Part shown: piece by piece, positions 1 through 64,000 of the stretch | Position numbering within the stretch: the first letter of the stretch is position 1 | Layout of the letters: every line of letters begins with the position of its first letter | DNA from: Penicillus capitatus | Lineage: Eukaryota; Plantae; Chlorophyta | Assembly (NCBI GenBank): GCA_965649825.1 | Contig: OZ287697.1 | Span: 1,908,351 to 1,972,350 of the forward strand | DNA length: 64,000 nucleotides | Direction of reading: 5' to 3' | Translations under genes and position numbers: made by a program | The notes under the pieces: generated by a model | What the model was told of the DNA's origin: nothing | The model's input: only the letters and a program-made list of their open reading frames with translations | The model's database searches: none

Positions 1-1
1 T

Positions 2-763
2 ACTGTTTTTCTTAAGGACAGTACCACCTACTACTGGGCTGTTGACACATCACAGGAATGCCTGTCAGGCACACATGCTGTCCTGGCCGGCGTTGCTGGA
101 TTTCCTATCCTCATTCTTTTCTCCATTTCTTTCCCCCTCGTATCTGCCGCCATCCTTCTGACCCGAAGATCGCGAACAACCTTGGTCAACAAGTGGCTTT
201 TTGCCACTGCCGGTTTCATGTATCGATCGTATAGCACGAAGTTTATCTTCTGGGAATCTATTATCATGTTGAGGAAGGCTCTGTTGGCAATTGTCGTTGT
301 GTTTGCTTATCCTTTGGGTGGAAATCTGCAGGGTGTTCTCAGTTCTTGCGTTTTGATCATTGCGCTGTATGTTCAAGCTTACTGCTGTCCTTATCGCAAC
401 GATTACAAGGAACTCAATTTCTATGAAGGTCTCTCTCTTCTGGTCTCGACCCTCACCTTCGTAGCGGGTCTTTTCTTCAATGACACCCGTACCTCCAATA
501 CGAGCCGTATCCTGTTAACGGTCGTTGTCTTTCTCCTGAATGTCGCTTTTCTGCTTTTCTTGGTCATTACCTTTGGACGTAGCTGCATGGACGTGCTCAA
601 GAGAATTCTGGCGTCTAAGGAACCTTATGTATCCGATCCGTCAAACCTTCGCCGTCTGTTGATGGCACATGCCAGGACTCGAATGACAAGAGTCCAAACA
701 TTTCTGGAGAAATTCTCCCGAAACAATTCGATGAGGGAGGAGAGAGAACTCGAGCTCGTCTGA
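2..763 (+). CDS. 3' end of a multi-pass membrane protein (TRP-like C-terminal TM bundle); 5' part lies outside the window
   Basis: Frame open from base 2 to TGA at 763; several hydrophobic helices; YRSYSTKFIFWESIIMLRKALL and CPYR motifs typical of this algal TM domain. Confidence 0.75.
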   Translation, partial: TVFLKDSTTYYWAVDTSQECLSGTHAVLAGVAGFPILILFSISFPLVSAAILLTRRSRTTLVNKWLFATAGFMYRSYSTKFIFWESIIMLRKALLAIVVVFAYPLGGNLQGVLSSCVLIIALYVQAYCCPYRNDYKELNFYEGLSLLVSTLTFVAGLFFNDTRTSNTSRILLTVVVFLLNVAFLLFLVITFGRSCMDVLKRILASKEPYVSDPSNLRRLLMAHARTRMTRVQTFLEKFSRNNSMREERELELV

Positions 764-1468
764 ATCTGTGTGTGGGTTGGTCGATTCTTATAAGGCACGT
801 TTTGCGGGTGTGTGCCAGACTCGATCTATAATTCTCTCTCCTCCGAGTTATTTCAACTCAAGATTTAGTACCGATGTCATTAATCATCTTTTCCTCGATG
901 GTCCAAAGAGAGGCCCATGCATTTTTTCCCCGATGAGTTTAGACGGTCTTCCGATCATGAGACACACTAGGTAGCAATTTCGAGTCGCTCAAGAGACACC
1001 GACTCACGGTTGATCTATCTATTCATACCCCCGTCACCTCAGAGACTTTTTTATTCTCTTATTTGTTCAGGAATGCACTGTGTCGTACATTACATTCTAG
1101 AGCTGTTACGGTTTCCGCGACATCTGCCTTTGTCAAGACCGGTTGATACATACATGTGTGACAACATTCTTTGCTGTTTGTTGGGGTGCTACTTAATGCG
1201 TTGTCCCATTCGTACATCGCTGTCTTGTCTACCCTCAACCTACGGACGTCACGTCGCCGTTCATTTCGATCGATCGCGGCGTCATGCGTTGTGACGTTGA
1301 TCGATCGAACCGCGAAAGAAGATCGGAATCATCGTCCGGCTGGCCAACGTTCCTCCTGGCAGCTCGCCGCACGTCGTGTCCATCACGGAGGCGCCGTTGT
1401 CGCACCACCGTCTTCCGTTTTCTTGCCGACGTGCGTCTCGCCACGTTTCGCTGTCCGATCCTTCTCCG

Positions 1469-3870
1469 ATGACGAAGGTGCGACATCGTCGTCCGTCGGT
1501 CCTGGCGACTGGCCCAGTACCGTCCCTCAATGCGACACCGCGAAACCTGTCTGGCGTAGAAACGCAAGCAGCACGACCGTGTATCGGCCGCCAACAGGCG
1601 ACTGAGGAAGCAGCACATGATATCTTCTGTGCTCGCGACGAACGGTAAATCGCACAGCGGCTGCTTCGCGCACTTGGTGGCGTGACATGGTTGTCTGGAG
1701 CGCAGAGATGGCGGCGTCGAGTGCCTTTGGCGTTCTCAATCGACCCAACGGAAAATGGCGCGAACTGGGAGTTCGGATTCGATTCGAGCTGGAACTCGGA
1801 ACGAAGATGGTTGAGCGAGTGACGCGTCTGGCGCACGTCGAATTCTATGTAGCCTATCGTGCCGCCGTGGTAGCGGAAGAGCAGCGCGTTCAAGAGAGAA
1901 AGGAAGAGTTGGAGATCACTGGTCAAGGCACAAACCCAGTGCCGCGGCCAACAGACAAAGCGCTCACGGTCGTTCCTTATCCTTCCCTCGACGATCTGCT
2001 GCATTTCGTCTTGCAGTACATGATAGAGAACGGACTACTGTGTAACCAGGAGATCTTTCTCGGCCATGTCCCCGGCGTCAACATCGGAGACACGTTCAAT
2101 TACAAGCACGTGCATCGTGGCGTTATTCTTACGCTCGACATTCGATGCTGTGTAGAGTCCAGATGAAAGTGGTTGGACTGCATCGGCTCGTGATGGCCGG
2201 GATCGATTACGTGCCAGCCAACTACATCCGAGAGAATAGCCCGTCTCTTGCCGTGAGCGAACGTGCCTTCACGATGGACGTGTGGGACGAGGCAGAGTCT
2301 TTGCTGTAGATTTCGATTGTCTTGGCCGGCGGCTATGAAGATGACAAAGACGACGATGCCGAACTCATCTACACAGGACAAGGCGGAAACGATCTGCTCG
2401 GCAACCGTGCCCAGATCGGCGATCAGAAGCTCGATCGGGGAAATCTGGCATTGTATAACAATGCCGTCTATGGTGTGCCTGTCAGAGTGATTAAGAAAAA
2501 CGACAGAATCTTTATCTATGACGGTCTATGGGACGTACTGCAGATGATCAAGGTCGATTCCAGGCGATCTCGGCGACAGTCGCTGACAATAGTGCTTGCA
2601 GAAACGAGGCATCGAGGGGTACTACATCTATCAGTATCGATTACGAAGGTGTCCAGGACAGGAGCCGTCTTTGGCGAGGAAAGTGGCATTCAAGGAAGGG
2701 CAGAACTACCGTCACCCAGATTCCATCGGCTTTTCAGATCCAGACGAGATTTGTCCTGGTACAGCCGCCACATAGATGTTCATCTGATCTCAGAGCCGAT
2801 GTTCTGCGTCGAGATTTTACTCGAGGGGTCAATTCCAAAGCCGTTTCCGTCGCTAACAAAGTGGACGCCGAGTTGCCACCTGGGTTGAAGCTCGAAGATC
2901 TGCACGAGGATGTTCGGGTCATGAAGAGGTGGAGACCATCAACTGACCCGTTTGAATTCGGCGTGAAAATGCGATTGCACCACAACGTACCGGAACCGAC
3001 GGTCCCTCACGAAATTACCGAAGCCTCCAGCGAGGATCCACACAAATATCTTATGAAGCTTAATCACGGGTGACCACGACTGGCGATGCAGGCATTGCAT
3101 ATCCAGGATATGCGTTTCTAGATTTCTTCCTTACCAAGACAAAGGAACCCTGCATCATGCGATGTGTATTCTGTACGAGTGCGGCGCGTGGCTGCGCTGC
3201 AAAGATGGGCAGAAATGCCGTCAGTGCATTACATCCCATCCACCAAAATGGCGATTTCAGGTTCGCAGATCGCATCGTGATCGCTTTCGCATTTCGACCA
3301 TCGCTCAGATATTTAAGACGGCCAACAGAGGGTGGGGACTGAAGACGCTCGATCTCATTCCTGTCGGCAGTTTCGTCATGAAGTATATCGGCGCAGTACA
3401 TCGTGTGGAAGATCTGCCGCCGGACGATGTTTTTTCGTTCAACATGACGGAGCGACCGGACTACACAGACGATCACAAGTCTCACTCTCACTCTTTTGCA
3501 TCGGATGTGTCACTCTTTTCAGATGGCTGCCCACTGCCCGACACGTGGAAGCGGTGTATGGAGTGACGGGACGATACTATGGAAACCTCTTTCGCTTCAT
3601 CAACCATAGCTGTGATCCGAATTGCTTCATCCAGCCGGTGCTGTCACATCATCTCGATCGTTCCAGGCCAGATATCAACATCTTTGCCATGCGAACCGTT
3701 TTCCCAGGGGAGGAAATCTCCTACGACTACGGACAGTATCAAACGACGTCTCTTGACACAGACTTCTCAATTTCGACCCTTTCAGGGACTACGTGGAAAA
3801 ATGGCTGGGCAATGATTGCAGATGTGGAGCTGCCTGTTGTTCGAAGCGTGACGTTAAGGTGGAATCATGA
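1469..3870 (+). CDS. SUVH: SRA/YDG-SET histone H3K9 methyltransferase, KYP/SUVH4-like (multi-exon; start codon uncertain)
   Basis: Spliced: GHVPGVNIGDTFNYKVQMKVVGLH..AGIDY, GGYEDDKD..LIYTGQGG (SRA); FKTANRGWGL, RFINHSCDPN, EISYDYG (SET); CRCGAACC (post-SET); stop TGA 3870. Confidence 0.92.
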
Positions 3871-4062
3871 AGAACATCTCGCGATGCATGATGTGACGTC
3901 TGAACTTCTCAGTATCCACTGTAGCCTTTCACAAGCGAGCAGGACTGTCTTCATCTCTGTTTACCATACGCATCTACACCGCGCCAATCAACGACCGAAT
4001 ATAAGAACGCTCTCTCGCCGTCCAATTACTGGACAAGCTCCTTCGTGTTCTCCGCGTGTCTC

Positions 4063-7000
4063 ATGAGGAGTTCTTGTTCGCGACTCTTCTTTCTTTCTCT
4101 ACTGGCGGCTCTCTATGTGACTCCCTTTCGAGCCTATGAGCAGAGCACGTCCACGCGAGACAGGTCTCACCAAATAAGCACTTCTGCACCGTATCTAAGC
4201 ATAGGCTACGTGTGGACAGATTGTCCGTTTCCTTACCCTTGCCGACTGTCGACGCACGATGGGGTCTGCTGAAAACGCACGGTCAGATTCTGATCACTCT
4301 TGATACGGCATTCTACAGAGAGGCGGAGGACGAGTGAGTGAGAAAGAGTGAGAATATAGGGGACTCGATGTTGGGTGATGATGATGTAGCGTACTGTTGT
4401 GGATGCGGCGGAAAGGAGGCCGATTCCTGCACACCATTCCGAAAGCGTCTTTGCTTTTTCTCGCAGATCCGACTCTGATAGAAGCTGCCAAGAAGCTCCC
4501 ACACGTTCAGTCCGTGGTCCGATCAGCCCTCTCCTCTTGTGTATGACCTCACGGGTCCTGTCTTTTCAGTCGCTCTACGACACGGCCGCCAAAATAGCGA
4601 AGACATGGCAACCCGTGTTCGAAGCGCTGGAGAATCATCCCGTGGAGTTTCTGGCAATGACGCCTTTGCACGATCTCGCTCTTTCCGAAGGGCATCCGTT
4701 CTTAGGCCAACTCTTCATCGATCAAACAGGTCACCCATTCACAGGCGCTCTCTTCTCCAAGACTGTGCGACAGGATCCACCGATCGCCTTGTGATTGAAG
4801 TGGGTTTCCCTCTCCTCCACAAAACCGCCGTGGACAACGAGGACGAGAATTACCGTCCGGCTCAGGCTGCCGCGGCAGATTGGTTGATACCTTTGAGAGA
4901 GCGCTTTGGACGGGACATTGATATGGAGCCCTTTCACCGACTGGTCGACATCTACGCTCCTCCGTCCATCGTGCCAGATCTCTTGGCTTGGCTGTCGGAG
5001 CAGAGCGCCGTGCATTGGCTGCAGCCCAAGACACGTATGACGATACATAACTGGCGGGCCAGTGGGATCATTCAGTCCGGCATTGCCCCTACAGAAGAGT
5101 CTGCCGCCATCGATGACGCCATCCATCCCATCTGGGCGGCCGGGATCCAAGGAGAAGGCCAGATTGTCGGCTGCGGCGATTCCGGCGTCGATGTTGACAG
5201 TTGTTTCTTCTACGATCCAGATCTCTCGATCTCCGATAACATTGAGAATTCAGCAGAGGCGCCGACAAGGATAACGGTCTCACTCTTCTTCGACAACGAC
5301 AAGCATCGAAAAATCCGCTACTACGGAAGCGCCTCAGATTTTTCAGATGGCGATGGTCACGGAACGCATGTGGCCGGAACACTCGTGGGCAATCCTTACA
5401 AGTCCCGTGACACGATGGCCGTCGCCAATCGCGGTATGGCACCAGAAGCCCGACTGGCTTTTCTGGATCTAGGCAGAAATTCGGGCACCAATACGTCCGA
5501 TTCGATTTACACGCCACAAGAGCTCTCTACGTATTACTATCCCATTACGTACGATAAAGGTGTTCGGATTCATTCCGACTCGTGGGGATCAAGCACGGCC
5601 GAGTATGATCATCTGGCTCAAGAGGTGGACAAATTTGCGTATGATCATCCGGATTTTCTTCCGATCTTTGCGGCTGGGAACTACGGTCAGTTGTCGTTTC
5701 GATATCTGACCACTGTCACATCACCTGCCGTGGCGAAGAACTGTATTTCGGTGGGCGCCACCCTCACCTCCAATCAACCAAGTAGTTTTTCAAACGACGA
5801 TATCGAAGCCTACCTCATCCAGATTCGCATCTCGGTTGCAGAGAGTGCGTCACCTCTTCGTACGGCATTTGGATATGATGTGACAGGTGTTATGTACAGG
5901 CGATGACGAAATGCGACAGTACAAGATTCTGGCGGCTGGCTTTGGCAAGAGCTGGGGGCGCCTGATCGAACAGAGCGCAGAAGAAGAGATTCCGTTGATT
6001 CGTGGCACACCACAAGCGGGATGCAGTACACTGAGCAGTGCCGTACGTGGGAAGATCGTGCTCGTCAGCCGAGGCGGCTGTCAATTCGTGCAAAAACTCA
6101 AGAACGCACAAGCCAAAGGTGCCCTTGGCATCATCGTAGGGAATAACGCCAACAATGGCTACTTCGAAATGGACCGACCGGATGACACGCCAGACTCAGA
6201 ACTGACGATTCCCATTGCATCGGTGCCGTTGTCTGTCAGCCGACAGTTACTCGAAGTACTGGACGCCAAACGCCAGACGACGCTGCGTGTCATGGAGAGA
6301 ACGGTGCCGGCGAATGCCTACGACAACATTGCGGATTTTTCGTCCAGTGGACCGACGATCGATTACCGCATCAAACCCGACATCGTGGCACCGGGTCGCA
6401 TCACTTCTGTCTGGGGAGATGGGTCGAAGCACAATGCCCCTGGACAGTGTCTTCTCAAAACGAGCTCCGGAACGTCGATGGCGACACCTGTAGTGGCAGG
6501 AGCGGCTGTTCTTGTCCGGCAGTACTTTACAGACGGATTCTACCCATCAGGCAAAAAGAATCCGAAAAACGCCTACCAGCCATCGGCAGCATTGATCAAA
6601 GCGACGCTGCTAGGCGGGGCGTTTCCAATGGACGGTTACACGGAGGCAGGGCTGCCGTTAGAACCGCCGCCATCTCCGCGACAAGGTTTTGGACGGGTGT
6701 ATCTCGAGACGTCGATTCCGGTGGTCGGATCACAGAAATGGAAAGAGGGTTGGCGACTGCAGGTCATCGATCGGGCAAGTTTAGCAAGGGACGCGTCGCA
6801 CGAGTACTGTGTCAGTGCCTTGGGTGGACCCATCCGGATCACCCTCGTCTGGACCGATCCGCCTGCCCTTGTCCAAGCCAACAGCTTTCTTGTGAACGAT
6901 CTCGATCTGTCCGTCCGTTCGGCTGGCCTCAAAGGACGGGTCCTATTGGGAAACGGTGTGCAGGATCGGGTGAACAACGTCGAACGTGTGCACGTCGATG

Positions 7001-9992
7001 ACATGCCGAAAGGAAATCTGGCCATTGTTGTCGAAGCGGCCAATATTGCTTCGGCCTACCAAATACAGTCCTATGCCTTGGTCGTTCAGGGACACTTCAA
7101 TGGCATTCTGCAGAGCGCTTACAATCCGTATCAGTCAGAGACGCCATCGGCTGCAGAGATGTGCATCATCACGCTGGCCGAGCTCACATCGGGTCCAGAT
7201 GGACCCACAAACAGCAGCCGTCCAGAATTCACCTTTACGACGAAATCGGGCGTCCAGCCTGTCAATGGATTCGAATGCAAGCTGACAGATGCCGAAGGAG
7301 CAAAGGAAGGCGCAAACGCCGCACTGCATGACTGGAAAGAATGTTCCAGTCCGTGGAAATATAATGATCTTCCAGACATGGTACAGTCCCCTTTCCCCCC
7401 CTCCTTGGACAGAAACCATGTGTTGCAGGCGTATACCTTTACGGTGCGGCCGAAGAACGAAGACGTCGAAGAGAAGAGGGAATTCATTGTGGATACCGAA
7501 GCTCCGGTGACGTCGATCGAAGGGGATCCCATTGCCGAGACCTCGGCACAAGAAACCGTGCAGTTTCAGTTCTCTGCGACAGATCTGACGACCGTCACCT
7601 TTCATTGCAAGCTGACGCTGGATGGACCGCGGACAGATGTGCAGATCGCACGGGAGAAGACACAAGAGCGTGATCTTCGTCTGGATACATGGTTCCGTTG
7701 CACATCGCCCGAGATCTTTCATGGACTGACATATGGCAACTGGAAATTCAGCGTCAGGGCAAAGGACGAAGCAGGAAACGCAAACGTGAGATTGCTTTCT
7801 CGCAAGAGAGCAATCAGCGTTACGTAAACGGTCTGTTCTTTAGGAGGATGTCACATCACATTCATGGAAGATTGCGTTCTCGCCCGATCGTTATTATGTC
7901 CGAACGATCGATGCCCCACTGGCTGTCACATCATCTCCAAATGTCACTTTCGAGATGAGAGTCATGACAGGTAGCGGCGCTTCATGCTCATGCGATCTGT
8001 ACGACAACTGGATGCCTTGCAGGAGATATCGAAGGACTGCCGGTGGCTTTGGACGGCGAAGCGATCGAATGCCGTCTGTTGGCTGCAGATCAAGAAACTC
8101 CGTTCCGTAACTGCTCACGGACAACCAAAATGAACAGCAATCCAGACGGGCGCTTTACCTTCGAGGCACGGACACGGGATACAAAGGGACATGACTTGGA
8201 GGGGCGTCCGACCCATTCGCATACCATTGTTCATTTCTCCATCGACAGCACGGCGCCTGTCATCTCCTTCTTGGAGAGGCCGGACACCTATCATAGCGAT
8301 AGCGACGTGATGTTGCAGTTCGAATCGAACGAGAACGTTTCCAAATATGAATGCTCGATGACGCCACGTGCAGAGGACAAGAGATTCAATCAGTGCCCAG
8401 GAACGGATCCGGGAACCGTAGATTATCATCTGGACGACGGATGGTATACGTTTCAAGTCAGGGGCCAAGATCTTGCGGGAAACAACGGATACTCTGAAGA
8501 GATCACATTCAACATCGATTCTCTCCCACCACAAATCTGTAAGGCGATCGACCCAGGCGAAAATCTCCTGCTCAAATGCTGTCCCCTGTGTGCAGTGTTT
8601 TGGGCGCCAGCTCAGTTTGCCACCAACCAGAGGAATGTGTTCTTTGAGTTCGAGGTCAAGGACAAAGGATCCGGCGTTGTCACGGAGAACAACACCTGTT
8701 ACTTGCTTGATGAAAAGACAGGCGACCGGATAGTCTACCCGGCAGGAAACTGCACATCACCGATGGAGTTTGAATTGGAGGAGGGACGATATCTCTTCAC
8801 GTTTGTGGCGACCGACAGAGCAGGACAAATCGGCGAAAAGGTAGGTGGATGACCACAGTGCCCCCCCAGCGGAGACCCGTGTGTCTTGTTGGTAGGATCT
8901 GCCCATCATCGTCGACTTCACGCCGCCTTCGGTGACATGGAAGTCGACCCTGTCTACCAATGACGCTCTTCCGTCCTTTGTGGTGTTTCGGTTCGAAGGA
9001 TCGGACGAACCGAAAGACATTGCCTCGCTGGTCACCGCTTTTGAATGCAAACTGGATCGGCAAGATGGGGCTTCGACCGTGTCAGAAACCCAACCCGTCG
9101 AGTAAGGCATCATTCTGCCCATCTTGCTGAGAGAACAGATTGTCCCTCTCGTCTAGACTGGCTCCGAACGAAAGACGTCGGATGCTGCAGGTGAAGCAGC
9201 CTGTCACATCACGACATCTAACCGAAGGGAACGTCACATCAGCTGACGATCTCGATCACAAGCCGCGCACGATCCAAATCCGAGACGGCGCCGTCGTGGT
9301 GTTGGGTTCCTGGGTCGACTGTGAGGATCCCGTTATTCTAACGGGCATGTCCTCCGGGAGATACGCTTTCCGTGTCCGTGCCATCGACCACGCCGGCAAT
9401 ACAGGAAAACCGACAGATACGGTCCTCTTTACCGTAGACGATACGTTGCCCATTCCCGGCGAAGATGACGACGAAACATCGTCGTCGGACGTCGAGATCT
9501 CGCAATCTCTTTTGCTGGTCCTCTCGGGCGCCAGTCTGCTCTTCGTCTTGTGTATGTGTGTCGTCGTCGGGTGCTGGCGACAGCGATCGCGACGTCGCCG
9601 GATCGAGAAAGAGAACGCCAGAGCATCGGGCCTGGACAGAGAACCGTCCATCCCTCGTCATCTTCGCCAGCAGGAAATGACGGCGTCCACCACTTCTTCG
9701 GCAGATCCAATGCTGGCCGTTGCCATAAAAGTAGCGAGCGACCTCAAAAAAGACGAACGCATCTCTACTGCTATCCATCTAGGCATCTCTACAGGAACAG
9801 AGGAACGAGGAGGAGCAGCGTAGGCACGTGAATGAAGCCGTCGATGCTCAGAGAATGCAGATGGCCATGCAGCAGAGTCTGGAACAATATCAATACCAAA
9901 GCGCAGTGGAGAAATCTCTTTACGGTAGGCTCTTCGGCCAAAGACGCCTATCATTGCTCACTCGCTTGTCTTCTGTCTTGACAGATTCGTGA
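4063..9992 (+). CDS. Type-I membrane subtilase (S8, KP-43/TagC-like): signal peptide, PA domain, jelly-roll, Ig-like repeats, TM helix, cytosolic tail (multi-exon)
   Basis: Signal peptide MRSSCSRLFFLSLLAALYV; catalytic DSG, HGTHVAG, AAGN, SGTSMATP; PA domain GKIVLVSRGGCQF; D.AGN...D..PP repeats; TM LLLVLSGASLLFVLCMCVVVG; spliced tail ends YDS-TGA at 9992. Confidence 0.92.
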
Positions 9993-10550
9993 TTCTGGAA
10001 GCGTGACATTGTTCCGTGCTTCGGAGGCGGCGCTCAAGCTCCGACGGTCGACTATATGCTCACTACGGTTCTTCTGAAGAATATCGTGTATTCTTTCTGT
10101 GGGCTATCTTTGTAATAATGCAGATCCTCCTGTTCTTTTGCCTGGATATGTTTCATCGCGAGGGCAGCCATCGTCGAGAGCATGACAGTGACAGCAGCGA
10201 TGGTATGGAAGATCGGGCCAGAACATTCCTGCCGATGAATGGCAGAAGGACGGCCAACGGCAACGCGTCTTTCTCAGTACAGACCGATTTCGCCTGTCTT
10301 CTCTGACAGCACGCAAACGCGCCTGTCTCGCTCGGCGATGCACCTCTCGTCTGTTGGCAGATCTATCTGCAGTAGTTTTTGACCGTTCAGACGGCAAAAC
10401 GAGAAAACGGCGTTTCGCGTTGCGTCGATCCGACACGTCCGAGACTTGTTCGACGCGTAGGAACGATTTATGTTAAGAACTTCATCCTGCCGCGACGACA
10501 TCACTGTTTAGCTTTAGCACCAACGTGACATTTCTATTATTCCCAAAGTT

Positions 10551-11988
10551 ATGGAGCGAAAATTTTCTGCAGAGAACAACAGTACATCAGATACTCGAAT
10601 TCCTGAGCTCTTTCAGCTGAAGTTTACCTACAGTAGAAGACAACGAGAGGGAGATGCGTTCGCCACTCTCGGAGACATCGACCGCGGTGCCGTGAGCGAC
10701 GAAATCTCTTCGTTACTCGAAGAGCCGTACTTCCTCGAACGCGTTCTACGACAGTGCCCACCCGAGACTTTGCGCAGCTGTCGACGCGTTTGCCGAAGAT
10801 GGAGGGATGCATCGCGACAACTCCCTCTGGCAATGAGCGAGAGGCACTGGTGGAGGACAGCCGATCTGCTGGAATGCTTCCCCAACGCCGCTTCTGTATC
10901 CATTCAGCTGTTAGATGACGAACATCCGAAAGACGTCATACAGAACTTGGCAGCTGCAAAGAATCTAGAGAGTCTGAGATTACGGTCGTGGAAACCGTGG
11001 ACGAACATGCACGGTGTTTCGTTCCACCTCACCGCCTTCAAGAAATTGAGAGACCTGAATCTGGAGTGGTGCAATGAGGAACAGGGCTCAGATGTGTTTA
11101 CCGCCCTGGGTGCGCTCACCCGTCTGACCTGTTTGAGGATAAGCTCTGTGGCGGGACAACTCAGCGACCTGCAGCACCTCGATGACCTGCAGCACCTTGA
11201 GCAACTCGATCTGCAGTTTCTGTTCATAGAGAAACCCGAAGAGCAGGTCGTCCTGCCGTTTATGCCTTCCTTGACACAGCTGTCCATCGGCACCACCTAT
11301 GCGGCAGGCATCGAATCGGAACTCAATGTTCTGAAGGTCGATACCCACGATCTCTGTGCTGCACTCAGTTGCTGTTGTGTAGATGATCGCCCCCTACGCA
11401 TCGACGCTGCGTTATCTGCGTCTCAGCGAGATCCACATGTCCAGTCCCATTCAGGATTTCTCTCTCCTGGGGTCGTTCAAGAATCTCGAACACTTTAGCT
11501 TTCACTGCAGCTACAGTGATGCAGAATTGGAAGAGGGGACGCATTTTTTCCATGCGCTTCATCAATTGCAAGGCATCAAGACGCTCGAGCTCTATACAGG
11601 TGCCTGTCGCTCTTCTGTCGTTCTGGATGCCGTCTCGCGCATGACCAATCTGCAGTGTCTCTCCTACCAGCCTCTATTGATGGAATCTAACAGTGGCCCC
11701 GTTCCCAAATTGTCCACGCTGTCGCAATTGACACATTTTTCACTGAGTTGCGCACCTGCTGGATTCTCATTGGATGGATTAACGAAACTCATTGAACTCG
11801 GTGTCCAAAACTGTGCGCAGAATATCGTAGGTTTAGAAGCGGCATTATGTACGATGTCAAGCCTGGAGAGGCTCTCTCTGGGATTTGATGAAGCCTCTGG
11901 CACTACGATCTCCAGTCGCATCCTGCCACATCTCAAGAACTTGAAATCTTTTCAGCTCTGCGGGGCGATGCTGGACTTTAGTCAATAA
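10551..11988 (+). CDS. F-box-like/leucine-rich repeat protein (copy 1, 3' end apparently truncated)
   Basis: ISSLLEEPYFLERVLRQC..LRSCRRVCRRW followed by LxxLxxLxL repeats; one intron near 11336-11380. Confidence 0.8.
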
Positions 11989-14595
11989 CGCATTGCTTTG
12001 CTTCGATATAACGAAAAATAACTGGAGAGTTATGACGCAGATGTTTCCGTCCTCTTTGTATGAAGGCATGATAACAGTGACGCCTATCGTCATAGGATCG
12101 AAACCATGCACTTCTAGAATTAGCATAGTTTCAACAGTCATTTCATAGTACTCCCGTGTTTTGCTCGACGACACTTGGTGATAACTAACAAATTTTTCAA
12201 ACGCGTCGTGGCAAGCTCATTTTTTGGGTTTCTTCAAGTGTGTACTGTTGGTTGTGAAATAAATTGCAGCGTCGCTTCTCAATTCCCAAAATTCTGTGTA
12301 TGAGAGAAGTGACATGATTGGTGGAATCTTCAAACAACCCACTCCATTTCTCTATGTCTTCTAACGCAGAACTCGACTAAATGACTCCAACCGAGTAACA
12401 GGAACGTTATCCAAAGGATATCTTGTTGTGTGTACATGCAGGTTTGCAGTTTAATGTGCAGAGGAAGACAGACGCCTTCTTCTGTGAATGAACCATCCTG
12501 TAATCCATGATTGTCTTCAAACGACCGCGGTAGAAAGCAACGAGGTACTGGAGCGTCATCGTCGAGGTCTCTATACTCCTTGGTCGTTAGAAGATCTCTC
12601 TCATGTGCGATGCGATTCGGAGACGTTTGGCATTGGATGGCATTGAAATGACGGCTAGGAGATGGTCGGTTGACAGCAACCTCTCTGTCTTAGCTGCTGC
12701 TTGAGACCAATAAGTTTGGCATCGGCGGGTTCGTGCGGAGAAGGCAACAACCGCTATTCGAAACGCGCTTCTTGAGGATTCGCAGTCTTGAACGTCAAAA
12801 CGTGCATCGATCCTTCAAAGGTGCCTTTCAACAGACGAAGAGTAGAGAGTGGGAAGCCCTTTTGCAGTAGTGGTGTATTGTGCGCTGTGGATGATTTCGC
12901 CAGAGAGATCATTTGACACACCGATGATCTTTTTATATTAGCAGCGATTTTGGCTGTGCTTTCAGAGTCGTCTCTTGCCACGTCCTGATGGCTAGAATTC
13001 CATCCCTGTGGAAGGGTTTGTCGAGGAACGTCATGGTCCGTTGCCCTTTCGTCAGTATGTTCAGACATGACCAGGCCCCTCTGTATTGCTTTTCTATCGT
13101 AGGTGCAATGCATCCATGTCTAAAAAGAAAGAGAGTGGTCTGTTTTTAGCCCTGGCCATCAGCTACCTTGACAAAGGGGGATTCAGCGATATCGATGGCC
13201 GTTGTTGCGATAGTTTACATGTCGATGTTGGGACGGCATACATTTACAAAAGGCGCTGTAGATGATTGTCAAAAGGACTGGGGCTGTCACATCGTGACTC
13301 ACTCGTCTAAGGGTTCTGTCTCTGAAGAGGCGCGCATAAGAGGTTTACGTTAACCTATGGATCCTTTTCCCGTGTGTGAAGAACTCCCGCCAGCCGCCTT
13401 ACCCTCCACGTCTCTTTCGACTTCCTCGGCATGGACGACCCGTATCTCTCCCTCGCCGCCTTGGTCGGGATGTGGAGGGGCATGGTGGCTGGATTCGTCC
13501 TCGTGTTGGCTCATCTCACAAGCGTAGCGGAAGTCTTGAAGTTAGATGATGATGGGCGAGAGTTCGGAGGCCACACCGACAGTTTTGCAGCGAAGAGACG
13601 ACTTGTTACAATGACGACACACAGCGAATGTTTTGACAAACAGAAACAGATTGTGTGCGTTTCACAAACGATAGTAGAAACTCGGGTGTCAAACGAGAGA
13701 TAATTTTATGTGTCCGGCTCTTGCTTAAATACTCAGTCCCTGATGTGACGGCAGGAAAGCAGATGCATTTCAGGAGTGAGTTCACAATGAGACTAGGAAG
13801 TTCAACACGAAATTCTAGAGACTTCCTAAGAACTTCGCCGGAACTCACTCCCAGTCAGCACGACTTGTCTGCGACTCAGCGGCGACAGTTACGTCGCGCA
13901 GCCAAGGACGCGAAAAGACACGAACGACAGAAGATGTAATCCATTTATATTGTCGTCTCATTGCGTTCCCTCAGAATCGCGCCCTTTCTTCACAACGTGA
14001 TCCCGATAGGCCGCTGACTCATTTGTCATCTCACCTGTGGCATACAAATACGTGAACGTAGACCATTGTAAACCTTTGCTCTGTAATACGTGAAGCCTTC
14101 CGCTGACAATGATATGATTGTAACTCCGGTTCGTAGCGCAACACAGCAAACGTCGTTGACGCGCATCGGTAGTCAGAATTGAGTCCCCAGGAAGGTTTTA
14201 CTGTCAACGTTGCACCTTTCGTTACGTCTGTGCTGGCTACCCAGCAAAAGTATGTAATATCTGCAAGAGAATCTTGCTCCCCTGTTATGCATGCATGATT
14301 CTGCAAATGACCTTCCAGCAAGCACACACAGAAGTCGCCTTCTTTTGTTGAAGCATCGTTGCTGGCCGTAAGATCTCATTGCATTTATACTGTGTACTTG
14401 GCCCATAAATAACACAATGCGACTCAGTCCCCTTATGTGAAACATCAGCCACTGGAGAGCACTTCATATCGTGCACTGCCTTTCTTGGGAAGCAGAGACA
14501 CATCTACAGTCGTCATTATCTACCATTTGGACCCCCTCCAGAGACTGTTTGTTTAAGACGTTGGTGTTTTGACTTTAAAGGCACAAAGCGGTTCT

Positions 14596-16669
14596 TTATG
14601 TCGTTGGCAAGTCACTCGAATTCTCCGGAGTCGTGCCTTCATCTCGAATAATTTCACGATGACACGACCAAACGAGACGAATAGCTTCAGACGTGCCAAT
14701 TCCTGCAGCTCTGGGATCGCTGGCAGGTCCAAACCAATGATTCTGTGGAGCACCTGAGAGAAATGACATACAGAAAGAAACTCAACGGACTGAGATAGGG
14801 CACCCACCTGTCGTACGAGCACGAATGCCTGCATACGTCGTGCCATTCACTGTGCTTCCAAGGACCTTGTTGATAAACGAGGCATCGTGTGAGACCACGG
14901 CAGCACAGAGCTGAGCCTCGAGACGCTCACAGACTTCCAGCACCAAGTCAAGTTCGTCTTCTTTGTACTCTGTCAGCACCTGCTATCGATCATGAGAACC
15001 AAGAGACAGATGGTAAAGTGCTTGCCTGAACAGGGCCAAAGACTTCTGTCGTCACCAAATTAAAGTGCTCGTCCATAAGGATCGTCTTCAAAGGAACGAA
15101 AACAGCCGTCGGTTCCATGGCACCGTACTGAAGAGGAATGCTGTGATTCTTGAGCGGCTGTCCTCCAAACGACAGTCGTGCGCCTGGTGTCCATAACGGT
15201 TGTTTTGATCCTAAGGTGGTGATCGTGGATCACCTGGAAGCGCCAGTAGTTTTTGAACGTGATTATGCAAAGATGCTGTTGTCCAGGTGAGAACTGGACC
15301 GACAGTAAGATCATCGAGGCTGCGACGGGCAGCGCGTTCTTTGAGGCACTTCTCCAGACCTGCCTGCATCCAGTTCTCGTGCATAAACAGCAGAGACTGG
15401 GCACTGCATTTCTGCCCAGATGCGGCATAGGCATCCTGGTCGCAGACCCAGGCCACGAAGTCCAAATCCGAAACATCGGGGCCCAGAATCTTCCAATCGT
15501 ATCCGGCATCCTCCAGAAAGACCTTAACACACGGACTGCACCTCCATTGGTGCACACAAAAGCGCACTTTGCCGTTGAGATCACGGGAGAGTATCTCTGC
15601 TGTACGTTGGCTGCCAGTGAAAAGCGTACTGCGTGGCTTTCCTGCCATCAACACCTGATGCACGACGGTTCCTTGACCGTTGAGGAAATCCACATCGTGA
15701 GGCGGCATGCCGCAGTGAAGCATGAGCTTTAGAAATTGATCCATCACAATACTGACCTATATGCATCCCATCGATCAGCATCATGGATCCGTCCACGCAC
15801 AGCAGACTCTGTGATCCACGTGGAGGATGGGACGATTGCCCATGTACAGAGCGCCCATCAACTGCAGAACTGGAATCTCTAATGGAAAATTGAATGGGGT
15901 GATGACGGCCACGCCGCCAAACGGCCAACGGTAGCTCGAGCACTCTTGGCCTAATCGATCTCCAGAAGACACGGATCCGCGTGCCAAAAAACGAACCTCG
16001 TGGCATCTCGGCATCAGATACGCCGACCCGAGGCAGAAAGGCGCTTCACCTGATCTCCGCAGAAATTCTCGAGAAACTTCAGCGTGATAGACACTTCCCC
16101 CATCGCCTGAGCATAGCTCTTGGGAACAACCCGCTGAATCAGCCGCGTAAAGAATTCCTTCACCTAAACAGCCACTGATCTTGCAGCCTTCATCTTTCGC
16201 CTGTACCTCCATCTGACGCAACTCTTGACAGATTCTCGCTGTGATGTCGCCATACATCACGTATCTCATATCAGAGAACATATCAGCAAGAGAGGCAGGT
16301 GCGCGGACGCGTGTACCTTTCGGGTGATTTGAATGGATTGTGTAAGCCCGACTTGGGCACATGCCTCAGATTCTGTACAAAGGACTGCGCCTCATCGAAC
16401 TGCGTATCGGGGCATTGGACAAAATGATCCTGTCCTTTCAAAGGATCTGGCAGCTCGATGAAGGTCGCTGTCTTGGACCATTGCCCACTGACTGCAGGAT
16501 CCCGTTTTCATCGGAAGTCCATGACCGAGGTCGCACCAAAATTCGAAACGACGGCGGGACGAGCTCCCGAAATCGCTGCGGGGTCGACGGTTGCCCAATT
16601 CGCCCATCCTCGAACGAGCGACCTTCGGCAGCAGCGCCTCGATGCAAAGAGCAGAGAATAGACCTGCAT
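14596..16669 (-). CDS. ALDH12A1: Delta-1-pyrroline-5-carboxylate dehydrogenase, mitochondrial (multi-exon)
   Basis: GLHNPFKSPER, RWPFG.VAVITPFNFPLEIPVLQLMGALYMGN, LEDAGYDWKILGPD, SGQKCSAQS, VNGTTYAGIRARTTGAPQNHWFGP; TAA at 14596. Confidence 0.96.
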
Positions 16670-16713
16670 CGAAGGTTCAGCTGAGCCCTGTCACATCATC
16701 TCTCTCTGCAACG
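16670..16713. promoter_or_regulatory. Minimal bidirectional promoter region containing GTCACATCA (16690)
   Basis: 44 bp between the divergent ATGs of ALDH12A1 and the RNase M5-like gene. Confidence 0.55.
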
Positions 16714-18145
16714 ATGCGCTCTTCTCTTCGAAGTTTCGGCTCTCTGCATGGCGCTGCGCCTGTCCAGAGGGTGACAGCCTCTCAGGGAAACGTGTCGTTA
16801 CAACGGTGAGAGTGACTTGCCTCGCGATCGGGAGTTTTCTTGGCGGATGTGTATGTAGTCAGTGTCTAAGGGCTTACGATTCAAAGCGTGTAGAAACGAA
16901 GGTCGTTCGTGACAAGGCGTTTCCCGATTTCCCTGTGTACTCGACCGTCGTTAAGAAGTGCATCCCGGTAGCCGCCAGTCGGTCACATCAGCGTCCCTTC
17001 CGAAACGAATGGGAAACGGTCGATCCACGCAATCCTAAGAACGTAATCGTGACGCTGGAAAACGGAGAGAGGCGTGTGAAAAAGGACGGAAGGCTGTTGC
17101 CACTCTATCGAGATTGGGAGAGAGAATTCGGAAAACCGATAGGTCGACAAGTTGACCTCCCCTGCAATGCTCAAAATGTGTGACACCAGGCGATTCGCGA
17201 CCGTACTATCGCAAACATATGGGCCCACTATTGATGCCATATCGCGAAAATCGATCTCTCCCGCAGATCTCTTCACTGATAGTGGTGGAAGGTCTTAGCG
17301 ACTGGAAAGCGGTTAAGGCTGCTGTCGATGCCCATGTCTCCTGAATCCAAAGAAAGCGTGAGAAGTGAACGGGTGTTGTAGGTCTTTGTGTGCGATGGGG
17401 CATCGATTCTGAATTTTGTGTATCACAAGTATGTGCTGCAGACAGTCAACAGCTACAAGGGCGATGTGATTGTGCTCATGGATCCCGACACAGCTGGCAG
17501 ACGCATGCGAACGTCCGTCCATCAACTGATCAGACCGTGCAAACATGCCTTCGTCTCAGAATACGATGCCGTTGTGGGGATGTGCGTTGCCTCCTCCCAA
17601 CAAGGCCCTTGTCCGTCATGGTATGCGCTGTAGGGGACGATCGTACGAGTCTATTGGCATTGAACACGCAACACCCAAAAGTATACAAAGGGCGCTGAAA
17701 TGCACAAAGACGTATGATAAGGACGCGGAACCGCAGTTCAAGTTTGAGACACTCTATGAGATGGGCCTTGTCCAAACGCCTTCTGAACAAGTACGGCACG
17801 ATGCCCGCGTGTGAGTGACGAGAATGGATTAGATCGAGGGCGTGAGATTGAGAAGGCGGTTTACTTGTGGGTTCTTGGGAATTGGCTTCTGCGATGGTCG
17901 TCAGTTGATGAAACAACTCAACGGGTCACCATCAGATTCTGTGAGGCTTGTTTTTCTACTGCTCGTTGTGCAGGTATCGATTCACGATGGAGGAGCTTCA
18001 ATCGGCCATAAAGAAGGCGAACTTGTTGCTCGAGGAGTGGAAGCAAAAGCCGTGGAGACTGCAGAAAGACTACAAGCGTTTGAGATCGCGGCCACTGCGA
18101 AGGACTGAATTCACCATAGTGAACAACTTCGTATCAGCCTTTTAA
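16714..18145 (+). CDS. RNase M5-like TOPRIM nuclease with C-terminal RNase M5-type domain and N-terminal extension (probably organelle-targeted; multi-exon)
   Basis: LIVVEGLSDWKAVKAAVDA, VIVLMDPDTAGRRMR..CKHAF (TOPRIM E and DxD), LYEMGLV, LGIGFCDGRQLMKQLN; Ser/Arg-rich N-terminus. Confidence 0.82.
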
Positions 18146-18528
18146 AATCCCATTCCGGTGGGCACTATGGAGAGAGACATCCCTCAGCGAGTGGAAGCAC
18201 TTTTTGTTTCTGTTCTATGTATGACCAAAACAACGGGTAGCGTCAGATCGCTTTGTTCAAAGGATGACTGCCAAGTCTGTCCCTCGTCGAGGACCATCCA
18301 CTGTTCCGTGATCACTGACCATTTGCTCGGTCTCCAGTGGGCGTCCAGTCAGGATAGGAGGTCGATCGACGCTACCAGCTGTTTAGAGGTTGGCCCGTTA
18401 CTGAAAGATATCGATTCAGAATAACCGATGATGATGATGCACATGCGTCGTCCATCGCTGTCATTGCAACGAACGTTGTTTGCGGATTCCGCCGGCTTCG
18501 TATCCCCGTCAACGACGGTACGGTTGAC

Positions 18529-20184
18529 ATGAGTGTAGCCGAGAGCGACCTTATCAGTTCGTTGCTCGAAGACGAGCACTTCCTCTCCAGAGTTCTGAGC
18601 CATTTGATCGACTTCGGCCTTCACGAGTGTCGCCGCGTCTGTCGCAAATGGAAGGATGTCTGCCGAAGACTGCCAGTAAAGCTGAAGAATATTCCCATCG
18701 ATAAGATGGCCGACATACCCCTTGCGTTTCCCAACGTCGTCCGTCTGTCCTCTCTTGAAGGACACGTGCCAAAGGCAGAGATGAGTGTCCTCCATTCCTT
18801 CTCTCGTCTTACCAATCTTAATCATCTGGAGATCAATCTGTCCGCCTTATCCTTCACCATCGACCAGCACTTTCCCACATGGTTTGCCACTCTCGGCCAG
18901 TTGACGTCCTTCCGCGTATACGGTCTCGTCAATGCAGCACCCCACTTCTTCGAAGCGTTGGAAAACATGAGGCAGTTGACCAAACTTGAATTCGCCAGAG
19001 ATCAAGGCGACGCTTTTCAGATCGACGCGATCGTGCCGTTGAAGGGTCTCCAGGAACTCTCTATCTACATGTCCCAGATGACAGCCACTCAAGGCGAAGC
19101 GCTGTTTCTTTCCATGCCGCATTTGACAAAGCTAAAGGTCACACAAGATATTCTGAACATGACAACACCTCCCCTCGTGGTAAGTGCATTGGTGACGGAT
19201 CTATTGCCCTGTCGCCAAGGGGGTATTCTTTAGGTGCTTGCTCCTCACATGCATCAGCTGAAGTCGCTATCGCTCGATGGATTGTATGATGTGACAACCC
19301 CGACGAATTGGCTATCCTTGTTCTCCAAGATCCAGCTAGAGGAATTGCGAATCAGATATATCGTTCGCGGTTTACCGCCCTCTGGCAGACGGCCATGCGA
19401 GAATATCAGATCAGCATGGTCCCCGAGTGTCTTCCCAGACATTCTGGCCATCAGAGCTATGATCCAGCTGACCTCTCTGGATCTGTGTTTCGAGGCCTTG
19501 CGAAAGAAGGATGTCTGGGAGGCGATCTCAGCGTTGGCGAATCTGAAATCGCTGAAACTCACGGCACAGCATTGGATGGAAGATGATGGTGGCGATGGCG
19601 ATCCGCCCTGTCCCATCGCAAACCTTACGAAGCTGACGTCTTTGTCACTCATCGGTCACGGCCTGGGACAGGACGCAAGACGCTTGACGAATCTGGTGGA
19701 GCTTGAGTTTACGCAAGACCATGATTCAGAGCTGCTCCTGCAGCACGCCTTGCCACAACTGCCGCGTCTGGAGAGACTTGTGATCCAAGAAATGGAGGGT
19801 GATCTGGATCCAACTACCATCTCTGCTTTCGCATTGCTCAAGAACCTCAAGTCGCTATCTCTGGAATATACGACGTGCATCGATGTGCGTCTCTTCGAAG
19901 CTCTTGCTTCGTTGCCGGAACTCGCCGAGCTCCGGTATGACGGCTATCCTGGTCACGTCGTCCCCCATTCGTTCATTCGTGAAGTGACAAGGCTGAAGCA
20001 GCTGCACCGTCTGAGCTTTCTAGGCGATGGTGTAACGATGAAGTTGTTCGACATCTTTGAGGAAGGCAGCTATTCCCATATCATGTATCTCCACAGCAAC
20101 CTGATGAAGCATGAATACAACAACATCCATCAGGTGTTCAGAAGACTTCCGTGTTTGCGATCGTTCAATATCTGCACTATATAA
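18529..20184 (+). CDS. F-box-like/leucine-rich repeat protein (copy 2, two exons)
   Basis: LISSLLEDEHFLSRVLSHL..LHECRRVCRKW plus LRR repeats; GTAAGT..TTTAG intron about 19180-19233; paralogous to 10551-11988. Confidence 0.85.
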
Positions 20185-21065
20185 CTGGCTGCTGTCAAGA
20201 AAGAATCCTTCGCTGCTAGGCGATTAAAGGGATTGGCAATTCTGTGATGCTACCAGGGTTTCTCTCCTGCATCGAATCTTTTACGCCATCTTTGAATACT
20301 GTGCTCGCATGTTGTGTTATCGGACATCCTCTTTTTGATCACGCAATCGGATGAAGATTTGTCTGCAAGACGCGAAAGTTGTTGTTTCGGCACGCGCCCT
20401 AAATTGATCGCATCCATAGGCTACGAGAGATGGGACTGCTGCTTAGGGTTTCGAACTTCAGTATGCACCAGACATTTTTCATGAGGCGATCCATATGGAT
20501 GGGATCAACGCATCCCCGAGTTTCGCTTTTTTGCGTACTAATTAGATAAGGTTCATTCATACCCAGTGTGAAAGGATGACTGATTTTCTTCCCTTCTGTC
20601 CTCGCGATGCTACGCTCGAGATCTCGATACTCATAGAGCCGATCGTCGAGAACAAATCCCGATCGTGCAGCGCGACAGCGTCGATCTTGAAAACAGCAGT
20701 GAAAGGGATTGGCAAACAAGGTCACAGAACAGACTTCGCCTCACACTGCCACGGCAAATAATATGGTCTCCTGCTAATTCTCATCCCCTTTACCTCCCAT
20801 GCTCCATCGCGCCGTTCTTCCAACATCTTTAACGATCAAAAAAGAAGACGTCCCATCACAGCGCCGGCGTTTCTGTTCGATCTGGCTACTTTTAGAGGGA
20901 GGGTATTACACAGATTTCTGTTTCTTTGTTCCCCACTCACTCATAAGATCTCTGTGCACACAGTTGTCTCCAGGCGTGGCACAGTATGGGTGTGTCTGCT
21001 TCTCCCATTTCCAACAAACACAGTTCATTCCAAAAAGTCTTCAAAAAACAAAACTCCGTCTCGGT

Positions 21066-21791
21066 TCAGTTATGCGTATGCAGAACAAGACTCCTCAACT
21101 TCTCCTGCGCTTCGCGGAGACTCTTCACTTCGGAGCAAAGCGCATCAAGCATGTCTACCAGCTGAGGGAACTGTAGACGCTGGCGTGAGCAACGACGAAG
21201 CGTCGGTCAAACAGACGACGGCGTACCTGTTCGGTATGCAACTCCCGAATACGTCTTACACTTGACATCACGCGGTACTGAGATCCCCCTCGCAACACAC
21301 GTTTTCGCCATCCCCTGCGCACACTCTCCTGTGCGCATCCCTTCTTACCATTCCAAAAACGATGACCAACCGCTTACTTGCACCACCATTCTGCTGAGCA
21401 CTCTCAGCAAGCCCTCTGGGCTACAGTCCATATCACATACGTCCAGAAGAGCGCCTGCGCGAAAGCGCCATCCAACAGTGAAGAATCATCTGCACGAAGT
21501 ACTTGATGATGATACGGTCCTTCGAGGTCGGCGTTGTGGAGCAGCCACTGGACAAAAACGCAGACGGCGTAGTTGACGTGCCGCCACGAGTTCGCGCTGC
21601 TCTACGACGCCGAACGCACTTTCCACCAGCGTTTCATCGGAAGATATCGAATTCGACGGCTCGTCTTCCTCCAAAGCCCCCCGCTGGTGAACAACGTCGA
21701 ACGGTATCGCGTCTCTCCTCATTGCCCCCAGCCTTGCAAACCTATTGACAGTTTTGCTTGGCTTTCGCTGTATCCTCCCGTTGGTGGCCAT
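21066..21791 (-). CDS. Hypothetical protein with C-terminal coiled coil (multi-exon model)
   Basis: GT-AG splicing joins MATNGRIQRK.. to ..RRIRELHTEQFPQLVDMLDALCSEVKSLREAQEKL..TGA; no family recognised. Confidence 0.45.
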
Positions 21792-21974
21792 CTTTCGTCC
21801 GAATGGTGCAGTGTGCAACGAACGATGCTTAAATAAACATTCCTCGCACGGTCACATCTTCGCTGTCATTCGATGGGACGTTCCACCTATCCGTCATCTC
21901 TAACCGGTGCCCGTCGTCTCACGGACGGCCTGTTCAAGATTCTCCGCCTTCAGACGTGTCGTTCGCGCGGCGCC

Positions 21975-23441
21975 ATGGAGCAAATCGTCCGTCCGGGGGG
22001 CAAGAGAAGAAGAAAGCCGCCGCCGTCCGCTGCACGGCGACAGAATCTCGCAGCCCCGAAGAAAAAACGCGCAGATGTTCGCGTCAAGAGCGAACCGCTA
22101 GAGCTCGAAGATCTAGACACAGCACTGGTCACAGATATGGCTTCCATAAGAGCGGCATTGCTTCGCTGGTATGTCGAGCACTGTCGTGTTCTCCCCTGGC
22201 GCCGACCGCCCGGTTCGAAATCGGAAGGTGGCGAAACGGATGAAGATTTTGCCTATCGTGTATGGGTCTCCGAAGTGATGCTGCAGCAAACACAAGTCGT
22301 CAAAGTCGTCGAGTACTTCGAGCGATGGCTGCAAAGATGGCCAACTGTTCACGATCTCGCTCAGGCGTCCGTGGATGACGTCCGTGAGATGTGGTCGGGT
22401 CTCGGATACTACTCCAGAGCTGCCAATCTCCTCAAAGGCGCTCAATTCATCGTGGAAACGCTTGGTGGCCGTTTTCCGTCGACGGTTACAGAGCTTCGAC
22501 AGATTCCAGGTGTGTTTCTCTCTGAGGGATGTTCGAGAGTGGGGTGGGCGTTTAGGTGTGGGTCCCTATACCAGTCGGGCCATTGCCTCTATCGCTTTTC
22601 AACAGCCCGAGGCAGTGGTGGATGGAAATGTTATTCGTGTGCTTTCTCGATTGTTTGCCGTTTCTGGAGATCCGAAGAAACAGCAAAAACACTTTCAATC
22701 CTTGGCAGATGCCTTGCTGGATCGACAGCATCCTGGCGACTTCAATCAGGCTGTCATGGAGTTTGGTGCCCTGGTGTGTCGTCCTTCAAATCCACCGTGC
22801 CAAGAATGTCCCGTTCAGCTCCATTGCATGGCCTACCAAAACACATTGCGCGATGTCAAGAAGGAAAACAGTGCATTCATAGCCGCGCCTCAAGTAGCAT
22901 CGTTGTCTATGAGGTGCGATGTGGTGTATTCGAGAGGGTGTGTGTGGCACAGGTGACGGACTATCCGATGCTAGCCAAGAAGCGTGCAAAGAGAGAGATG
23001 TCTGTCGCTGTATCTGTGCTGCAGGTCGTCTCGGATTCAGAATCGTGGTACCTCTTGCTCAAACGACCGAAGAGAGGTCTGTTAGCTGGTCTCTGGGAGT
23101 TCCCGACAGTCCCGCTGACAGAAGCCGCCGCGCCGCCGCCCGCAGACAGAGAAAAGGAGACGGATGCCTTCCTGAAAGACCTCCTCGGTCAAGATCTTTC
23201 CCAAATGCCTGCGATCAAGCGAGCCGCCATCGGCACCGCCGTCCACATCTTCTCACACATTCGTATGACGTTACACATCGAGGCATTGCAGTTCGCTGCA
23301 CGACCCGATGAGATATCACTGAACGCGTCAGCTGAGTTCAGATGGGTGCCCTCTCAGGAGATAGACTCTATCGGAATGTGCACGATGGTGAAGAAAGTTT
23401 ACAACGTGTTTCGCGAGTATCAAAGAAAACACCAATCATGA
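21975..23441 (+). CDS. MUTYH: A/G-specific adenine DNA glycosylase
   Basis: VWVSEVMLQQT, WSGLGYYSRA, IPGVGPYT (HhH), VVDGNVIRVLSRL, C-x6-C-x2-C-x5-C FeS cluster motif, GLLAGLWEFP NUDIX-like tail. Confidence 0.96.
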   Translation: MEQIVRPGGKRRRKPPPSAARRQNLAAPKKKRADVRVKSEPLELEDLDTALVTDMASIRAALLRWYVEHCRVLPWRRPPGSKSEGGETDEDFAYRVWVSEVMLQQTQVVKVVEYFERWLQRWPTVHDLAQASVDDVREMWSGLGYYSRAANLLKGAQFIVETLGGRFPSTVTELRQIPGVFLSEGCSRVGWAFRCGSLYQSGHCLYRFSTARGSGGWKCYSCAFSIVCRFWRSEETAKTLSILGRCLAGSTASWRLQSGCHGVWCPGVSSFKSTVPRMSRSAPLHGLPKHIARCQEGKQCIHSRASSSIVVYEVRCGVFERVCVAQVTDYPMLAKKRAKREMSVAVSVLQVVSDSESWYLLLKRPKRGLLAGLWEFPTVPLTEAAAPPPADREKETDAFLKDLLGQDLSQMPAIKRAAIGTAVHIFSHIRMTLHIEALQFAARPDEISLNASAEFRWVPSQEIDSIGMCTMVKKVYNVFREYQRKHQS

Positions 23442-23472
23442 AATAACTTTTATACAAGGATCTGCTTGAAAA

Positions 23473-24881
23473 TCACAACAGTGGATGATCTCGATCGTCA
23501 TCGTCATCGTCTTCCATTCCAAAAAGGATTTCATCCAATTGCCGTTGCATTTCATATTCGTCATCGTATAGACCCATCGACTGTACAACTGCCTGAATCT
23601 TCAAATCGCTGCATGATGCATTCGAGGCATCGCCGGGCTCCGTGGATAACGGGTTCTCGACGGAGAGAGCACGGGTGTCCATTCTGGACTGTGTGCTTGA
23701 AGGATGGGAGGTCGATGCGTCTTCGAAGAGGAACGGATGGAGATGATGAGTGTAACGCTCTCCGATGACGCGGCCTCGAAAAATGGGGATCTGGGTTTGG
23801 CGAGGAGGCAGGATACACATGTCTTCGTTTAGCCACGGGGCACAAGGATGCATTCGACCTGTGTGCTCCCAATGCATGCCCGTCAGACTCGGGGGATACA
23901 ACGACAAAGAACTTGTGGCTACTATTGGTGCCACTTCAGATCGCGAAATCGGCGGCCAGTCCTGCAAAGGAGTGAGACAGTGAGTTCGGTCGGCACTTAG
24001 ATATCAGACAGTCATACTTGGACGGGCAGTGTCGGGCAAAGACATGGCTGGATACTGAACTCCACAGGACAGAAGAAACCTTGCTCAAAAGACGTGACGC
24101 TTTCGAAAGGACGCGCCGCCAAACTGGCAGCGCTCAGTACTTTAGCCGCTTGCTTCAAATCCGCCATCTCTCGTTTCACTTTCTACAGAGATCGATCGAG
24201 TCCGTGAGCATTCTTGCCATTGCCTGAGTCGCATACGCACCTCGTCCCTGTCTTCATCCGAGCGCAGCCGCAAGCGCTTTCGCTGAGCGTCTTGGGTACT
24301 GTGAGCGCAGTCACGTAGACAACGAATAATATCAATCTGTGAGCAGGCATCTGTCCATCACTAAGGCATGGCAGAAGTGTCCGTCCTACCTCTGTGAGCT
24401 GATCGATCATCGGCAGGAGTCTCTCGTAACATGCCGGAAGGAAATTCGTGGATGCCTGCGTCTTCTTCAGACGCAAACCAATAATGTCGTGCGCTTTCGC
24501 TGCGTCAGCTGCGTCATCAAATGCGCCACAGTAAAGCTGTTTGCCGCTTTTCCAGATATGCGATTCCCACTTTCGCGTTTTCCTGTGGATGGCATAAGCG
24601 CAATACACGCGGAGATAGCGAAGGCCGTACTTGTGTTGTGTGACCCCGCGGTAAGGAGAGTTGCTGCTGACGGGACCGCGGCGGCTTTCGTTGATGCGCG
24701 GATTGGGCGTCATTGTGTGGCGGCTGAGATGATCGTGACCCTTTGCGCCGAAAAATTCGCGTAGTAATAACTGAAACTGCTCCAACGCCTCTCGGGGGCG
24801 CTCGGACGGCGACGCGTCGGTATACGAGGGAGGGGACGAGACGGACGCTTGAACGGCACTTGGATCGTTAGACAGCGGCAT
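23473..24881 (-). CDS. Single-AP2-domain transcription factor (multi-exon)
   Basis: SPYRGVTQH..RKWESHIWKSGKQLYCGAFDDAADAAKAHD..TNF; acidic C-terminus. Confidence 0.88.
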
Positions 24882-25065
24882 AGGGTTGAAAACGAATACG
24901 ACGCGGGTAGAGACAGAGAATGCAGCGCCCTACTGAGTCTAGGTCTCGGTACGTTAGCTGAAGGGTATGACGGCATGTGATGGGACAGCATAGCAACGGA
25001 CAGGACGTCCTGTCCGTGATGTGACGGACATCCGACCCAGCAGATAATGCGAGCGTGTGAGCAGG

Positions 25066-26732
25066 ATGGCCTCGTTCTTCGTATCGCTCGAAGGCGATGA
25101 GCGCAAACAGGTACCCGCCGCCTTCTGTGCGTTTTTTTGCGTTCTGTCCTCGTACTACACTCTGCTGCCGCTCAGAGACGAACTGGGTCTTCGGATTGGT
25201 GCGAATCTCGTGCCGTCGCAGGCAGACTGTATGTCATGGGTGGGTGGTATCTAGGAACGTCCTATCTCCCTGCGCTCTTTGTGGCATCACTTGTCGCGAC
25301 GACAGTGGCGGCGCCGTCAGCTAGTGTCTTTCTCAGCAGGCCAGGGCAGCCAAAGCCGCGTCTCCTGAGTCAGCTCTTCCTATGCGTCGCCGGTGTCCTG
25401 CTCTGTTTCTATCTCCTCTTTCGGTGCGTTCACGACACCGACGGCGCCGTCGTCTCTTCCGCATCCCATCAGCAAGCGACGAACGAAAGACCCTTGCCTG
25501 TTCGCGCATCTGGACGACTCGACCTGACAACGGCACAGCGAAGTATATTTGTGGCTTTCTATCTGTGGGTAATCCAATCGCTGACGATTGTGGCATGGAA
25601 CCTGTCGGCGTCCTGACAGGTCGGTGTCCAAAACCTCGTCTGCATTTCGTCTATCTGGGCACGGTGCGCCGAACTCTTCTCCAACGCATCTGCCAAACGA
25701 CTGTACGGTTTTATCGGAGCTGGATCCACTCTTGGTCAGATCTGCGGTTCAGCGCTCACGAAATACCTCCTGCACAAGACACGTGTGTCCCTCCCTTTCT
25801 CTCCAGGCATCCACCGTGTGAAATGTAGTCGTTGTATCTGACGGGCCGCCGCCTTACGACTTGATCCTTCTCTCTGCCGTCTTCATCGTCGCCGCCACTT
25901 TCTTCCTCTATCGACTCGACGGTCCGACGCAACGGGAGGCGCGATCTCGCAAGGCCCCAACGATGTCGCAGCTTCTGGATGGTTTCGGGTACGGCGATCG
26001 TTGCCGGACGATGGTCATGTGTGAAGCTATAGGCTGATCTGGAGATCGCCTTATTTGCTGCATCTCTGTGTCTACATGCTCGTCAACTACGCCGTCGCTT
26101 CTCAGTTCTACTTCGAAAAGGCGCTCGTTGTCGAAACCGCTTTGAATCCATCGCCACATCGCACGTCCTGGTTTGCGACGCTCAATCTCATCTCTGGAGC
26201 CTTCATCGCCGCAGCGCAGCTCACACTCACAGGCAGTCACCCCTCACCCCTCCTCCATCACACATACCTAACGCTCGATACAGGTCACCTGCTAACGCGT
26301 CTCGCCTTTACGACTGTCCTCTCCATTGCACCCATCGCCTGCGGACTGAGTATGGCCTTTGTCGCCGTCGCCGCCAAACCTGACATCATTGGTTCGTCTC
26401 GGAAACGGTTAACAAAGACTCCCTTGCGTTTCTGTATAGGAATGGCGGAGATCGTGCGCAAGATCCTCACCTTCGCTGTCGCTCGGCCCGCTCGAGAGAC
26501 ACTCTTCACCGTTCTCTCCGACGACGAGCAGTACAAAACAAAACTCCTCATCGACACGATCTTCCAGCGTCTGGGCGATGTTCTCGGCGCTCTGCTCTTT
26601 CAGCTGTTCCACGGCGTTCTCTCTTTTGGCCCGTGCGGCGTGGCCCTTGTCACCACATGTCTTTGTTTGGTGTGGGGCCTTGTCGGTTGGACACTCGCTC
26701 GGCGACATGCACTCCTCGTCTCGGTGACGTGA
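25066..26732 (+). CDS. TLC/NTT-like (ATP:ADP antiporter family, MFS fold) transporter (multi-exon)
   Basis: FFCVLSSYYTLLPLRDE, RLYGFIGAGSTLGQ, FAVARPARETLFTV..EQYKTKLLIDT..QRLGD. Confidence 0.88.
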
Positions 26733-26737
26733 CATCT

Positions 26738-28956
26738 ATGTTCTCGCGATGGTCGAACGGACAACAGGTTCGCGTGGTATACGTAAACGATCGAATCATT
26801 TCTTGACTCCAGAGCAGGTCCCGCGTTTCCACTGCGACCACTGCAAGCGCGACATCTCACGCAAGATACGCATCAAGTGTGCCGACTGCGCCGACTTTGA
26901 CCTCTGCGTCGAGTGCTTTGCTGTCGGCGTCGAGTCGCAAGAGCACAAGAAGACACATAGGTGCCGTCATGCATCGACCCCGCTGCACCCTCGAAACGGA
27001 TTTTGGCGAGCAGATATCGCGTGATTGATGACTTGAGCTTTGCCGTGTTTTCATCATCCTGGGGTGCCGACGAGGAATTGCTCTTCTTTGATGGGATCTG
27101 TGACTTTGGTATCAGTAACTGGGAAGCGGTGGCTCATGTTGTCGGCTCCAAATCGGCAGACGCATGCAAACAGCATTACATCGAGGTATGTTCGATCGCA
27201 GACCGTTACCATGACGGTTCTCACTCTTTGCCTCTCGGTCACTCTTTTGTGGCGGCAGCTCCTGGAGAAGCAGCATTGGCTGGACGATGAGCCTCTGCCT
27301 TCCGATCCACCGACGACCAAAGGCAACACCGTGATGGCAGATTCTCTCTAGAGGAGACGGACGGTGTGCTTACAGATGTCATGGCCTCTGCTTTTCCATC
27401 CAGTGTCTTTTCTGACGTGTTCGGTCCAAGTCCCAAAAACCTCTCACCTGCATCGAGCATTGATGGGACGGTCTCTTCTCTTACGGAGGATGAGAGGGAG
27501 ATGCCCAATGCACAGGAATGGATTCTGCCAGGAGTGGGAGAGACATTGAAGTCGACTGCGGCTGATGGCCATCCAGGGAGTGATGCCGATGGGACGTTGA
27601 TGGAATCAGATGCCGACATGGCATTGGACGACGGCAAGGAGGACCCACTGCCACCTCCAGAGCACACACCGCCCACGCCACCCATAGCAACAGGCATTTT
27701 CTCTTGGTTTAGCATCTAGGATAACCGTCGATGTCAGGGAATGCTGCTTTGGAGGATGAGACGTCGGACGAGGAGATGAAGGAAGACAGAGAGACAGAAG
27801 AGACAGGTCCAGCGCCGAGCGAAGCACCGGAGTGTGGTGGGAAGGCCGAGGCCGTTCCTGAGAAGCGTACCCCCTTCAAGCACGCATCCCTGCATCCTGT
27901 CCAAGGTCGCGCACCGATCGTCCTGACGATAACCAGTGCATAGCGTCGATGTCTGGGTGTGCACTAGGGCCGCCGCTTCCCGGCAGGAGTCTGAGCTCCT
28001 TTGATACCAATGCAGGGGAAGTGACTGGCTTCAATCCGTTTCGAAGAGAATTTGATCCTCCGTACGATGTCGGAGCCGAACAGATGATTGCGGATCTCGA
28101 ATTCCACGACGACGACCCGGAAGACGTCACCAGAGCAAAGCTCAAATTGCTGCACCTCTATCGATGGCGCGTCCACGAACGCGAACGCAGGTGAGTTCTC
28201 ACACATTTCTCACACTTTGGCCAGACATCTCTTCTCCAGAACGGAGCTGCTGAAGAAAAACGAATACGGATTGATGGATGTGCGGAAGATCATGGCGATG
28301 GAACGCGCTTGGAACGCAAGCGAACGCTTCGCCGACCTCCGTCCGTTTGCCCGGTCCCTTCACGCCACCCTCTCCTTCTTAGAAATGTCTTCCCTTCAGA
28401 TTCACAAGTCTGGAGAAGGTCGAACGCCTTGCCAAAGGACTGTGCTTTGAGCGGACGTTGCGTCGACGGATCCAGGAACTCCAAGAGGTAACAGGGGATG
28501 TATGCATCAGATGCCGGTGTCTATACAGCGTTTGCATCGCAGGCACGTGCGACAGGATGTCGCACTTTTGCCGAGATTCGATCCAGGAGCAAAGATGTTA
28601 AGGGACCGCGTTTTCCGGAACGGACGTCGGCTCAGCTGATCGGCAAATGGAAGCGCTGTCATCCAGAGCTCTCGGAAGATCTCGTGCATCGCACCTCGGT
28701 GCCAGAGCTCAGCGAAAGGGAGCGATCGTTCTGTTCAGAAGTGGGCTTCAGTCCGTGGCAATTTGCCGTTCTTCGCGATCGGCTGCTGCGCGAAGCGGAG
28801 GAAAGCGGCGGCCGGTTTTCGAAGATTCTCGTTCGGAGCTTCTTTCGCCTAGATACCTCGCAAGCTGTTAAGCTCTTCGATTTCTTCGTCAACGAAAAGA
28901 GAATCATCAATTCGGACAGAGATCTGATGCGAGATCCCAAAAAGAGCTGCCCTTAG
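26738..28956 (+). CDS. ADA2: Transcriptional adapter ADA2 (ZZ finger, SANT, SWIRM); start at 26738 or 26749
   Basis: HCDHC..IRIKCADCADFDLCVECF; WGADEELL..NWEAVAHVVGSK (SANT); GFNPFRREFDPPYDVGAE; C-terminal SWIRM. Confidence 0.94.
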
Positions 28957-29077
28957 CCATCCGCATCGGCGGCTGACCCAATAAACGGCCCAGTACAGCA
29001 GGCCTCTGATAAACGATGTTCAGCATTCGATTAATGCAAAAATCAATCGCACGAGGTCTTTCGGTTTCTGTCGCGCG

Positions 29078-30012
29078 ATGATGAGCGGGTTTGACGAGAC
29101 GCTTCTCAGGACAACAATGCAGGTGTCGTTGCTCCGTTTCTGTTTTTCGCGATACCAGCTTTGACTGGCAGGACGTCGTGGCAGAAGTTGAAGACGCTGA
29201 CGTTGTGCGTCTCTGCGTACGTTGTCCTCTTCTTGCCAGCTCGCTTTTCATTCAATGTGCAGATGGATTTCGTTACGAGACTGGGGGCGACGCTGAATGC
29301 CTATGTTCCGAAGGAAAGGTAACCGCACCGTCCGTATACTTCGCATCCGGCAGAAATGGCGATGCAGTGAACAGGAAGTCGAATCGGTTACTGTGCAACG
29401 CGAAGTTCGTCGGTTGCAAACAGAGGTCAGAAACGCCGCCGGGAAATGCGGCGGCTATAGACACGATGCGTTTCTGTAGTATGAGGAGGTCTTGAATCGC
29501 GTTCAGTCCTTGCGAGAGAGTGTTCCGCAACGCACCGAGGAAGATATCGAGAAAGAGATGACACGTTTGGGGCACTATATCGAACAAGGCAAGCGACAAG
29601 ACCCGTCTTTTGCACTGGCCTTATCTAGAGCGACAGATCTTCCGAGATGCGATGAAGATGTGGAGATGGAAAAGGTCGTCACCGATGCCGCCGCCGACCG
29701 TTCGAGCGAACTCGCTTCTTCGCTCCATGATCTCAAGACGAAACTGCAGGAGACGTCGCTTCTGAAGTGCTGCATATAGGATACGAAGGATGCGCCGCAA
29801 AGCGTTGTGCTGGTTGTAGTGCCAAGATGCAAACGGCAGGGCGACGCGTGTCGCAGATGGTGTCCCTGTTGCGCGCACGACAGAATCGTCCAGCATCACC
29901 GCGAACACCGCGCTCCTCGAGCACTCTTCCCTCGCCGCAGATGGCACATCCTGGGCGGCTCTTTGAGACCGACGAGATGTGGGTGGACTCTGGCCTCTCG
30001 CTTGGCGATTGA
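29078..30012 (+). CDS. Coiled-coil protein, possibly kinetochore NSL1/Mis14-like (multi-exon)
   Basis: Five GT-AG introns join into one ORF; VRLCMDFVTRLGATL and YEEVLNRVQSLRESVPQR resemble recalled NSL1 segments. Confidence 0.5.
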
Positions 30013-30580
30013 CCTGACAGATGTAAAGATCCTTCCTTCTACGTATGTAACGGTGTCATTTCTCACTCTTTTTTTCAATCTACTTAACGTCACATCATTA
30101 CAGAAGATCACATAAAACAAACGTCTCCTTGCTAGAGGATGATCGCCCACCCCGTGCACTCAGCGTCATGATGTGACGTTTAGAACGTCGACGTCACCAG
30201 CGAATGTGCGTGCTGCCGCGTGGCTGATGTCAAGAAATCTTGATTCGACGATGCGCCACCATTCTCACCATTATTTTTTACAAATACAAAAGTGAGTATC
30301 ACCACGTCGCCCTCACCACCTTCGCAGTCAGAGCATTGCGCAATGTGGTTGATGCAATGCCAGCAGCGCATGCAGATTGATCCACACGACACAGAATATC
30401 CACCATCAACCTTTCCCTTTCAATCCTCTCGATAAAATCACCCTCGAGTCGCGGAAGAAAGTCACATGTTCAAACAGAAAACAGCACACCTAACACTTCT
30501 GATAACGGGTCTGCGTTATACAGCCGCAGTTATCCCTCGCTAGCCGCTCTTTTACGACAGACTCCTTCAAAAGAATAGGT

Positions 30581-31246
30581 TCAGGACGTAACGTCACTGT
30601 ATTGTTCCGCCGCCACCGCCGCCATGCGATCCGTCAGCTGTGCACGGAGTTCTTGAATCTCACGTTCTTTCTCTTCGATCTCGCGCTTCTTTTCGTTGAA
30701 GAGATCGGCGCATCGAGCGTAAAGCGTCTTTCGGCTGTGTGTTGCGTCCTTGACTTCTTGTTTCAATGCTTGCATGTCTTGTTCGATTCCCCTCTGAGCT
30801 TCGCGATTTTCAACCGCCATAACCGATACACAGGCCGACAGCTCGCAGGCAGTCGTGAGAAATGAAAGGATACAGGGGGCCACTTCGGTCGGGTGCAGTA
30901 AAATGCGGCCCATTCCTCGCAGCTGCGCATCGGACAATGGCCAAGACCATCGTAACTCACGAGCGTCGTCGTTCTCCACCGAAAACTCAAAATTGAATAC
31001 CGTCACCGAATCTGAATACCCCAATGCCTCACGGGCTCTTTCTACCCACGTCTCATGGCCGACGGCAGTCGATGGTGGACTCGTACAACGCACTGCTCTC
31101 CAGGCTTTGGCCCCGTCCGTTGCATCCACATCAAATTCAGCGTCGTTCCACCATTTTACTAGCAGATATAGACTACCCCCTTCTTCCGTATCAATACGTT
31201 TACAGACTGTCTTCGCGATGGCCGCCATGACGGATGAAGATGACAT
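30581..31246 (-). CDS. XRCC4: DNA repair protein XRCC4-like
   Basis: Beta-rich head (FDVDATDGAKAW) plus long helix with LYARCADLFNEKKREI, matching the ligase-IV-binding segment. Confidence 0.78.
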   Translation of the reverse strand: MSSSSVMAAIAKTVCKRIDTEEGGSLYLLVKWWNDAEFDVDATDGAKAWRAVRCTSPPSTAVGHETWVERAREALGYSDSVTVFNFEFSVENDDARELRWSWPLSDAQLRGMGRILLHPTEVAPCILSFLTTACELSACVSVMAVENREAQRGIEQDMQALKQEVKDATHSRKTLYARCADLFNEKKREIEEKEREIQELRAQLTDRMAAVAAEQYSDVTS

Positions 31247-31335
31247 AAACGAGACAGGATGTCGTTTGAGGTTGAACCGTTTGGCCGACAGCAGAAGCCG
31301 TTGACTGGACGGCGCGAGATGAGTCATTTGCCGTC

Positions 31336-32535
31336 ATGGGCGACGCACGCGAACGCGCATCCCGCTCAAAAGAACGCTCTTCGCGTCGGCATCGTTCTCG
31401 TTCGAGGTCTCGCGACCGACATCGCCGACGACGTGACCGCTCGCCCCGAACACGCGAACGGAGCAACAGTCGAGAAGACGGACGCCGTCGACGTCGACAC
31501 TCGCGCGAACGCAAACACGAACGCACACGCGTCGACTCTCGCTCGCCGCGGCGCAGTCGAACGCGCAAGTCTGCTTTCAGTGGTCCAGGAGAGGGCACAG
31601 AGGTCCAGGAAAGGCACTCAATGGGAAGACGGTTTTGATGGGTGGGCCTGTTATAGGCTCAGTCACTGCAGCAACTCCAGCAGCAGCAACTCCATCGTCA
31701 GTTACTGGCTCAACAGCTGCTTCTGCAGCAGAGCGCCTTGTCTGGCACCACTGCTCTGATCGCGAACAAGAAACAAAGAGAGGTGTATGTGGGGAACCTC
31801 ACGATCGGCATCGTCAATGCAGACATGCTGCGTGAGCTTTTCAACGGCGCCCTGTCCTCTCTCGTGCCGGATCCGGTGACGAATCCTCCAGTCGTGAGCG
31901 TGAATATGGATGCTTCCGGTGTGTTATCTCTGATGCGTGTCGGCGGTGATATGATGTGATGTGACAGGTCGGTTTGGTTTTGTGGAGATGCGCAGTGAGG
32001 AACTGGCCAATGCAGCGATGCAGATGGACAAAGTCGAGCTCTGTGGACGTCACGTCAACATCGGAAGACCACGTGGCTACATCGAACCTCCGACCAGTGT
32101 CGTGGCCCAGACCAAGCTCGGTATGGCTGAGCAATTCGCCAAGACCCTCTCTGGCAGTGCCTCCAAGACCGTCCTTCTGGAGAACATGCTTTCGCCCGAA
32201 GACCTCAATCAGCCCAATGCCCGAGATGAGGTGAGATCCAGCTTCGTTAAGGAAGTGCTGAGAGGGTCGTGTGGTGTGCGCAGTTGATGGATGAGGTGCG
32301 ATCCGAATGTGAGAAATGGGCGTCGGTTTTAGGTGTGGCCTGTCCCACTCCGCCCGAATCTGTCCAGGGCGTTGCCGCTTCGAGAGTGTATGTCAAGTTA
32401 TCGACGTCCGATGAGGCCAAGAGGACAAAAGAGTTTATGGATGGTCGTAGTTTCGACAATAATACCGTGACATGTACTTTGGTGCCGGACACCGATTTCG
32501 CTAGGGCTGAAAAGGGCGAGTGGATCACGGCATGA
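31336..32535 (+). CDS. U2AF large-subunit-like splicing factor (RS domain, Q-rich linker, one RRM, UHM)
   Basis: RS repeats; QREVYVGNL..GRFGFVEMRSEELANAAM..RPRGY; UHM VLLENM..EVRSECEKW..DGRSFDNN. Confidence 0.85.
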
Positions 32536-32800
32536 TGATGTGACAGCTAGCATCAAGAACCCCTCGTCCTGCATCGACTGAAGCGCCCCGTTTGGCGTAG
32601 CTGGTGAGATTTTGTGGCTCTGTGTCTATGATTCCCGGGACTAATCTGTGTTTTTTGTGTTTGTGTGCTGTGCTTGTGTGTGACTGTTTGTGTGGACAGA
32701 TGATGTCAGCTCTCGGCAACGTCAGACTGTGAATCTCAAACGCAGCTTCTGCTGTAATAGATGCCTGCGTTATCTCAACCACCCACCCGACCATTAGCTC

Positions 32801-34053
32801 ATGCAGTATACGGCCAGGTCTTGCATCGATGTTGCCTTGCGGAGCTTCGCTTCGAAGGCGGCACTTCCCCTTGCGACGATCAAGAAACTGCGCGATCTGA
32901 GTGGCGCGCCGATCGTTGACGTCAAGAAGGCGCTTGAAGAGACGCAGTACGATTTTGGTAAGCGTTGTTGAAAAAGAACGGTGAAGGAGAAAGGGTTTTA
33001 GATTCGGCATATGAGGCGTTGCGACTCAAAGGACTGGCGGCCGCCGACAAGAAGGTCTGTCTGCATACACTGCTGCGCCGCGTCGGTTAAGTGGACGTTA
33101 GGCGACGCGGTTGGCGACAGAAGGACTGGTCGGCGTCGCAGCGACGACGCAGAGAGCGGCAGTAGTGGAAGTGCGTATCTGCCGTGGCATCGAACTCGCA
33201 CAGGAGAACGGCGTAGGTGAACTGCGAAACGGACTTCGTGGCAAGGAATGAAAAATTCGGCAGCTTTGTGCAAAGCGTGGCCCAGGCAGTTCTCGACCAG
33301 GGAACCGCATACGGTAGATTTCGCCCTGTAAAAGCCACCGTTGTGTATGGCATGGCATCATAGGCGCAACACAGCAGCTCACTTCCGAAACGTTTCTGCA
33401 GTTTAGGATGCCCACTCCATCATCCACCATGTCTGTTTATCGTCACTCTTGAAATGATGTGACAGATGATGTAAGACAACAGGATCGAAGAGGCAGCAAA
33501 GGTGTTGTCTGGATCGATCCGTGAGAAGATTCACGTGCGACGGGCTTTTCTTCTGTCCTCCGCTGGACGTCTATACACTTACTGTCACAATGCGCCGCCG
33601 GGAGGCGTATCTGGACTCGGCAAGATTGCTTCCGTCGTGTCGATCGAGGCACCGAACGGGGAATCTTTGGAAGATCGTGCGATCCAGGCATTGCAGGAAA
33701 CTGCGTTGGGACAGCAACTGGCGATGCATGTCGCCGGAATGAAACCGCTTTACCTTGATGCGACTTCGATCGATGCCGAGCACTTGACCAAAGAACGCAC
33801 CCTTCTGCACCAACAAGCGTCCAAATCGGGCAAACCGTCAAACATCGTGGAGAAGATCGTGGAAGGACGACTGAAAAAATTCTACGAAGAATTCTGCCTA
33901 TTGGATCAGAAATTTGTCCTCGACGACGATCGGACCGTCGCCCAAGTCCTCCTTCAGTTTTCGCAAGACCATGACCTCCCCCATCCACTCACCATCAGCG
34001 CCTTTTCTCGCATGCAGTGTGGTGAGGGCATAGATCTGACATCCGACGTTTAA
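32801..34053 (+). CDS. TSFM: Elongation factor Ts, mitochondrial (multi-exon; start approximate)
   Basis: IKKLRDLSGAPIVDVKKALEE, EGLVGV, EVNCETDFVARN, LAMHVAGMKP, SGKPSNIVEKIVEGRLKKFYEE.CLLDQ. Confidence 0.94.
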
Positions 34054-34079
34054 GACAGACGTTTTTTGAAGGTGATACA

Positions 34080-35104
34080 ATGTCGACGCTCCCATCTTTC
34101 CTGCTGACGCGCGCGAGCAGTACGTTTGTCGTCGGATACCATTTCCCATGTCTCGACGGCATCTTCGCCGCGCTCGTCGCTCGGGAGAAGTTCAGACAGA
34201 TGGACCGCCATTGCCGTTTCGTTCCGCTCAGCAGTTCGCACGTTCCTCAAGTCGAGCGCCTATCGCTCCGCCGCAACGACACGGCTCTGCTGTTGGATTT
34301 CGCCGGAACTCGGGACTTCATCGAGCGCCTTGCCCAGTCCTGTCTTCGCGTCGTCGTTGTGGATCACCACGTCACGACACACGAAGCACTGAACAGCGCT
34401 CCGTTGCCGTCCAACGTCGAAGTGCATTACGATCTCAATCGCTGTGCGGCGTCGCTGGCTTTGGACGTCTTTGCACCGGTCCGACTCTCCCCACACATAC
34501 GACAGATGATCAAGTAACCAACACACGTCGCCTGTTGACACACAGCAGCGTGGACGGATGGACTGTGTGCAGACTGGTCGAAGATTCGGATCTTTGGAGA
34601 ATGGCTTTGCCCCAGACGCGATGGTTCCGTGCCGGTATGGGCGCGCTCAACCTCGACTACGATGCTCAGAGGCATCCCCAGATTTTTGACGCACTGCTCG
34701 CGTTGGATCTCGATGCCGTGTTGAAGAAAGGTCAATCGGTGCATTCCCAGCAGAGCATAGAAGTGGACAGTGCGCTGCGGACGGCGTTTCGGGTGGATCT
34801 TGGTGGACGCGAGATGCCGTGGGGTCAGTGTCTTGCCGTCGAAGGCTTGCAGTTCCGTCGTCTGCGCAGCGATATCGGCAATGTATTGGCACATGAGTCC
34901 CACAGACAAGGCATGCGCGGCATTGGCGTCGTGGCCTACTGTGAGCCACAGCTTCATGATCGCTCCAAGATCAAAGTGAGCTTTCGAAGCATCGAAGCCG
35001 AAGACACGACGACGATATCCGTCGCCCTGGGTGGAGGAGGACACAAGAATGCAAGCTCCTGTGTGATCGGCCTCACAGAGTTTCAGCGATGGCGGCTGCG
35101 TTAA
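34080..35104 (+). CDS. DHH/DHHA1-family phosphoesterase (two exons)
   Basis: YHFPCLDGIFAA, VVVVDHH, EDSDLW, VSFRS, LGGGGHKNASS. Confidence 0.88.
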
Positions 35105-35403
35105 CCGTCGCAGACACCCTTAATGAAAAGTGTGACCTATGTCATTGTGTGATACGGAAGAATCATGACTCGGCTTTACATTCAAGAGTATGAGCAGAGA
35201 AAGGAACCTACAGTAGCTCCCATCGCAAATGGCTCCTGGAGCCAAGGATAATTAACGTCATGCACACACGCTGCATGCTATAACAACGCAATAGCCTCTT
35301 ATTCGGGACGACTTGATTCGTCTTCCAGAACGTTTGAGCTTTTATTGAGGCTGTCGAAAGGAAACAGATGTTCGACCGATACGTGTGGCAACGAAATGCA
35401 TAG

Positions 35404-37656
35404 CTACAACAAATCAAATAGGTAACTTATTAGGGGCCCATTCAGGTGGAAGGCAAACGGAACAGACTCGAAAAGAGACTGTGTATGGTATGGCCCCATG
35501 CATAGGACTGGTAAGGTGATGGTACAGATAGTGACGACGACGACGACGGTTTCACGATAAAGGTGACCTCGAGAGATGGCGAAGCACTTGAGAGCGGCAC
35601 TGAAATGGATCGAGCATCGATGAAGGAGCAGTATTCGCCCTCCAATACACATTTGAGGGACATATCGTAGTTCTGATTCCAGTAATGCTGTGCATACGAG
35701 TAGACGATCACATCGTTCGTCTCCGTTCCCGTCGAGATCTGCCATTGGAAGTCCGTATCCGAACGGCACATTCCGCTCTTGGGCTTCTGTGCGCTTATTT
35801 TGAACAGAGATGCCTTGTTGAGTTGGATGCGCTCCCCTGGTCCAACAGAGATACTGCGCTCGGCATGATCGCCGCCACCTGCACGAGGCATCGGATCATC
35901 TCGGCGTTGGGCAAAGAGAGGGATATGCTCACCGCAGATCGCAAGTGCCACCTCAAGTGTGTTGTGTAGATAGACGTTCGATCCTTGCTTCTCGTGGGCC
36001 AGGCGACGCCCTCCTCCGTGCGTGAAATCCGGTTGGAAGGTCGTGGTGGTAGCGAAATCGGATCCACCGGTCGTTGCCGAACCAAAGGTATGTGTCGAGC
36101 TGGAGGCGCTGCTGGCCGAGGAGGTATGTGCACTTGAAAAGGCAGAACTCTGGGCATAGCTCTGAGAAGATCCTTGCGGTGCCGAGGAAACCATCGTCTG
36201 CGATGAGGAATGCGTCGTCGTCGTACTCTGCGATGAATACGACGTGTGCATTTTGAGTCCAGAGATCCACGAAATCTCTTGCAGATGATTACGATTCGGC
36301 GTCCTACACACATCCCGTGAACATCTGTTGCGCCGCCATAGACGCGCCGCCAAACGCACCTGTACATCTGCCCATACTTCGGCTTCGTGGCTGGCTTCTT
36401 GAAAACAAACTTAACTTGCGTCGATCCCGGTCGCTTTGGCTTCTTCAGCACGTCTGCCTTAACGACGTTGTGGTTTCGGAAGACTGGACCGCACACTCCG
36501 CTCTCCGAGGATGTGCTAGATGTGAGGGGTGCCATCAGGTGAGGAGGCAACGGAGATGGGGTGATTACCATTCGAGGTCCATTTGGTATCCGACGTATTC
36601 CTCCGGGATCTCGCTGTTGGGTTGTTGATAGAAGTAGTGTGTTGAGTAGACCACTCCGTTGTCTTCGACACCGGATCCGATCTCGTAGGGCAACAGGGAC
36701 GCTCCACTTGGACTGAACTCATCCCATGTACACGCTTCCATGATATCTGCCCCCGCAAAACTAACGTAGAAATCGCCGTGCGTCGGTGACTTGTAAGATG
36801 GCCCCGTCCAGTAACTGCGAGGCTGTGTCGTGATCATGACGCTCTCGCCAGGCCGCACCAACGTCGGGATCAAAAAGATCTCGTGTCCTACAAAGCACAC
36901 ACCCTCGCTGCCATGCCTCGGCGCTCCGTGGGGTTAGAAACCTGGAAAAACAGTTTGGCATAGGAAGACATGTGTGTCGAGCCGGTTCTCTGCGAAGACG
37001 TATGTCTCGCCCAGAGCACAGAGCGGTTTGTTCGGCAGATCCAATGTCCCATCTTCTTTGCAGAGGACGCCATGCGTCGACGTTCCATAGTTCCATGTTC
37101 CGTCGCAGTGTCCGCGTTGATGGGCATTGGCGTTGTCATAGTTTGAGGTTTCTTTTTGATTGAAGGTGGTCCAGTAGTAGCCGGGTTCACATGCATAGAG
37201 ACAGTGAACACCTGGCTTACATGCCTGCCCCTTAGGATCCAGTGCCCATCCCTTAGCAATGGTCGAGCCTCGTCGCGAACCGGGCAAGCATACGATGTTG
37301 TCTTGGTCTGGCAGGGGACAGACGGTGCCTCGATTGGCCCAACACTCTTGGAAACCGCGTCGTGGCCACGATTCGTCCGTACGTCCCCAGTACTTTTCCC
37401 ACCAGTCATGGTGATTCAACATGGTCTCTTGCGTGACCGTCTCGGGTGGCCCTTGAGGACAGCCAGAGTGAATGGCATCAAAGATAGATTTCAGTGAACG
37501 GCCTGTCCATGGGCTCCTCTCCACACGGCTCGCCTCTGCCCTCTGCAGCAACGGTATCTGATTCGCATCTGTGTCCGTTGAGGCAGGGCGACTTACTGAG
37601 AGTGTCAATGTCAAGAGCATCAAAACCATAGCGACTGTGTCGTGCCGTCGCACCAT
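35404..37656 (-). CDS. Secreted SUN-family (GH132-like) protein A with Ser/Thr linker and C-terminal extra domain (multi-exon; last exon uncertain)
   Basis: Signal peptide VLMLLTLTLSVSRPAS; CKPGVHCLYACEPG, HGVLC, VFLCQTVFPGHEIFLIPTLV, FYVSFAG..EAC, LPYEIGSG. Confidence 0.8.
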
Positions 37657-37771
37657 CTTGTTGTCTAGACTGTCCTGCAAATACATCATGCCTTGTAGCG
37701 GTCGGAGGAAGTGCGACTTTGTATTCGGTGGACGCTGAACAACGGTCGGCTCGCGACAAACTTCGCGTCTT

Positions 37772-38439
37772 TTATACAAGAGCTTTGTTTTTGTTATTTA
37801 TGAACGGTCGGGAGAGCGAGGAGAATGGCCACGGGAAATAGGTAGGCAAAGTGCAGGTCGACGGTGCACGGTGCGAAGAAGGCACGAATAACGAGGCTTG
37901 TGGGCGAGTGCTAACCTTAGTCAACCGCAAATGTGCAGCAAAGAACGCGGCGGACTTGACGCGATGGCAGATTTCGACGACCTCGTGCGGAAGATGCTCC
38001 GGCTTCTCTCGAGTCACAATGTGCAGAAACGATTCCGTCTGTGATCTCTTCACTTATCGACGGATAGCTCCAAAACAGCGCGCATTCAAAACGAGTTCAT
38101 CCTTGTCTTCTTGCCAACCGAAGCGCTTCAACGGTCCGGAGAATGAAATCCGCTGAGCTGAAGGGAAAAACGAGGCAGATGTGCTGCCTCGATGCCATGG
38201 CCGCGTCCATGTATAACGTCAAACAGACAGCAACGCATTGAAGCCAACAACGCGTACAGAGAAGAACAAGACACATCGAACCATATATATGACAGAAGTG
38301 TGCAGTGGGTCAGGCATATCATTCAACTGTTGTATGGTGGCAGCAAGAGGCACGTCCCATCAAACACGATCGTCTACAGATCCGATGTGTGACAAGTGTG
38401 ATCCAGGACCCTAGCTTCGCATCCAATCATCGCCGCCAT
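37772..38439 (-). CDS. Possible small hypothetical gene
   Basis: Exon-like pieces (LKRFGWQEDKDELVLNARCFGAI; KPEHLPHEVVEICHRVKSAAFFAAHLRLTK) with splice-like junctions; full model not resolved. Confidence 0.3.
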
Positions 38440-38511
38440 GCCTGTAAGCGAAACGATGTGTGAGGGGCGGCGTGGCTGCTGTTGGCATACCGCCCACCGC
38501 CGGTGTCTTTT

Positions 38512-38933
38512 CTACACCGATTCCTGCCATTTGTGTCCACAGGCCGTGCAGTTGAAGAAAAGCGTCATGCCATCTGGCGTGGTCGTTGAGAAATACACCG
38601 CCTCTGGGTGTTCACAGGCGGGACATCGGACATCTCGTGTCCTTGGCAGTGTCGGATCCGATCGGACATCACGCAGAATCGTTGTGCGTTCCTTCGCACT
38701 GTGCCGCATCTAACACAGCCGAACATCGAGCATCTCTCCTTGCGTCTCTCACTCGGACACACCTCGTTCACATAGACACAGTAAGACTCTTCCGGAATCT
38801 CCGCCTCGTAGCCACAGTTCTTGCATTTGTAGATGAGTTTCTTCTCCTGTGGGATCTCTTTGGGGTAGAGCAGGTCGTTTGTATGTGGACAGAACTTCAG
38901 AATCAGAGACCGTCGTTTCTTCGGAGAATCCAT
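38512..38933 (-). CDS. RPB9: RNA polymerase II subunit RPB9 (two exons)
   Basis: FCPHTNDLLYPKE..YKCKNCGY; DPTLPRT..CPACEHPEAVYF..LFFNCTACGHKW. Confidence 0.95.
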
Positions 38934-39141
38934 TCGAAACTCCCCGTACAACGGACGCTCTTTGCGATGATGCTCATCTTCCAGATGTATGGACATCGAC
39001 GATCGTCTCTGCGCCGCTCGTCTCGTCGTCGGTTACCATGCATCGTCGACAGAGAAGCAGCGCCGCTCGGATGCAGCGTACCTGACTTCCGAGGCGTGCG
39101 AATACGTCCACTTCTCTCATCCGAGCGTCAGGCGGTCCACC

Positions 39142-40849
39142 ATGCCGAACCCTCTCTTCACCACCATCCTGTTACTGGTTGGGCGTCCTCTTCTGGCAAT
39201 CGGCGTCTGATGGTATCGTGGCCCCTTGTAGGGATGCATCGTCGCGCATGCGAGTCGTAAGAGCTCTGCCGTGTCGAATTCGAAAACAGCAGGTCTGGAT
39301 GACGATTCTCCGTTTGGTCTCGACGTCGTGGCTCTCTAGGCGTCTGTCACAAAGGCATTCAACCTGTCGAAAGCACTGAAACGCAACTCAATCACCACGA
39401 TTACTGGCTGACGACATTGGGAAGGACGGGAAGTGGATGGCCTAAGCGTGGCATGCCGTCCTGCTGGGCCAATCGTGGCGCCGTTTGTGCCTTGCCAGAC
39501 GAAGACCACGTCGTCTGTCTTCCCGGTTCGCGTCGGGGTTCAACAGTGAACAGAGGATGGGCACTCGATCCACGCTCGCAGTCCTGTCAACCCGGCGTGC
39601 ATTGCCTCTACGCCTGCGAACCGGGATACTACGCCACACAGTTCAACCCTGACGAGGCCTCGAGTTTCGACAAAGAGCACGCTTCGAAAAAAGGAAACTG
39701 TGATGGATCGTGGGACTACGGCACATCGACCCACGGGATGTACTGCGACGAGAGCGGTATTCTCCAGAAGCCGTATCCAGGGCCCCTATGCAAGCTTGGA
39801 GAGACATATGTCTACGTGGAGAATCGACTGGATACTCATGTGTTTCTCTGCCAGACGGTGTTCCCTGGACACGAGATCTTTATGATCCCGACGCTTGTCC
39901 TGCCGGGAGAGAAGGTGATGCTGACCACGCAGCCACGGTCATACTGGAGTGGGCCGTCGTCGTCCAGACCGGTACATGCAGACTTCTATGTGAGCTTTGC
40001 CGGGGCGGACATTATGGAAGCGTGCACGCCTGACGAATTCAGTCCCAGTGGCGCGGCGCTGTTGCCGTATGAAATCGGATCGGGTATTGAAGACAATGGC
40101 GTCGTGTATTCGACGCATTACTTCTACCAACAGCCGAACAGCGAAGTGCCGACGGAGAGCGTTGGATATGAACTCGATCTGGAATGCGTCTCACGGGAAA
40201 ACGAGTTCTGTGGTGAAATGGTGCGTTCAGGGGCACTTGTCAAACTCGATGTCTACAAGAGACCACGCCACGACACCAGCAGAGTGTCGTTCATCCTGAA
40301 CAAACCAAAGAAGAAAGGCACATCCGCCTTCTACAAGTGCACAATTCTGCGAGGCTTGGCGACGAGATGTCGAGGGATGGATGATGGTGTCTAGAGAGCC
40401 GGTTGCGAAATCGTTAGATCCGGTGACGCTCGAGAGCTCCGTCAACGTGGCGCTGCTCGCGAACGTAGGTGGCAGAAGACGTCTCCTTGCGGAAGCGCTG
40501 CCTGGATCTGCCTCTGTTCGGAACACATTGGACAGCGCTGTTCGAATCTGCGAAGAAGGTAGGCAGGCACCCTTATGTCGATGGGATACGCATACATCCA
40601 CTGCTGCTTGCTCCAGAACCGAACGGAAAGCTTCGTGCGTATCTTCTCTCACCGGGAGAGGTGTTCGATATCGAAGGCAAGAAGACGCTCTTTGTCGGCC
40701 AAGAGGCGATGTCATGCACTGGCGGCGCCGAGATGCCGTGGAAGATCTGGACGAAGATGCCGGTGGCCAATGGTGAGCAGTATGGCTATGCTCTCTCTAA
40801 GCTCCCCATTTCGCATCCTCTCGCATACGGACTCATGATCCACTGGTGA
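39142..40849 (+). CDS. Secreted SUN-family (GH132-like) protein B with C-terminal extra domain (multi-exon)
   Basis: Spliced signal peptide MPNPLFTTILLLGCIVAHA; CQPGVHCLYACEPG..TQF, HGMYC, LCKLG, VFLCQTVFPGHEIFMIPTLV, HADFYVSFAG, LPYEIGSG. Confidence 0.82.
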
Positions 40850-41399
40850 GCACACCATCCGGTTTCCTGTTGTGTGACGCGGACGTGTGGCAGTGCCTCG
40901 GAGACACAGGGGTGTCGAACGAACGATGCATCGACCGTCGAAGTCGATCGTTCAGCGATGACAGATCCCACTCTGCAGGTGACATTCGTGATCCGAGCCT
41001 TCCCGACGCGTGCGGCGCCGCCATCCGATGCACGGCGTCCGCAGTCGATATGGTGGAGGCGAAATGATGATCTGGTTAAGTGGTAAGGTGTATGTTGTAC
41101 ATAGCGCTGTGATCTCTCAGCTGTTTTTACGGTGAGACGCGTCCACATTGGCATGGACTATGGTCATCGAGTTGCGTTCTAGGGTTCGTTAAGACTGTCG
41201 CCCGTTTCTTATGGATCGAGGATGAGGAAGGATCTTTCTGCTGGGATTTTGGAAATCTACAATGTGGTCATTTGGAGAACTGTACAGAGAACTGGGACAC
41301 AAAGCTGACAAGGGGGAGGGGGGTATTGTGAGATGGACTGTGTGATGTGACATGACTTTGTGATACCGTCTCGTCCCGCTTTACATTCGCGTCGCCTTC

Positions 41400-42512
41400 A
41401 TGTCTCGACGTTTTCTTGACCGAGCCTTCAACAACGCGCATTACGATGAAAAACGTCAACCGCCGCTACGCCGAAAGAAGAGAGCATCGCCAGAGAGCCG
41501 CGTCGCCTCAAATGAGGAGCCCGACGAAGAGGTCGATGCGATAGCCCACATCATTACGACTGTCGAACAAAAAGACTACCTAAGGTCTCTTTTTTGCCAC
41601 GTACCTGGCATGCACCTTCTCTGTGCAGCGCCCTGGGACTGCCGATGCCGGGAGTCGATGAACTGGGTCTACCAGTGTGGCCACACGGCTGTCACGATAT
41701 CACCAGGTCTCGCATCAGAAGCGTATGGATGATGATGAGTGTGATAAATGACAGGCAATATCGTCGGCGGTGTCTAACGGTCCATCCCGACAAGAATTCA
41801 GGCGAAAGGGCACGGCATGCATTCCAGCTGCTAAACGAGGCATACAAGGCATTGCTGGACGAAGATCAGAGGGTTAGCATCGCTGAGTTGTGGATGGGCT
41901 CCTTAGACGGTGTCTGTCTGCGTGATAGAGTGAGATTTTGAAAACCGCGTGCGAAGCAGCCCGGGCGGAAAAAGAAAAACGCGAAGCGCGTGCCACCGTG
42001 GATGAGAGAATCAAGATCAATGCAGAGAAGAAGGATCAAAAGCGAAAACTGAGCAAGTTACAGGTGCGCTCCGATCGATGCTTGGCCAGTCGACATGTCA
42101 CTGCTCTGTGCAGCACGACCGTTTTCATTCCGAAATTCTGCGCCAAGTGCAGGAGCGGAAAATTCAGCAGTCGATCAAACGACAGAAAATGGCCGTCTCA
42201 CGCTACGCTTCCAAGGAATCTCACTCTTTTCCTGCCGAAACGCTCGAAGAGACGAGCGAAGTGGCCGAGGAGAAGCGCACCGACGGCAGAGAAATGACGC
42301 CCGTCCAATCGCATCTCTCAGAAAAGGATGCGAAAAAGAGTGAGAAGACAAGAATCCATCAAAAGCTAAAATCCAAAAAAGAAAGAGACGATGTCTCGGA
42401 CGATGCCGTCGTCCATCGTGATGATCAAGGAGAGGCGCGTCCAGACGAGTGGCAAGGCGCCGTGCTGACAAAATCCAAAGCTCTGCGTCGAAAGCCTCGA
42501 TTTCTCTTTTGA
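41400..42512 (+). CDS. DnaJ (J-domain) protein with charged C-terminus (multi-exon)
   Basis: YRRRCLTVHPDKN..ARHAFQLLNEAY (HPD motif); KPRF-type C-terminal end. Confidence 0.85.
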
Positions 42513-42846
42513 CATGTGTGAGCGTGAGCGGCAATTGGACCTGCCTGGTTCATCGCGAAAAGTGCATCTATTAAATCATCTCAGGCCAGTTCGCCCAGAG
42601 CCGACATTTATTTTGACACTCATTACATTGTGTGTCCAGTCACGTAGAACCCCTTTAACAGCGTATATACGTGATTGATTTCTGACGGATCTTAAATCAA
42701 CGGAAATGAGACCCATTGCTGAGATCACGAACGCCCACAACCAAATGCTGCTGTGCATATCAGGATGCGTCGTACTACATACAAGTCGGTCACATTAACA
42801 GAAGGAGCGACAGCGCCGAATTATGTTCATAGGGAGGGAAATAGGA

Positions 42847-43271
42847 TCAGAAGAAAACCGACAGAAGCAGAGGTGCCACCACAAACAGCAGAGAATGCAA
42901 CTGGACCTACAGACACAGCAAGATGCATCGTTGGCATGGCCGAGGCATGTCAGCTGTCATGTGACCTCAAAGGCTCCGTTGTCGATATCTGCGGCCGCCA
43001 ATGAAGAGGGTGCCTCCTCGTCTAAGTCGTCCGTGTCGCCGTGCTCCATTTCGTCGTGCTCGTCTTCTGCGATGACGGACGCCTCGGCGTCGGCAGTTCC
43101 CTCGACACCTTGTTCCAAGCTGCGAATGGTCCTCTCGTCACCCGGCTCCGATGCGGGTGCGTCATCCGGCGCCGAGGCCGAAGACTGACCGTTGACACAC
43201 ATGAGGCCAACGCATAACAGCAGTCCCACGACGCATAACAGACGGAAAGATGCATTCTTCGACGATGCCAT
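42847..43271 (-). CDS. Small acidic secreted protein, probably GPI-anchored (two exons)
   Basis: Signal peptide LLCVVGLLLCVGLMCVNG; D/E/A/S-rich body; spliced hydrophobic tail VQLHSLLFVVAPLLLSVFF-stop. Confidence 0.72.
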
Positions 43272-44091
43272 TTCAGCGAGACTACAAGAATCGCAATATC
43301 ATAGAAACGCGGTACACGAGGAGAGTGGCCGGTCGACCTCACAATCTTTGGGTTTCCTCAAATGCTCGATACAAGGCGTTGAGCGTCGTATCCTCGGATG
43401 CACCACCTGGCCAGAGACGCGTGTCAGCAGGAAGCTATTTTTACAAACGATGCGGCTCACGGCTGTCGATTGCGTTGTCAGGAGGCGAGGGATACCTTCG
43501 ATGACGATGAAGTTATTTCGCTATAGACAGAAGTATTCGCTTTCTCTGGATGTGCTCAATTAAAGAACCGCCGCGTTAGGAATTCACTACACGGTTATTG
43601 TGAACAATGCACGCTGTCCATTGATGACGTGATGTCCATTCCGACCGATGCACCCGTCGTTCGACCAACAGGCCACAGCCAGCGACATTAACTCCTTCCC
43701 AAGCCAAACGCACAGCACTGTACCTCGAATGCCGCTGTTTAGGTGTTCCTAAGATCCTTAGGATCTGTGACGGCCATACTCACGCGCGCTGTCAGATGCC
43801 TCGTGAGTCGGATGATTCCCAGAGGAAATGGCGAAGACGCTGGCGGATGGGGGATCGAGTGTTCGGCGAAGGTCGGATGATCTGTTACAAAAGCATACGA
43901 CATTCTATGTGTGTCGATCATCAGTTTCGAACGGAGAAATCCAGTACAACACTGTTTGGAGATTATTCCCCTACAGTCAATGCTGAAGGCGACTAGGTCC
44001 CATGAGATGTGTCCAATGATTGGTCTTCCTCCGGCTTCTGTCCGTTTGGGAAATGAAATCGATTTTTCTTGAATTTGTGAACACGAAGCAC

Positions 44092-44612
44092 TTATAGCAC
44101 TACTAACGTCGCTAATCCGGTCATGAAAGAGGCCATGAGCATTGCCGCCATCTACAAGGCATCGAGATCAGGGCACGGGTGGAGATGAGGGATAGGTCTT
44201 ACGTTAAGAGGAACACTGCCGGCGCTGTTATCGTCCAATATCAATTCTTCTAGCGCTTCCTCTGCGATGTCACTTCCGACTGCCTCATCATGTTGCTGCT
44301 CAGTATCTATCCCGTCCAGTGTCTCTTCGACTGTTGGAATCTCTTGGGCGACCGAAGAGGAGGCTGCTGCCGTGAACGTCACAATATCGATATCTGTTAT
44401 GGCTGGCTGGCAGGAAACGGCAAATGGAGACGCGTCTAAAAGCAGACGGCGACCGTCGAGGCAGAAATGGGCGAAGCGGCGGGGGTCGTACTTTCGCTGT
44501 CAGCTTCTTCGAGGACGGCCACTTCGAAGTCGGGATCCACTGGTCCATCCGGTTTTTGCGCCGAGGCGGCGGTGGCGAGCAAGAGGAAGGCGATAAAGTA
44601 ATGGCACTGCAT
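44092..44612 (-). CDS. Second small acidic secreted protein, probably GPI-anchored (three exons)
   Basis: Signal peptide MQCHYFIAFLLLATAASA; D/E/A/T-rich body; spliced tail NSAGSVPLNMAAMLMASFMTGLATLVVL-stop. Confidence 0.72.
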
Positions 44613-45006
44613 TATATTCGAGAGCTTGGCAACAAAACACGTCGGTGGGTGCGTCGTCGTCAATAAGTGTATGTCAAATAACACGTATCAAAAGCTATCG
44701 TTCGGCGTTTTTATCCTGTAAAGAATTTAGGCAGACGCACAAGAGGATGAAGTTCACGATTGCGTTCAATGTGAGGTTAGGATGGACTACGATGCGCGGG
44801 TTGAAGAGATGACGCGGAGAGGTAACCGTCATCCACATTCATGACTGCTGCCGCGTCCGCTGCACCACTCTTCTCCTATGCGTTGTCCACTGAGCAAGAG
44901 ACGTTTGACAGCAGCGACTTCCATGGACAAGCCATGGCATGGTGATGCGACGGTTGGGGATGGTTGGTTGGCTTGCATGTCCGTTGCATAGGCCGCTGGG
45001 ATTGGG

Positions 45007-45753
45007 TTGACATTTGACGGAAGGCATTGGACAACGACGAAGGGTTCGGAGGTGGAGGGAATGACAGGGCGTTGGGTCGAAGTGCCGAGCAAAGCGAAGG
45101 CGTCCCGTGATCTCTTCCGACGACATCTGCATGAACTCGTGCACGCCATGGACATCGCTCCAACAGCGAATGCCGTTCTGGCGACCTTGCTTGCCGATTG
45201 CGCCGGTCTCGATCGCGTTTCAGACGCCGCGCCTGTCTCCTGTCTCCAAGACGACGTGCAACTCAAGATCTTGAGCATTTTGGAAGGCCGTTTTGAAGCG
45301 CCTGGCTTCTCCAACAGTCCAAAATTCCGCAACGCGCTGCATCGTCAGCAGATTCTGTCGAGAAAGCCCTTGGGCAAGGACATCGTCTACGAATCGGCAT
45401 GGGACAGTGTCTCTCCTGGCCGTTTGAAGCGTGTCTATACGCGACATGTGCTGGATTGGGATGAGCTATCGGGTACGACATTTCACGTACGTTGGTGGTC
45501 TCAAGGCATGCAGCATTACGCCAAGTGGGATCGGGGATTGACGTTCTGGACGTATGAAGAGCTTCAGGAGGCACATCGTGAGCATCTTGCCGGAACGGCC
45601 GGTCCACTGTTCAGGGACTGGTGTCACGTCGAGGGATGCTTGGATTGGAGTATGTTCTGGAGTGCGGCACTTCTTTTCAAGTATGCTGGCTCGTCTGGTG
45701 TAAAGTACTGGGATACGCAATTTCATGAACTGAAGCAAAGATTCCTTCTTTGA
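45007..45753 (+). CDS. Hypothetical Trp-rich protein (true start possibly in an exon near 44923)
   Basis: 248-codon open frame with protein-like composition; no family recognised. Confidence 0.6.
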   Translation: MTFDGRHWTTTKGSEVEGMTGRWVEVPSKAKASRDLFRRHLHELVHAMDIAPTANAVLATLLADCAGLDRVSDAAPVSCLQDDVQLKILSILEGRFEAPGFSNSPKFRNALHRQQILSRKPLGKDIVYESAWDSVSPGRLKRVYTRHVLDWDELSGTTFHVRWWSQGMQHYAKWDRGLTFWTYEELQEAHREHLAGTAGPLFRDWCHVEGCLDWSMFWSAALLFKYAGSSGVKYWDTQFHELKQRFLL

Positions 45754-46427
45754 AAATAAAGTCACATCATCCATCCCGTGGATACCGAACCATCCGCGAT
45801 CCACTTCACCGTTTTGTCATTCGCGTTTTGATTTCTCTTCTTTTGACGAGCCACTTGACCATTTGTGTATGTGCGTGTGGGCCATAAGTGTGTTCTTAAC
45901 GAAGGAGCACTTGATCGATCGGCAGTAGAGAGATGCGATGGTGGGAGTGACGGTTGTGTAAGATCAAGCATTACTGAGCGCGCTTATGCAGCTACGGCTC
46001 ATGTGATATCAACAGTTATCGCTTTCTTTTCATCTGACAGAGCGTTCAGAACAGACCCTCACGACACGCACGGTGTACCGTCATCAATCACAACACCAAT
46101 GGACATGGACGATGACATCATGGGCAGGTTAGAAAAAAGTGAGATCGGTCGGTCGGTCGATAGATACCACAAGTAGTATAAATGCATTCCCCCGTTTCTG
46201 AAACATGAGAATGAGAGCAGCAACTTGTGGCATCGGAATTCCGAGGCATAGCTGCTCAAACACAGGGAGGGCTCTATAGCTGAGGGTCGACTGTAAACAA
46301 GACTTCAAAACTCAGGCAGCACAGTATCGCAGAGCTCTCCTGGACAACGACGTGCGTCACTCTAACGGGTGCAATAGACAGATGTCGTGGCTGCACGGTC
46401 TGAGATGACAAACAATACAAAAATCGA

Positions 46428-48512
46428 TCAGGCAGGACGGCGAAAGAGTGCACGAAGACGTGCATCCGCCGCCTCAATGGCATCCATTTGATTTCTGTCT
46501 GCCGTCTGCGTGGCATTTATCACAGCGCAATCCTGTTGCTGGACAAGATCGATGGGAGGCGGCGGCGGCGGCGAATCTTCTTCGTGAGGAATCGATGTGA
46601 GTGCCATAGTACCGTCCGGATTCTCAACGGCGATCGCTCTTGATTCCTTCTTCTGCACGACTGTCTCTTCGGTGACAGGTGGCAGAGGTTCTTGATGTTC
46701 GGTAGAGGGTCGGTTCAGCTCGACGGCCTCTTCTTGAGTCGGTTGCGATCGGCCATTGAAAATGGCATCGATCTCAGGATCATCAAATCGAACGGTCATC
46801 ATACGGAACTCGGGATGTGTGTCTTCGAAGCCGGCTAAGGAATTGAGTAAATTCTTCCAGAGCTCGGATGGCGGCGACCTATTGTCCTCTGAACTGCTCG
46901 ATTCAGATCCCCCCGATCCTTCGGGATGCGTCATTTCTACCGTACCTGTTGATGGAGAGAAGGGACTGGGTGGAGCAGGAGTGTATGCGGAAGACGAAGG
47001 TTCGTCCGAAGGAAACGATAACAAATTGAAGGGTGGCGTTGTCGTCACCTGTCGCAGAACATTCTCAAACGACCAACGGGGCGGCTCAGAACCTACAGAT
47101 GATTATGCGTCATGCACATCCCTCTATCGGCAGAGAGACACACTTTCGGCGACAGGACTGTTCGGTTCTTCATGCGGGATGGGATGGGCTAGCGGCAGAG
47201 AATGAGATCTGAGTGCGGGAATGTCAAGCTCTTCTCCTGCACGTGTATTTGAAGATGTCCCCCGATTCGACGTCGCTGGTGGCGGCGGCGGCGGCGGTGG
47301 CGGCGGCGGCGGTGTCTGTACGGGTTCGGATGGTGCGCGGCTTTCTGCCTTGCGCATTTCGATCATAGAAGAGATCAGCGTCTGTTCCAACAGCAGGTCA
47401 TTGAACTCCTCTAGACGTAATCCCAAATCCTCAGGACACACACCCAGATAGTCTTCACACTGCCGAAGCTCGGAGTTGCTCTACAGAGGATAGATACGTC
47501 CAGAGATAATCCTTGACGTCACAGCAGATGTACCAGAGGAGAGAGCGAAGCGCGTTGGCTAAGGGCAGCATATTCTTGCCGATACTCATCCTCGACGCTT
47601 CTAGGCGTTGGAAGGTTATAATGACTAGATGAGGCATCCCCTGACGCAATAGCGCTAGCTAGCGACATTTGACAGGACAGAAATGCAGTGCGGGTCTCAC
47701 CCGGGTCTGTTCGAGGCGTTATGGGTTGAAGATTCTGTTCTCTACTCTCTATCCCGTTTTCCAGTTGTTCGGGATCTGTGACCACTGGCGATAAAACTGT
47801 TTCATTCTGAGTCGTACTATTCTCAGAGGACAGTGGTGAATGTCTATCTTCGCTCCTATCATTTGACGCCTAAATCACAGCCGCCATCTTAACAAAGAGT
47901 GAGATCACACAATGACGACACTCACTGTTAATTGACGCAAACGAAACTCAGCAAATCGTTGTTCGTCCAACAACTCTTCTCTTTTTTCCGATTCCGTCTT
48001 GCCTTCGCTGATCTAAACAAAGACACCCATCCATCCCTTCCCATGAATGCGACTTTTCCCATGATGTGACGCTCACTTCAACGTCTAGACATGATTTCTT
48101 GCAAAAAGGACATGAACTCCCCGATAGAGGACATCCAATGCGTATCTACCATCATCACACGCCGCCATATGATTACAAGAGTGTGATAGGGGCAGTCATG
48201 TCCCTAACTTGTACAATACATTCAGAACATATTCTTTGCCCGCAGCATTTGGTCTTATTCATGACACAATAGTACATGCAACAGATGGGGCATTCCACGA
48301 CCTAAGCGCTCTTTTCGTCTGTACGTTTGGCCAAAAGAAACGGTTACGTTAGCATCTGAGGTCGGTTCGTCCATTCCTGGATAGAAAGGAGCGAGTCGTC
48401 CTCGCTGAACGAGTTTCTTGAAGAGTCGAGCGTCTGCTGTTTCGAGAGTGCCTGCCAACTGAGGCACGAGAAATTTATCCGGGACTTGGGTCTTGCACAG
48501 ACGATGACCCAT
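46428..48512 (-). CDS. GW2/DA2/Sip5-like RING E3 ubiquitin ligase (multi-exon; 3' end approximate)
   Basis: N-terminal MG; [16 protein letters not shown]; [28 protein letters not shown]; [11 protein letters not shown] segment; Pro-rich tail. Confidence 0.85.
47278..47313. repeat. (GGC/GGT)n trinucleotide tract encoding poly-Pro in the RING E3
   Basis: About 12 consecutive GGC/GGT units. Confidence 0.9.
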
Positions 48513-48630
48513 TTTTCGAAACCATTCGGTGAGTCCACTCATCTTTGGAGGACGTAACAAACAACGACGATACGTCTAACGCGACGGGGTCTCAAAAGGA
48601 TGTCTTTGTCTCTGTTGATGTGACGGCCGT
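48513..48630. promoter_or_regulatory. Short bidirectional promoter region with TGATGTGAC (48616)
   Basis: Divergent ATGs of the RING E3 and DUS3 lie about 118 bp apart. Confidence 0.5.
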
Positions 48631-50579
48631 ATGGAACGGAAACGAAAAGAAGTGGCGTCTATCAAACCGGCATATCTCAAAGCGACGAGAACCGAAAAGA
48701 AAATCGCCGACTCGACGCCGCATTCGCAGATTACGACGGAGAAAAAATCGAAGAAGCGGCTGAAACGCGTAGACAGGACGCTGATGACAGACTGTCGCCA
48801 TGGCGATGCTGGTGTGGATGACAGGAGAGCAGAGAACGGATCGGAACGGAACTCTGTCATGCTTTTGTGAAAGGAGAATGCGATCGCGAAGCGCAGAAGT
48901 GCCGCTTCTCTCATGACATAGAAGCTTATCTGGCCCAGAAACCGCCGCCGCTACCGGGAACGTGTATTTTTCATGACGTCCAGGGCACCTGTCCCTACGG
49001 TGAGATGCTGTTCTCAGAAGAGCTGTTGTTAGCAGAGAGGCTCAGGGATGACGTGTCGTTTTGATCATGGGATATTGGAGAGGGATGTGTCTGGAGAGGG
49101 TTTGCCCAAGGTGACGCCTGTTATGGAGCTGCAGAATCGATTGTCGATCGAAACGCGGAGATCGTTGCGAAAAGGATCTTACGATTACAGCCGAGCCGAT
49201 ACTGTCGTGACATCGATGAGCCTGTCACATCAGCAAAAGAGTGATGGCGATGAGGGAGTCGATGTCCCGCTGAGACAGGAAGAGAAAAAGCGCGTCGATT
49301 TTGGCGGACTGCTCTACTTGGCGCCGCTAACCACTTTGGGCAATCTACCGTTCCGCAGAATGTGTGTTGGCTATGGGGCTGATGTGACGTGCAGCGAGAT
49401 GGCTCTGGCCACGAACCTGATTCAAGGACAGCAGACAGAGTGGGCTCTGGTCAAACGCCATCCCAGCGAAAAGCTCTTTGGCATCCAAGTCCCTCCAGCA
49501 TCTCCAATTGATCTTTTGGATCTATGGCAACGTGGATGAGCAGATCTGTGGCGGCTACGTGGATAAGCTGACGAGATGTGGGCAGTTGATGGAAGACGTC
49601 TGTCAGATGGACTTTATTGATGTGAATCTCGGCTGTCCCATCGACTCAATCTGCCAAAGAGGCGCTGGATCTTCTCTTCTCCTAAGGCCTCAACGCATCA
49701 AGCTTCTTTCCCAATCGCTCTCTTCGGTACTGACCTGTCCTCTGACGCTCAAAATGCGAAAAGGATACCATGACCATTCTGATGTGACGTCTCTATGCAT
49801 CGCGTCATGCACGCCATCCAGTTACAAGTCCTGTAGGTGGTGCATCGATTTCTCCCTGACGTTTCGAAATGGGGTGTCTCAGCCGTGACATTGCACGGCC
49901 GGACGCGAGCCCAGCGCTATACCAAAGAGGCAGACTGGATGTACATCTACTCCTGTGCCAAAGAGACCACCGATGTCCAGTTCATCGGAAACGGCGATAT
50001 TTTCTCCTTTACGGAATGGGAAGATCGACTGGCAGCTTCCGAAGGATCGCTGACGACCTGCATGATCGGCAGAGCTGCGCTCATCAAACCATGGATCTTT
50101 ACAGGTATCATCCAGATCCTCGCGCCAATGCTGAAACCGTCACAGAAATCAAGGAACGTCGTCATTGGGACATCTCTGCCAGTGAGAGGCTCGATATGTT
50201 GAAGCTCTTCTGTTCGAGAGGACTGGAGCATTGGGGATCGGATGCTCGAGGCGTCGAAACGACAAGGCAGGCTCCTGGCGGCTGCACCGTCTGTCGATCT
50301 TTACGCCCCTGTATCGTGTGTAGGCGATTTCTGTTGGAATGGCTGAGTTTTCTGTACCGTTACATACCGGTAGGGATACTTGAGGAGCTGCCGCAGACAA
50401 TTGCCTTGCGGCCTCCCGCAGCGTTCGGGCGAAATGATCTCGAAACGCTCTTTATGAGCGAGAGTGCACAGGACTGGGTGAAAATCAGCGAGCGGCTGCT
50501 TGGACCGGCACCCAAGGGCTTTACTTTTTGCCCTAAGCACAAGTCGAATGCATACAGTGTCGGCGAAGTGACGTCTTAG
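48631..50579 (+). CDS. DUS3: tRNA-dihydrouridine(47) synthase DUS3-like with CCCH fingers (multi-exon)
   Basis: CRFSHD..C (CCCH), [69 protein letters not shown]. Confidence 0.95.
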
Positions 50580-50635
50580 ATTTTCCGCCCCCCTGTCTTC
50601 GAAACCGAGCGCGCTTTTGTCGCTGTCCCTTTCAG

Positions 50636-51279
50636 ATGTCGTGGTCGCCGCATATCGTCGATGACGTTATCGACCTGACTGCCGACAACAACGTCGACCC
50701 CTTCGCCACACCTCTCCGTCATAGTGAACCGCCGCTGTGCGTCTGGGCTGCCTCTACGCAGAAGAGACCATCCTTTGCTCGGCCTTGGTGGTATCGCATG
50801 CCGCATTTCGTCCCGGCCGCTGCGATCGAGTTCGATGCCGAGAAGGGACGCGGAATCAACCCACGGTGAGCAGCCGAGATGACAGAAACAGAAGAGAGAG
50901 TGGGCGGGACGGTGTTTAGGACGGGTGAGACAGTGTACGTCGACTATCTCAATCAATTCCAGACAGACACAGCGTCATTGGCCGCAGTGAAGCAGCCGAC
51001 GCGGCCAAACGAGAAACAGCGTCACGAGATGCCGGCCGCGATTAAGGGACGCTTATCAGAGGGAGATTTCCGAGTGGGATGGACGACAAATGCAGATGGC
51101 AAAACGGTGGGCTTCAGGATAAGGTGATGGAAACATACGAGGCTGTCATGGCTCGATAGGTTTTCAAGACAAAGGATGGAAAGGAGTACGTGGGAATGAA
51201 AGCTTACGAGATGAACAAGATAATCAAAATGGCGGACGCTGAATCTCAAAGACGAAGAGAGGACGTCATCACTCTGTAA
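50636..51279 (+). CDS. Hypothetical nuclear-type protein (three exons) with N-terminal SIM-like motif
   Basis: DDVIDLT motif; GT-AG introns about 50867-50920 and 51108-51160 give one ORF ending EDVITL-TAA. Confidence 0.55.
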
Positions 51280-51336
51280 AACTCTGAAACGCGTGTAAAA
51301 ACTTTGTTCCGAGATGGCGGCGGCTGTGGCGGCGGA

Positions 51337-54300
51337 TTAAGAGAAGAGCGAAAACGCGAGAGGAGTTTGGCCGAGCTCAGGTTTCGCAGACGGATGAGAA
51401 GGAGAAGAGAGAGGAGGACTGGGGGCGTCGCATTCGGCGCTATCGTTGAGATTTGTGCTTTGCCAGTCGGTCGGTCTGAATCCGGGAGACAGACCCACGA
51501 CAGCACCACGGTCGTTCGTCAAATCTCCCCACCATACTTGGATCTTTCCAGCGTTCTCTGACCCTTCGAGCCATAAGATGATTTGAAAAGTGCTTGTCTC
51601 GGACGCATCTGCAACGCCCGGGTGCGTGTGTGTTTGAGAAGGGGAGAAGGACCTGCTGCGTTCCAACACAGGACGTCTTGATAGCTGATGACGACTTTGG
51701 CATCTTCGATGACGTCGACCGACACTTGCGCCGCTCCAGTAGAAGGATCCAGATCCTGCAAAGCGTCGGGGTCGTGGCGGCGCTACGTGGACGGAGAGAC
51801 GTCACCTGAAACCAGGCACTGATACGTGGCTTTGCCCAATGCGTGTCCGTCAAAGCCAGAGGTTGTTGTGATGTGAATGTCGTTGCCTGAGGGAAGAACT
51901 TTTCGGGATAGTGATCATCAAAGAGTGCCGCTTCGTAGGCTTCGATTCTCGGCGCCGTGTTGAGAGGCTTCTCTTCGGGGACACTAGCGTAACGAAAGTC
52001 GCCAGTACCAAAAGTCAGGTAGCCGTTAGATCCGACATGCACCGAGCGGTATTCGCGACCAAAGAACCTGAAGACGCCTGGAAACAAGTACTAAAAAGAT
52101 GCTCGCTCTGTCAAACAGGTATCGAGCGCTTTGTGAATTGGCGCACTTCGACGGAGCTATCGTCGGGAATGGTCAGAAGGGAACGGCTTCGGGAGAAACG
52201 ATTCTCTGGGGCGATGATGCGAGAGTTCGACGAGAAGCACGACGTGTACGCATCGTCCGCGATGGGTGTCAGATTCCATATCCTGTGCTGAAGATGCAGG
52301 TCGTCTGGCAGAATCCACTGCGCCGGAACCGCATGATCGCAAGGTACATACGAAAAGCTGCACACGCATACGTGGGTTCGTCACAGCGATGTGACAGCTG
52401 GATCACTTTGAGTCGGCACAGTCTTTGTACTGAGTGAGATTCGGACAGCGCGCGCCGCAGCATTTCGGTGTTTGGTCGATTCAGTAGTGCCGCACTTGCA
52501 GATGCTGTCCACAGACGGATCCAGACCGCGGACAAGAGGACCAGTCATCCTTGGCAGACACCTGAAAGCACCGTCGATGCCGAACCATGTGTCAGTCGTC
52601 TTCAGCTGTACGACCTGACAGTCGATTGGATGCTGGCAGGTTTTCAAACCGTTGATGTTACACATCAGTGGCGGCGCGATGAATTTCCTGCTCGATTTCT
52701 CTTTGGTAACGATCGTCGGCGTTCGTGTGAATCCAGCTTTGATCGCGTCGTACACCTGACCAGGAGTGGCATTACGATGGTTCTGTAGATACAGTGCCGC
52801 GACGTCTGCCGATGTGACAATCGTCGTTAGGCGTGTGGAAGAGAGCTTCACCCGCGACGAAAGGCGCCGCCATAGATGTGCCGCTCTTCTTGACGTAAGA
52901 CGTGTTGGACGTCGTTGCCGAACTGACGATGTTTCTTCCCGGTGCCCATACGTCCACACACGGGCCGAAATTCGAAAACGTCGCGCGTACGTCCTCGCGA
53001 TCCTTGTCAATCTCCGTTGCACCGACCTGACGGTGCATCCAAGCCGTTTTGCACAGAAGTGCGACGGCGTACGGTGAGCACGTGGTTCGAATTGGCAGGG
53101 GTAAAGGCGCAAGCGTCCGTTTCATAGTTTCCGGCCGCCACGACCACCACAACGCCTATAACGTTTCCAGGTTGTGTTCCGAAAGGCACTGATGCGCCGT
53201 CTACCGGCATCGTACAGAAGCTTCATGATCTCGTTCAAAGTGACGTCCTCTCCCGGAGCTGCGATGGACATAGAGAGCACTGCCGGGAAACGTTTGTTGT
53301 GAACGATGTCGCGGTAGATCCATTCCAGCCCCTCGAAGACTCGACTGCTGGTCGCGGAGCCTCGGGTGTCCAGAACCTTCACACCATGCAGAAACGCATC
53401 CTTGGCCACTCCAGATTTCCGTCCTGCCGCAATGCCCATGCAATGCGTGCCTGCAGAGATAAATCTCTCCAAAATGCGTTTTTAGCAGTGTCCGTGCCGT
53501 GGCCGTTGTCGTCAGCGCCGTTGGGAGAGCGATCCATGACGCTCCAGCCTTCGCGAATGCGCCCGGCGAAGTCCTCATGTTCGGCGTAGATGCCAGAGTC
53601 CATGATGTAAAGGTGGACGCCGCATCCTGTCAGTCGCTCTTTGACGTCGTACTCGTTGTTCAGCAACGCAGTATCTTGATCACACCTGTCGAGTGAAACC
53701 AGAGCGCTCGGCAGACAATTGATCCGTCACACGTACCTATCCAACCCCCAGTTCATCACATGCGTCTGCGGAAAACCGTCGAAGCGACCAGAACCGTCGC
53801 ATATGGCTTCGGAGGTGTATTGAACACTCGGCGTGCGGACATCGCCGCCAAAGAAAGTTCTGTCGACTTCGACACGGATACCATCGACTTCCATCGTCTC
53901 TAGGAAGGCGACGAGATCGGTCGGCTGAGTTCCGCGACACGTCAGAAAAACCAAGCCGAAGAGATGTCCTGTCGAGAAACAGCGTGTATTCGTGTATCGG
54001 CTAGAAGTACAGACACGACCTGAGTCGCCTCTTTCGCAGCGGCATGGGTTGGACAGTTCATCGCATAAGCTTGCGGCTTCGAGATCTTCGCGGTCCTTGA
54101 ACTTGACTGCGCAACAAATGGGCGGTGTCGAATGGAGAGATAGGTCCGTCTTCTTGTACCGATCCACGATGTCGTTTGTGCAGGTTTGCTGCCGTCATCC
54201 GTCTGTTGAGCGAACGAAGAGACGTGATCAAATTCAGACGATCTGTACCATTCATTCTTTGTCCCCTGCGGCATGGAGGCGGTAGACGGATGATCGAGAG

Positions 54301-54442
54301 ACCACCCGGGGCTTACCACTTCAACGGAGCTCGATTGAACGACGACGTGGAAGAAGCTCAAGATGACGAAGGCATGCGTGTAGAGTGATCGTTTTGTAGA
54401 TGTAAGCAAAGGAGACACGGGCAATGCGTTGCTGTATGTCAT
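51337..54442 (-). CDS. Secreted proteinase K-like subtilase (S8A) with Cys-rich linker and NIDO-like C-terminal domain (multi-exon)
   Basis: [55 protein letters not shown]; [33 protein letters not shown]. Confidence 0.88.
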
Positions 54443-54912
54443 AGTCGCGTCGCCTTTGTTAATTGTCGTGTGTTCAGCGTCGTGTTTGCGCTCGACGACG
54501 GTCTCCGTTTTCTCCTCGGCCGAGAAACGACCGACGACGACGCATCGGATACCGCGAACACGTTTTGGTGATCTGAGCTGCAGATTCCATATCTTCGACA
54601 GAAAGGCGAACCAGCTATGAAAGACAGCGGAGGGCGTATGTGCAGCAATCCAAACTGTTTGCTTTCCTGCGATGACGCTGACGAACGCATGGTGCTCTTG
54701 TTGTGGCAGTATCCATTTGCCTTCTTTACACGAGAGAAGCGCGTCAGCTTCTACACAGCTGCCAAAACTCAGCAAAGGCAAAGAAAGAGAACAATGTCTG
54801 TTGGCCTGGAGAATCTGAGTAAAAAAGTATCGTGCAGTGCAGAAAGAGCCATGAGAGGTGAAATCTCGTAGGAGGCGAACCTTCGCCTACATTCGGGGTC
54901 AGTGGCAGTCTT

Positions 54913-55143
54913 TTAGCTCTTCTTGGTGCTGAAATCAGCAATAGGTTTCATCGACCGCATCCAGTTTTCGAGTATGACCTGTTCGGTCTCTCCGAGAAGA
55001 ATTTCGTCCGATTCGTGCATCTTGCTGTATCCGACTCTCTGTGAGCCTTGGTTGAACTGACCAGCATTCTTGTCTACACCTGATGTTTCGTTCCGAACGT
55101 GCTTATCCTGTGCATATTGAGCTGCGTGATACGTTTCTCGCAT
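54913..55143 (-). CDS. Possible small ORF
   Basis: 76-codon ATG ORF in an intergenic gap, with a helical-looking C-terminus. Confidence 0.2.
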   Translation of the reverse strand: MRETYHAAQYAQDKHVRNETSGVDKNAGQFNQGSQRVGYSKMHESDEILLGETEQVILENWMRSMKPIADFSTKKS

Positions 55144-55703
55144 CTCGATACTTGCCTAGCATCAGAAATCGTCATCTCAGAATGTGGGATGCCAAAGAAC
55201 TTGGTGTTTAAGGATATCCAGCATTTTATTGCGTTACGCCAAAGGAATCGGTCATCGCATGCCTGCGATTAAACTGATCTTCGTCATGCAGCCACAAGGC
55301 ATTGTCAGTTGCCATTTCCATGAGAATACCAGCAAATCACAAAACACGTTGGATGCACTGTTTTTTTTTGTCTGAAGGTGCGAGAGTTATCCAAGTGACA
55401 TCACATCAGGTGTGCAATATCTATTCGGAGAGAAACGACGAGGGAGGTACGCGAAAAGAAACGCTCAGTGGATGATGTACCGCGATGAAAGGAACAGGAA
55501 ATGACAGGTGCGAAGGAGGCGAGCCTACAAACGGTTCAAGGTGTACAGATCGTTGCCATCGCGTAATGACGCTCTCTGTTTATCGGAACAACCTCCCGAC
55601 GCTCGAGACCGACAAAAAGCTCATGTCACGACGTCGCATCCGTTGTTCCGTCATTTCTCCTGCTTGATTCACGCCTTTACGTTGACAGACGAGGCCGTTC
55701 GCC

Positions 55704-58254
55704 ATGGAGGTCATCGAAATCGATGACGATACAGAGTCGGAGGGGAGCGACGAAGTGATGTATGTGAGAGAGCTTTCGGACCCGCTGCCGAAACCACGCA
55801 TCAGAAACATTCTCCCTTCGACAATAATGTCGCCACCAGACGGACCTCGGATACCATTCGCAACGCCCAATTGGAGCAAAAGACAATTGCCCGACGATAA
55901 GCTGTCGAGAGGCGAACAGATTCTAAAGAGATTTCGCCGTGAGAACGAGGACACGAAGCTGCCTTCACCACAAGAGAAAAGCAAGCGTTTGTATTGCCGC
56001 AAAGATGCTGTACAGCTGGGCGAACATTCCGTAGGGGAAAGCAACGATGCGCGTCCTGTACAGGGCGCTTTGGAAATGCTTGACACAGAGGCAACAGAGG
56101 AAATGGATGTTCCCCCTGTTAGCGCTCTCTTGCTCGACCTGTTTTGTCAAAGTCGATTTCTAGGGGACATTGTGTGTGTCGCTAATGCTGCATCAGCGGT
56201 TGGCACTGTGTTGGATGGTTAAGCGCGAAAGAGGGGGGCATGATGTGTGTGGAGGAATCTTGGCAGACGATCAGGGACTGGGAAAGACAATCACTGCTCT
56301 GGCCCTCGTGCTCACGAACAAATCTCGCGGCGCATTCGACGACAATGATGCAGAGATCTGTATCTGCGAGGAGGTAGACGAGGCGTTGATGCAGAAATGG
56401 CATGGAGGTACACTGATTGTCTGCCCTGCTTCCGTGCTGCAGCAATGGAGAGCAGAAATCTGTAGCAAAGTGCATGCATTCGCAAGAGTATCCGTCTTCG
56501 TCCATCATGGCAAGGTATCACCTCATCTTTCCATACTACAACTGTCGGACAAGAGCATACCTTAGGAAAAGGCAAAGAAAGCTGAAGCTCTCACTCAGGA
56601 CACAGTGGTACTGACGACATATGCATCGTTGAGTCGAGAGACGATGAAAGTGCCGGATCACTCCAAGAAGGGCAACAAGAGTCGAAGGGTGTGTTCTCTG
56701 TGCAGTGGATCGCATTTTGAGAGCTGCTGTTGTGTTTGTTAGGTTTGTCGTGGCCCGCTGTACGATGTGCATTGGCTTCGTGTGATACTGGACGAATCTC
56801 ACTGCATCAAGAATCGTGAAACGGCATGCTCTCAGGCAGCCGTTGCCCTTTCGGCAGATTATCGCTGGTGTATGAGTGGGACACCCATTCAGAATTCCAT
56901 CGATGATCTCTTTCCCCTCTTCAAGTTCCTCCGATATCACCAATATTCGAGTTACTCACAGTTCGACTCCATCAGCCGCGCCTACAAACTCGGCAGGGCA
57001 TCTGGCGTCCGACGTCTCCGTGAGGCATTGAGCGGCGTGATGTTGAGAAGGACGAAACACTGTACCATACATGGAGTGCCGATCATACAGCTGCCGGAAA
57101 AGAGAGTGTCTCTGGTGAAAGCGGAAATGTCAGCAAAGGAGCGCGAAATGTACAAAGCCGTCGAAGTCGGAACGTACAAGACGTACAGCAAGATGCAAAA
57201 CCAGCAGGGAAACAGCTATTTTAACTATCTCGTCATGATCCTCCGCTTACGCCAAGCTTCATCCCATCCATGGTTGCTGGAAGGCACAGACCAGACGAAG
57301 CATCCAGGCACGCACTTCACAGAGATTTCGCGTTATGACGATGTGTTTGGCGCAGAAGTGACAGAGGAACAGCTCGAAGCTGCGAGAGCACTGTCGCCGG
57401 AGGAGAGACAGCTGTTTTTGCAGAAGGTGTCGACATCGCAAGATGTTTGCCCCTTCTGTGGAGATGTTCCAGAGCTTCCTGTTGTCAGTTATTGCGGCCA
57501 CGTCTTCTGCCATCAGTGTTTTTCGCTGGAAGCGGAGAAAGGCTTAGATCCAGACAACGCAGATGCTGGCTGTCCGCATTGCCAGCAGAAACTACACACC
57601 CATCGCTGCTTCACGCAACACTCCCTTCGCGCCGTTTCCGACGAACTCGCCGCGACAGGCATGCTGCCAGATGAGAAACCATGGGAATCCAGTGCCAAAG
57701 TTGACAAGCTGTTAGAGGTCTTAGAAAACATACAGGGCGATCAAATGTTGGTGGATGGCGAAGAACAGGAGGGCAGTCAGGACAAGGTCCTCGTCTTCTC
57801 CCAGTGGACGAGTATGTTAGACATTATCGAGATTCCCTTAGAGCAGCGAGGATTCCGTGTTCTCCGATTGGATGGGACAATGAGTCTCAGCACCAGATCC
57901 GCCGTCCTTGAAGAGTTCGAATCCGATCCAACGGTCTCCGTTCTTCTTATGTCTCTACGGGCAACATCGATGGGCATCAATCTGACCTGTGCTAATCATG
58001 TCATCTTGCTGGATCTGTGGTGGAATCCTTCTGTCGAGGAACAGGCCATTGATCGCGTTCACAGGATCGGGCAACACAAGACGGTCTTTGTCACGCGTAT
58101 CACGATCAAAGACACAGTGGACGAAAGAGTCTTGCAGTTGCAGCAGAAAAAGCGGGATCTTGTCGAAATGGCTGTCCGTTCTAAACGCGACGTCTGTGTT
58201 TCTGGGCAGTTGACGATGGACGACATTCACTTCTTGTTTGACGGCCTTAGATAA
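55704..58254 (+). CDS. SNF2-family helicase with RING finger (RAD5/RAD16/ULS1-like; multi-exon)
   Basis: GGILADDQGLGKT, GTLIVCPAS, VILDESH, MSGTPIQN, RING CPFC..CGHVFCHQC..CPHC, KVLVFSQWTSMLD, WWNPSVEEQAIDRVHRIGQ; N-terminal VIEIDDD. Confidence 0.95.
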
Positions 58255-58654
58255 GCCAAAAGCAGAACTGGCACGAGTTTCGCATTGAGTATACAACATA
58301 AGTGGACGTCCAGATTGAGCGAAACATAAAAAACTGACTATTGGCTGTATTGATTTGATCAAGTGGCAACCGACAGCACCACCGATCGGTTCCCATTATT
58401 GCTCAAGATATCGAAGAAAGAAAGTGTACTGTGTAAGAATAACGTTGTATGCTTCCTCGCTCGAACTGTTCACTGCGAAAACTGGCAGAAGTCGCTAAGA
58501 GTGAGTCATATGGACAGTAGATTCCCCTCCCTTATGTCCGCGCGTCTTATAGTAAATCTACGAGCGAATAAGCCGTGCAGAATTGGCTCTAAGTGTTAAA
58601 GTGAATGAAAGGGTCAGTCGTTTTGTCGCCGTTGGCAGATTGTTGTTCTTCTTG

Positions 58655-59400
58655 TCAGTCGTCACCCACGTCCTTGGCCTCCTTGTCTGCACTGTTGCTC
58701 GAATGAACACATATAAAAGAGATACGCACTATCGCAAACGTGTCGTGTTTGTATGCTTCTTCGAGGTCTTCGATGTTAGAACGGATCGTGGGCAAGGGCA
58801 CGTGTCCAGCATCTCTACCACTGTTGACAGACAGGTCCTCGCCTTCTTCATCGCTGACACTGTCGCTGTTGTAGCTTGCCTTCGATGGTAGCACCACTCA
58901 GCTAAGCACTCAAGGCTTCTTTTCCCGGACTCTTGCAAAACTGCTGCAGTTCACGGATTGCTTCAACTGTCTTTTGGTTGCCTTCGCCCATTGCATAGAT
59001 CTCGTATGCGGTGTCTTGGAACGCATAAAGAACATCTGAGTCATCAAACTACCACTCTTCAAGAGTGTCTTGGCTTCTCCTTAGCTCTACGGGTTTCTCG
59101 ACGGCCGTTCCGCGCACAACCTCTCTCGAGCTCCAAGTTGCCAACAGCTTTATTTCTTGGATGACTCTGTATATCAGAGCTTTTTGCTCACTCTTTTGTT
59201 TGAACCCATGTTGCTTTTGCGCCACCACATTGCATACGTTCCGAAGGGTTCACACCTTGCCTCTTCTCTGAGTACCGATTCTCTTGCTGCCATCGGATTT
59301 CGGAGCTAACGTACCACTCTCTTCGCTTCACGTCCACATTGTCAACAGCGTTTTGGGCTTCTTTGTATGCAGTCTTGCGGAATTCGGCACCGCTGTCACA
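58655..59400 (-). CDS. Possible hypothetical gene; exon structure unresolved
   Basis: Exon-like pieces AEFRKTAYKEAQNAVDNV, VLYAFQDTAYEIYAMGEGNQKTVEAIRELQQF, NIEDLEEAYKH. Confidence 0.35.
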
Positions 59401-60068
59401 TCGGAAGCCGGCAGCGTGTCCGGTCCGCGGTGTCAGAACCGTTACCGCACACCCGTCAGGTAGTGTGATGCGTAAAAACGAACGTGAGGTAGAAAACAGA
59501 GTTTGTTGCAGAATACGAATTGTGTTTGCAAAACATCGTATTTATACTACCCAGCATGACGTTATGATGCCGTCATGCCTCTTGTAATGATGTGACCGGT
59601 GTTTCTTCCTTTCTTCTTCCCGCTTCATCTTCAGGTCCACGACAGTAGTGTTGAAAGAAATAGCAACCCAAGAATGGCTACTGTAAGGGTGCCCCCTGTC
59701 GCCTCGGGTCTTCTGGCGAGAGGACGCTGCTGTCGCGCCAACTGTCCCTGTGGCACCACGCCAGCAGAACAATCACTAGCGAACGTATGACGAGAGGCGT
59801 GAGGAGAGGCTTACATAATGACGTGACAGACCAATGACCGGGGTATTAAAGGCGAGAACTGTTCTGTCGTATCGTCCAGCTATGTAAATAGCATTGCGAA
59901 CGAGTTTCGCTGCGCGACTCGCCATCCGGCCCGGACTCGGCCGCCCGATCGACGTTCACAGAACCATCAGATATCCAGCGCAACATCTTGGAGGACTCAA
60001 ATACCGGAAGCCATAGCAAACTCATCCACATCACATGCAAAGCACATCTCAACAACCGGGTCTGTGAC

Positions 60069-60879
60069 TTATGGCATACAGGTCCCAAAGGAAAGGCGCT
60101 CAAACAAACTTGCCGGAGGCCCAAATGGAACGAACTTGGTTGATTCACTTCTCAAGATAGAACACCACCAGATTGAGCCGATTTCTCTCTGGCCACTTCC
60201 CGACACGTGACTACTTATTATGCTTTCATTGCCCGGATGCGGATCAGTCAAATTAATGTCGGCATGGTGGATGCCACGTGGACGAGACTCGGGACCCATC
60301 TTAAGCTGTCCACTGACGGGTATGCATGAACGGTTCTGGCCGCGCGGACCGGACAGGCTGTCCGCTTCCTGACGTGACAGGAGTCCGCGTGGGCCAAGGG
60401 TATTTATGTGACAGGCCGCACCATGCTGTAGTCTTTGCATCGACTCAGCATCGTCTCTTCCGACTTCTTATACGCATCGGCGCGTTCGCGTCGCGCCAGT
60501 TGTCTGCGTATCCCCGACATCCACACCTGTCCCTCGCTTCGCAATGTGCATCTTCTGTCCGATCAGGACTTTCCAACAACTCTGTCGATCTGTTATCTGT
60601 CTCGATTCGATGCTTTTCTCGCATCTCTTAATCCGACATAATCTCACTCTCTTGGCCAGCGAACAGAGAACCATGGGACATACCTAAGTGTGAACTCCCA
60701 TGAGAGACCCCCACATAATAATAATGAAACCGAAGGAAGGTTTGCCGTCGTGCGAGAAAAGTGGCTTCATATTTGGCGAAGTTCTCTCTCGTGAGCTTTG
60801 GTCTTTTACTAAGACTGCCCAGACGCTTTATCGCCACATCCACCAGTTGCACCGCCGCCGTCAACCGCAGGACGCACAT
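60069..60879 (-). pseudogene. Possible decayed protein-kinase-like fragment
   Basis: VDVAIKRL..ENFAKYEATFLA resembles kinase subdomains II-III; no intact HRD/DFG; stops in all downstream frames. Confidence 0.2.
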
Positions 60880-61571
60880 AGAAAAGTGATCTGCACAGAG
60901 CCATGGCGTTGTTCTCTTTGAGAAGCTTTCCTCGAGAGAGTGGAATAGGCATCAAGGATCAGGTGCTTCAAAATGTCTGTTTCTTCGTCGAAGCAGATCG
61001 ATGATTAGACTGCGTCAGTAAGGGATCATAAGACGCTCGCTTTAAGTGTTTGAAGATAGTTGAACAGTCACACTGCATGACAAACGAGAGATTCACCCTT
61101 TCCATTTTGAAAACAGAAGTGCACTCAATCTCACATCTTTTTTCTTCTGTGAGCAATCGTCCCCTTCGCTAAATTTCAGTGCAGCTGAATCGTATTGTCA
61201 CGTGAGAGGGATGCAGTTCACCGATAGCAACGGTGTATTTCTCGATTGGGAACAGCGAACCCGTTGTCACATGCATATCGGTCTCGCCGTTGTTGTACTG
61301 ATGTGACAGGTATGGTGCGATCGCGAACAGCAGAGGAGGATGCGTTGTGAGGAAATGACGTAGAGCTAAGTTCGCGTCTTGAGGACGTGGTCTTCAAAGG
61401 TCCACTGATAGACAGAGCTGCGTAGCGGGCTTATTTGTTAAGGCGAGACATTTCCGGTAGACACAACTAACTTCTGCAAGAAAAAGTGGCCAATCAGAAG
61501 CCGCAAAAGTGCGACTGTACATTCTGTGCAAAGATATGGGAGTATGTAAAAGGAACATACCCTCCGGCTGA

Positions 61572-62444
61572 ATGTTGTATTCGTGCTTGTGTTCATTGTC
61601 TCCTCGTAGCTTCGAAAGGCCAAATCTTATTACTGCCTTCAAAACGAAGATGTACGGCATGTGTCCCTACAACACGGGTTCCTTCAACGCGCAGAAGCCA
61701 ACTCCGGGCTGGTTCAACGTGGATCCCGTCAATCCGGCGATGGAAATCAACACGGAGATAACGGAGATGCCACCACCTGGACGGTTCGGAGTAAAACCCC
61801 GCAGGCCGAAGACGAAACCAGTTGAAGACCCGTGGAAGGAATTCCTTTCTCCGAAAGCGAAAGATTTGCGTCTTCAGATTCTTCACAAAGGGCAGATGAA
61901 GGCATTTCGCAAAGACCGAGATAGACAGCTACGGAACGGCGTCAGGCGTCGAAACCATCGCATTCGGCGCTCCCGGCCGTTTCGATATGTCGCCCCTCGA
62001 GAAACGCTAGCAAGCATTGCGAGCTGTATTTCAAAGAAAAGTATGGAGTACGTCTACGACTTGGTAAAGGAGGCAGGAAGGCACTTTGCGAAACGCACAT
62101 GGGAACGTGCCTGGGGAATGGAGGAAGCCATAGAGGAAGCCGACGACGCTGCCGACGGTGTGAGTGTGAGCGGCGACACAGAGTACTTCTCTGCCGCCTC
62201 ACAGTTCTCTGCCGACGAGGAAGACGTCGTTTCGATGCACGGAGAACGCATGGAGAGCGTGCAGGCAACGCCTCCGGTTGTGCCTTTTGAGCAAGTAGTT
62301 CGCAATGTTTTTCCTGGTCCGGTGCGTCGACCGGACCCACCACCTACTGTAGCAGACGTCTACAGCCATGATTCTATGCAGCAGGATAACGACGAGGCCT
62401 CGGCGACGGAAATTCATCGCCGCAAGAGATGTCGTTTCTTTTGA
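61572..62444 (+). CDS. Hypothetical protein, last exon (upstream exons probably about 61310-61540)
   Basis: 290-codon open frame with basic and acidic low-complexity blocks, ending RRKRCRFF. Confidence 0.65.
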   Translation: MLYSCLCSLSPRSFERPNLITAFKTKMYGMCPYNTGSFNAQKPTPGWFNVDPVNPAMEINTEITEMPPPGRFGVKPRRPKTKPVEDPWKEFLSPKAKDLRLQILHKGQMKAFRKDRDRQLRNGVRRRNHRIRRSRPFRYVAPRETLASIASCISKKSMEYVYDLVKEAGRHFAKRTWERAWGMEEAIEEADDAADGVSVSGDTEYFSAASQFSADEEDVVSMHGERMESVQATPPVVPFEQVVRNVFPGPVRRPDPPPTVADVYSHDSMQQDNDEASATEIHRRKRCRFF

Positions 62445-62505
62445 ATCGTCAGACCAGTCGCACTTACCTCAATGACGGCTTCCGGCGCGAGGAAGATCTG
62501 CGTTG

Positions 62506-63410
62506 TTACTGGACTCCAAGAGAAGATCCTTCCTGTGTGAAGTCACGGCCATGCACAAGGCCTTTCGTCTGAAAACAAGATGGGCATGCAAGCGATACAA
62601 GAGGCGCATGGTTGCTCTCGTAGCCATGTTTACACAGTTCGTCCCCCACGGGGCAGACGGCGTCGCTCTGGCAGCACGTCCTCTCCACGATGGAGTCGAT
62701 CAAACTGGTGAGCATGTTATGACATGCACAGCCGTGCCCGCAGTCGAAATTGGACGCCTATCGCTCGGGTAGCACGGCGCTTTTTCGGAGGCGTTGGGTG
62801 TGCAACAGGCTTTGATGTCGACTAGCTATCGACTTTGACAGAGTATCCTGTTGGACGACCTCAATGTTCTGCTTTCAACTTGTCAATAAATCGTTTCATA
62901 TGAAGCTCGAGTCGTTCGTTCTCGAATCCCCAAGGCCATGTACAAACATGCTGTGTAAACGAAAGGTGTTTGCAGCTGGGTGTGTGTTCACGGCGCGCGT
63001 TAGCGTTTTTGACCTCCGCACGGGAACACGGGTGTCGATAGTCGATCAACTCTGGGAGAGACGCAGGGGTCGTCGGTCGCAATTCGAGACAGCTTCAACA
63101 TCGTGCTCCGTGCGATTTCTTTGAAGACGCCGCTCTCTCTTTTCTCGAACGCCGGATAGTCGCTCGCGTCGCTCAACGTACTCGTCTGCTTTGAACTTAA
63201 ATTTAGATACCCCACGCTGCATTGCTTCCCCTTGCGTACTGCCCGACGAGTCCGCAATTTGCGGAGAGGTGATTCAATCGCATCACAGCTCCGGAAGCGG
63301 AAGGCTTCCAGAGAATGAACGAGAGCATCCACGAGTGCATCGCAGATTCGTCAGATTTCTTACCGTCCTTACGGCTTTTGGTACTGAATAGCATACCACC
63401 GTCTGTGTTT
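62506..63410 (-). CDS. Possible hypothetical gene with Cys-rich C-terminal part; model unresolved
   Basis: Exon-like pieces EAMQRGVSKFKFKADEYVERRE.. and DCGHGCAC..CCQSDAVCP. Confidence 0.25.
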
Positions 63411-63644
63411 GTCCCTTTGAGTGACCCCGTGTGATTCGGCGCGGCATGATCGGAGCGGTCGGTGTTTGTGTTTTGATAGAGACGTTACATCATCACGATG
63501 ACGGAAGCGGATTCAAAGCGATGTCAACATTCTTCACCAGCCAACCAACCGCCCAACCACGCACAAAGATCCATCCTTATTGTCCCGCATCCTCATGGCT
63601 CCTTGCGAAAATGAACATGACCGTCACTGTCATCGGCATTCTCT

Positions 63645-64000
63645 TCAACGAATAAACGTTCTTCCCCAGCAGCTTCTCGAAGTCGACGCCTCTAGATTTG
63701 GATTGTCTTGTGTCAGTGCCTGGCATCGATGAAACTCGTCTGGATTGTCCGGAAACAGACGTTGCAAAACTTGATGGATAAACGGCAATGTTAGGCGCGG
63801 ATTGCGCTGGGTTAGGCTGGTGAAAGACTCAGTCAGTAGTATCTTGCAAAGACGTTTGAAGGCAATCTGCTCACAGACCTTGCGCAGTTCGTCATTATTT
63901 CTCTCATCTGCCACTTCCAAAAGTGGTGCCAAAGTGTCTTCATCCGTCAACTTCTCAAACATTACGACGCACTCTTGCACCAGTCCCTTAACGTTGTACT
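63645..64000 (-). CDS. BTB/POZ protein, C-terminal BACK-like part (5' end outside the window)
   Basis: VKGLVQECVVMFEKLTDEDTLAPLLEVADERNNDELRKVCEQI..ILLTESFTSL. Confidence 0.7.
   Translation of the reverse strand, partial: YNVKGLVQECVVMFEKLTDEDTLAPLLEVADERNNDELRKVCEQIAFKRLCKILLTESFTSLTQRNPRLTLPFIHQVLQRLFPDNPDEFHRCQALTQDNPNLEASTSRSCWGRTFIR

Follow-up and report, generated by a model that had tools for sequence, protein, structure and literature searches.

[quoted passage not shown] An earlier note made from the letters of the DNA (the sequence-only reading) had placed the two only 5-16 nt apart, and had explained this either by one bicistronic mRNA, on which leaky scanning would give access to ADA2, or by a promoter for ADA2 within the coding exon before it. 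From the window (the whole stretch of 64,000 nt that was analysed) and the corresponding loci of related species, we consider it probable, at roughly 0.6, that these are two separate genes with overlapping transcription units, and that ADA2 has its own conserved 5' element.

The upstream partner occupies positions 25066 to 26732 of the plus strand. In a hand-built model it has seven exons (25066-25198, 25255-25568, 25620-25782, 25829-25988, 26033-26232, 26284-26391 and 26440-26732) separated by introns of 44-56 nt each, and encodes 456 aa. Pfam matches to MFS_1 (4.4e-12, 46 bits) and TLC (1.7e-9, 37.5 bits) both pass the curated cut-offs, and bacterial-type homologues named AAA family ATP:ADP antiporter span 97-98% of the model at 30-37% identity. 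By homology it is a full-length member of the MFS / TLC (AAA family ATP:ADP antiporter-like) family, with a putative substrate. As the homologues cover nearly the entire model, the TGA at 26730-26732 in the last exon, where the gene had already been said to end, is its natural terminus. Beyond W(T/K)LA(R/Q)(R)H the C-terminus differs among species (ALLVSVT, VEAMM, GMR), and in every case the variable tail stops at the TGA within the conserved element discussed below. The final 60 nt of the gene are unusually conserved with respect to the sister species (93%). On its other side the transporter faces a minus-strand AP2-like gene, head-to-head across a 184-nt spacer.

The downstream gene (26749-28956, plus strand, stop codon 28954-28956) encodes a ZZ finger (ZZ_ADA2, PF25299, 2.7e-15), then a SANT/Myb domain (PF00249, 1.1e-8), then a TADA2A-like third domain (PF22941, 5.8e-15). 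With all three present in this order it is, on domain content, a member of the ADA2 family, and the Pfam matches on both sides confirm the gene pair that had been named, a transporter and then ADA2. The SWIRM-like C-terminal ORF (28498-28956) has no Pfam match at E <= 0.01, and shows 67% over 127 aa against L002, one of the related species, with which the ADA2 exons are collinear in tblastx. Introns lie, among others, at 26961-27013, 27186-27258 and 27331-27375, and exon 1 (26749-26960), recognised by conservation of the N-terminal peptide, runs from the start codon (MVERTTGSRGIRKRS...) to the ZZ finger.

Two starts had been proposed for ADA2, one at 26749 without splicing and one at 26738 followed by a 50-nt intron. 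Both ATGs are present, as is a GT...AG stretch of exactly 50 nt (26768-26817), but this stretch is conserved coding sequence and not an intron. Its product, GSRGIRKRSNHFLTPEQ, is conserved at the protein level in six relatives, and the N-terminus as a whole, MVERTTGSRGIRKRS..PEQVPRFHCD, is kept in the same number (P0001, P0002, P0012-P0015). Across codons 1-28, comparison with L004 gave 15 synonymous against 4 non-synonymous codon differences, with 17 of the 22 nucleotide differences at third codon positions, while L002, L007 and L008 have only in-frame indels in the region of the supposed intron. The ATG at 26738, which opens an out-of-frame mini-ORF of 22 codons (26738-26806), is missing in L004. 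By protein and codon conservation, which rules out the start at 26738 together with its 50-nt intron, ADA2 starts at 26749. A JGI metagenome scan for further ADA2 loci returned distant ZZ-finger relatives only, none with the MVERTT N-terminus.

Because the true start is at 26749, the spacer measures 16 nt (26733-26748), with no AG inside; the upper end of the 5-16 nt gap stands, and the 5-nt variant falls with the supposed intron. The transporter and ADA2 are adjacent in four species, with spacers of 16 nt in the window, 16 in L001, 17 in L004 and 20 in L007, so that the relative reading frame is not conserved. This bears on the scenario in which an unrecognised intron, stop-codon read-through or a frameshift would yield one fused transporter-ADA2 protein, the outcome that the sequence-only reading had set against its own proposal. 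A crude gene finder did link the genes by a 148-nt intron (26670-26817), but that finder was unreliable overall, and the intron would remove both the conserved C-terminus of the transporter and the conserved N-terminus of ADA2. Given also that ADA2 occurs without the transporter in three species, a fused protein is for practical purposes refuted by conservation.

The junction carries a conserved element, TGACGTGACA (26725-26734, plus strand), which consists of a variant of the 9-mer TGATGTGAC plus a purine, overlaps the transporter stop codon and has its end 14 nt ahead of the ADA2 start codon. That a motif variant overlaps the stop had been pointed out before, and TGACGTGAC is indeed found at 26725-26733. 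TGACGTGACA is the same, letter for letter, in the sister species, and T26725, A26727 and the TGACA at 26730-26734 are invariant in six aligned species, two of which lack the transporter upstream; among them the distance from the element (pattern T-A--TGACA) to the ADA2 ATG varies between 9 and 18 nt. Each of the four species with adjacent genes has the transporter stop codon inside TGAYGTGAC, always as a TGA of the element, in differing registers. Differing registers and variable tails are as expected if a pre-existing ADA2 signal dictates where the transporter stops.

Gene order in relatives, which had been suggested as a check, is conserved in these four species, but ADA2 has a different upstream neighbour in the other three of the seven, where the gene and its N-terminus are nevertheless retained. 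L002 has a Bet3-like gene there, on the minus strand at a distance of about 400 nt, and keeps TGACA 9 nt before the ATG; L008, with only repeats upstream, retains TTTGACA. In both, the element is preceded by unrelated sequence. T..A..TGACA has been retained across three different upstream contexts in the six species, and because the TGACA is invariant in spite of the changed neighbour, the element belongs to ADA2. We propose that TGACGTGACA acts as an ADA2 initiator or TSS-proximal element. This fits the earlier suggestion of an ADA2 promoter within the upstream coding exon, as the element follows ADA2 where the neighbour differs.

The same observations weigh on the idea of an exclusively bicistronic mRNA, that is, one capped transcript from which ADA2 would be translated by leaky scanning or by termination and reinitiation across the 16 nt. 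The spacer is too short for the usual 3' UTR, promoter and 5' UTR, adjacency with a spacer of 16-20 nt is kept in four species, the best named protein matches are from green algae and plants, and proven green-algal bicistrons have inter-ORF gaps of 14 bp and even overlaps (PMC11291117). However, the features of leaky scanning are absent. The first ORF is long (1371 nt), and its ATG context (agcaggATGgc), with A at -3 and G at +4, is a strong Kozak by the general eukaryotic rule rather than by a species-specific consensus. A further 11 ATGs precede ADA2, and the total of 12 against the 13.3 expected from a first-order Markov model over the 1387 nt of spliced sequence that lead up to the ADA2 ATG amounts to no depletion. 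Reinitiation downstream of long ORFs is inefficient (PMC11291117), and the junction holds no structured RNA, folding no more stably than shuffles (z = 0.13). The ADA2 element, moreover, persists in the head-to-head arrangement of L002, where bicistrony is impossible, and the adjacency itself is gone in three of the seven species. The leaky-scanning claim is not upheld, and we regard an exclusively bicistronic mRNA as unlikely. As a counterpoint, the tight spacer kept in four species could mean functional coupling of both genes, and a physical read-through transcript over both ORFs may exist.

We suggest instead that extreme genome compaction has led the transcription units of the transporter and ADA2 to overlap. 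The 5' element of ADA2, TGAYGTGAC-A with its invariant TGACA core 9-18 nt upstream of the ATG, would most likely fix the ADA2 TSS; its 3' edge carries a pyrimidine-purine step, and the leader would be about 10-20 nt long. In the window's lineage, the transporter would have come to abut ADA2, its frame running on to the TGA inside the element, so that its mRNA would have no private 3' UTR; its 3' end would form inside ADA2, or the transcript would read through ADA2, whose protein would be translated from its own mRNA. A variant of this scenario moves the promoter and TSS of ADA2 further back into the transporter gene, giving a longer 5' UTR that would overlap transporter exons; TGACA would then serve as part of the 5' UTR or as translation context, not as an initiator. 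The variable distance between element and ATG, the 93% conservation of the last 60 nt of the transporter and the occurrence of 9-mer copies in transcribed contexts (introns, coding sequence) point in that direction. Such a leader would, however, take in the out-of-frame ATGs at 26705 and 26738 of the window, and the unrelated sequences upstream of the element in L002 and L008 argue against it as well, making this variant unlikely.

Beyond the junction, TGATGTGAC occurs about once per 2.4 kb, and is strikingly enriched and conserved genome-wide in heterogeneous contexts. One copy (25017-25025, plus strand) falls within the 184-nt spacer between the head-to-head genes, 41 nt ahead of the transporter ATG, and is the same in the sister species, its flanks having diverged (41/60); L004 has GTGTGACAG 12 nt ahead of its transporter ATG. 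The 9-mer or a near variant is found in sense orientation 4-48 nt upstream of several starts in addition to that of ADA2 (transporter, 25017; ALDH, 16698; DnaJ, 41343; Dus, 49203), and since some of these copies are in head-to-head spacers, a role as 3' signal of a preceding gene is impossible for them. It is no universal promoter element, since many other genes of the window start without it (S8, both LRR genes, SUN, SNF2, U2AF65-like), and further copies occur at intron 3' ends, past stop codons and within coding sequence on both strands. A purine follows the GAC in 24 of 27 copies, and 14 of 16 orthologous copies are unchanged in the sister species; no conservation asymmetry was found in the sequence flanking the motif. 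A general poly(A) or terminator signal was rejected, as most well-defined gene ends lack the motif (ADA2, S8, MutY, Dus, SNF2) and copies are present in head-to-head spacers, and GTGACATC and GACATCCGAC showed no enrichment as general initiator words. A test for motif copies in introns that required long ORFs on both sides was too permissive to be informative. Literature searches for the 9-mer returned primers only, and those for motifs in compact genomes nothing relevant. With such contexts, any function assigned to the 9-mer is putative.

The intronic copies raise the scenario of an operon-like polycistronic precursor, cut at the motif by RNA cleavage or by spliced-leader trans-splicing to give two mRNAs. 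At least one certain cis-intron (U2AF65-like, 31919-31967), and probably a second in S8, ends in TGATGTGACAG; AG directly follows the motif in 13 of 31 copies, and the junction of L004 itself reads TGATGTGACAG. Yet L004 is alone in having an AG in the spacer, the window, L001 and L007 having none, and the first AG past the motif in the window falls within ADA2 coding sequence. Head-to-head genes also bear the motif, and Rfam and tRNA scans of the window detected no RNA family, no tRNA and no spliced leader. Processing of this kind is, in our judgement, very unlikely. We likewise give little credence to TGAYGTGAC-purine as a bifunctional boundary signal of this lineage, whose 9-10 bases would both close the first message, through the stop codon and 3'-end formation or through precursor cleavage, and start the second. 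Tandem genes such as transporter/ADA2 would then come from a dicistronic precursor or be coupled by stop-restart, which, if true, would be a hitherto undescribed way of packing eukaryotic genes.

Separate but overlapping units would not be confined to this locus, as a second tandem pair (EF-Ts/DHH), whose spacer is 26 nt here and 22 nt in the sister species, indicates that such packing recurs in this genome. Introns in the window are 44-73 nt long, and the other spacers measure 100-700 nt. A further candidate, a U2AF65-like gene with a minus-strand neighbour starting 8 nt apart, was set aside, as L002 points to an internal Met, some 106 nt away, as the start of the neighbour. Mapping all genes of the window de novo, with a codon log-odds filter and a home-made Viterbi gene finder, proved unreliable because codon bias is weak, and the finder's models were left out; the first Viterbi run merged everything, and the second was too conservative and merged neighbours. 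When all ORFs were scored for synonymous and non-synonymous changes relative to the sister species, sense and antisense frames were poorly separated.

If the reading as two overlapping units is true, the locus offers a clean, evolutionarily replicated case of how tightly eukaryotic genes can pack, in which the first gene's stop codon forms part of the signal that starts the second, an arrangement kept in four species. It also provides a warning for the annotation of compact genomes of this algal type, both against inventing short introns to rescue an upstream ATG and against calling bicistrons from spacing alone. TGATGTGAC offers a tangible starting point for the study of promoter, boundary or splicing signals in this lineage.

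Among known systems, the exclusively bicistronic nuclear loci of green algae (Chlamydomonas, Chromochloris, Auxenochlorella), which are read by leaky scanning (PMC7896298, PMC11291117), are the obvious comparison. Their upstream ORFs are typically, though not by strict definition, small, with medians of 444-600 nt (PMC7896298), and their sequence criteria are a weak Kozak-like context of the first ORF and an under-representation of AUGs before the second (PMC11291117, PMC7896298). Such a locus gives one capped, polyadenylated transcript over both ORFs and no monocistronic transcript of the second; the protein and contig searches returned nothing transcript-derived from this species or its sister. 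The present locus shares with them two unrelated ORFs on the same strand, a very short spacer, collinearity in several species and a host of the green lineage. It differs in its longer first ORF, strong Kozak and undepleted ATGs, and in that the second ORF has its own conserved upstream element, which survives a change of neighbour.

In compacted eukaryotic genomes, transcripts may run into or through adjacent genes, and the downstream ORF is then not translated from them. The spacers too short for UTRs and promoters, and the control signals of one gene inside its neighbour, are much as seen here. Overlapping and multigene transcripts of this kind were reportedly described by Williams et al. 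in 2005 (cited in PMC6009652) for microsporidia and nucleomorphs, from which our locus departs in its many spliceosomal introns of 44-73 nt and its proteins of normal length, and in that the overlap of transcripts is a prediction; compaction is also patchy here, given the wider spacers elsewhere in the window.

A third parallel lies with core promoter elements of the initiator type and with the pyrimidine-purine (YR) rule for transcription starts, in that the element is a short sense sequence at a near-fixed small distance before the ATG with a C-purine step at its 3' edge. The 9-mer, however, is not known to resemble any described initiator, is absent from many starts and is found in introns and coding sequence as well. 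General regulatory factors with roadblock sites, such as yeast Reb1, act between close tandem genes. While the likeness is one of analogy only, with a hypothetical binding protein and intragenic copies that are hard to square with roadblock termination, a boundary site of this type could both halt upstream polymerases and set up the downstream promoter, which would suit the overlap of the element with the transporter stop codon.

ADA2 (26749 to 28956, plus strand) encodes a ZZ_ADA2 finger, a SANT/Myb domain and a TADA2A-like third domain, and directly follows the transporter on the same strand; gene models and homologue coverage agree with the sequence-only reading that the transporter TGA ends at 26732. 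That reading had allowed ADA2 to begin either at 26749 or at 26738 with a 50-nt intron, and both ATGs as well as the 50-nt GT...AG stretch (26768-26817) are indeed present in the sequence, but codon-level conservation in relatives contradicts the spliced version. The peptide MVERTTGSRGIRKRS..L(A/T)PEQVPRFHCD, which is the unspliced reading from 26749 through the putative intron, is kept in six homologous ORFs from other assemblies. Codons 1-28 show 15 synonymous and 4 non-synonymous codon differences between the window and the divergent homologous locus L004, with 17 of the 22 nucleotide changes falling at third positions, and N-terminal indels are in frame in the further relatives L002, L007 and L008. 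The stretch is therefore coding and the intron is rejected, which puts the ADA2 start at 26749; the spacer, proposed as 5-16 nt, is 16 nt, the 5-nt variant being lost with the upstream start. The ATG at 26738 opens an out-of-frame mini-ORF of 22 codons and is missing in L004.

The MFS/TLC-type transporter (25066-26732, plus strand; seven exons, 456 aa) aligns over 97-98% of its length to proteins annotated as AAA-family ATP:ADP antiporters, so that the TGA at 26730-26732 is its natural end. The relatives of this intron-bearing gene are almost all bacterial-type (AAA family ATP:ADP antiporter or MFS annotations, 30-37% identity), and it may go back to an ancient horizontal transfer or derive from an organelle. 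An in-frame segment of 51 nt within it (26233-26283), with GC at its start and AG at its end, represents a GC-AG intron or else an insert in the coding sequence (GSHPSPLLHHTYLTLDT).

A motif variant had been noted on the transporter stop codon, and TGACGTGAC at 26725-26733 does overlap the TGA. The stop is the second TGA of TGACGTGAC both in the window and in the sister species (spacer 16 nt in each), the second TGA of TGATGTGAC in L007 (20 nt) and the first TGA of TGATGTGAC in L004 (17 nt). Given these spacers of 16, 17 and 20 nt, there is no constant frame relation between the two genes, and a fusion by read-through or frameshift cannot be a conserved mechanism. Beyond the last helix, the transporter tails vary among the four adjacent species (ALLVSVT, VEAMM, GMR). 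Gene order, proposed as a check, is only partly conserved: the two genes adjoin in four of seven species, while ADA2 is preceded by a kinesin gene in L003, by tandem repeats in L008, and in L002 by a minus-strand gene ~400 nt away. By eye, from ORF translation, this last neighbour is TRAPP/Bet3-like and head-to-head with ADA2 (L002 minus-strand 5261-5601; 6036-6057); L002 retains TGACATGACA 9 nt before the ADA2 ATG, and also the downstream synteny of ADA2 ... U2AF65-like ... EF-Ts. The element is thus present where a transcript shared with a same-strand upstream gene is impossible. In a six-junction alignment, its core ends 9-18 nt before the ADA2 ATG, and the upstream positions that never vary are T26725, A26727 and TGACA at 26730-26734. 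Being kept with different upstream neighbours, the element travels with ADA2, and on this comparative evidence we assign it to ADA2 and not to the transporter.

The best-supported reading is that an ADA2 control sequence lies in the 3'-terminal part of the upstream coding exon, an alternative already raised from the sequence and strengthened here by conservation of the element with ADA2 across neighbours. We suggest that ADA2 would initiate from its own signal, the conserved TGAYGTGAC-purine element, with a leader of ~10-20 nt; the transporter frame would enter this element and terminate at the TGA inside it, and the transporter mRNA would either form its 3' end within ADA2 or read through ADA2. 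Such a transcription start and transcript overlap are most likely, judging from the sequence; searches yielded no transcript-derived sequence from either the window's species or the sister species. A 5'-end role is supported because copies of the enriched 9-mer TGATGTGAC or close variants also stand 4-48 nt upstream of other start codons, namely those of the transporter (25017, in the head-to-head spacer with an AP2-like gene), aldehyde dehydrogenase (16698, minus strand), DnaJ (41343) and, as a variant, Dus (49203); because in L004 the transporter ATG is preceded, at a distance of 12 nt, by GTGTGACAG; and because a purine follows GAC in 24 of 27 copies, giving a pyrimidine-purine step of the type usual at transcription starts.

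The 9-mer itself is more intriguing than the gene junction. No other 9-mer in the window is as over-represented: it has 27 exact copies against ~0.5 expected from length alone and 11 for the next unrelated word; the variant TGACGTGAC, with one mismatch allowed, has 55 matches against 24 expected. Examples are found at 3643-3651, 5876-5884, 16690-16698, 25017-25025, 30089-30097, 30169-30177, 31957-31965, 32536-32544, 33455-33463, 48616-48624 and 59588-59596. The sister species has an equal density (0.42 per kb), and there 14 of the 16 copies with data are identical and several form conserved islands within diverged flanks; L002 and L003 have no copy. One copy closes the 49-nt intron (31919-31967) of the U2AF65-like gene (ATG 31336, stop 32533-32535); this intron has TGATGTGACAG as its last bases and interrupts the RNP1 motif GRFGFVEM. 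A further copy is probably at the 3' end of an S8 intron, and an EF-Ts intron contains a third (33455). Immediately after stop codons there are copies at 32536 (U2AF65-like gene) and 59588, and others, on either strand, fall in clearly coding sequence: the SET domain (3643), the S8 'VTSPA' motif (5715), an LRR (19287) and Dus (49380). Many gene starts have none. The copies are clumped, tending to occur as pairs separated by 30-290 nt, and are lacking from two regions of 8-9.5 kb. Their strand preference switches: up to 17 kb the minus strand carries 8 of 11, whereas beyond 19 kb the plus strand carries 16 of 20, independently of host-gene orientation (the SET and S8 genes are plus-strand). No single role, whether initiator, terminator, branch site or transcription-factor site, fits all copies. 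A second enriched word, TCTCACTCTTT / TCACTCTT (7-11 copies; 27186-27258, 30060-30085, 33441-33450, 49233-49245), is found toward the 3' side of introns as well as 2-4 nt ahead of two TGATGTGAC copies, and may be a branch-site and pyrimidine-tract signal.

The window is gene-dense eukaryotic nuclear sequence (GC ~52%) in which GT-AG introns are numerous and short (44-73 nt). Long ORFs scanned against Pfam gave an SRA-SET methyltransferase, an S8 subtilase with PA domain, F-box/LRR proteins, aldehyde dehydrogenase, MutY, an AP2-like protein, a U2AF65-like RRM protein, EF-Ts, DHH and SUN-family proteins, RPB9, DnaJ, Dus and a RAD5/CHR28-like SNF2 helicase, all ordinary nuclear genes; the top named matches of the SNF2 protein are from green algae and land plants (Trebouxia, Coccomyxa, CHR28), at only ~40% identity, a tentative pointer, from one protein, to a green-lineage or similar protist. 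The sister species, on a 4.08-Mb metagenomic contig, has 82-85% nucleotide identity and is collinear at 16.6-37.1 kb and 46.9-58.3 kb. Collinearity is absent over 5.2 kb (58283-63461), in place of which the sister contig has 8.5 kb of unrelated sequence; four 9-mer copies lie within this segment (59588, 59819, 60370, 61299). Tight packing is not unique to the transporter/ADA2 pair: at a second tandem pair (34038-34082) the EF-Ts stop (34051-34053) and the DHH start (34080) are separated by 26 nt, and by 22 nt in the sister species. The last EF-Ts codons contain GACATCCGAC, and the motif copy ahead of the transporter is followed by an identical 10-mer (25027-25036). The U2AF65-like gene is head-to-head with an XRCC4-like gene on the minus strand (weak Pfam match; 31227-31338), the start codons being 8 nt apart from the first Met (31327) or ~106 nt apart from the Met conserved with L002 (31229).

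In proven green-algal bicistrons the upstream ORF is short (median 444-600 nt) and starts in a weak Kozak context, AUGs are depleted ahead of ORF2, and spacers go down to 14 bp (PMC7896298, PMC11291117). The transporter/ADA2 pair resembles them only in its short spacer and partial gene-order conservation. Unlike them, it has a long ORF1 (1371 nt), with A at -3 and G at +4 around its ATG, and no depletion of ATGs before the ADA2 start (12 in the spliced sequence against 13.3 expected), so that the sequence features of the known class do not support the bicistronic mRNA that had been the leading proposal. RNA structure at the junction is not above shuffled controls (z = 0.13), and a trans-splice acceptor AG is absent from the spacers of the window, the sister species and L007. 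The pair is of a known kind, the overlapping and abutting genes of compact eukaryotic genomes; what stands out, and recurs in four species, is that the stop codon of one gene lies inside the putative start element of its neighbor.

Follow-up and report, generated by a model that had tools for sequence, protein, structure and literature searches.

An undescribed pair of SUN-family (GH132) genes in the nuclear genome of a siphonous green alga

Two functional paralogues in the nuclear genome of a siphonous green alga from the order Bryopsidales, here called gene A and gene B, encode undescribed members of the SUN (GH132) family, which was termed fungal-specific in a 2026 structural paper (PMC13251364). 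They are almost certainly native SUN-family genes and lie in divergent orientation around an RPB9 gene in the window, the whole 64,000-nucleotide stretch of DNA analysed. The best overall explanation, which we consider likely, is that they encode native secreted SUN-family cell-wall proteins whose groove would bind a β-1,3-linked wall polymer. The initial annotation had proposed an algal GH132 branch that was so far unnoticed; consistent with this, no paper tying GH132 or PF03856 to siphonous green algae was found in the literature searched.

The proposed SUN/GH132 homology was confirmed by a profile search, in which the two proteins scored 106 and 110 bits (E ~1e-30) against Pfam SUN (PF03856; cut-off 25 bits). 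In the PDB, Sun4/Sim1 were matched by phmmer at E 1e-13; a profile match reached E 9e-105. An AlphaFold model of the gene B SUN domain (pLDDT 83, pTM 0.85) retrieved the Sun4/Sim1 crystal structures 9T4Q, 9T4N, 9T4O and 9T47 as its top four Foldseek matches (E 1e-17), with TM scores of 0.61-0.69 against 9T4Q/9T47, followed by the thaumatin-like TLXI (E 6.6e-4) and then other thaumatin-like proteins. All six motifs listed initially were present in both predicted proteins in identical order, and the yeast motifs quoted alongside them proved essentially correct. The two algal proteins were 54% identical overall and ~70% identical within the SUN domain, far above chance, and each carried a Cys-rich N-terminal extension.

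The gene models are summarized in Table 1. The introns of gene A measured 54, 53 and 56 nt, all with GT-AG borders, and the model was collinear with the Caulerpa lentillifera proteins P0002 and P0004. Its SUN domain was interrupted by introns 1-3, the third of which splits residue 397. The gene B SUN domain was contained within exon 2 (39462-40336) except for its last codon, which crosses the 58-nt intron 2 to 40395; the introns between the listed gene B exons measured 58, 58 and 48 nt, and the donor of intron 2 occupied the same position as that of gene A intron 3. The locus had been delimited as 35404-40849, but gene B ends at 41086 and 35404 lies slightly outside gene A, whose stop codon occupies 35442-35444. 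The segments 'MIHW' (gene B) and 'MDLEW' (gene A) turned out to be read-through into introns. For the RPB9 gene, an in-frame ATG upstream at 38996 offers an alternative start.

Table 1 Features of the locus, with positions counted from the start of the window
Feature	Position	Strand	Details
Gene A, SUN-domain protein, 683 aa	35442..37656	-	single open frame after splicing, stop included
Gene A exons (n=4)	37656-36942, 36887-36569, 36515-36360, 36303-35442	-	
Gene A signal peptide, ~25 aa, MVRRHDTVAMVLMLLTLTLSVSRPA	37582..37656	-	by inspection: charged n-region, then 14-residue hydrophobic core
Gene A SUN domain, aa 105-397	36303..37344	-	sushi-like and thaumatin-like lobes; Pfam PF03856 E 3e-30
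Gene A Ser/Thr-rich linker, aa 398-493	36015..36302	-	Ser+Thr 46% (computed composition)
Gene A C-terminal domain, aa 494-683	35445..36014	-	probable degenerate duplicate of thaumatin-like lobe
RPB9-family small RNA polymerase subunit gene	38512..38933 (about)	-	two exons, one 54-nt intron; between genes A and B
Gene B candidate first exon	39142..39207	+	ATG at 39142 and signal-peptide-like hydrophobic MPNPLFTTILLLVGRPLLAIGV
Gene B, SUN-domain protein, ~527 aa beyond first exon	39340..41086	+	spliced model; stop TAA at 41084
Gene B exons after first	39340-40336, 40395-40558, 40617-40845, 40894-41086	+	
Gene B SUN domain, aa 42-333	39462..40395	+	Pfam PF03856 E 2e-31
Gene B C-terminal domain, aa 358-527	40468..41083	+	homologous to gene A C-terminal domain (alignment, hhalign)

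The description of intron-containing divergent paralogues around RPB9 was upheld, whereas the signal peptides assigned to both differed in clarity. By inspection, the N-terminus of gene A (MVRRHDTVAMVLMLLTLTLSVS) has the appearance of a typical signal peptide. Gene B probably carries one as well, but its join to the rest of the gene is uncertain: the candidate first exon ends at a donor at 39185 or 39203, no canonical intron of the usual size was found to connect it with exon 2, and splicing in frame is possible only through a 155-nt GT-AG intron (donor 39185) or a 137-nt GC-AG one (donor 39203). The hydrophobic stretch was partly conserved in a related contig (L001), with frame-shifting indels just downstream, and in the homologue P0013 the signal peptide runs straight into the 'CPQG' segment.

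Both proteins contained a C-terminal domain that had been overlooked; that of gene A gave no Pfam match. In a single profile-profile comparison of shallow alignments (Neff 2.6), six such domains were aligned by hhalign with six SUN thaumatin-like lobes over 134 columns (probability 86.8%, E 4.3e-6), suggesting that the domain is probably a degenerate second copy of this lobe. The C-terminal architecture was variable among paralogues of the family.

The locus had the properties of a resident part of the algal genome. It was collinear over 6.4 kb with an independent 4.08-Mb contig at 86% nucleotide identity with the SUN-RPB9-SUN order kept, and this order recurred in a 0.5-Mb contig. Introns diverged much faster than exons relative to L001: gene A exons were 80-94% identical and its introns 45-65% with indels, while in gene B the exon 3 substitutions were synonymous and an 8-nt indel fell inside intron 2. 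The intron sizes of both genes (48-58 nt) matched that of the RPB9 intron, and the intron after 'CQTVFPG' was common to five other Bryopsidales genomic fragments. The spliced RPB9 product matched Pfam Zn_ribbon_RPB9 (E 2.5e-7) and Zn_ribbon_TFIIS (E 1.1e-9), and like the neighbouring subtilase, MutY and SNF2-RING helicase it found its best matches among green-lineage proteins. The GC content was uniform along the window at ~52.5%, nearer to that of Ostreobium (52.4%) than of Caulerpa (40.4%). Furthermore, three paralogues were present in the Caulerpa lentillifera proteome, and homologues also occurred on full-length intron-less contigs resembling transcripts. The dN/dS values of the SUN domains (0.035 in gene A, 0.12 in gene B) indicated purifying selection; the C-terminal domains evolved faster (0.50 and 0.37, respectively).

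By sequence, the algal genes fall in a SUN-domain branch that is not fungal. A neighbour-joining (NJ) tree separated fungal-type from non-fungal-type sequences with 99% bootstrap support, the other deep nodes being weak and NJ trees prone to long-branch artefacts, and the algal clade was nested in no fungal clade but grouped with oomycete, Bacteroidota and taxon-less sequences; the SUN family is therefore not fungus-specific. The initial statement that the family is described in Ascomycota was too narrow, as members from Zoopagomycota and Mucoromycota had already been reported. The nearest relatives were a Bacteroidota protein (44% identity), a protein of Aphanomyces astaci and a taxon-less protein; the last comes from a dense contig, free of introns and bearing dNK and YqaJ genes, which may be viral.

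Horizontal acquisition, also suggested initially, was neither confirmed nor refuted. It is possible, and we put it forward tentatively, that the Bryopsidales ancestor gained the genes from a group II-like fungal, oomycete, bacterial or viral donor, with duplication later. In a complete HMMER scan of 1.84 billion representatives, the family was found within green plants only in Bryopsidales-type sequences, and its very patchy spread is compatible with an old transfer, or with old inheritance and loss. Nevertheless, the algal clade sat inside no donor clade, and neither donor nor direction could be named; identity to any outsider did not exceed 45%, and the genes had host-type introns, some common to paralogues and species. 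Since most of the 150 representatives had no taxon, other algae may carry the family too.

Among named sequences, the best matches of the algal proteins were group II SUN proteins (Adg3-like; Ascomycota and Zoopagomycota, e.g. Smittium and Conidiobolus), at 35-45% identity. Both have the motif CQTV.PG.E with Val278, and in gene A, as in group II, a Ser/Thr-rich region comes after the SUN domain; a C-terminal Ser/Thr-rich region is the hallmark of group II (PMC13251364). Unlike group II, the algal proteins carried Asp at position 318 (His/Gln in group II), lacked the near-universal Gly-Asn-Trp motif (Asn343, Trp344), and had a remnant of a second thaumatin-like lobe instead of a C-terminal transmembrane segment; the 99% NJ split also set them apart from group II. 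With Saccharomyces cerevisiae Sun4/Sim1 (group I; PDB 9T47, 9T4Q) they shared the Pfam family, the predicted two-lobed fold and the ten-cysteine scaffold (10/10 Sun4 cysteines had positional counterparts) at about 22-25% identity. The algal SUN domain, however, is placed close to the N-terminus, with no Ser/Thr-rich region ahead of it as in Sun4/Sim1, has 18 additional residues, including one more Cys, inserted in the sushi-like lobe, is followed by the additional C-terminal domain and is less acidic (pI 5.4-6.2 versus 4.05 for Sun4).

Mapping onto ScSun4 showed that, among the 12 groove residues whose function has been tested in Sun4, only 5 were kept in gene A and 4 in gene B. Thr277, Glu283 and Trp310 were retained, as was Trp334 in gene A; the changes comprised Asp278Val, Tyr279Phe, Gln318Asp, Asn343Ser/Ala, Trp344Leu, Arg232Thr and Asn367Pro. 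The initial reading of a retained Glu in PG.E and a Val in place of the Asp was accurate, but Val278 is no algal peculiarity: it occurred in 54 of 98 non-algal sequences, is what SUN domains of group II and of Zoopagomycota normally carry, and does not reflect the loss of a catalytic residue in the algae. Given these substitutions, the ligand or binding mode is expected to differ from that of yeast Sun4. With so few groove residues kept, and with Gln318Glu non-functional in yeast Sun4 (PMC13251364), binding of a β-1,3-glycan is not assured. In yeast, Sun4 could not be replaced by group II domains (PMC13251364).

The wall-polymer-binding mechanism, drawn by analogy with Sun4, has in our judgement an even chance of being correct. 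We infer that proteins A and B would be secreted to the cell wall via their signal peptides, that the inter-lobe groove would bind a helical β-1,3-linked polymer, with fibrillar β-1,3-xylan or callose-type β-1,3-glucan as candidates, and that the bound protein would take part in wall remodelling. Its role could be scaffolding or recruitment, with exo-hydrolase or transferase activity weak at most. β-1,3-Xylan forms triple helices, as β-1,3-glucan does, and its binding by the algal proteins is a reasonable idea. The main fibrillar polymer of Bryopsidales is β-1,3-xylan or β-1,4-mannan (PMC7550628). Aspergillus fumigatus Sun1 and Candida albicans Sun41, the founding GH132 members with biochemical characterization, are secreted to the wall and act on β-1,3-glucan; AfSun1 has weak exo-glucanase activity and Sun41 is described as needed for proper wall structure. 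Both are group I proteins of Ascomycota, and their groove residues differ from the algal ones.

The original label 'glucanase' is not warranted, and it is unlikely that the proteins are active GH132 β-1,3-glucanases (or β-1,3-xylanases) cutting the wall polymer. Glu283 and Asp318, each invariant in the 17 algal sequences, would put two carboxylates at the groove floor; however, glucanase activity could not be measured for ScSun4 or ScSim1, structures at 1.1 Å allowed no active site to be assigned, GH132 is without defined catalytic residues, and Asp278 is missing as in all group II proteins. We consider it improbable that the proteins function in defence or the wound response instead of in building the wall, as secreted binders of the β-glucan of fungal or oomycete invaders or of wound-plug polysaccharide, modelled on plant thaumatin-like PR-5 proteins. 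The thaumatin-like lobe, the several paralogues with fast-evolving and variable C-terminal domains, and a groove unlike the fungal 'self-wall' type would fit such a role, but the SUN domain is under strong purifying rather than diversifying selection. The resemblance to thaumatin-like proteins (e.g. TLXI, PDB 3G7M) was confined to the fold of the C-terminal SUN lobe (10% identity, no Pfam thaumatin match), and thaumatin-like proteins lack the sushi-like partner lobe; a thaumatin-like relation of one lobe was likewise reported for Sun4.

Finally, a chimeric contig or contamination by DNA of fungi or oomycetes, suggested by the overwhelmingly fungal occurrence of the family elsewhere, is effectively refuted, as initially expected, by the repeated gene order in an independent 4-Mb and a 0.5-Mb contig, the Caulerpa paralogues, the green-lineage neighbours, the uniform GC, the host-type introns of the RPB9 size class and a best fungal identity of only about 35-37%.

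Six-frame translation and ORF listing of the 34.8-41.4 kb region of the window revealed two coding regions related to each other, gene A on one strand and gene B on the other, flanking a small zinc-ribbon gene. Spliced models of both, listed below, were guided by the closest database proteins and by alignment to L001, a related contig of 4.08 Mb. Gene A contained three introns of 54, 53, and 56 nt, all GT-AG, and encoded a product of 683 aa, while the introns of gene B measured 58, 58, and 48 nt. The two proteins were 54% identical overall and carried, in the same order, the six motifs by which the initial annotation had recognized a SUN/GH132-like pair. That annotation had placed the end of gene B at 40849 instead of its real end at 41086, and the final W of the peptides MDLEW and MIHW came from read-through into an intron.

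Positions of the SUN-domain genes and other features in the window
Feature	Position	Strand	Description
Gene A	exons 37656-36942, 36887-36569, 36515-36360, 36303-35442	minus	spliced model
Gene B	exons 39340-40336, 40395-40558, 40617-40845, 40894-41086	plus	spliced model
Gene B upstream ATG exon	39142	plus	product signal-peptide-like, MPNPLFTTILLLVGRPLLAIGV
RPB9-type gene between A and B	~38933-38512	minus	Pfam Zn_ribbon_RPB9 and TFIIS zinc ribbon; one 54-nt intron
Octamer GGCGTCTG, two copies (window 39196-39347)	39201-39208 and 39338-39345		both ends of the putative first intron of gene B
Intron after CQTVFPG in gene A	36888-36941		phase 1
Subtilase gene	4539-8852		Peptidase_S8 with inserted PA domain, then ORF with bacterial Ig-like (Big_13) match
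SNF2-RING helicase gene	56767-58254		16 kb downstream of gene B

Signal peptides had been proposed for both products. That of gene A was typical by inspection, whereas in gene B a signal-peptide-like exon was present with an uncertain splice join. The first splice junction of gene B is ambiguous because the octamer lies at both ends of the intron. No canonical GT-AG intron of 50-60 nt shared by both species was found in the first-exon region, which contained frame-shifting indels in the related contig, and for a conserved GT after codon 12 no in-frame acceptor was found in the window. The only two in-frame joins used a 155-nt GT-AG or a 137-nt GC-AG intron, and only the GC-AG intron kept the full signal peptide.

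Membership of both genes in the SUN family was strongly supported. Against Pfam SUN (PF03856, the same family as IPR005556 and CAZy GH132), gene A scored 105.9 bits (E 3e-30) and gene B 109.7 bits (E 2e-31), above the curated cut-off of 25 bits. Saccharomyces cerevisiae Sun4 and Sim1 were the only matches of a phmmer search against PDB sequences (E 1e-13), and a 63-sequence profile matched them with an E-value of 9e-105. An AlphaFold model of the gene B SUN domain was poor when built from a 14-sequence alignment (pLDDT 52) and was not used; with 63 aligned sequences, a pLDDT of 83 and a pTM of 0.85 were reached. The resulting model predicts a two-lobed fold with a sushi-like N-terminal lobe and a thaumatin-like lobe. 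Its four best Foldseek matches in the PDB were the Sun4/Sim1 structures 9T4Q, 9T4N, 9T4O, and 9T47 (E 3e-17 to 1e-16, TM 0.61-0.69), in agreement with the kinship to Sun4 first read from motifs, followed by the thaumatin-like TLXI. A relation of this kind to thaumatin-like proteins is also described in the Sun4 structure paper (PMC13251364).

The family is further defined by a Cx5Cx3Cx24-27C motif and the five disulfides of Sun4. The algal proteins retained Cx5Cx3C and had positional counterparts for all ten Sun4 cysteines. Cysteine spacings were 5, 3, 42, 13-14, 19, 57, 53, and 7 in the algal proteins and 5, 3, 24, 15, 19, 56, 58, and 13 in Sun4; the fourth cysteine at x42 resulted from an 18-residue insertion in the sushi-like lobe that brought an extra cysteine at x27. 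Further cysteines occurred in the N-terminal extension of the algal proteins.

Phylogenetically, the genes fell into neither of the two fungal groups. Group I proteins (Sun4/Uth1/Sim1/Nca3) carry CRTDYPGTE with Gln318 (Sun4 numbering) and no C-terminal Ser/Thr-rich region, whereas the algal motif is CQTVFPGHE with Asp318, and the algal sequences lay outside the group I clade (100% bootstrap). A C-terminal Ser/Thr-rich region is a hallmark of group II SUN proteins (PMC13251364), and the linker after the SUN domain of gene A (96 residues) was composed of 46% Ser+Thr. The gene B linker, in contrast, spanned 24 residues and was not Ser/Thr-rich, and the algal sequences also fell outside the group II clade in a neighbor-joining (NJ) tree, which is a distance method only. 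Behind the linker, both genes encoded a C-terminal domain of ~170-190 residues, also present in Caulerpa proteins, for which no Pfam match was found in gene A or gene B. A profile-profile comparison aligned this domain with the SUN thaumatin-like lobe over 134 columns (probability 86.8%, E 4.3e-6), and the CQTV.PG.E motif was absent from it. With moderate confidence, it may be a degenerate internal duplicate of the thaumatin-like lobe. Three homologues (P0005, P0006, and P0008) had a Pro/Gln-rich tail in its place.

Several lines of evidence indicated that these are real, native algal genes. The locus was collinear with L001 over 6.4 kb at 86% nucleotide identity, which amounted to 78-94% in predicted exons and 45-72% in predicted introns, the latter containing indels that were not multiples of three. 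Nei-Gojobori estimates against L001 gave dN/dS values of 0.035 (gene A) and 0.12 (gene B) for the SUN domain and 0.37-0.50 for the C-terminal domain. These values show purifying selection on both genes. Homologues were also found in sequencing-run assemblies as full-length, intron-less contigs of ~2 kb, which look like transcripts. The closest named proteins were three from Caulerpa lentillifera in EukProt (64-69% identity, 536-554 aa), the nearest Caulerpa protein reaching only 68% identity.

Contamination was excluded because of gene order, neighboring genes, GC content, and introns, as the initial annotation had expected from the flanking genes. The order SUN-RPB9-SUN was found again on two contigs, the one of 4.08 Mb and, in another assembly, one of 0.51 Mb. 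Other genes of the window were ordinary eukaryotic nuclear ones, including a subtilase with a PA domain, MutY, an F-box/LRR protein, and the SNF2-RING helicase, whose best matches were on the same 4-Mb contig (81%), in a EukProt protein, in a Trebouxia protein, and in land-plant CHR28. GC content was even along the window at ~52.5%, compared with published values of 52.4% for Ostreobium quekettii and 40.4% for Caulerpa lentillifera. Together with the 68% protein identity, this points to a member of Bryopsidales distinct from Caulerpa and possibly similar to Ostreobium; should the source be Ostreobium or a relative, the SUN family would be older than the deepest split in Bryopsidales. The introns of the SUN genes belonged to one size class with that of RPB9. 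The intron after CQTVFPG was present in gene A and in five further genomic fragments from Bryopsidales, as judged from read-through ends (P0013, P0015, P0167, P0168, and P0169). Together with the Caulerpa homologues, this evidence likewise excludes a recent acquisition. Gene B lacked the CQTVFPG intron, its coding sequence being continuous there, and either lost it or arose via a processed copy of that part; the donor of its intron 2 fell in the same codon as that of gene A intron 3.

To place the genes among their relatives, a full HMMER scan was required, since word-indexed searches with one protein or with an 8-sequence alignment returned Bryopsidales-type proteins only. Among 1.84 billion cluster representatives, HMMER detected 204 proteins at E<=1e-3. 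Identities were at least 64% within the Bryopsidales-type group, with nothing further until 36-45%. Named neighbors included Zoopagomycota (Smittium, Zancudomyces, Furculomyces, Conidiobolus, and Neoconidiobolus) and the oomycete Aphanomyces astaci. By motif, nearly all other representatives were of group I (CRTDYPGTE, Gln318) or group II (CQTV[LY]PGNE, His318). The best match outside the algal group was P0025, a 709-aa Bacteroidota-type protein (contig L004:5146-7275) comprising CBM96, SUN, and F5/8 type C domains and a type IX secretion sorting tail; its contig was bacterial, operon-like, and from a marine biofilm metagenome. This bacterial SUN domain showed 44% identity to gene B, above any fungal protein.

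NJ trees of 115 domains and 191 columns, which are distance-based and in which most representatives carry no taxon label, recovered the algal clade as monophyletic (100% bootstrap) with P0026 as its sister (64-72%). A split with 99% bootstrap separated the fungal-type sequences (groups I and II and Zoopagomycota) from the algal clade plus six sequences not of fungal type, the latter side holding algal, oomycete-type, and bacterial sequences and others without a taxon label. A recent capture from an ascomycete is rejected because of this separation from all fungal-type sequences, and the horizontal acquisition suggested earlier is not established. The ancestor of Bryopsidales may have received its SUN gene either by an old transfer or by inheritance. 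Judged from these sequences, the SUN family is not fungus-specific, contrary to the newest structural study, which presents SUN/GH132 as a fungus-specific invention and an antifungal target (PMC13251364).

Some of the non-fungal sequences deserve separate mention. P0026 (L003:939-1943), the outgroup closest to the algal SUN clade, had a second representative of its type in P0127. The contig L003 (SRR24310118; 1-7727, 7.7 kb, GC 53-60%) was dense and intron-less and carried, along with several orphan ORFs, genes for an LRR protein, a deoxynucleoside kinase, and a YqaJ-like recombinase; it could be bacterial or belong to a large DNA virus. No relatives were found in GTDB genomes and IMG/VR when these were scanned with the algal alignment, P0026, and the L003 YqaJ gene. 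The A. astaci proteins P0111/P0174 (XP_009820906/XP_009820905) and two further sequences formed an oomycete-type clade (100% NJ bootstrap; locus L007:4086-6098) with the motif CQTVYPGNEAP and a partly absent Gly-Asn-Trp motif. P0123 (498 aa) was Asn/Lys-rich, with a C-terminal transmembrane segment and a very divergent SUN-like domain without the PG.E motif; its composition suggests an AT-rich protist.

Twelve groove residues of Sun4 have been tested in vivo (PMC13251364), and they were mapped onto the algal proteins through a 116-sequence alignment with 17 algal and 98 non-algal sequences.

State of Sun4 groove residues in the alignment
Sun4 residue	Algal sequences	Non-algal sequences
Thr277	Thr in 16/17	
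Glu283	Glu in 17/17	
Trp310	Trp in 17/17	
Trp334	Trp in 13/17; gene A Trp, gene B Pro	
Asp278	Val in 16/17	Val in 54/98
Tyr279	Phe in all	
Gln318	Asp in all	Gln or His in 96/98
Asn343-Trp344	Ser/Ala-Leu/Met in 16/17	Asn 88/98, Trp 83/98

Genes A and B kept T277, E283, and W310, with W334 in gene A only and a conservative Y279F, and were changed by D278V, Q318D, D230N/S, R232T, N343S/A, W344L, and N367P. The 12-residue conserved polar groove of ScSun4 is not preserved in the algal proteins. The Asp-to-Val change noted at the outset was correctly observed; as an algal loss it does not hold, since Val278 is a group II character that is usual in the proteins of this group and of Zoopagomycota. Those at 279, 318, and 343-344, in contrast, are specific to the algal clade. 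In yeast Sun4, Gln318Glu is non-functional (PMC13251364). The groove is thus rebuilt on a strongly conserved scaffold. The algal SUN domain was also less acidic (pI 5.4-6.2 vs 4.05 for Sun4).

With respect to function, beta-1,3-xylan adopts a triple-helical form, as does beta-1,3-glucan. Bryopsidales walls consist of beta-1,3-xylan or beta-1,4-mannan and contain little cellulose (PMC7550628). ScSun4 and ScSim1 were inactive on laminarin, with binding only in the millimolar range, so the label of glucanase is not justified. Given this wall chemistry and the Sun4 data, the most economical mechanism, with about an even chance of being right, would be a secreted wall protein whose groove holds a helical polymer with beta-1,3 linkages, either xylan or a callose-type glucan, and which, so bound, takes part in wall remodeling, its polymer specificity being changed relative to fungi. 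The main functional rivals are a true hydrolase activity, for which the family offers the weak activity reported for AfSun1 against none for ScSun4 and ScSim1, and a role in defence or wound response. A broader scenario, which we regard as unlikely, goes beyond polymer binding: the Bryopsidales SUN proteins would be the first known wall-remodeling module specific for triple-helical beta-1,3-xylan, with a groove adapted to xylose (Asp318, Phe279, and loss of Asn343-Trp344), and the SUN fold would have spread across kingdoms (fungi, oomycetes, marine Bacteroidota, and siphonous algae), perhaps via a large DNA virus, wherever helical beta-1,3-linked polymers are handled.

Within the literature searched, no paper linking GH132 or PF03856 to Bryopsidales or other green algae was found, apparent matches proving to concern GH13_25 or GH133, while GH132 in Zoopagomycota was already known (PMC8778642; PMC13251364). 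The sequence observation behind the initial annotation is confirmed, with the enzymatic label and the transfer claim not established, and the locus represents an undescribed non-fungal form of a known family, distinguished by its rebuilt binding groove and by an extra domain. Since Pfam auto-annotation already labels such proteins, what is new is their recognition and interpretation rather than the fold. That siphonous green algae maintain several conserved SUN genes under selection, and that an oomycete and a marine bacterium have related ones, changes the evolutionary story of SUN/GH132. It also offers a natural experiment in which one fold has a differently lined groove and faces walls of beta-1,3-xylan or mannan, not of beta-1,3-glucan and chitin. 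Wall-remodeling proteins are almost unstudied in Bryopsidales, organisms that remain a single giant cell during both growth and healing. Genes A and B provide definite candidates, open to binding assays and to the RNAi method that has become available in Bryopsis (PMC12961179).

Three minor observations were made. The Fig. 2 legend of PMC13251364 gives a disulfide C275-C322, which is probably a typographical slip, as residue 322 of the deposited 9T47 chain is Asn and the Cys is 332. The subtilase and the Big_13 ORF behind it are probably one multi-exon secreted protease. The second-best match of the SNF2-RING helicase was EukProt g198.t1, and one Caulerpa SUN paralogue is EukProt g196.t1; if g198.t1 is also from Caulerpa, the SUN-helicase neighborhood would be conserved.
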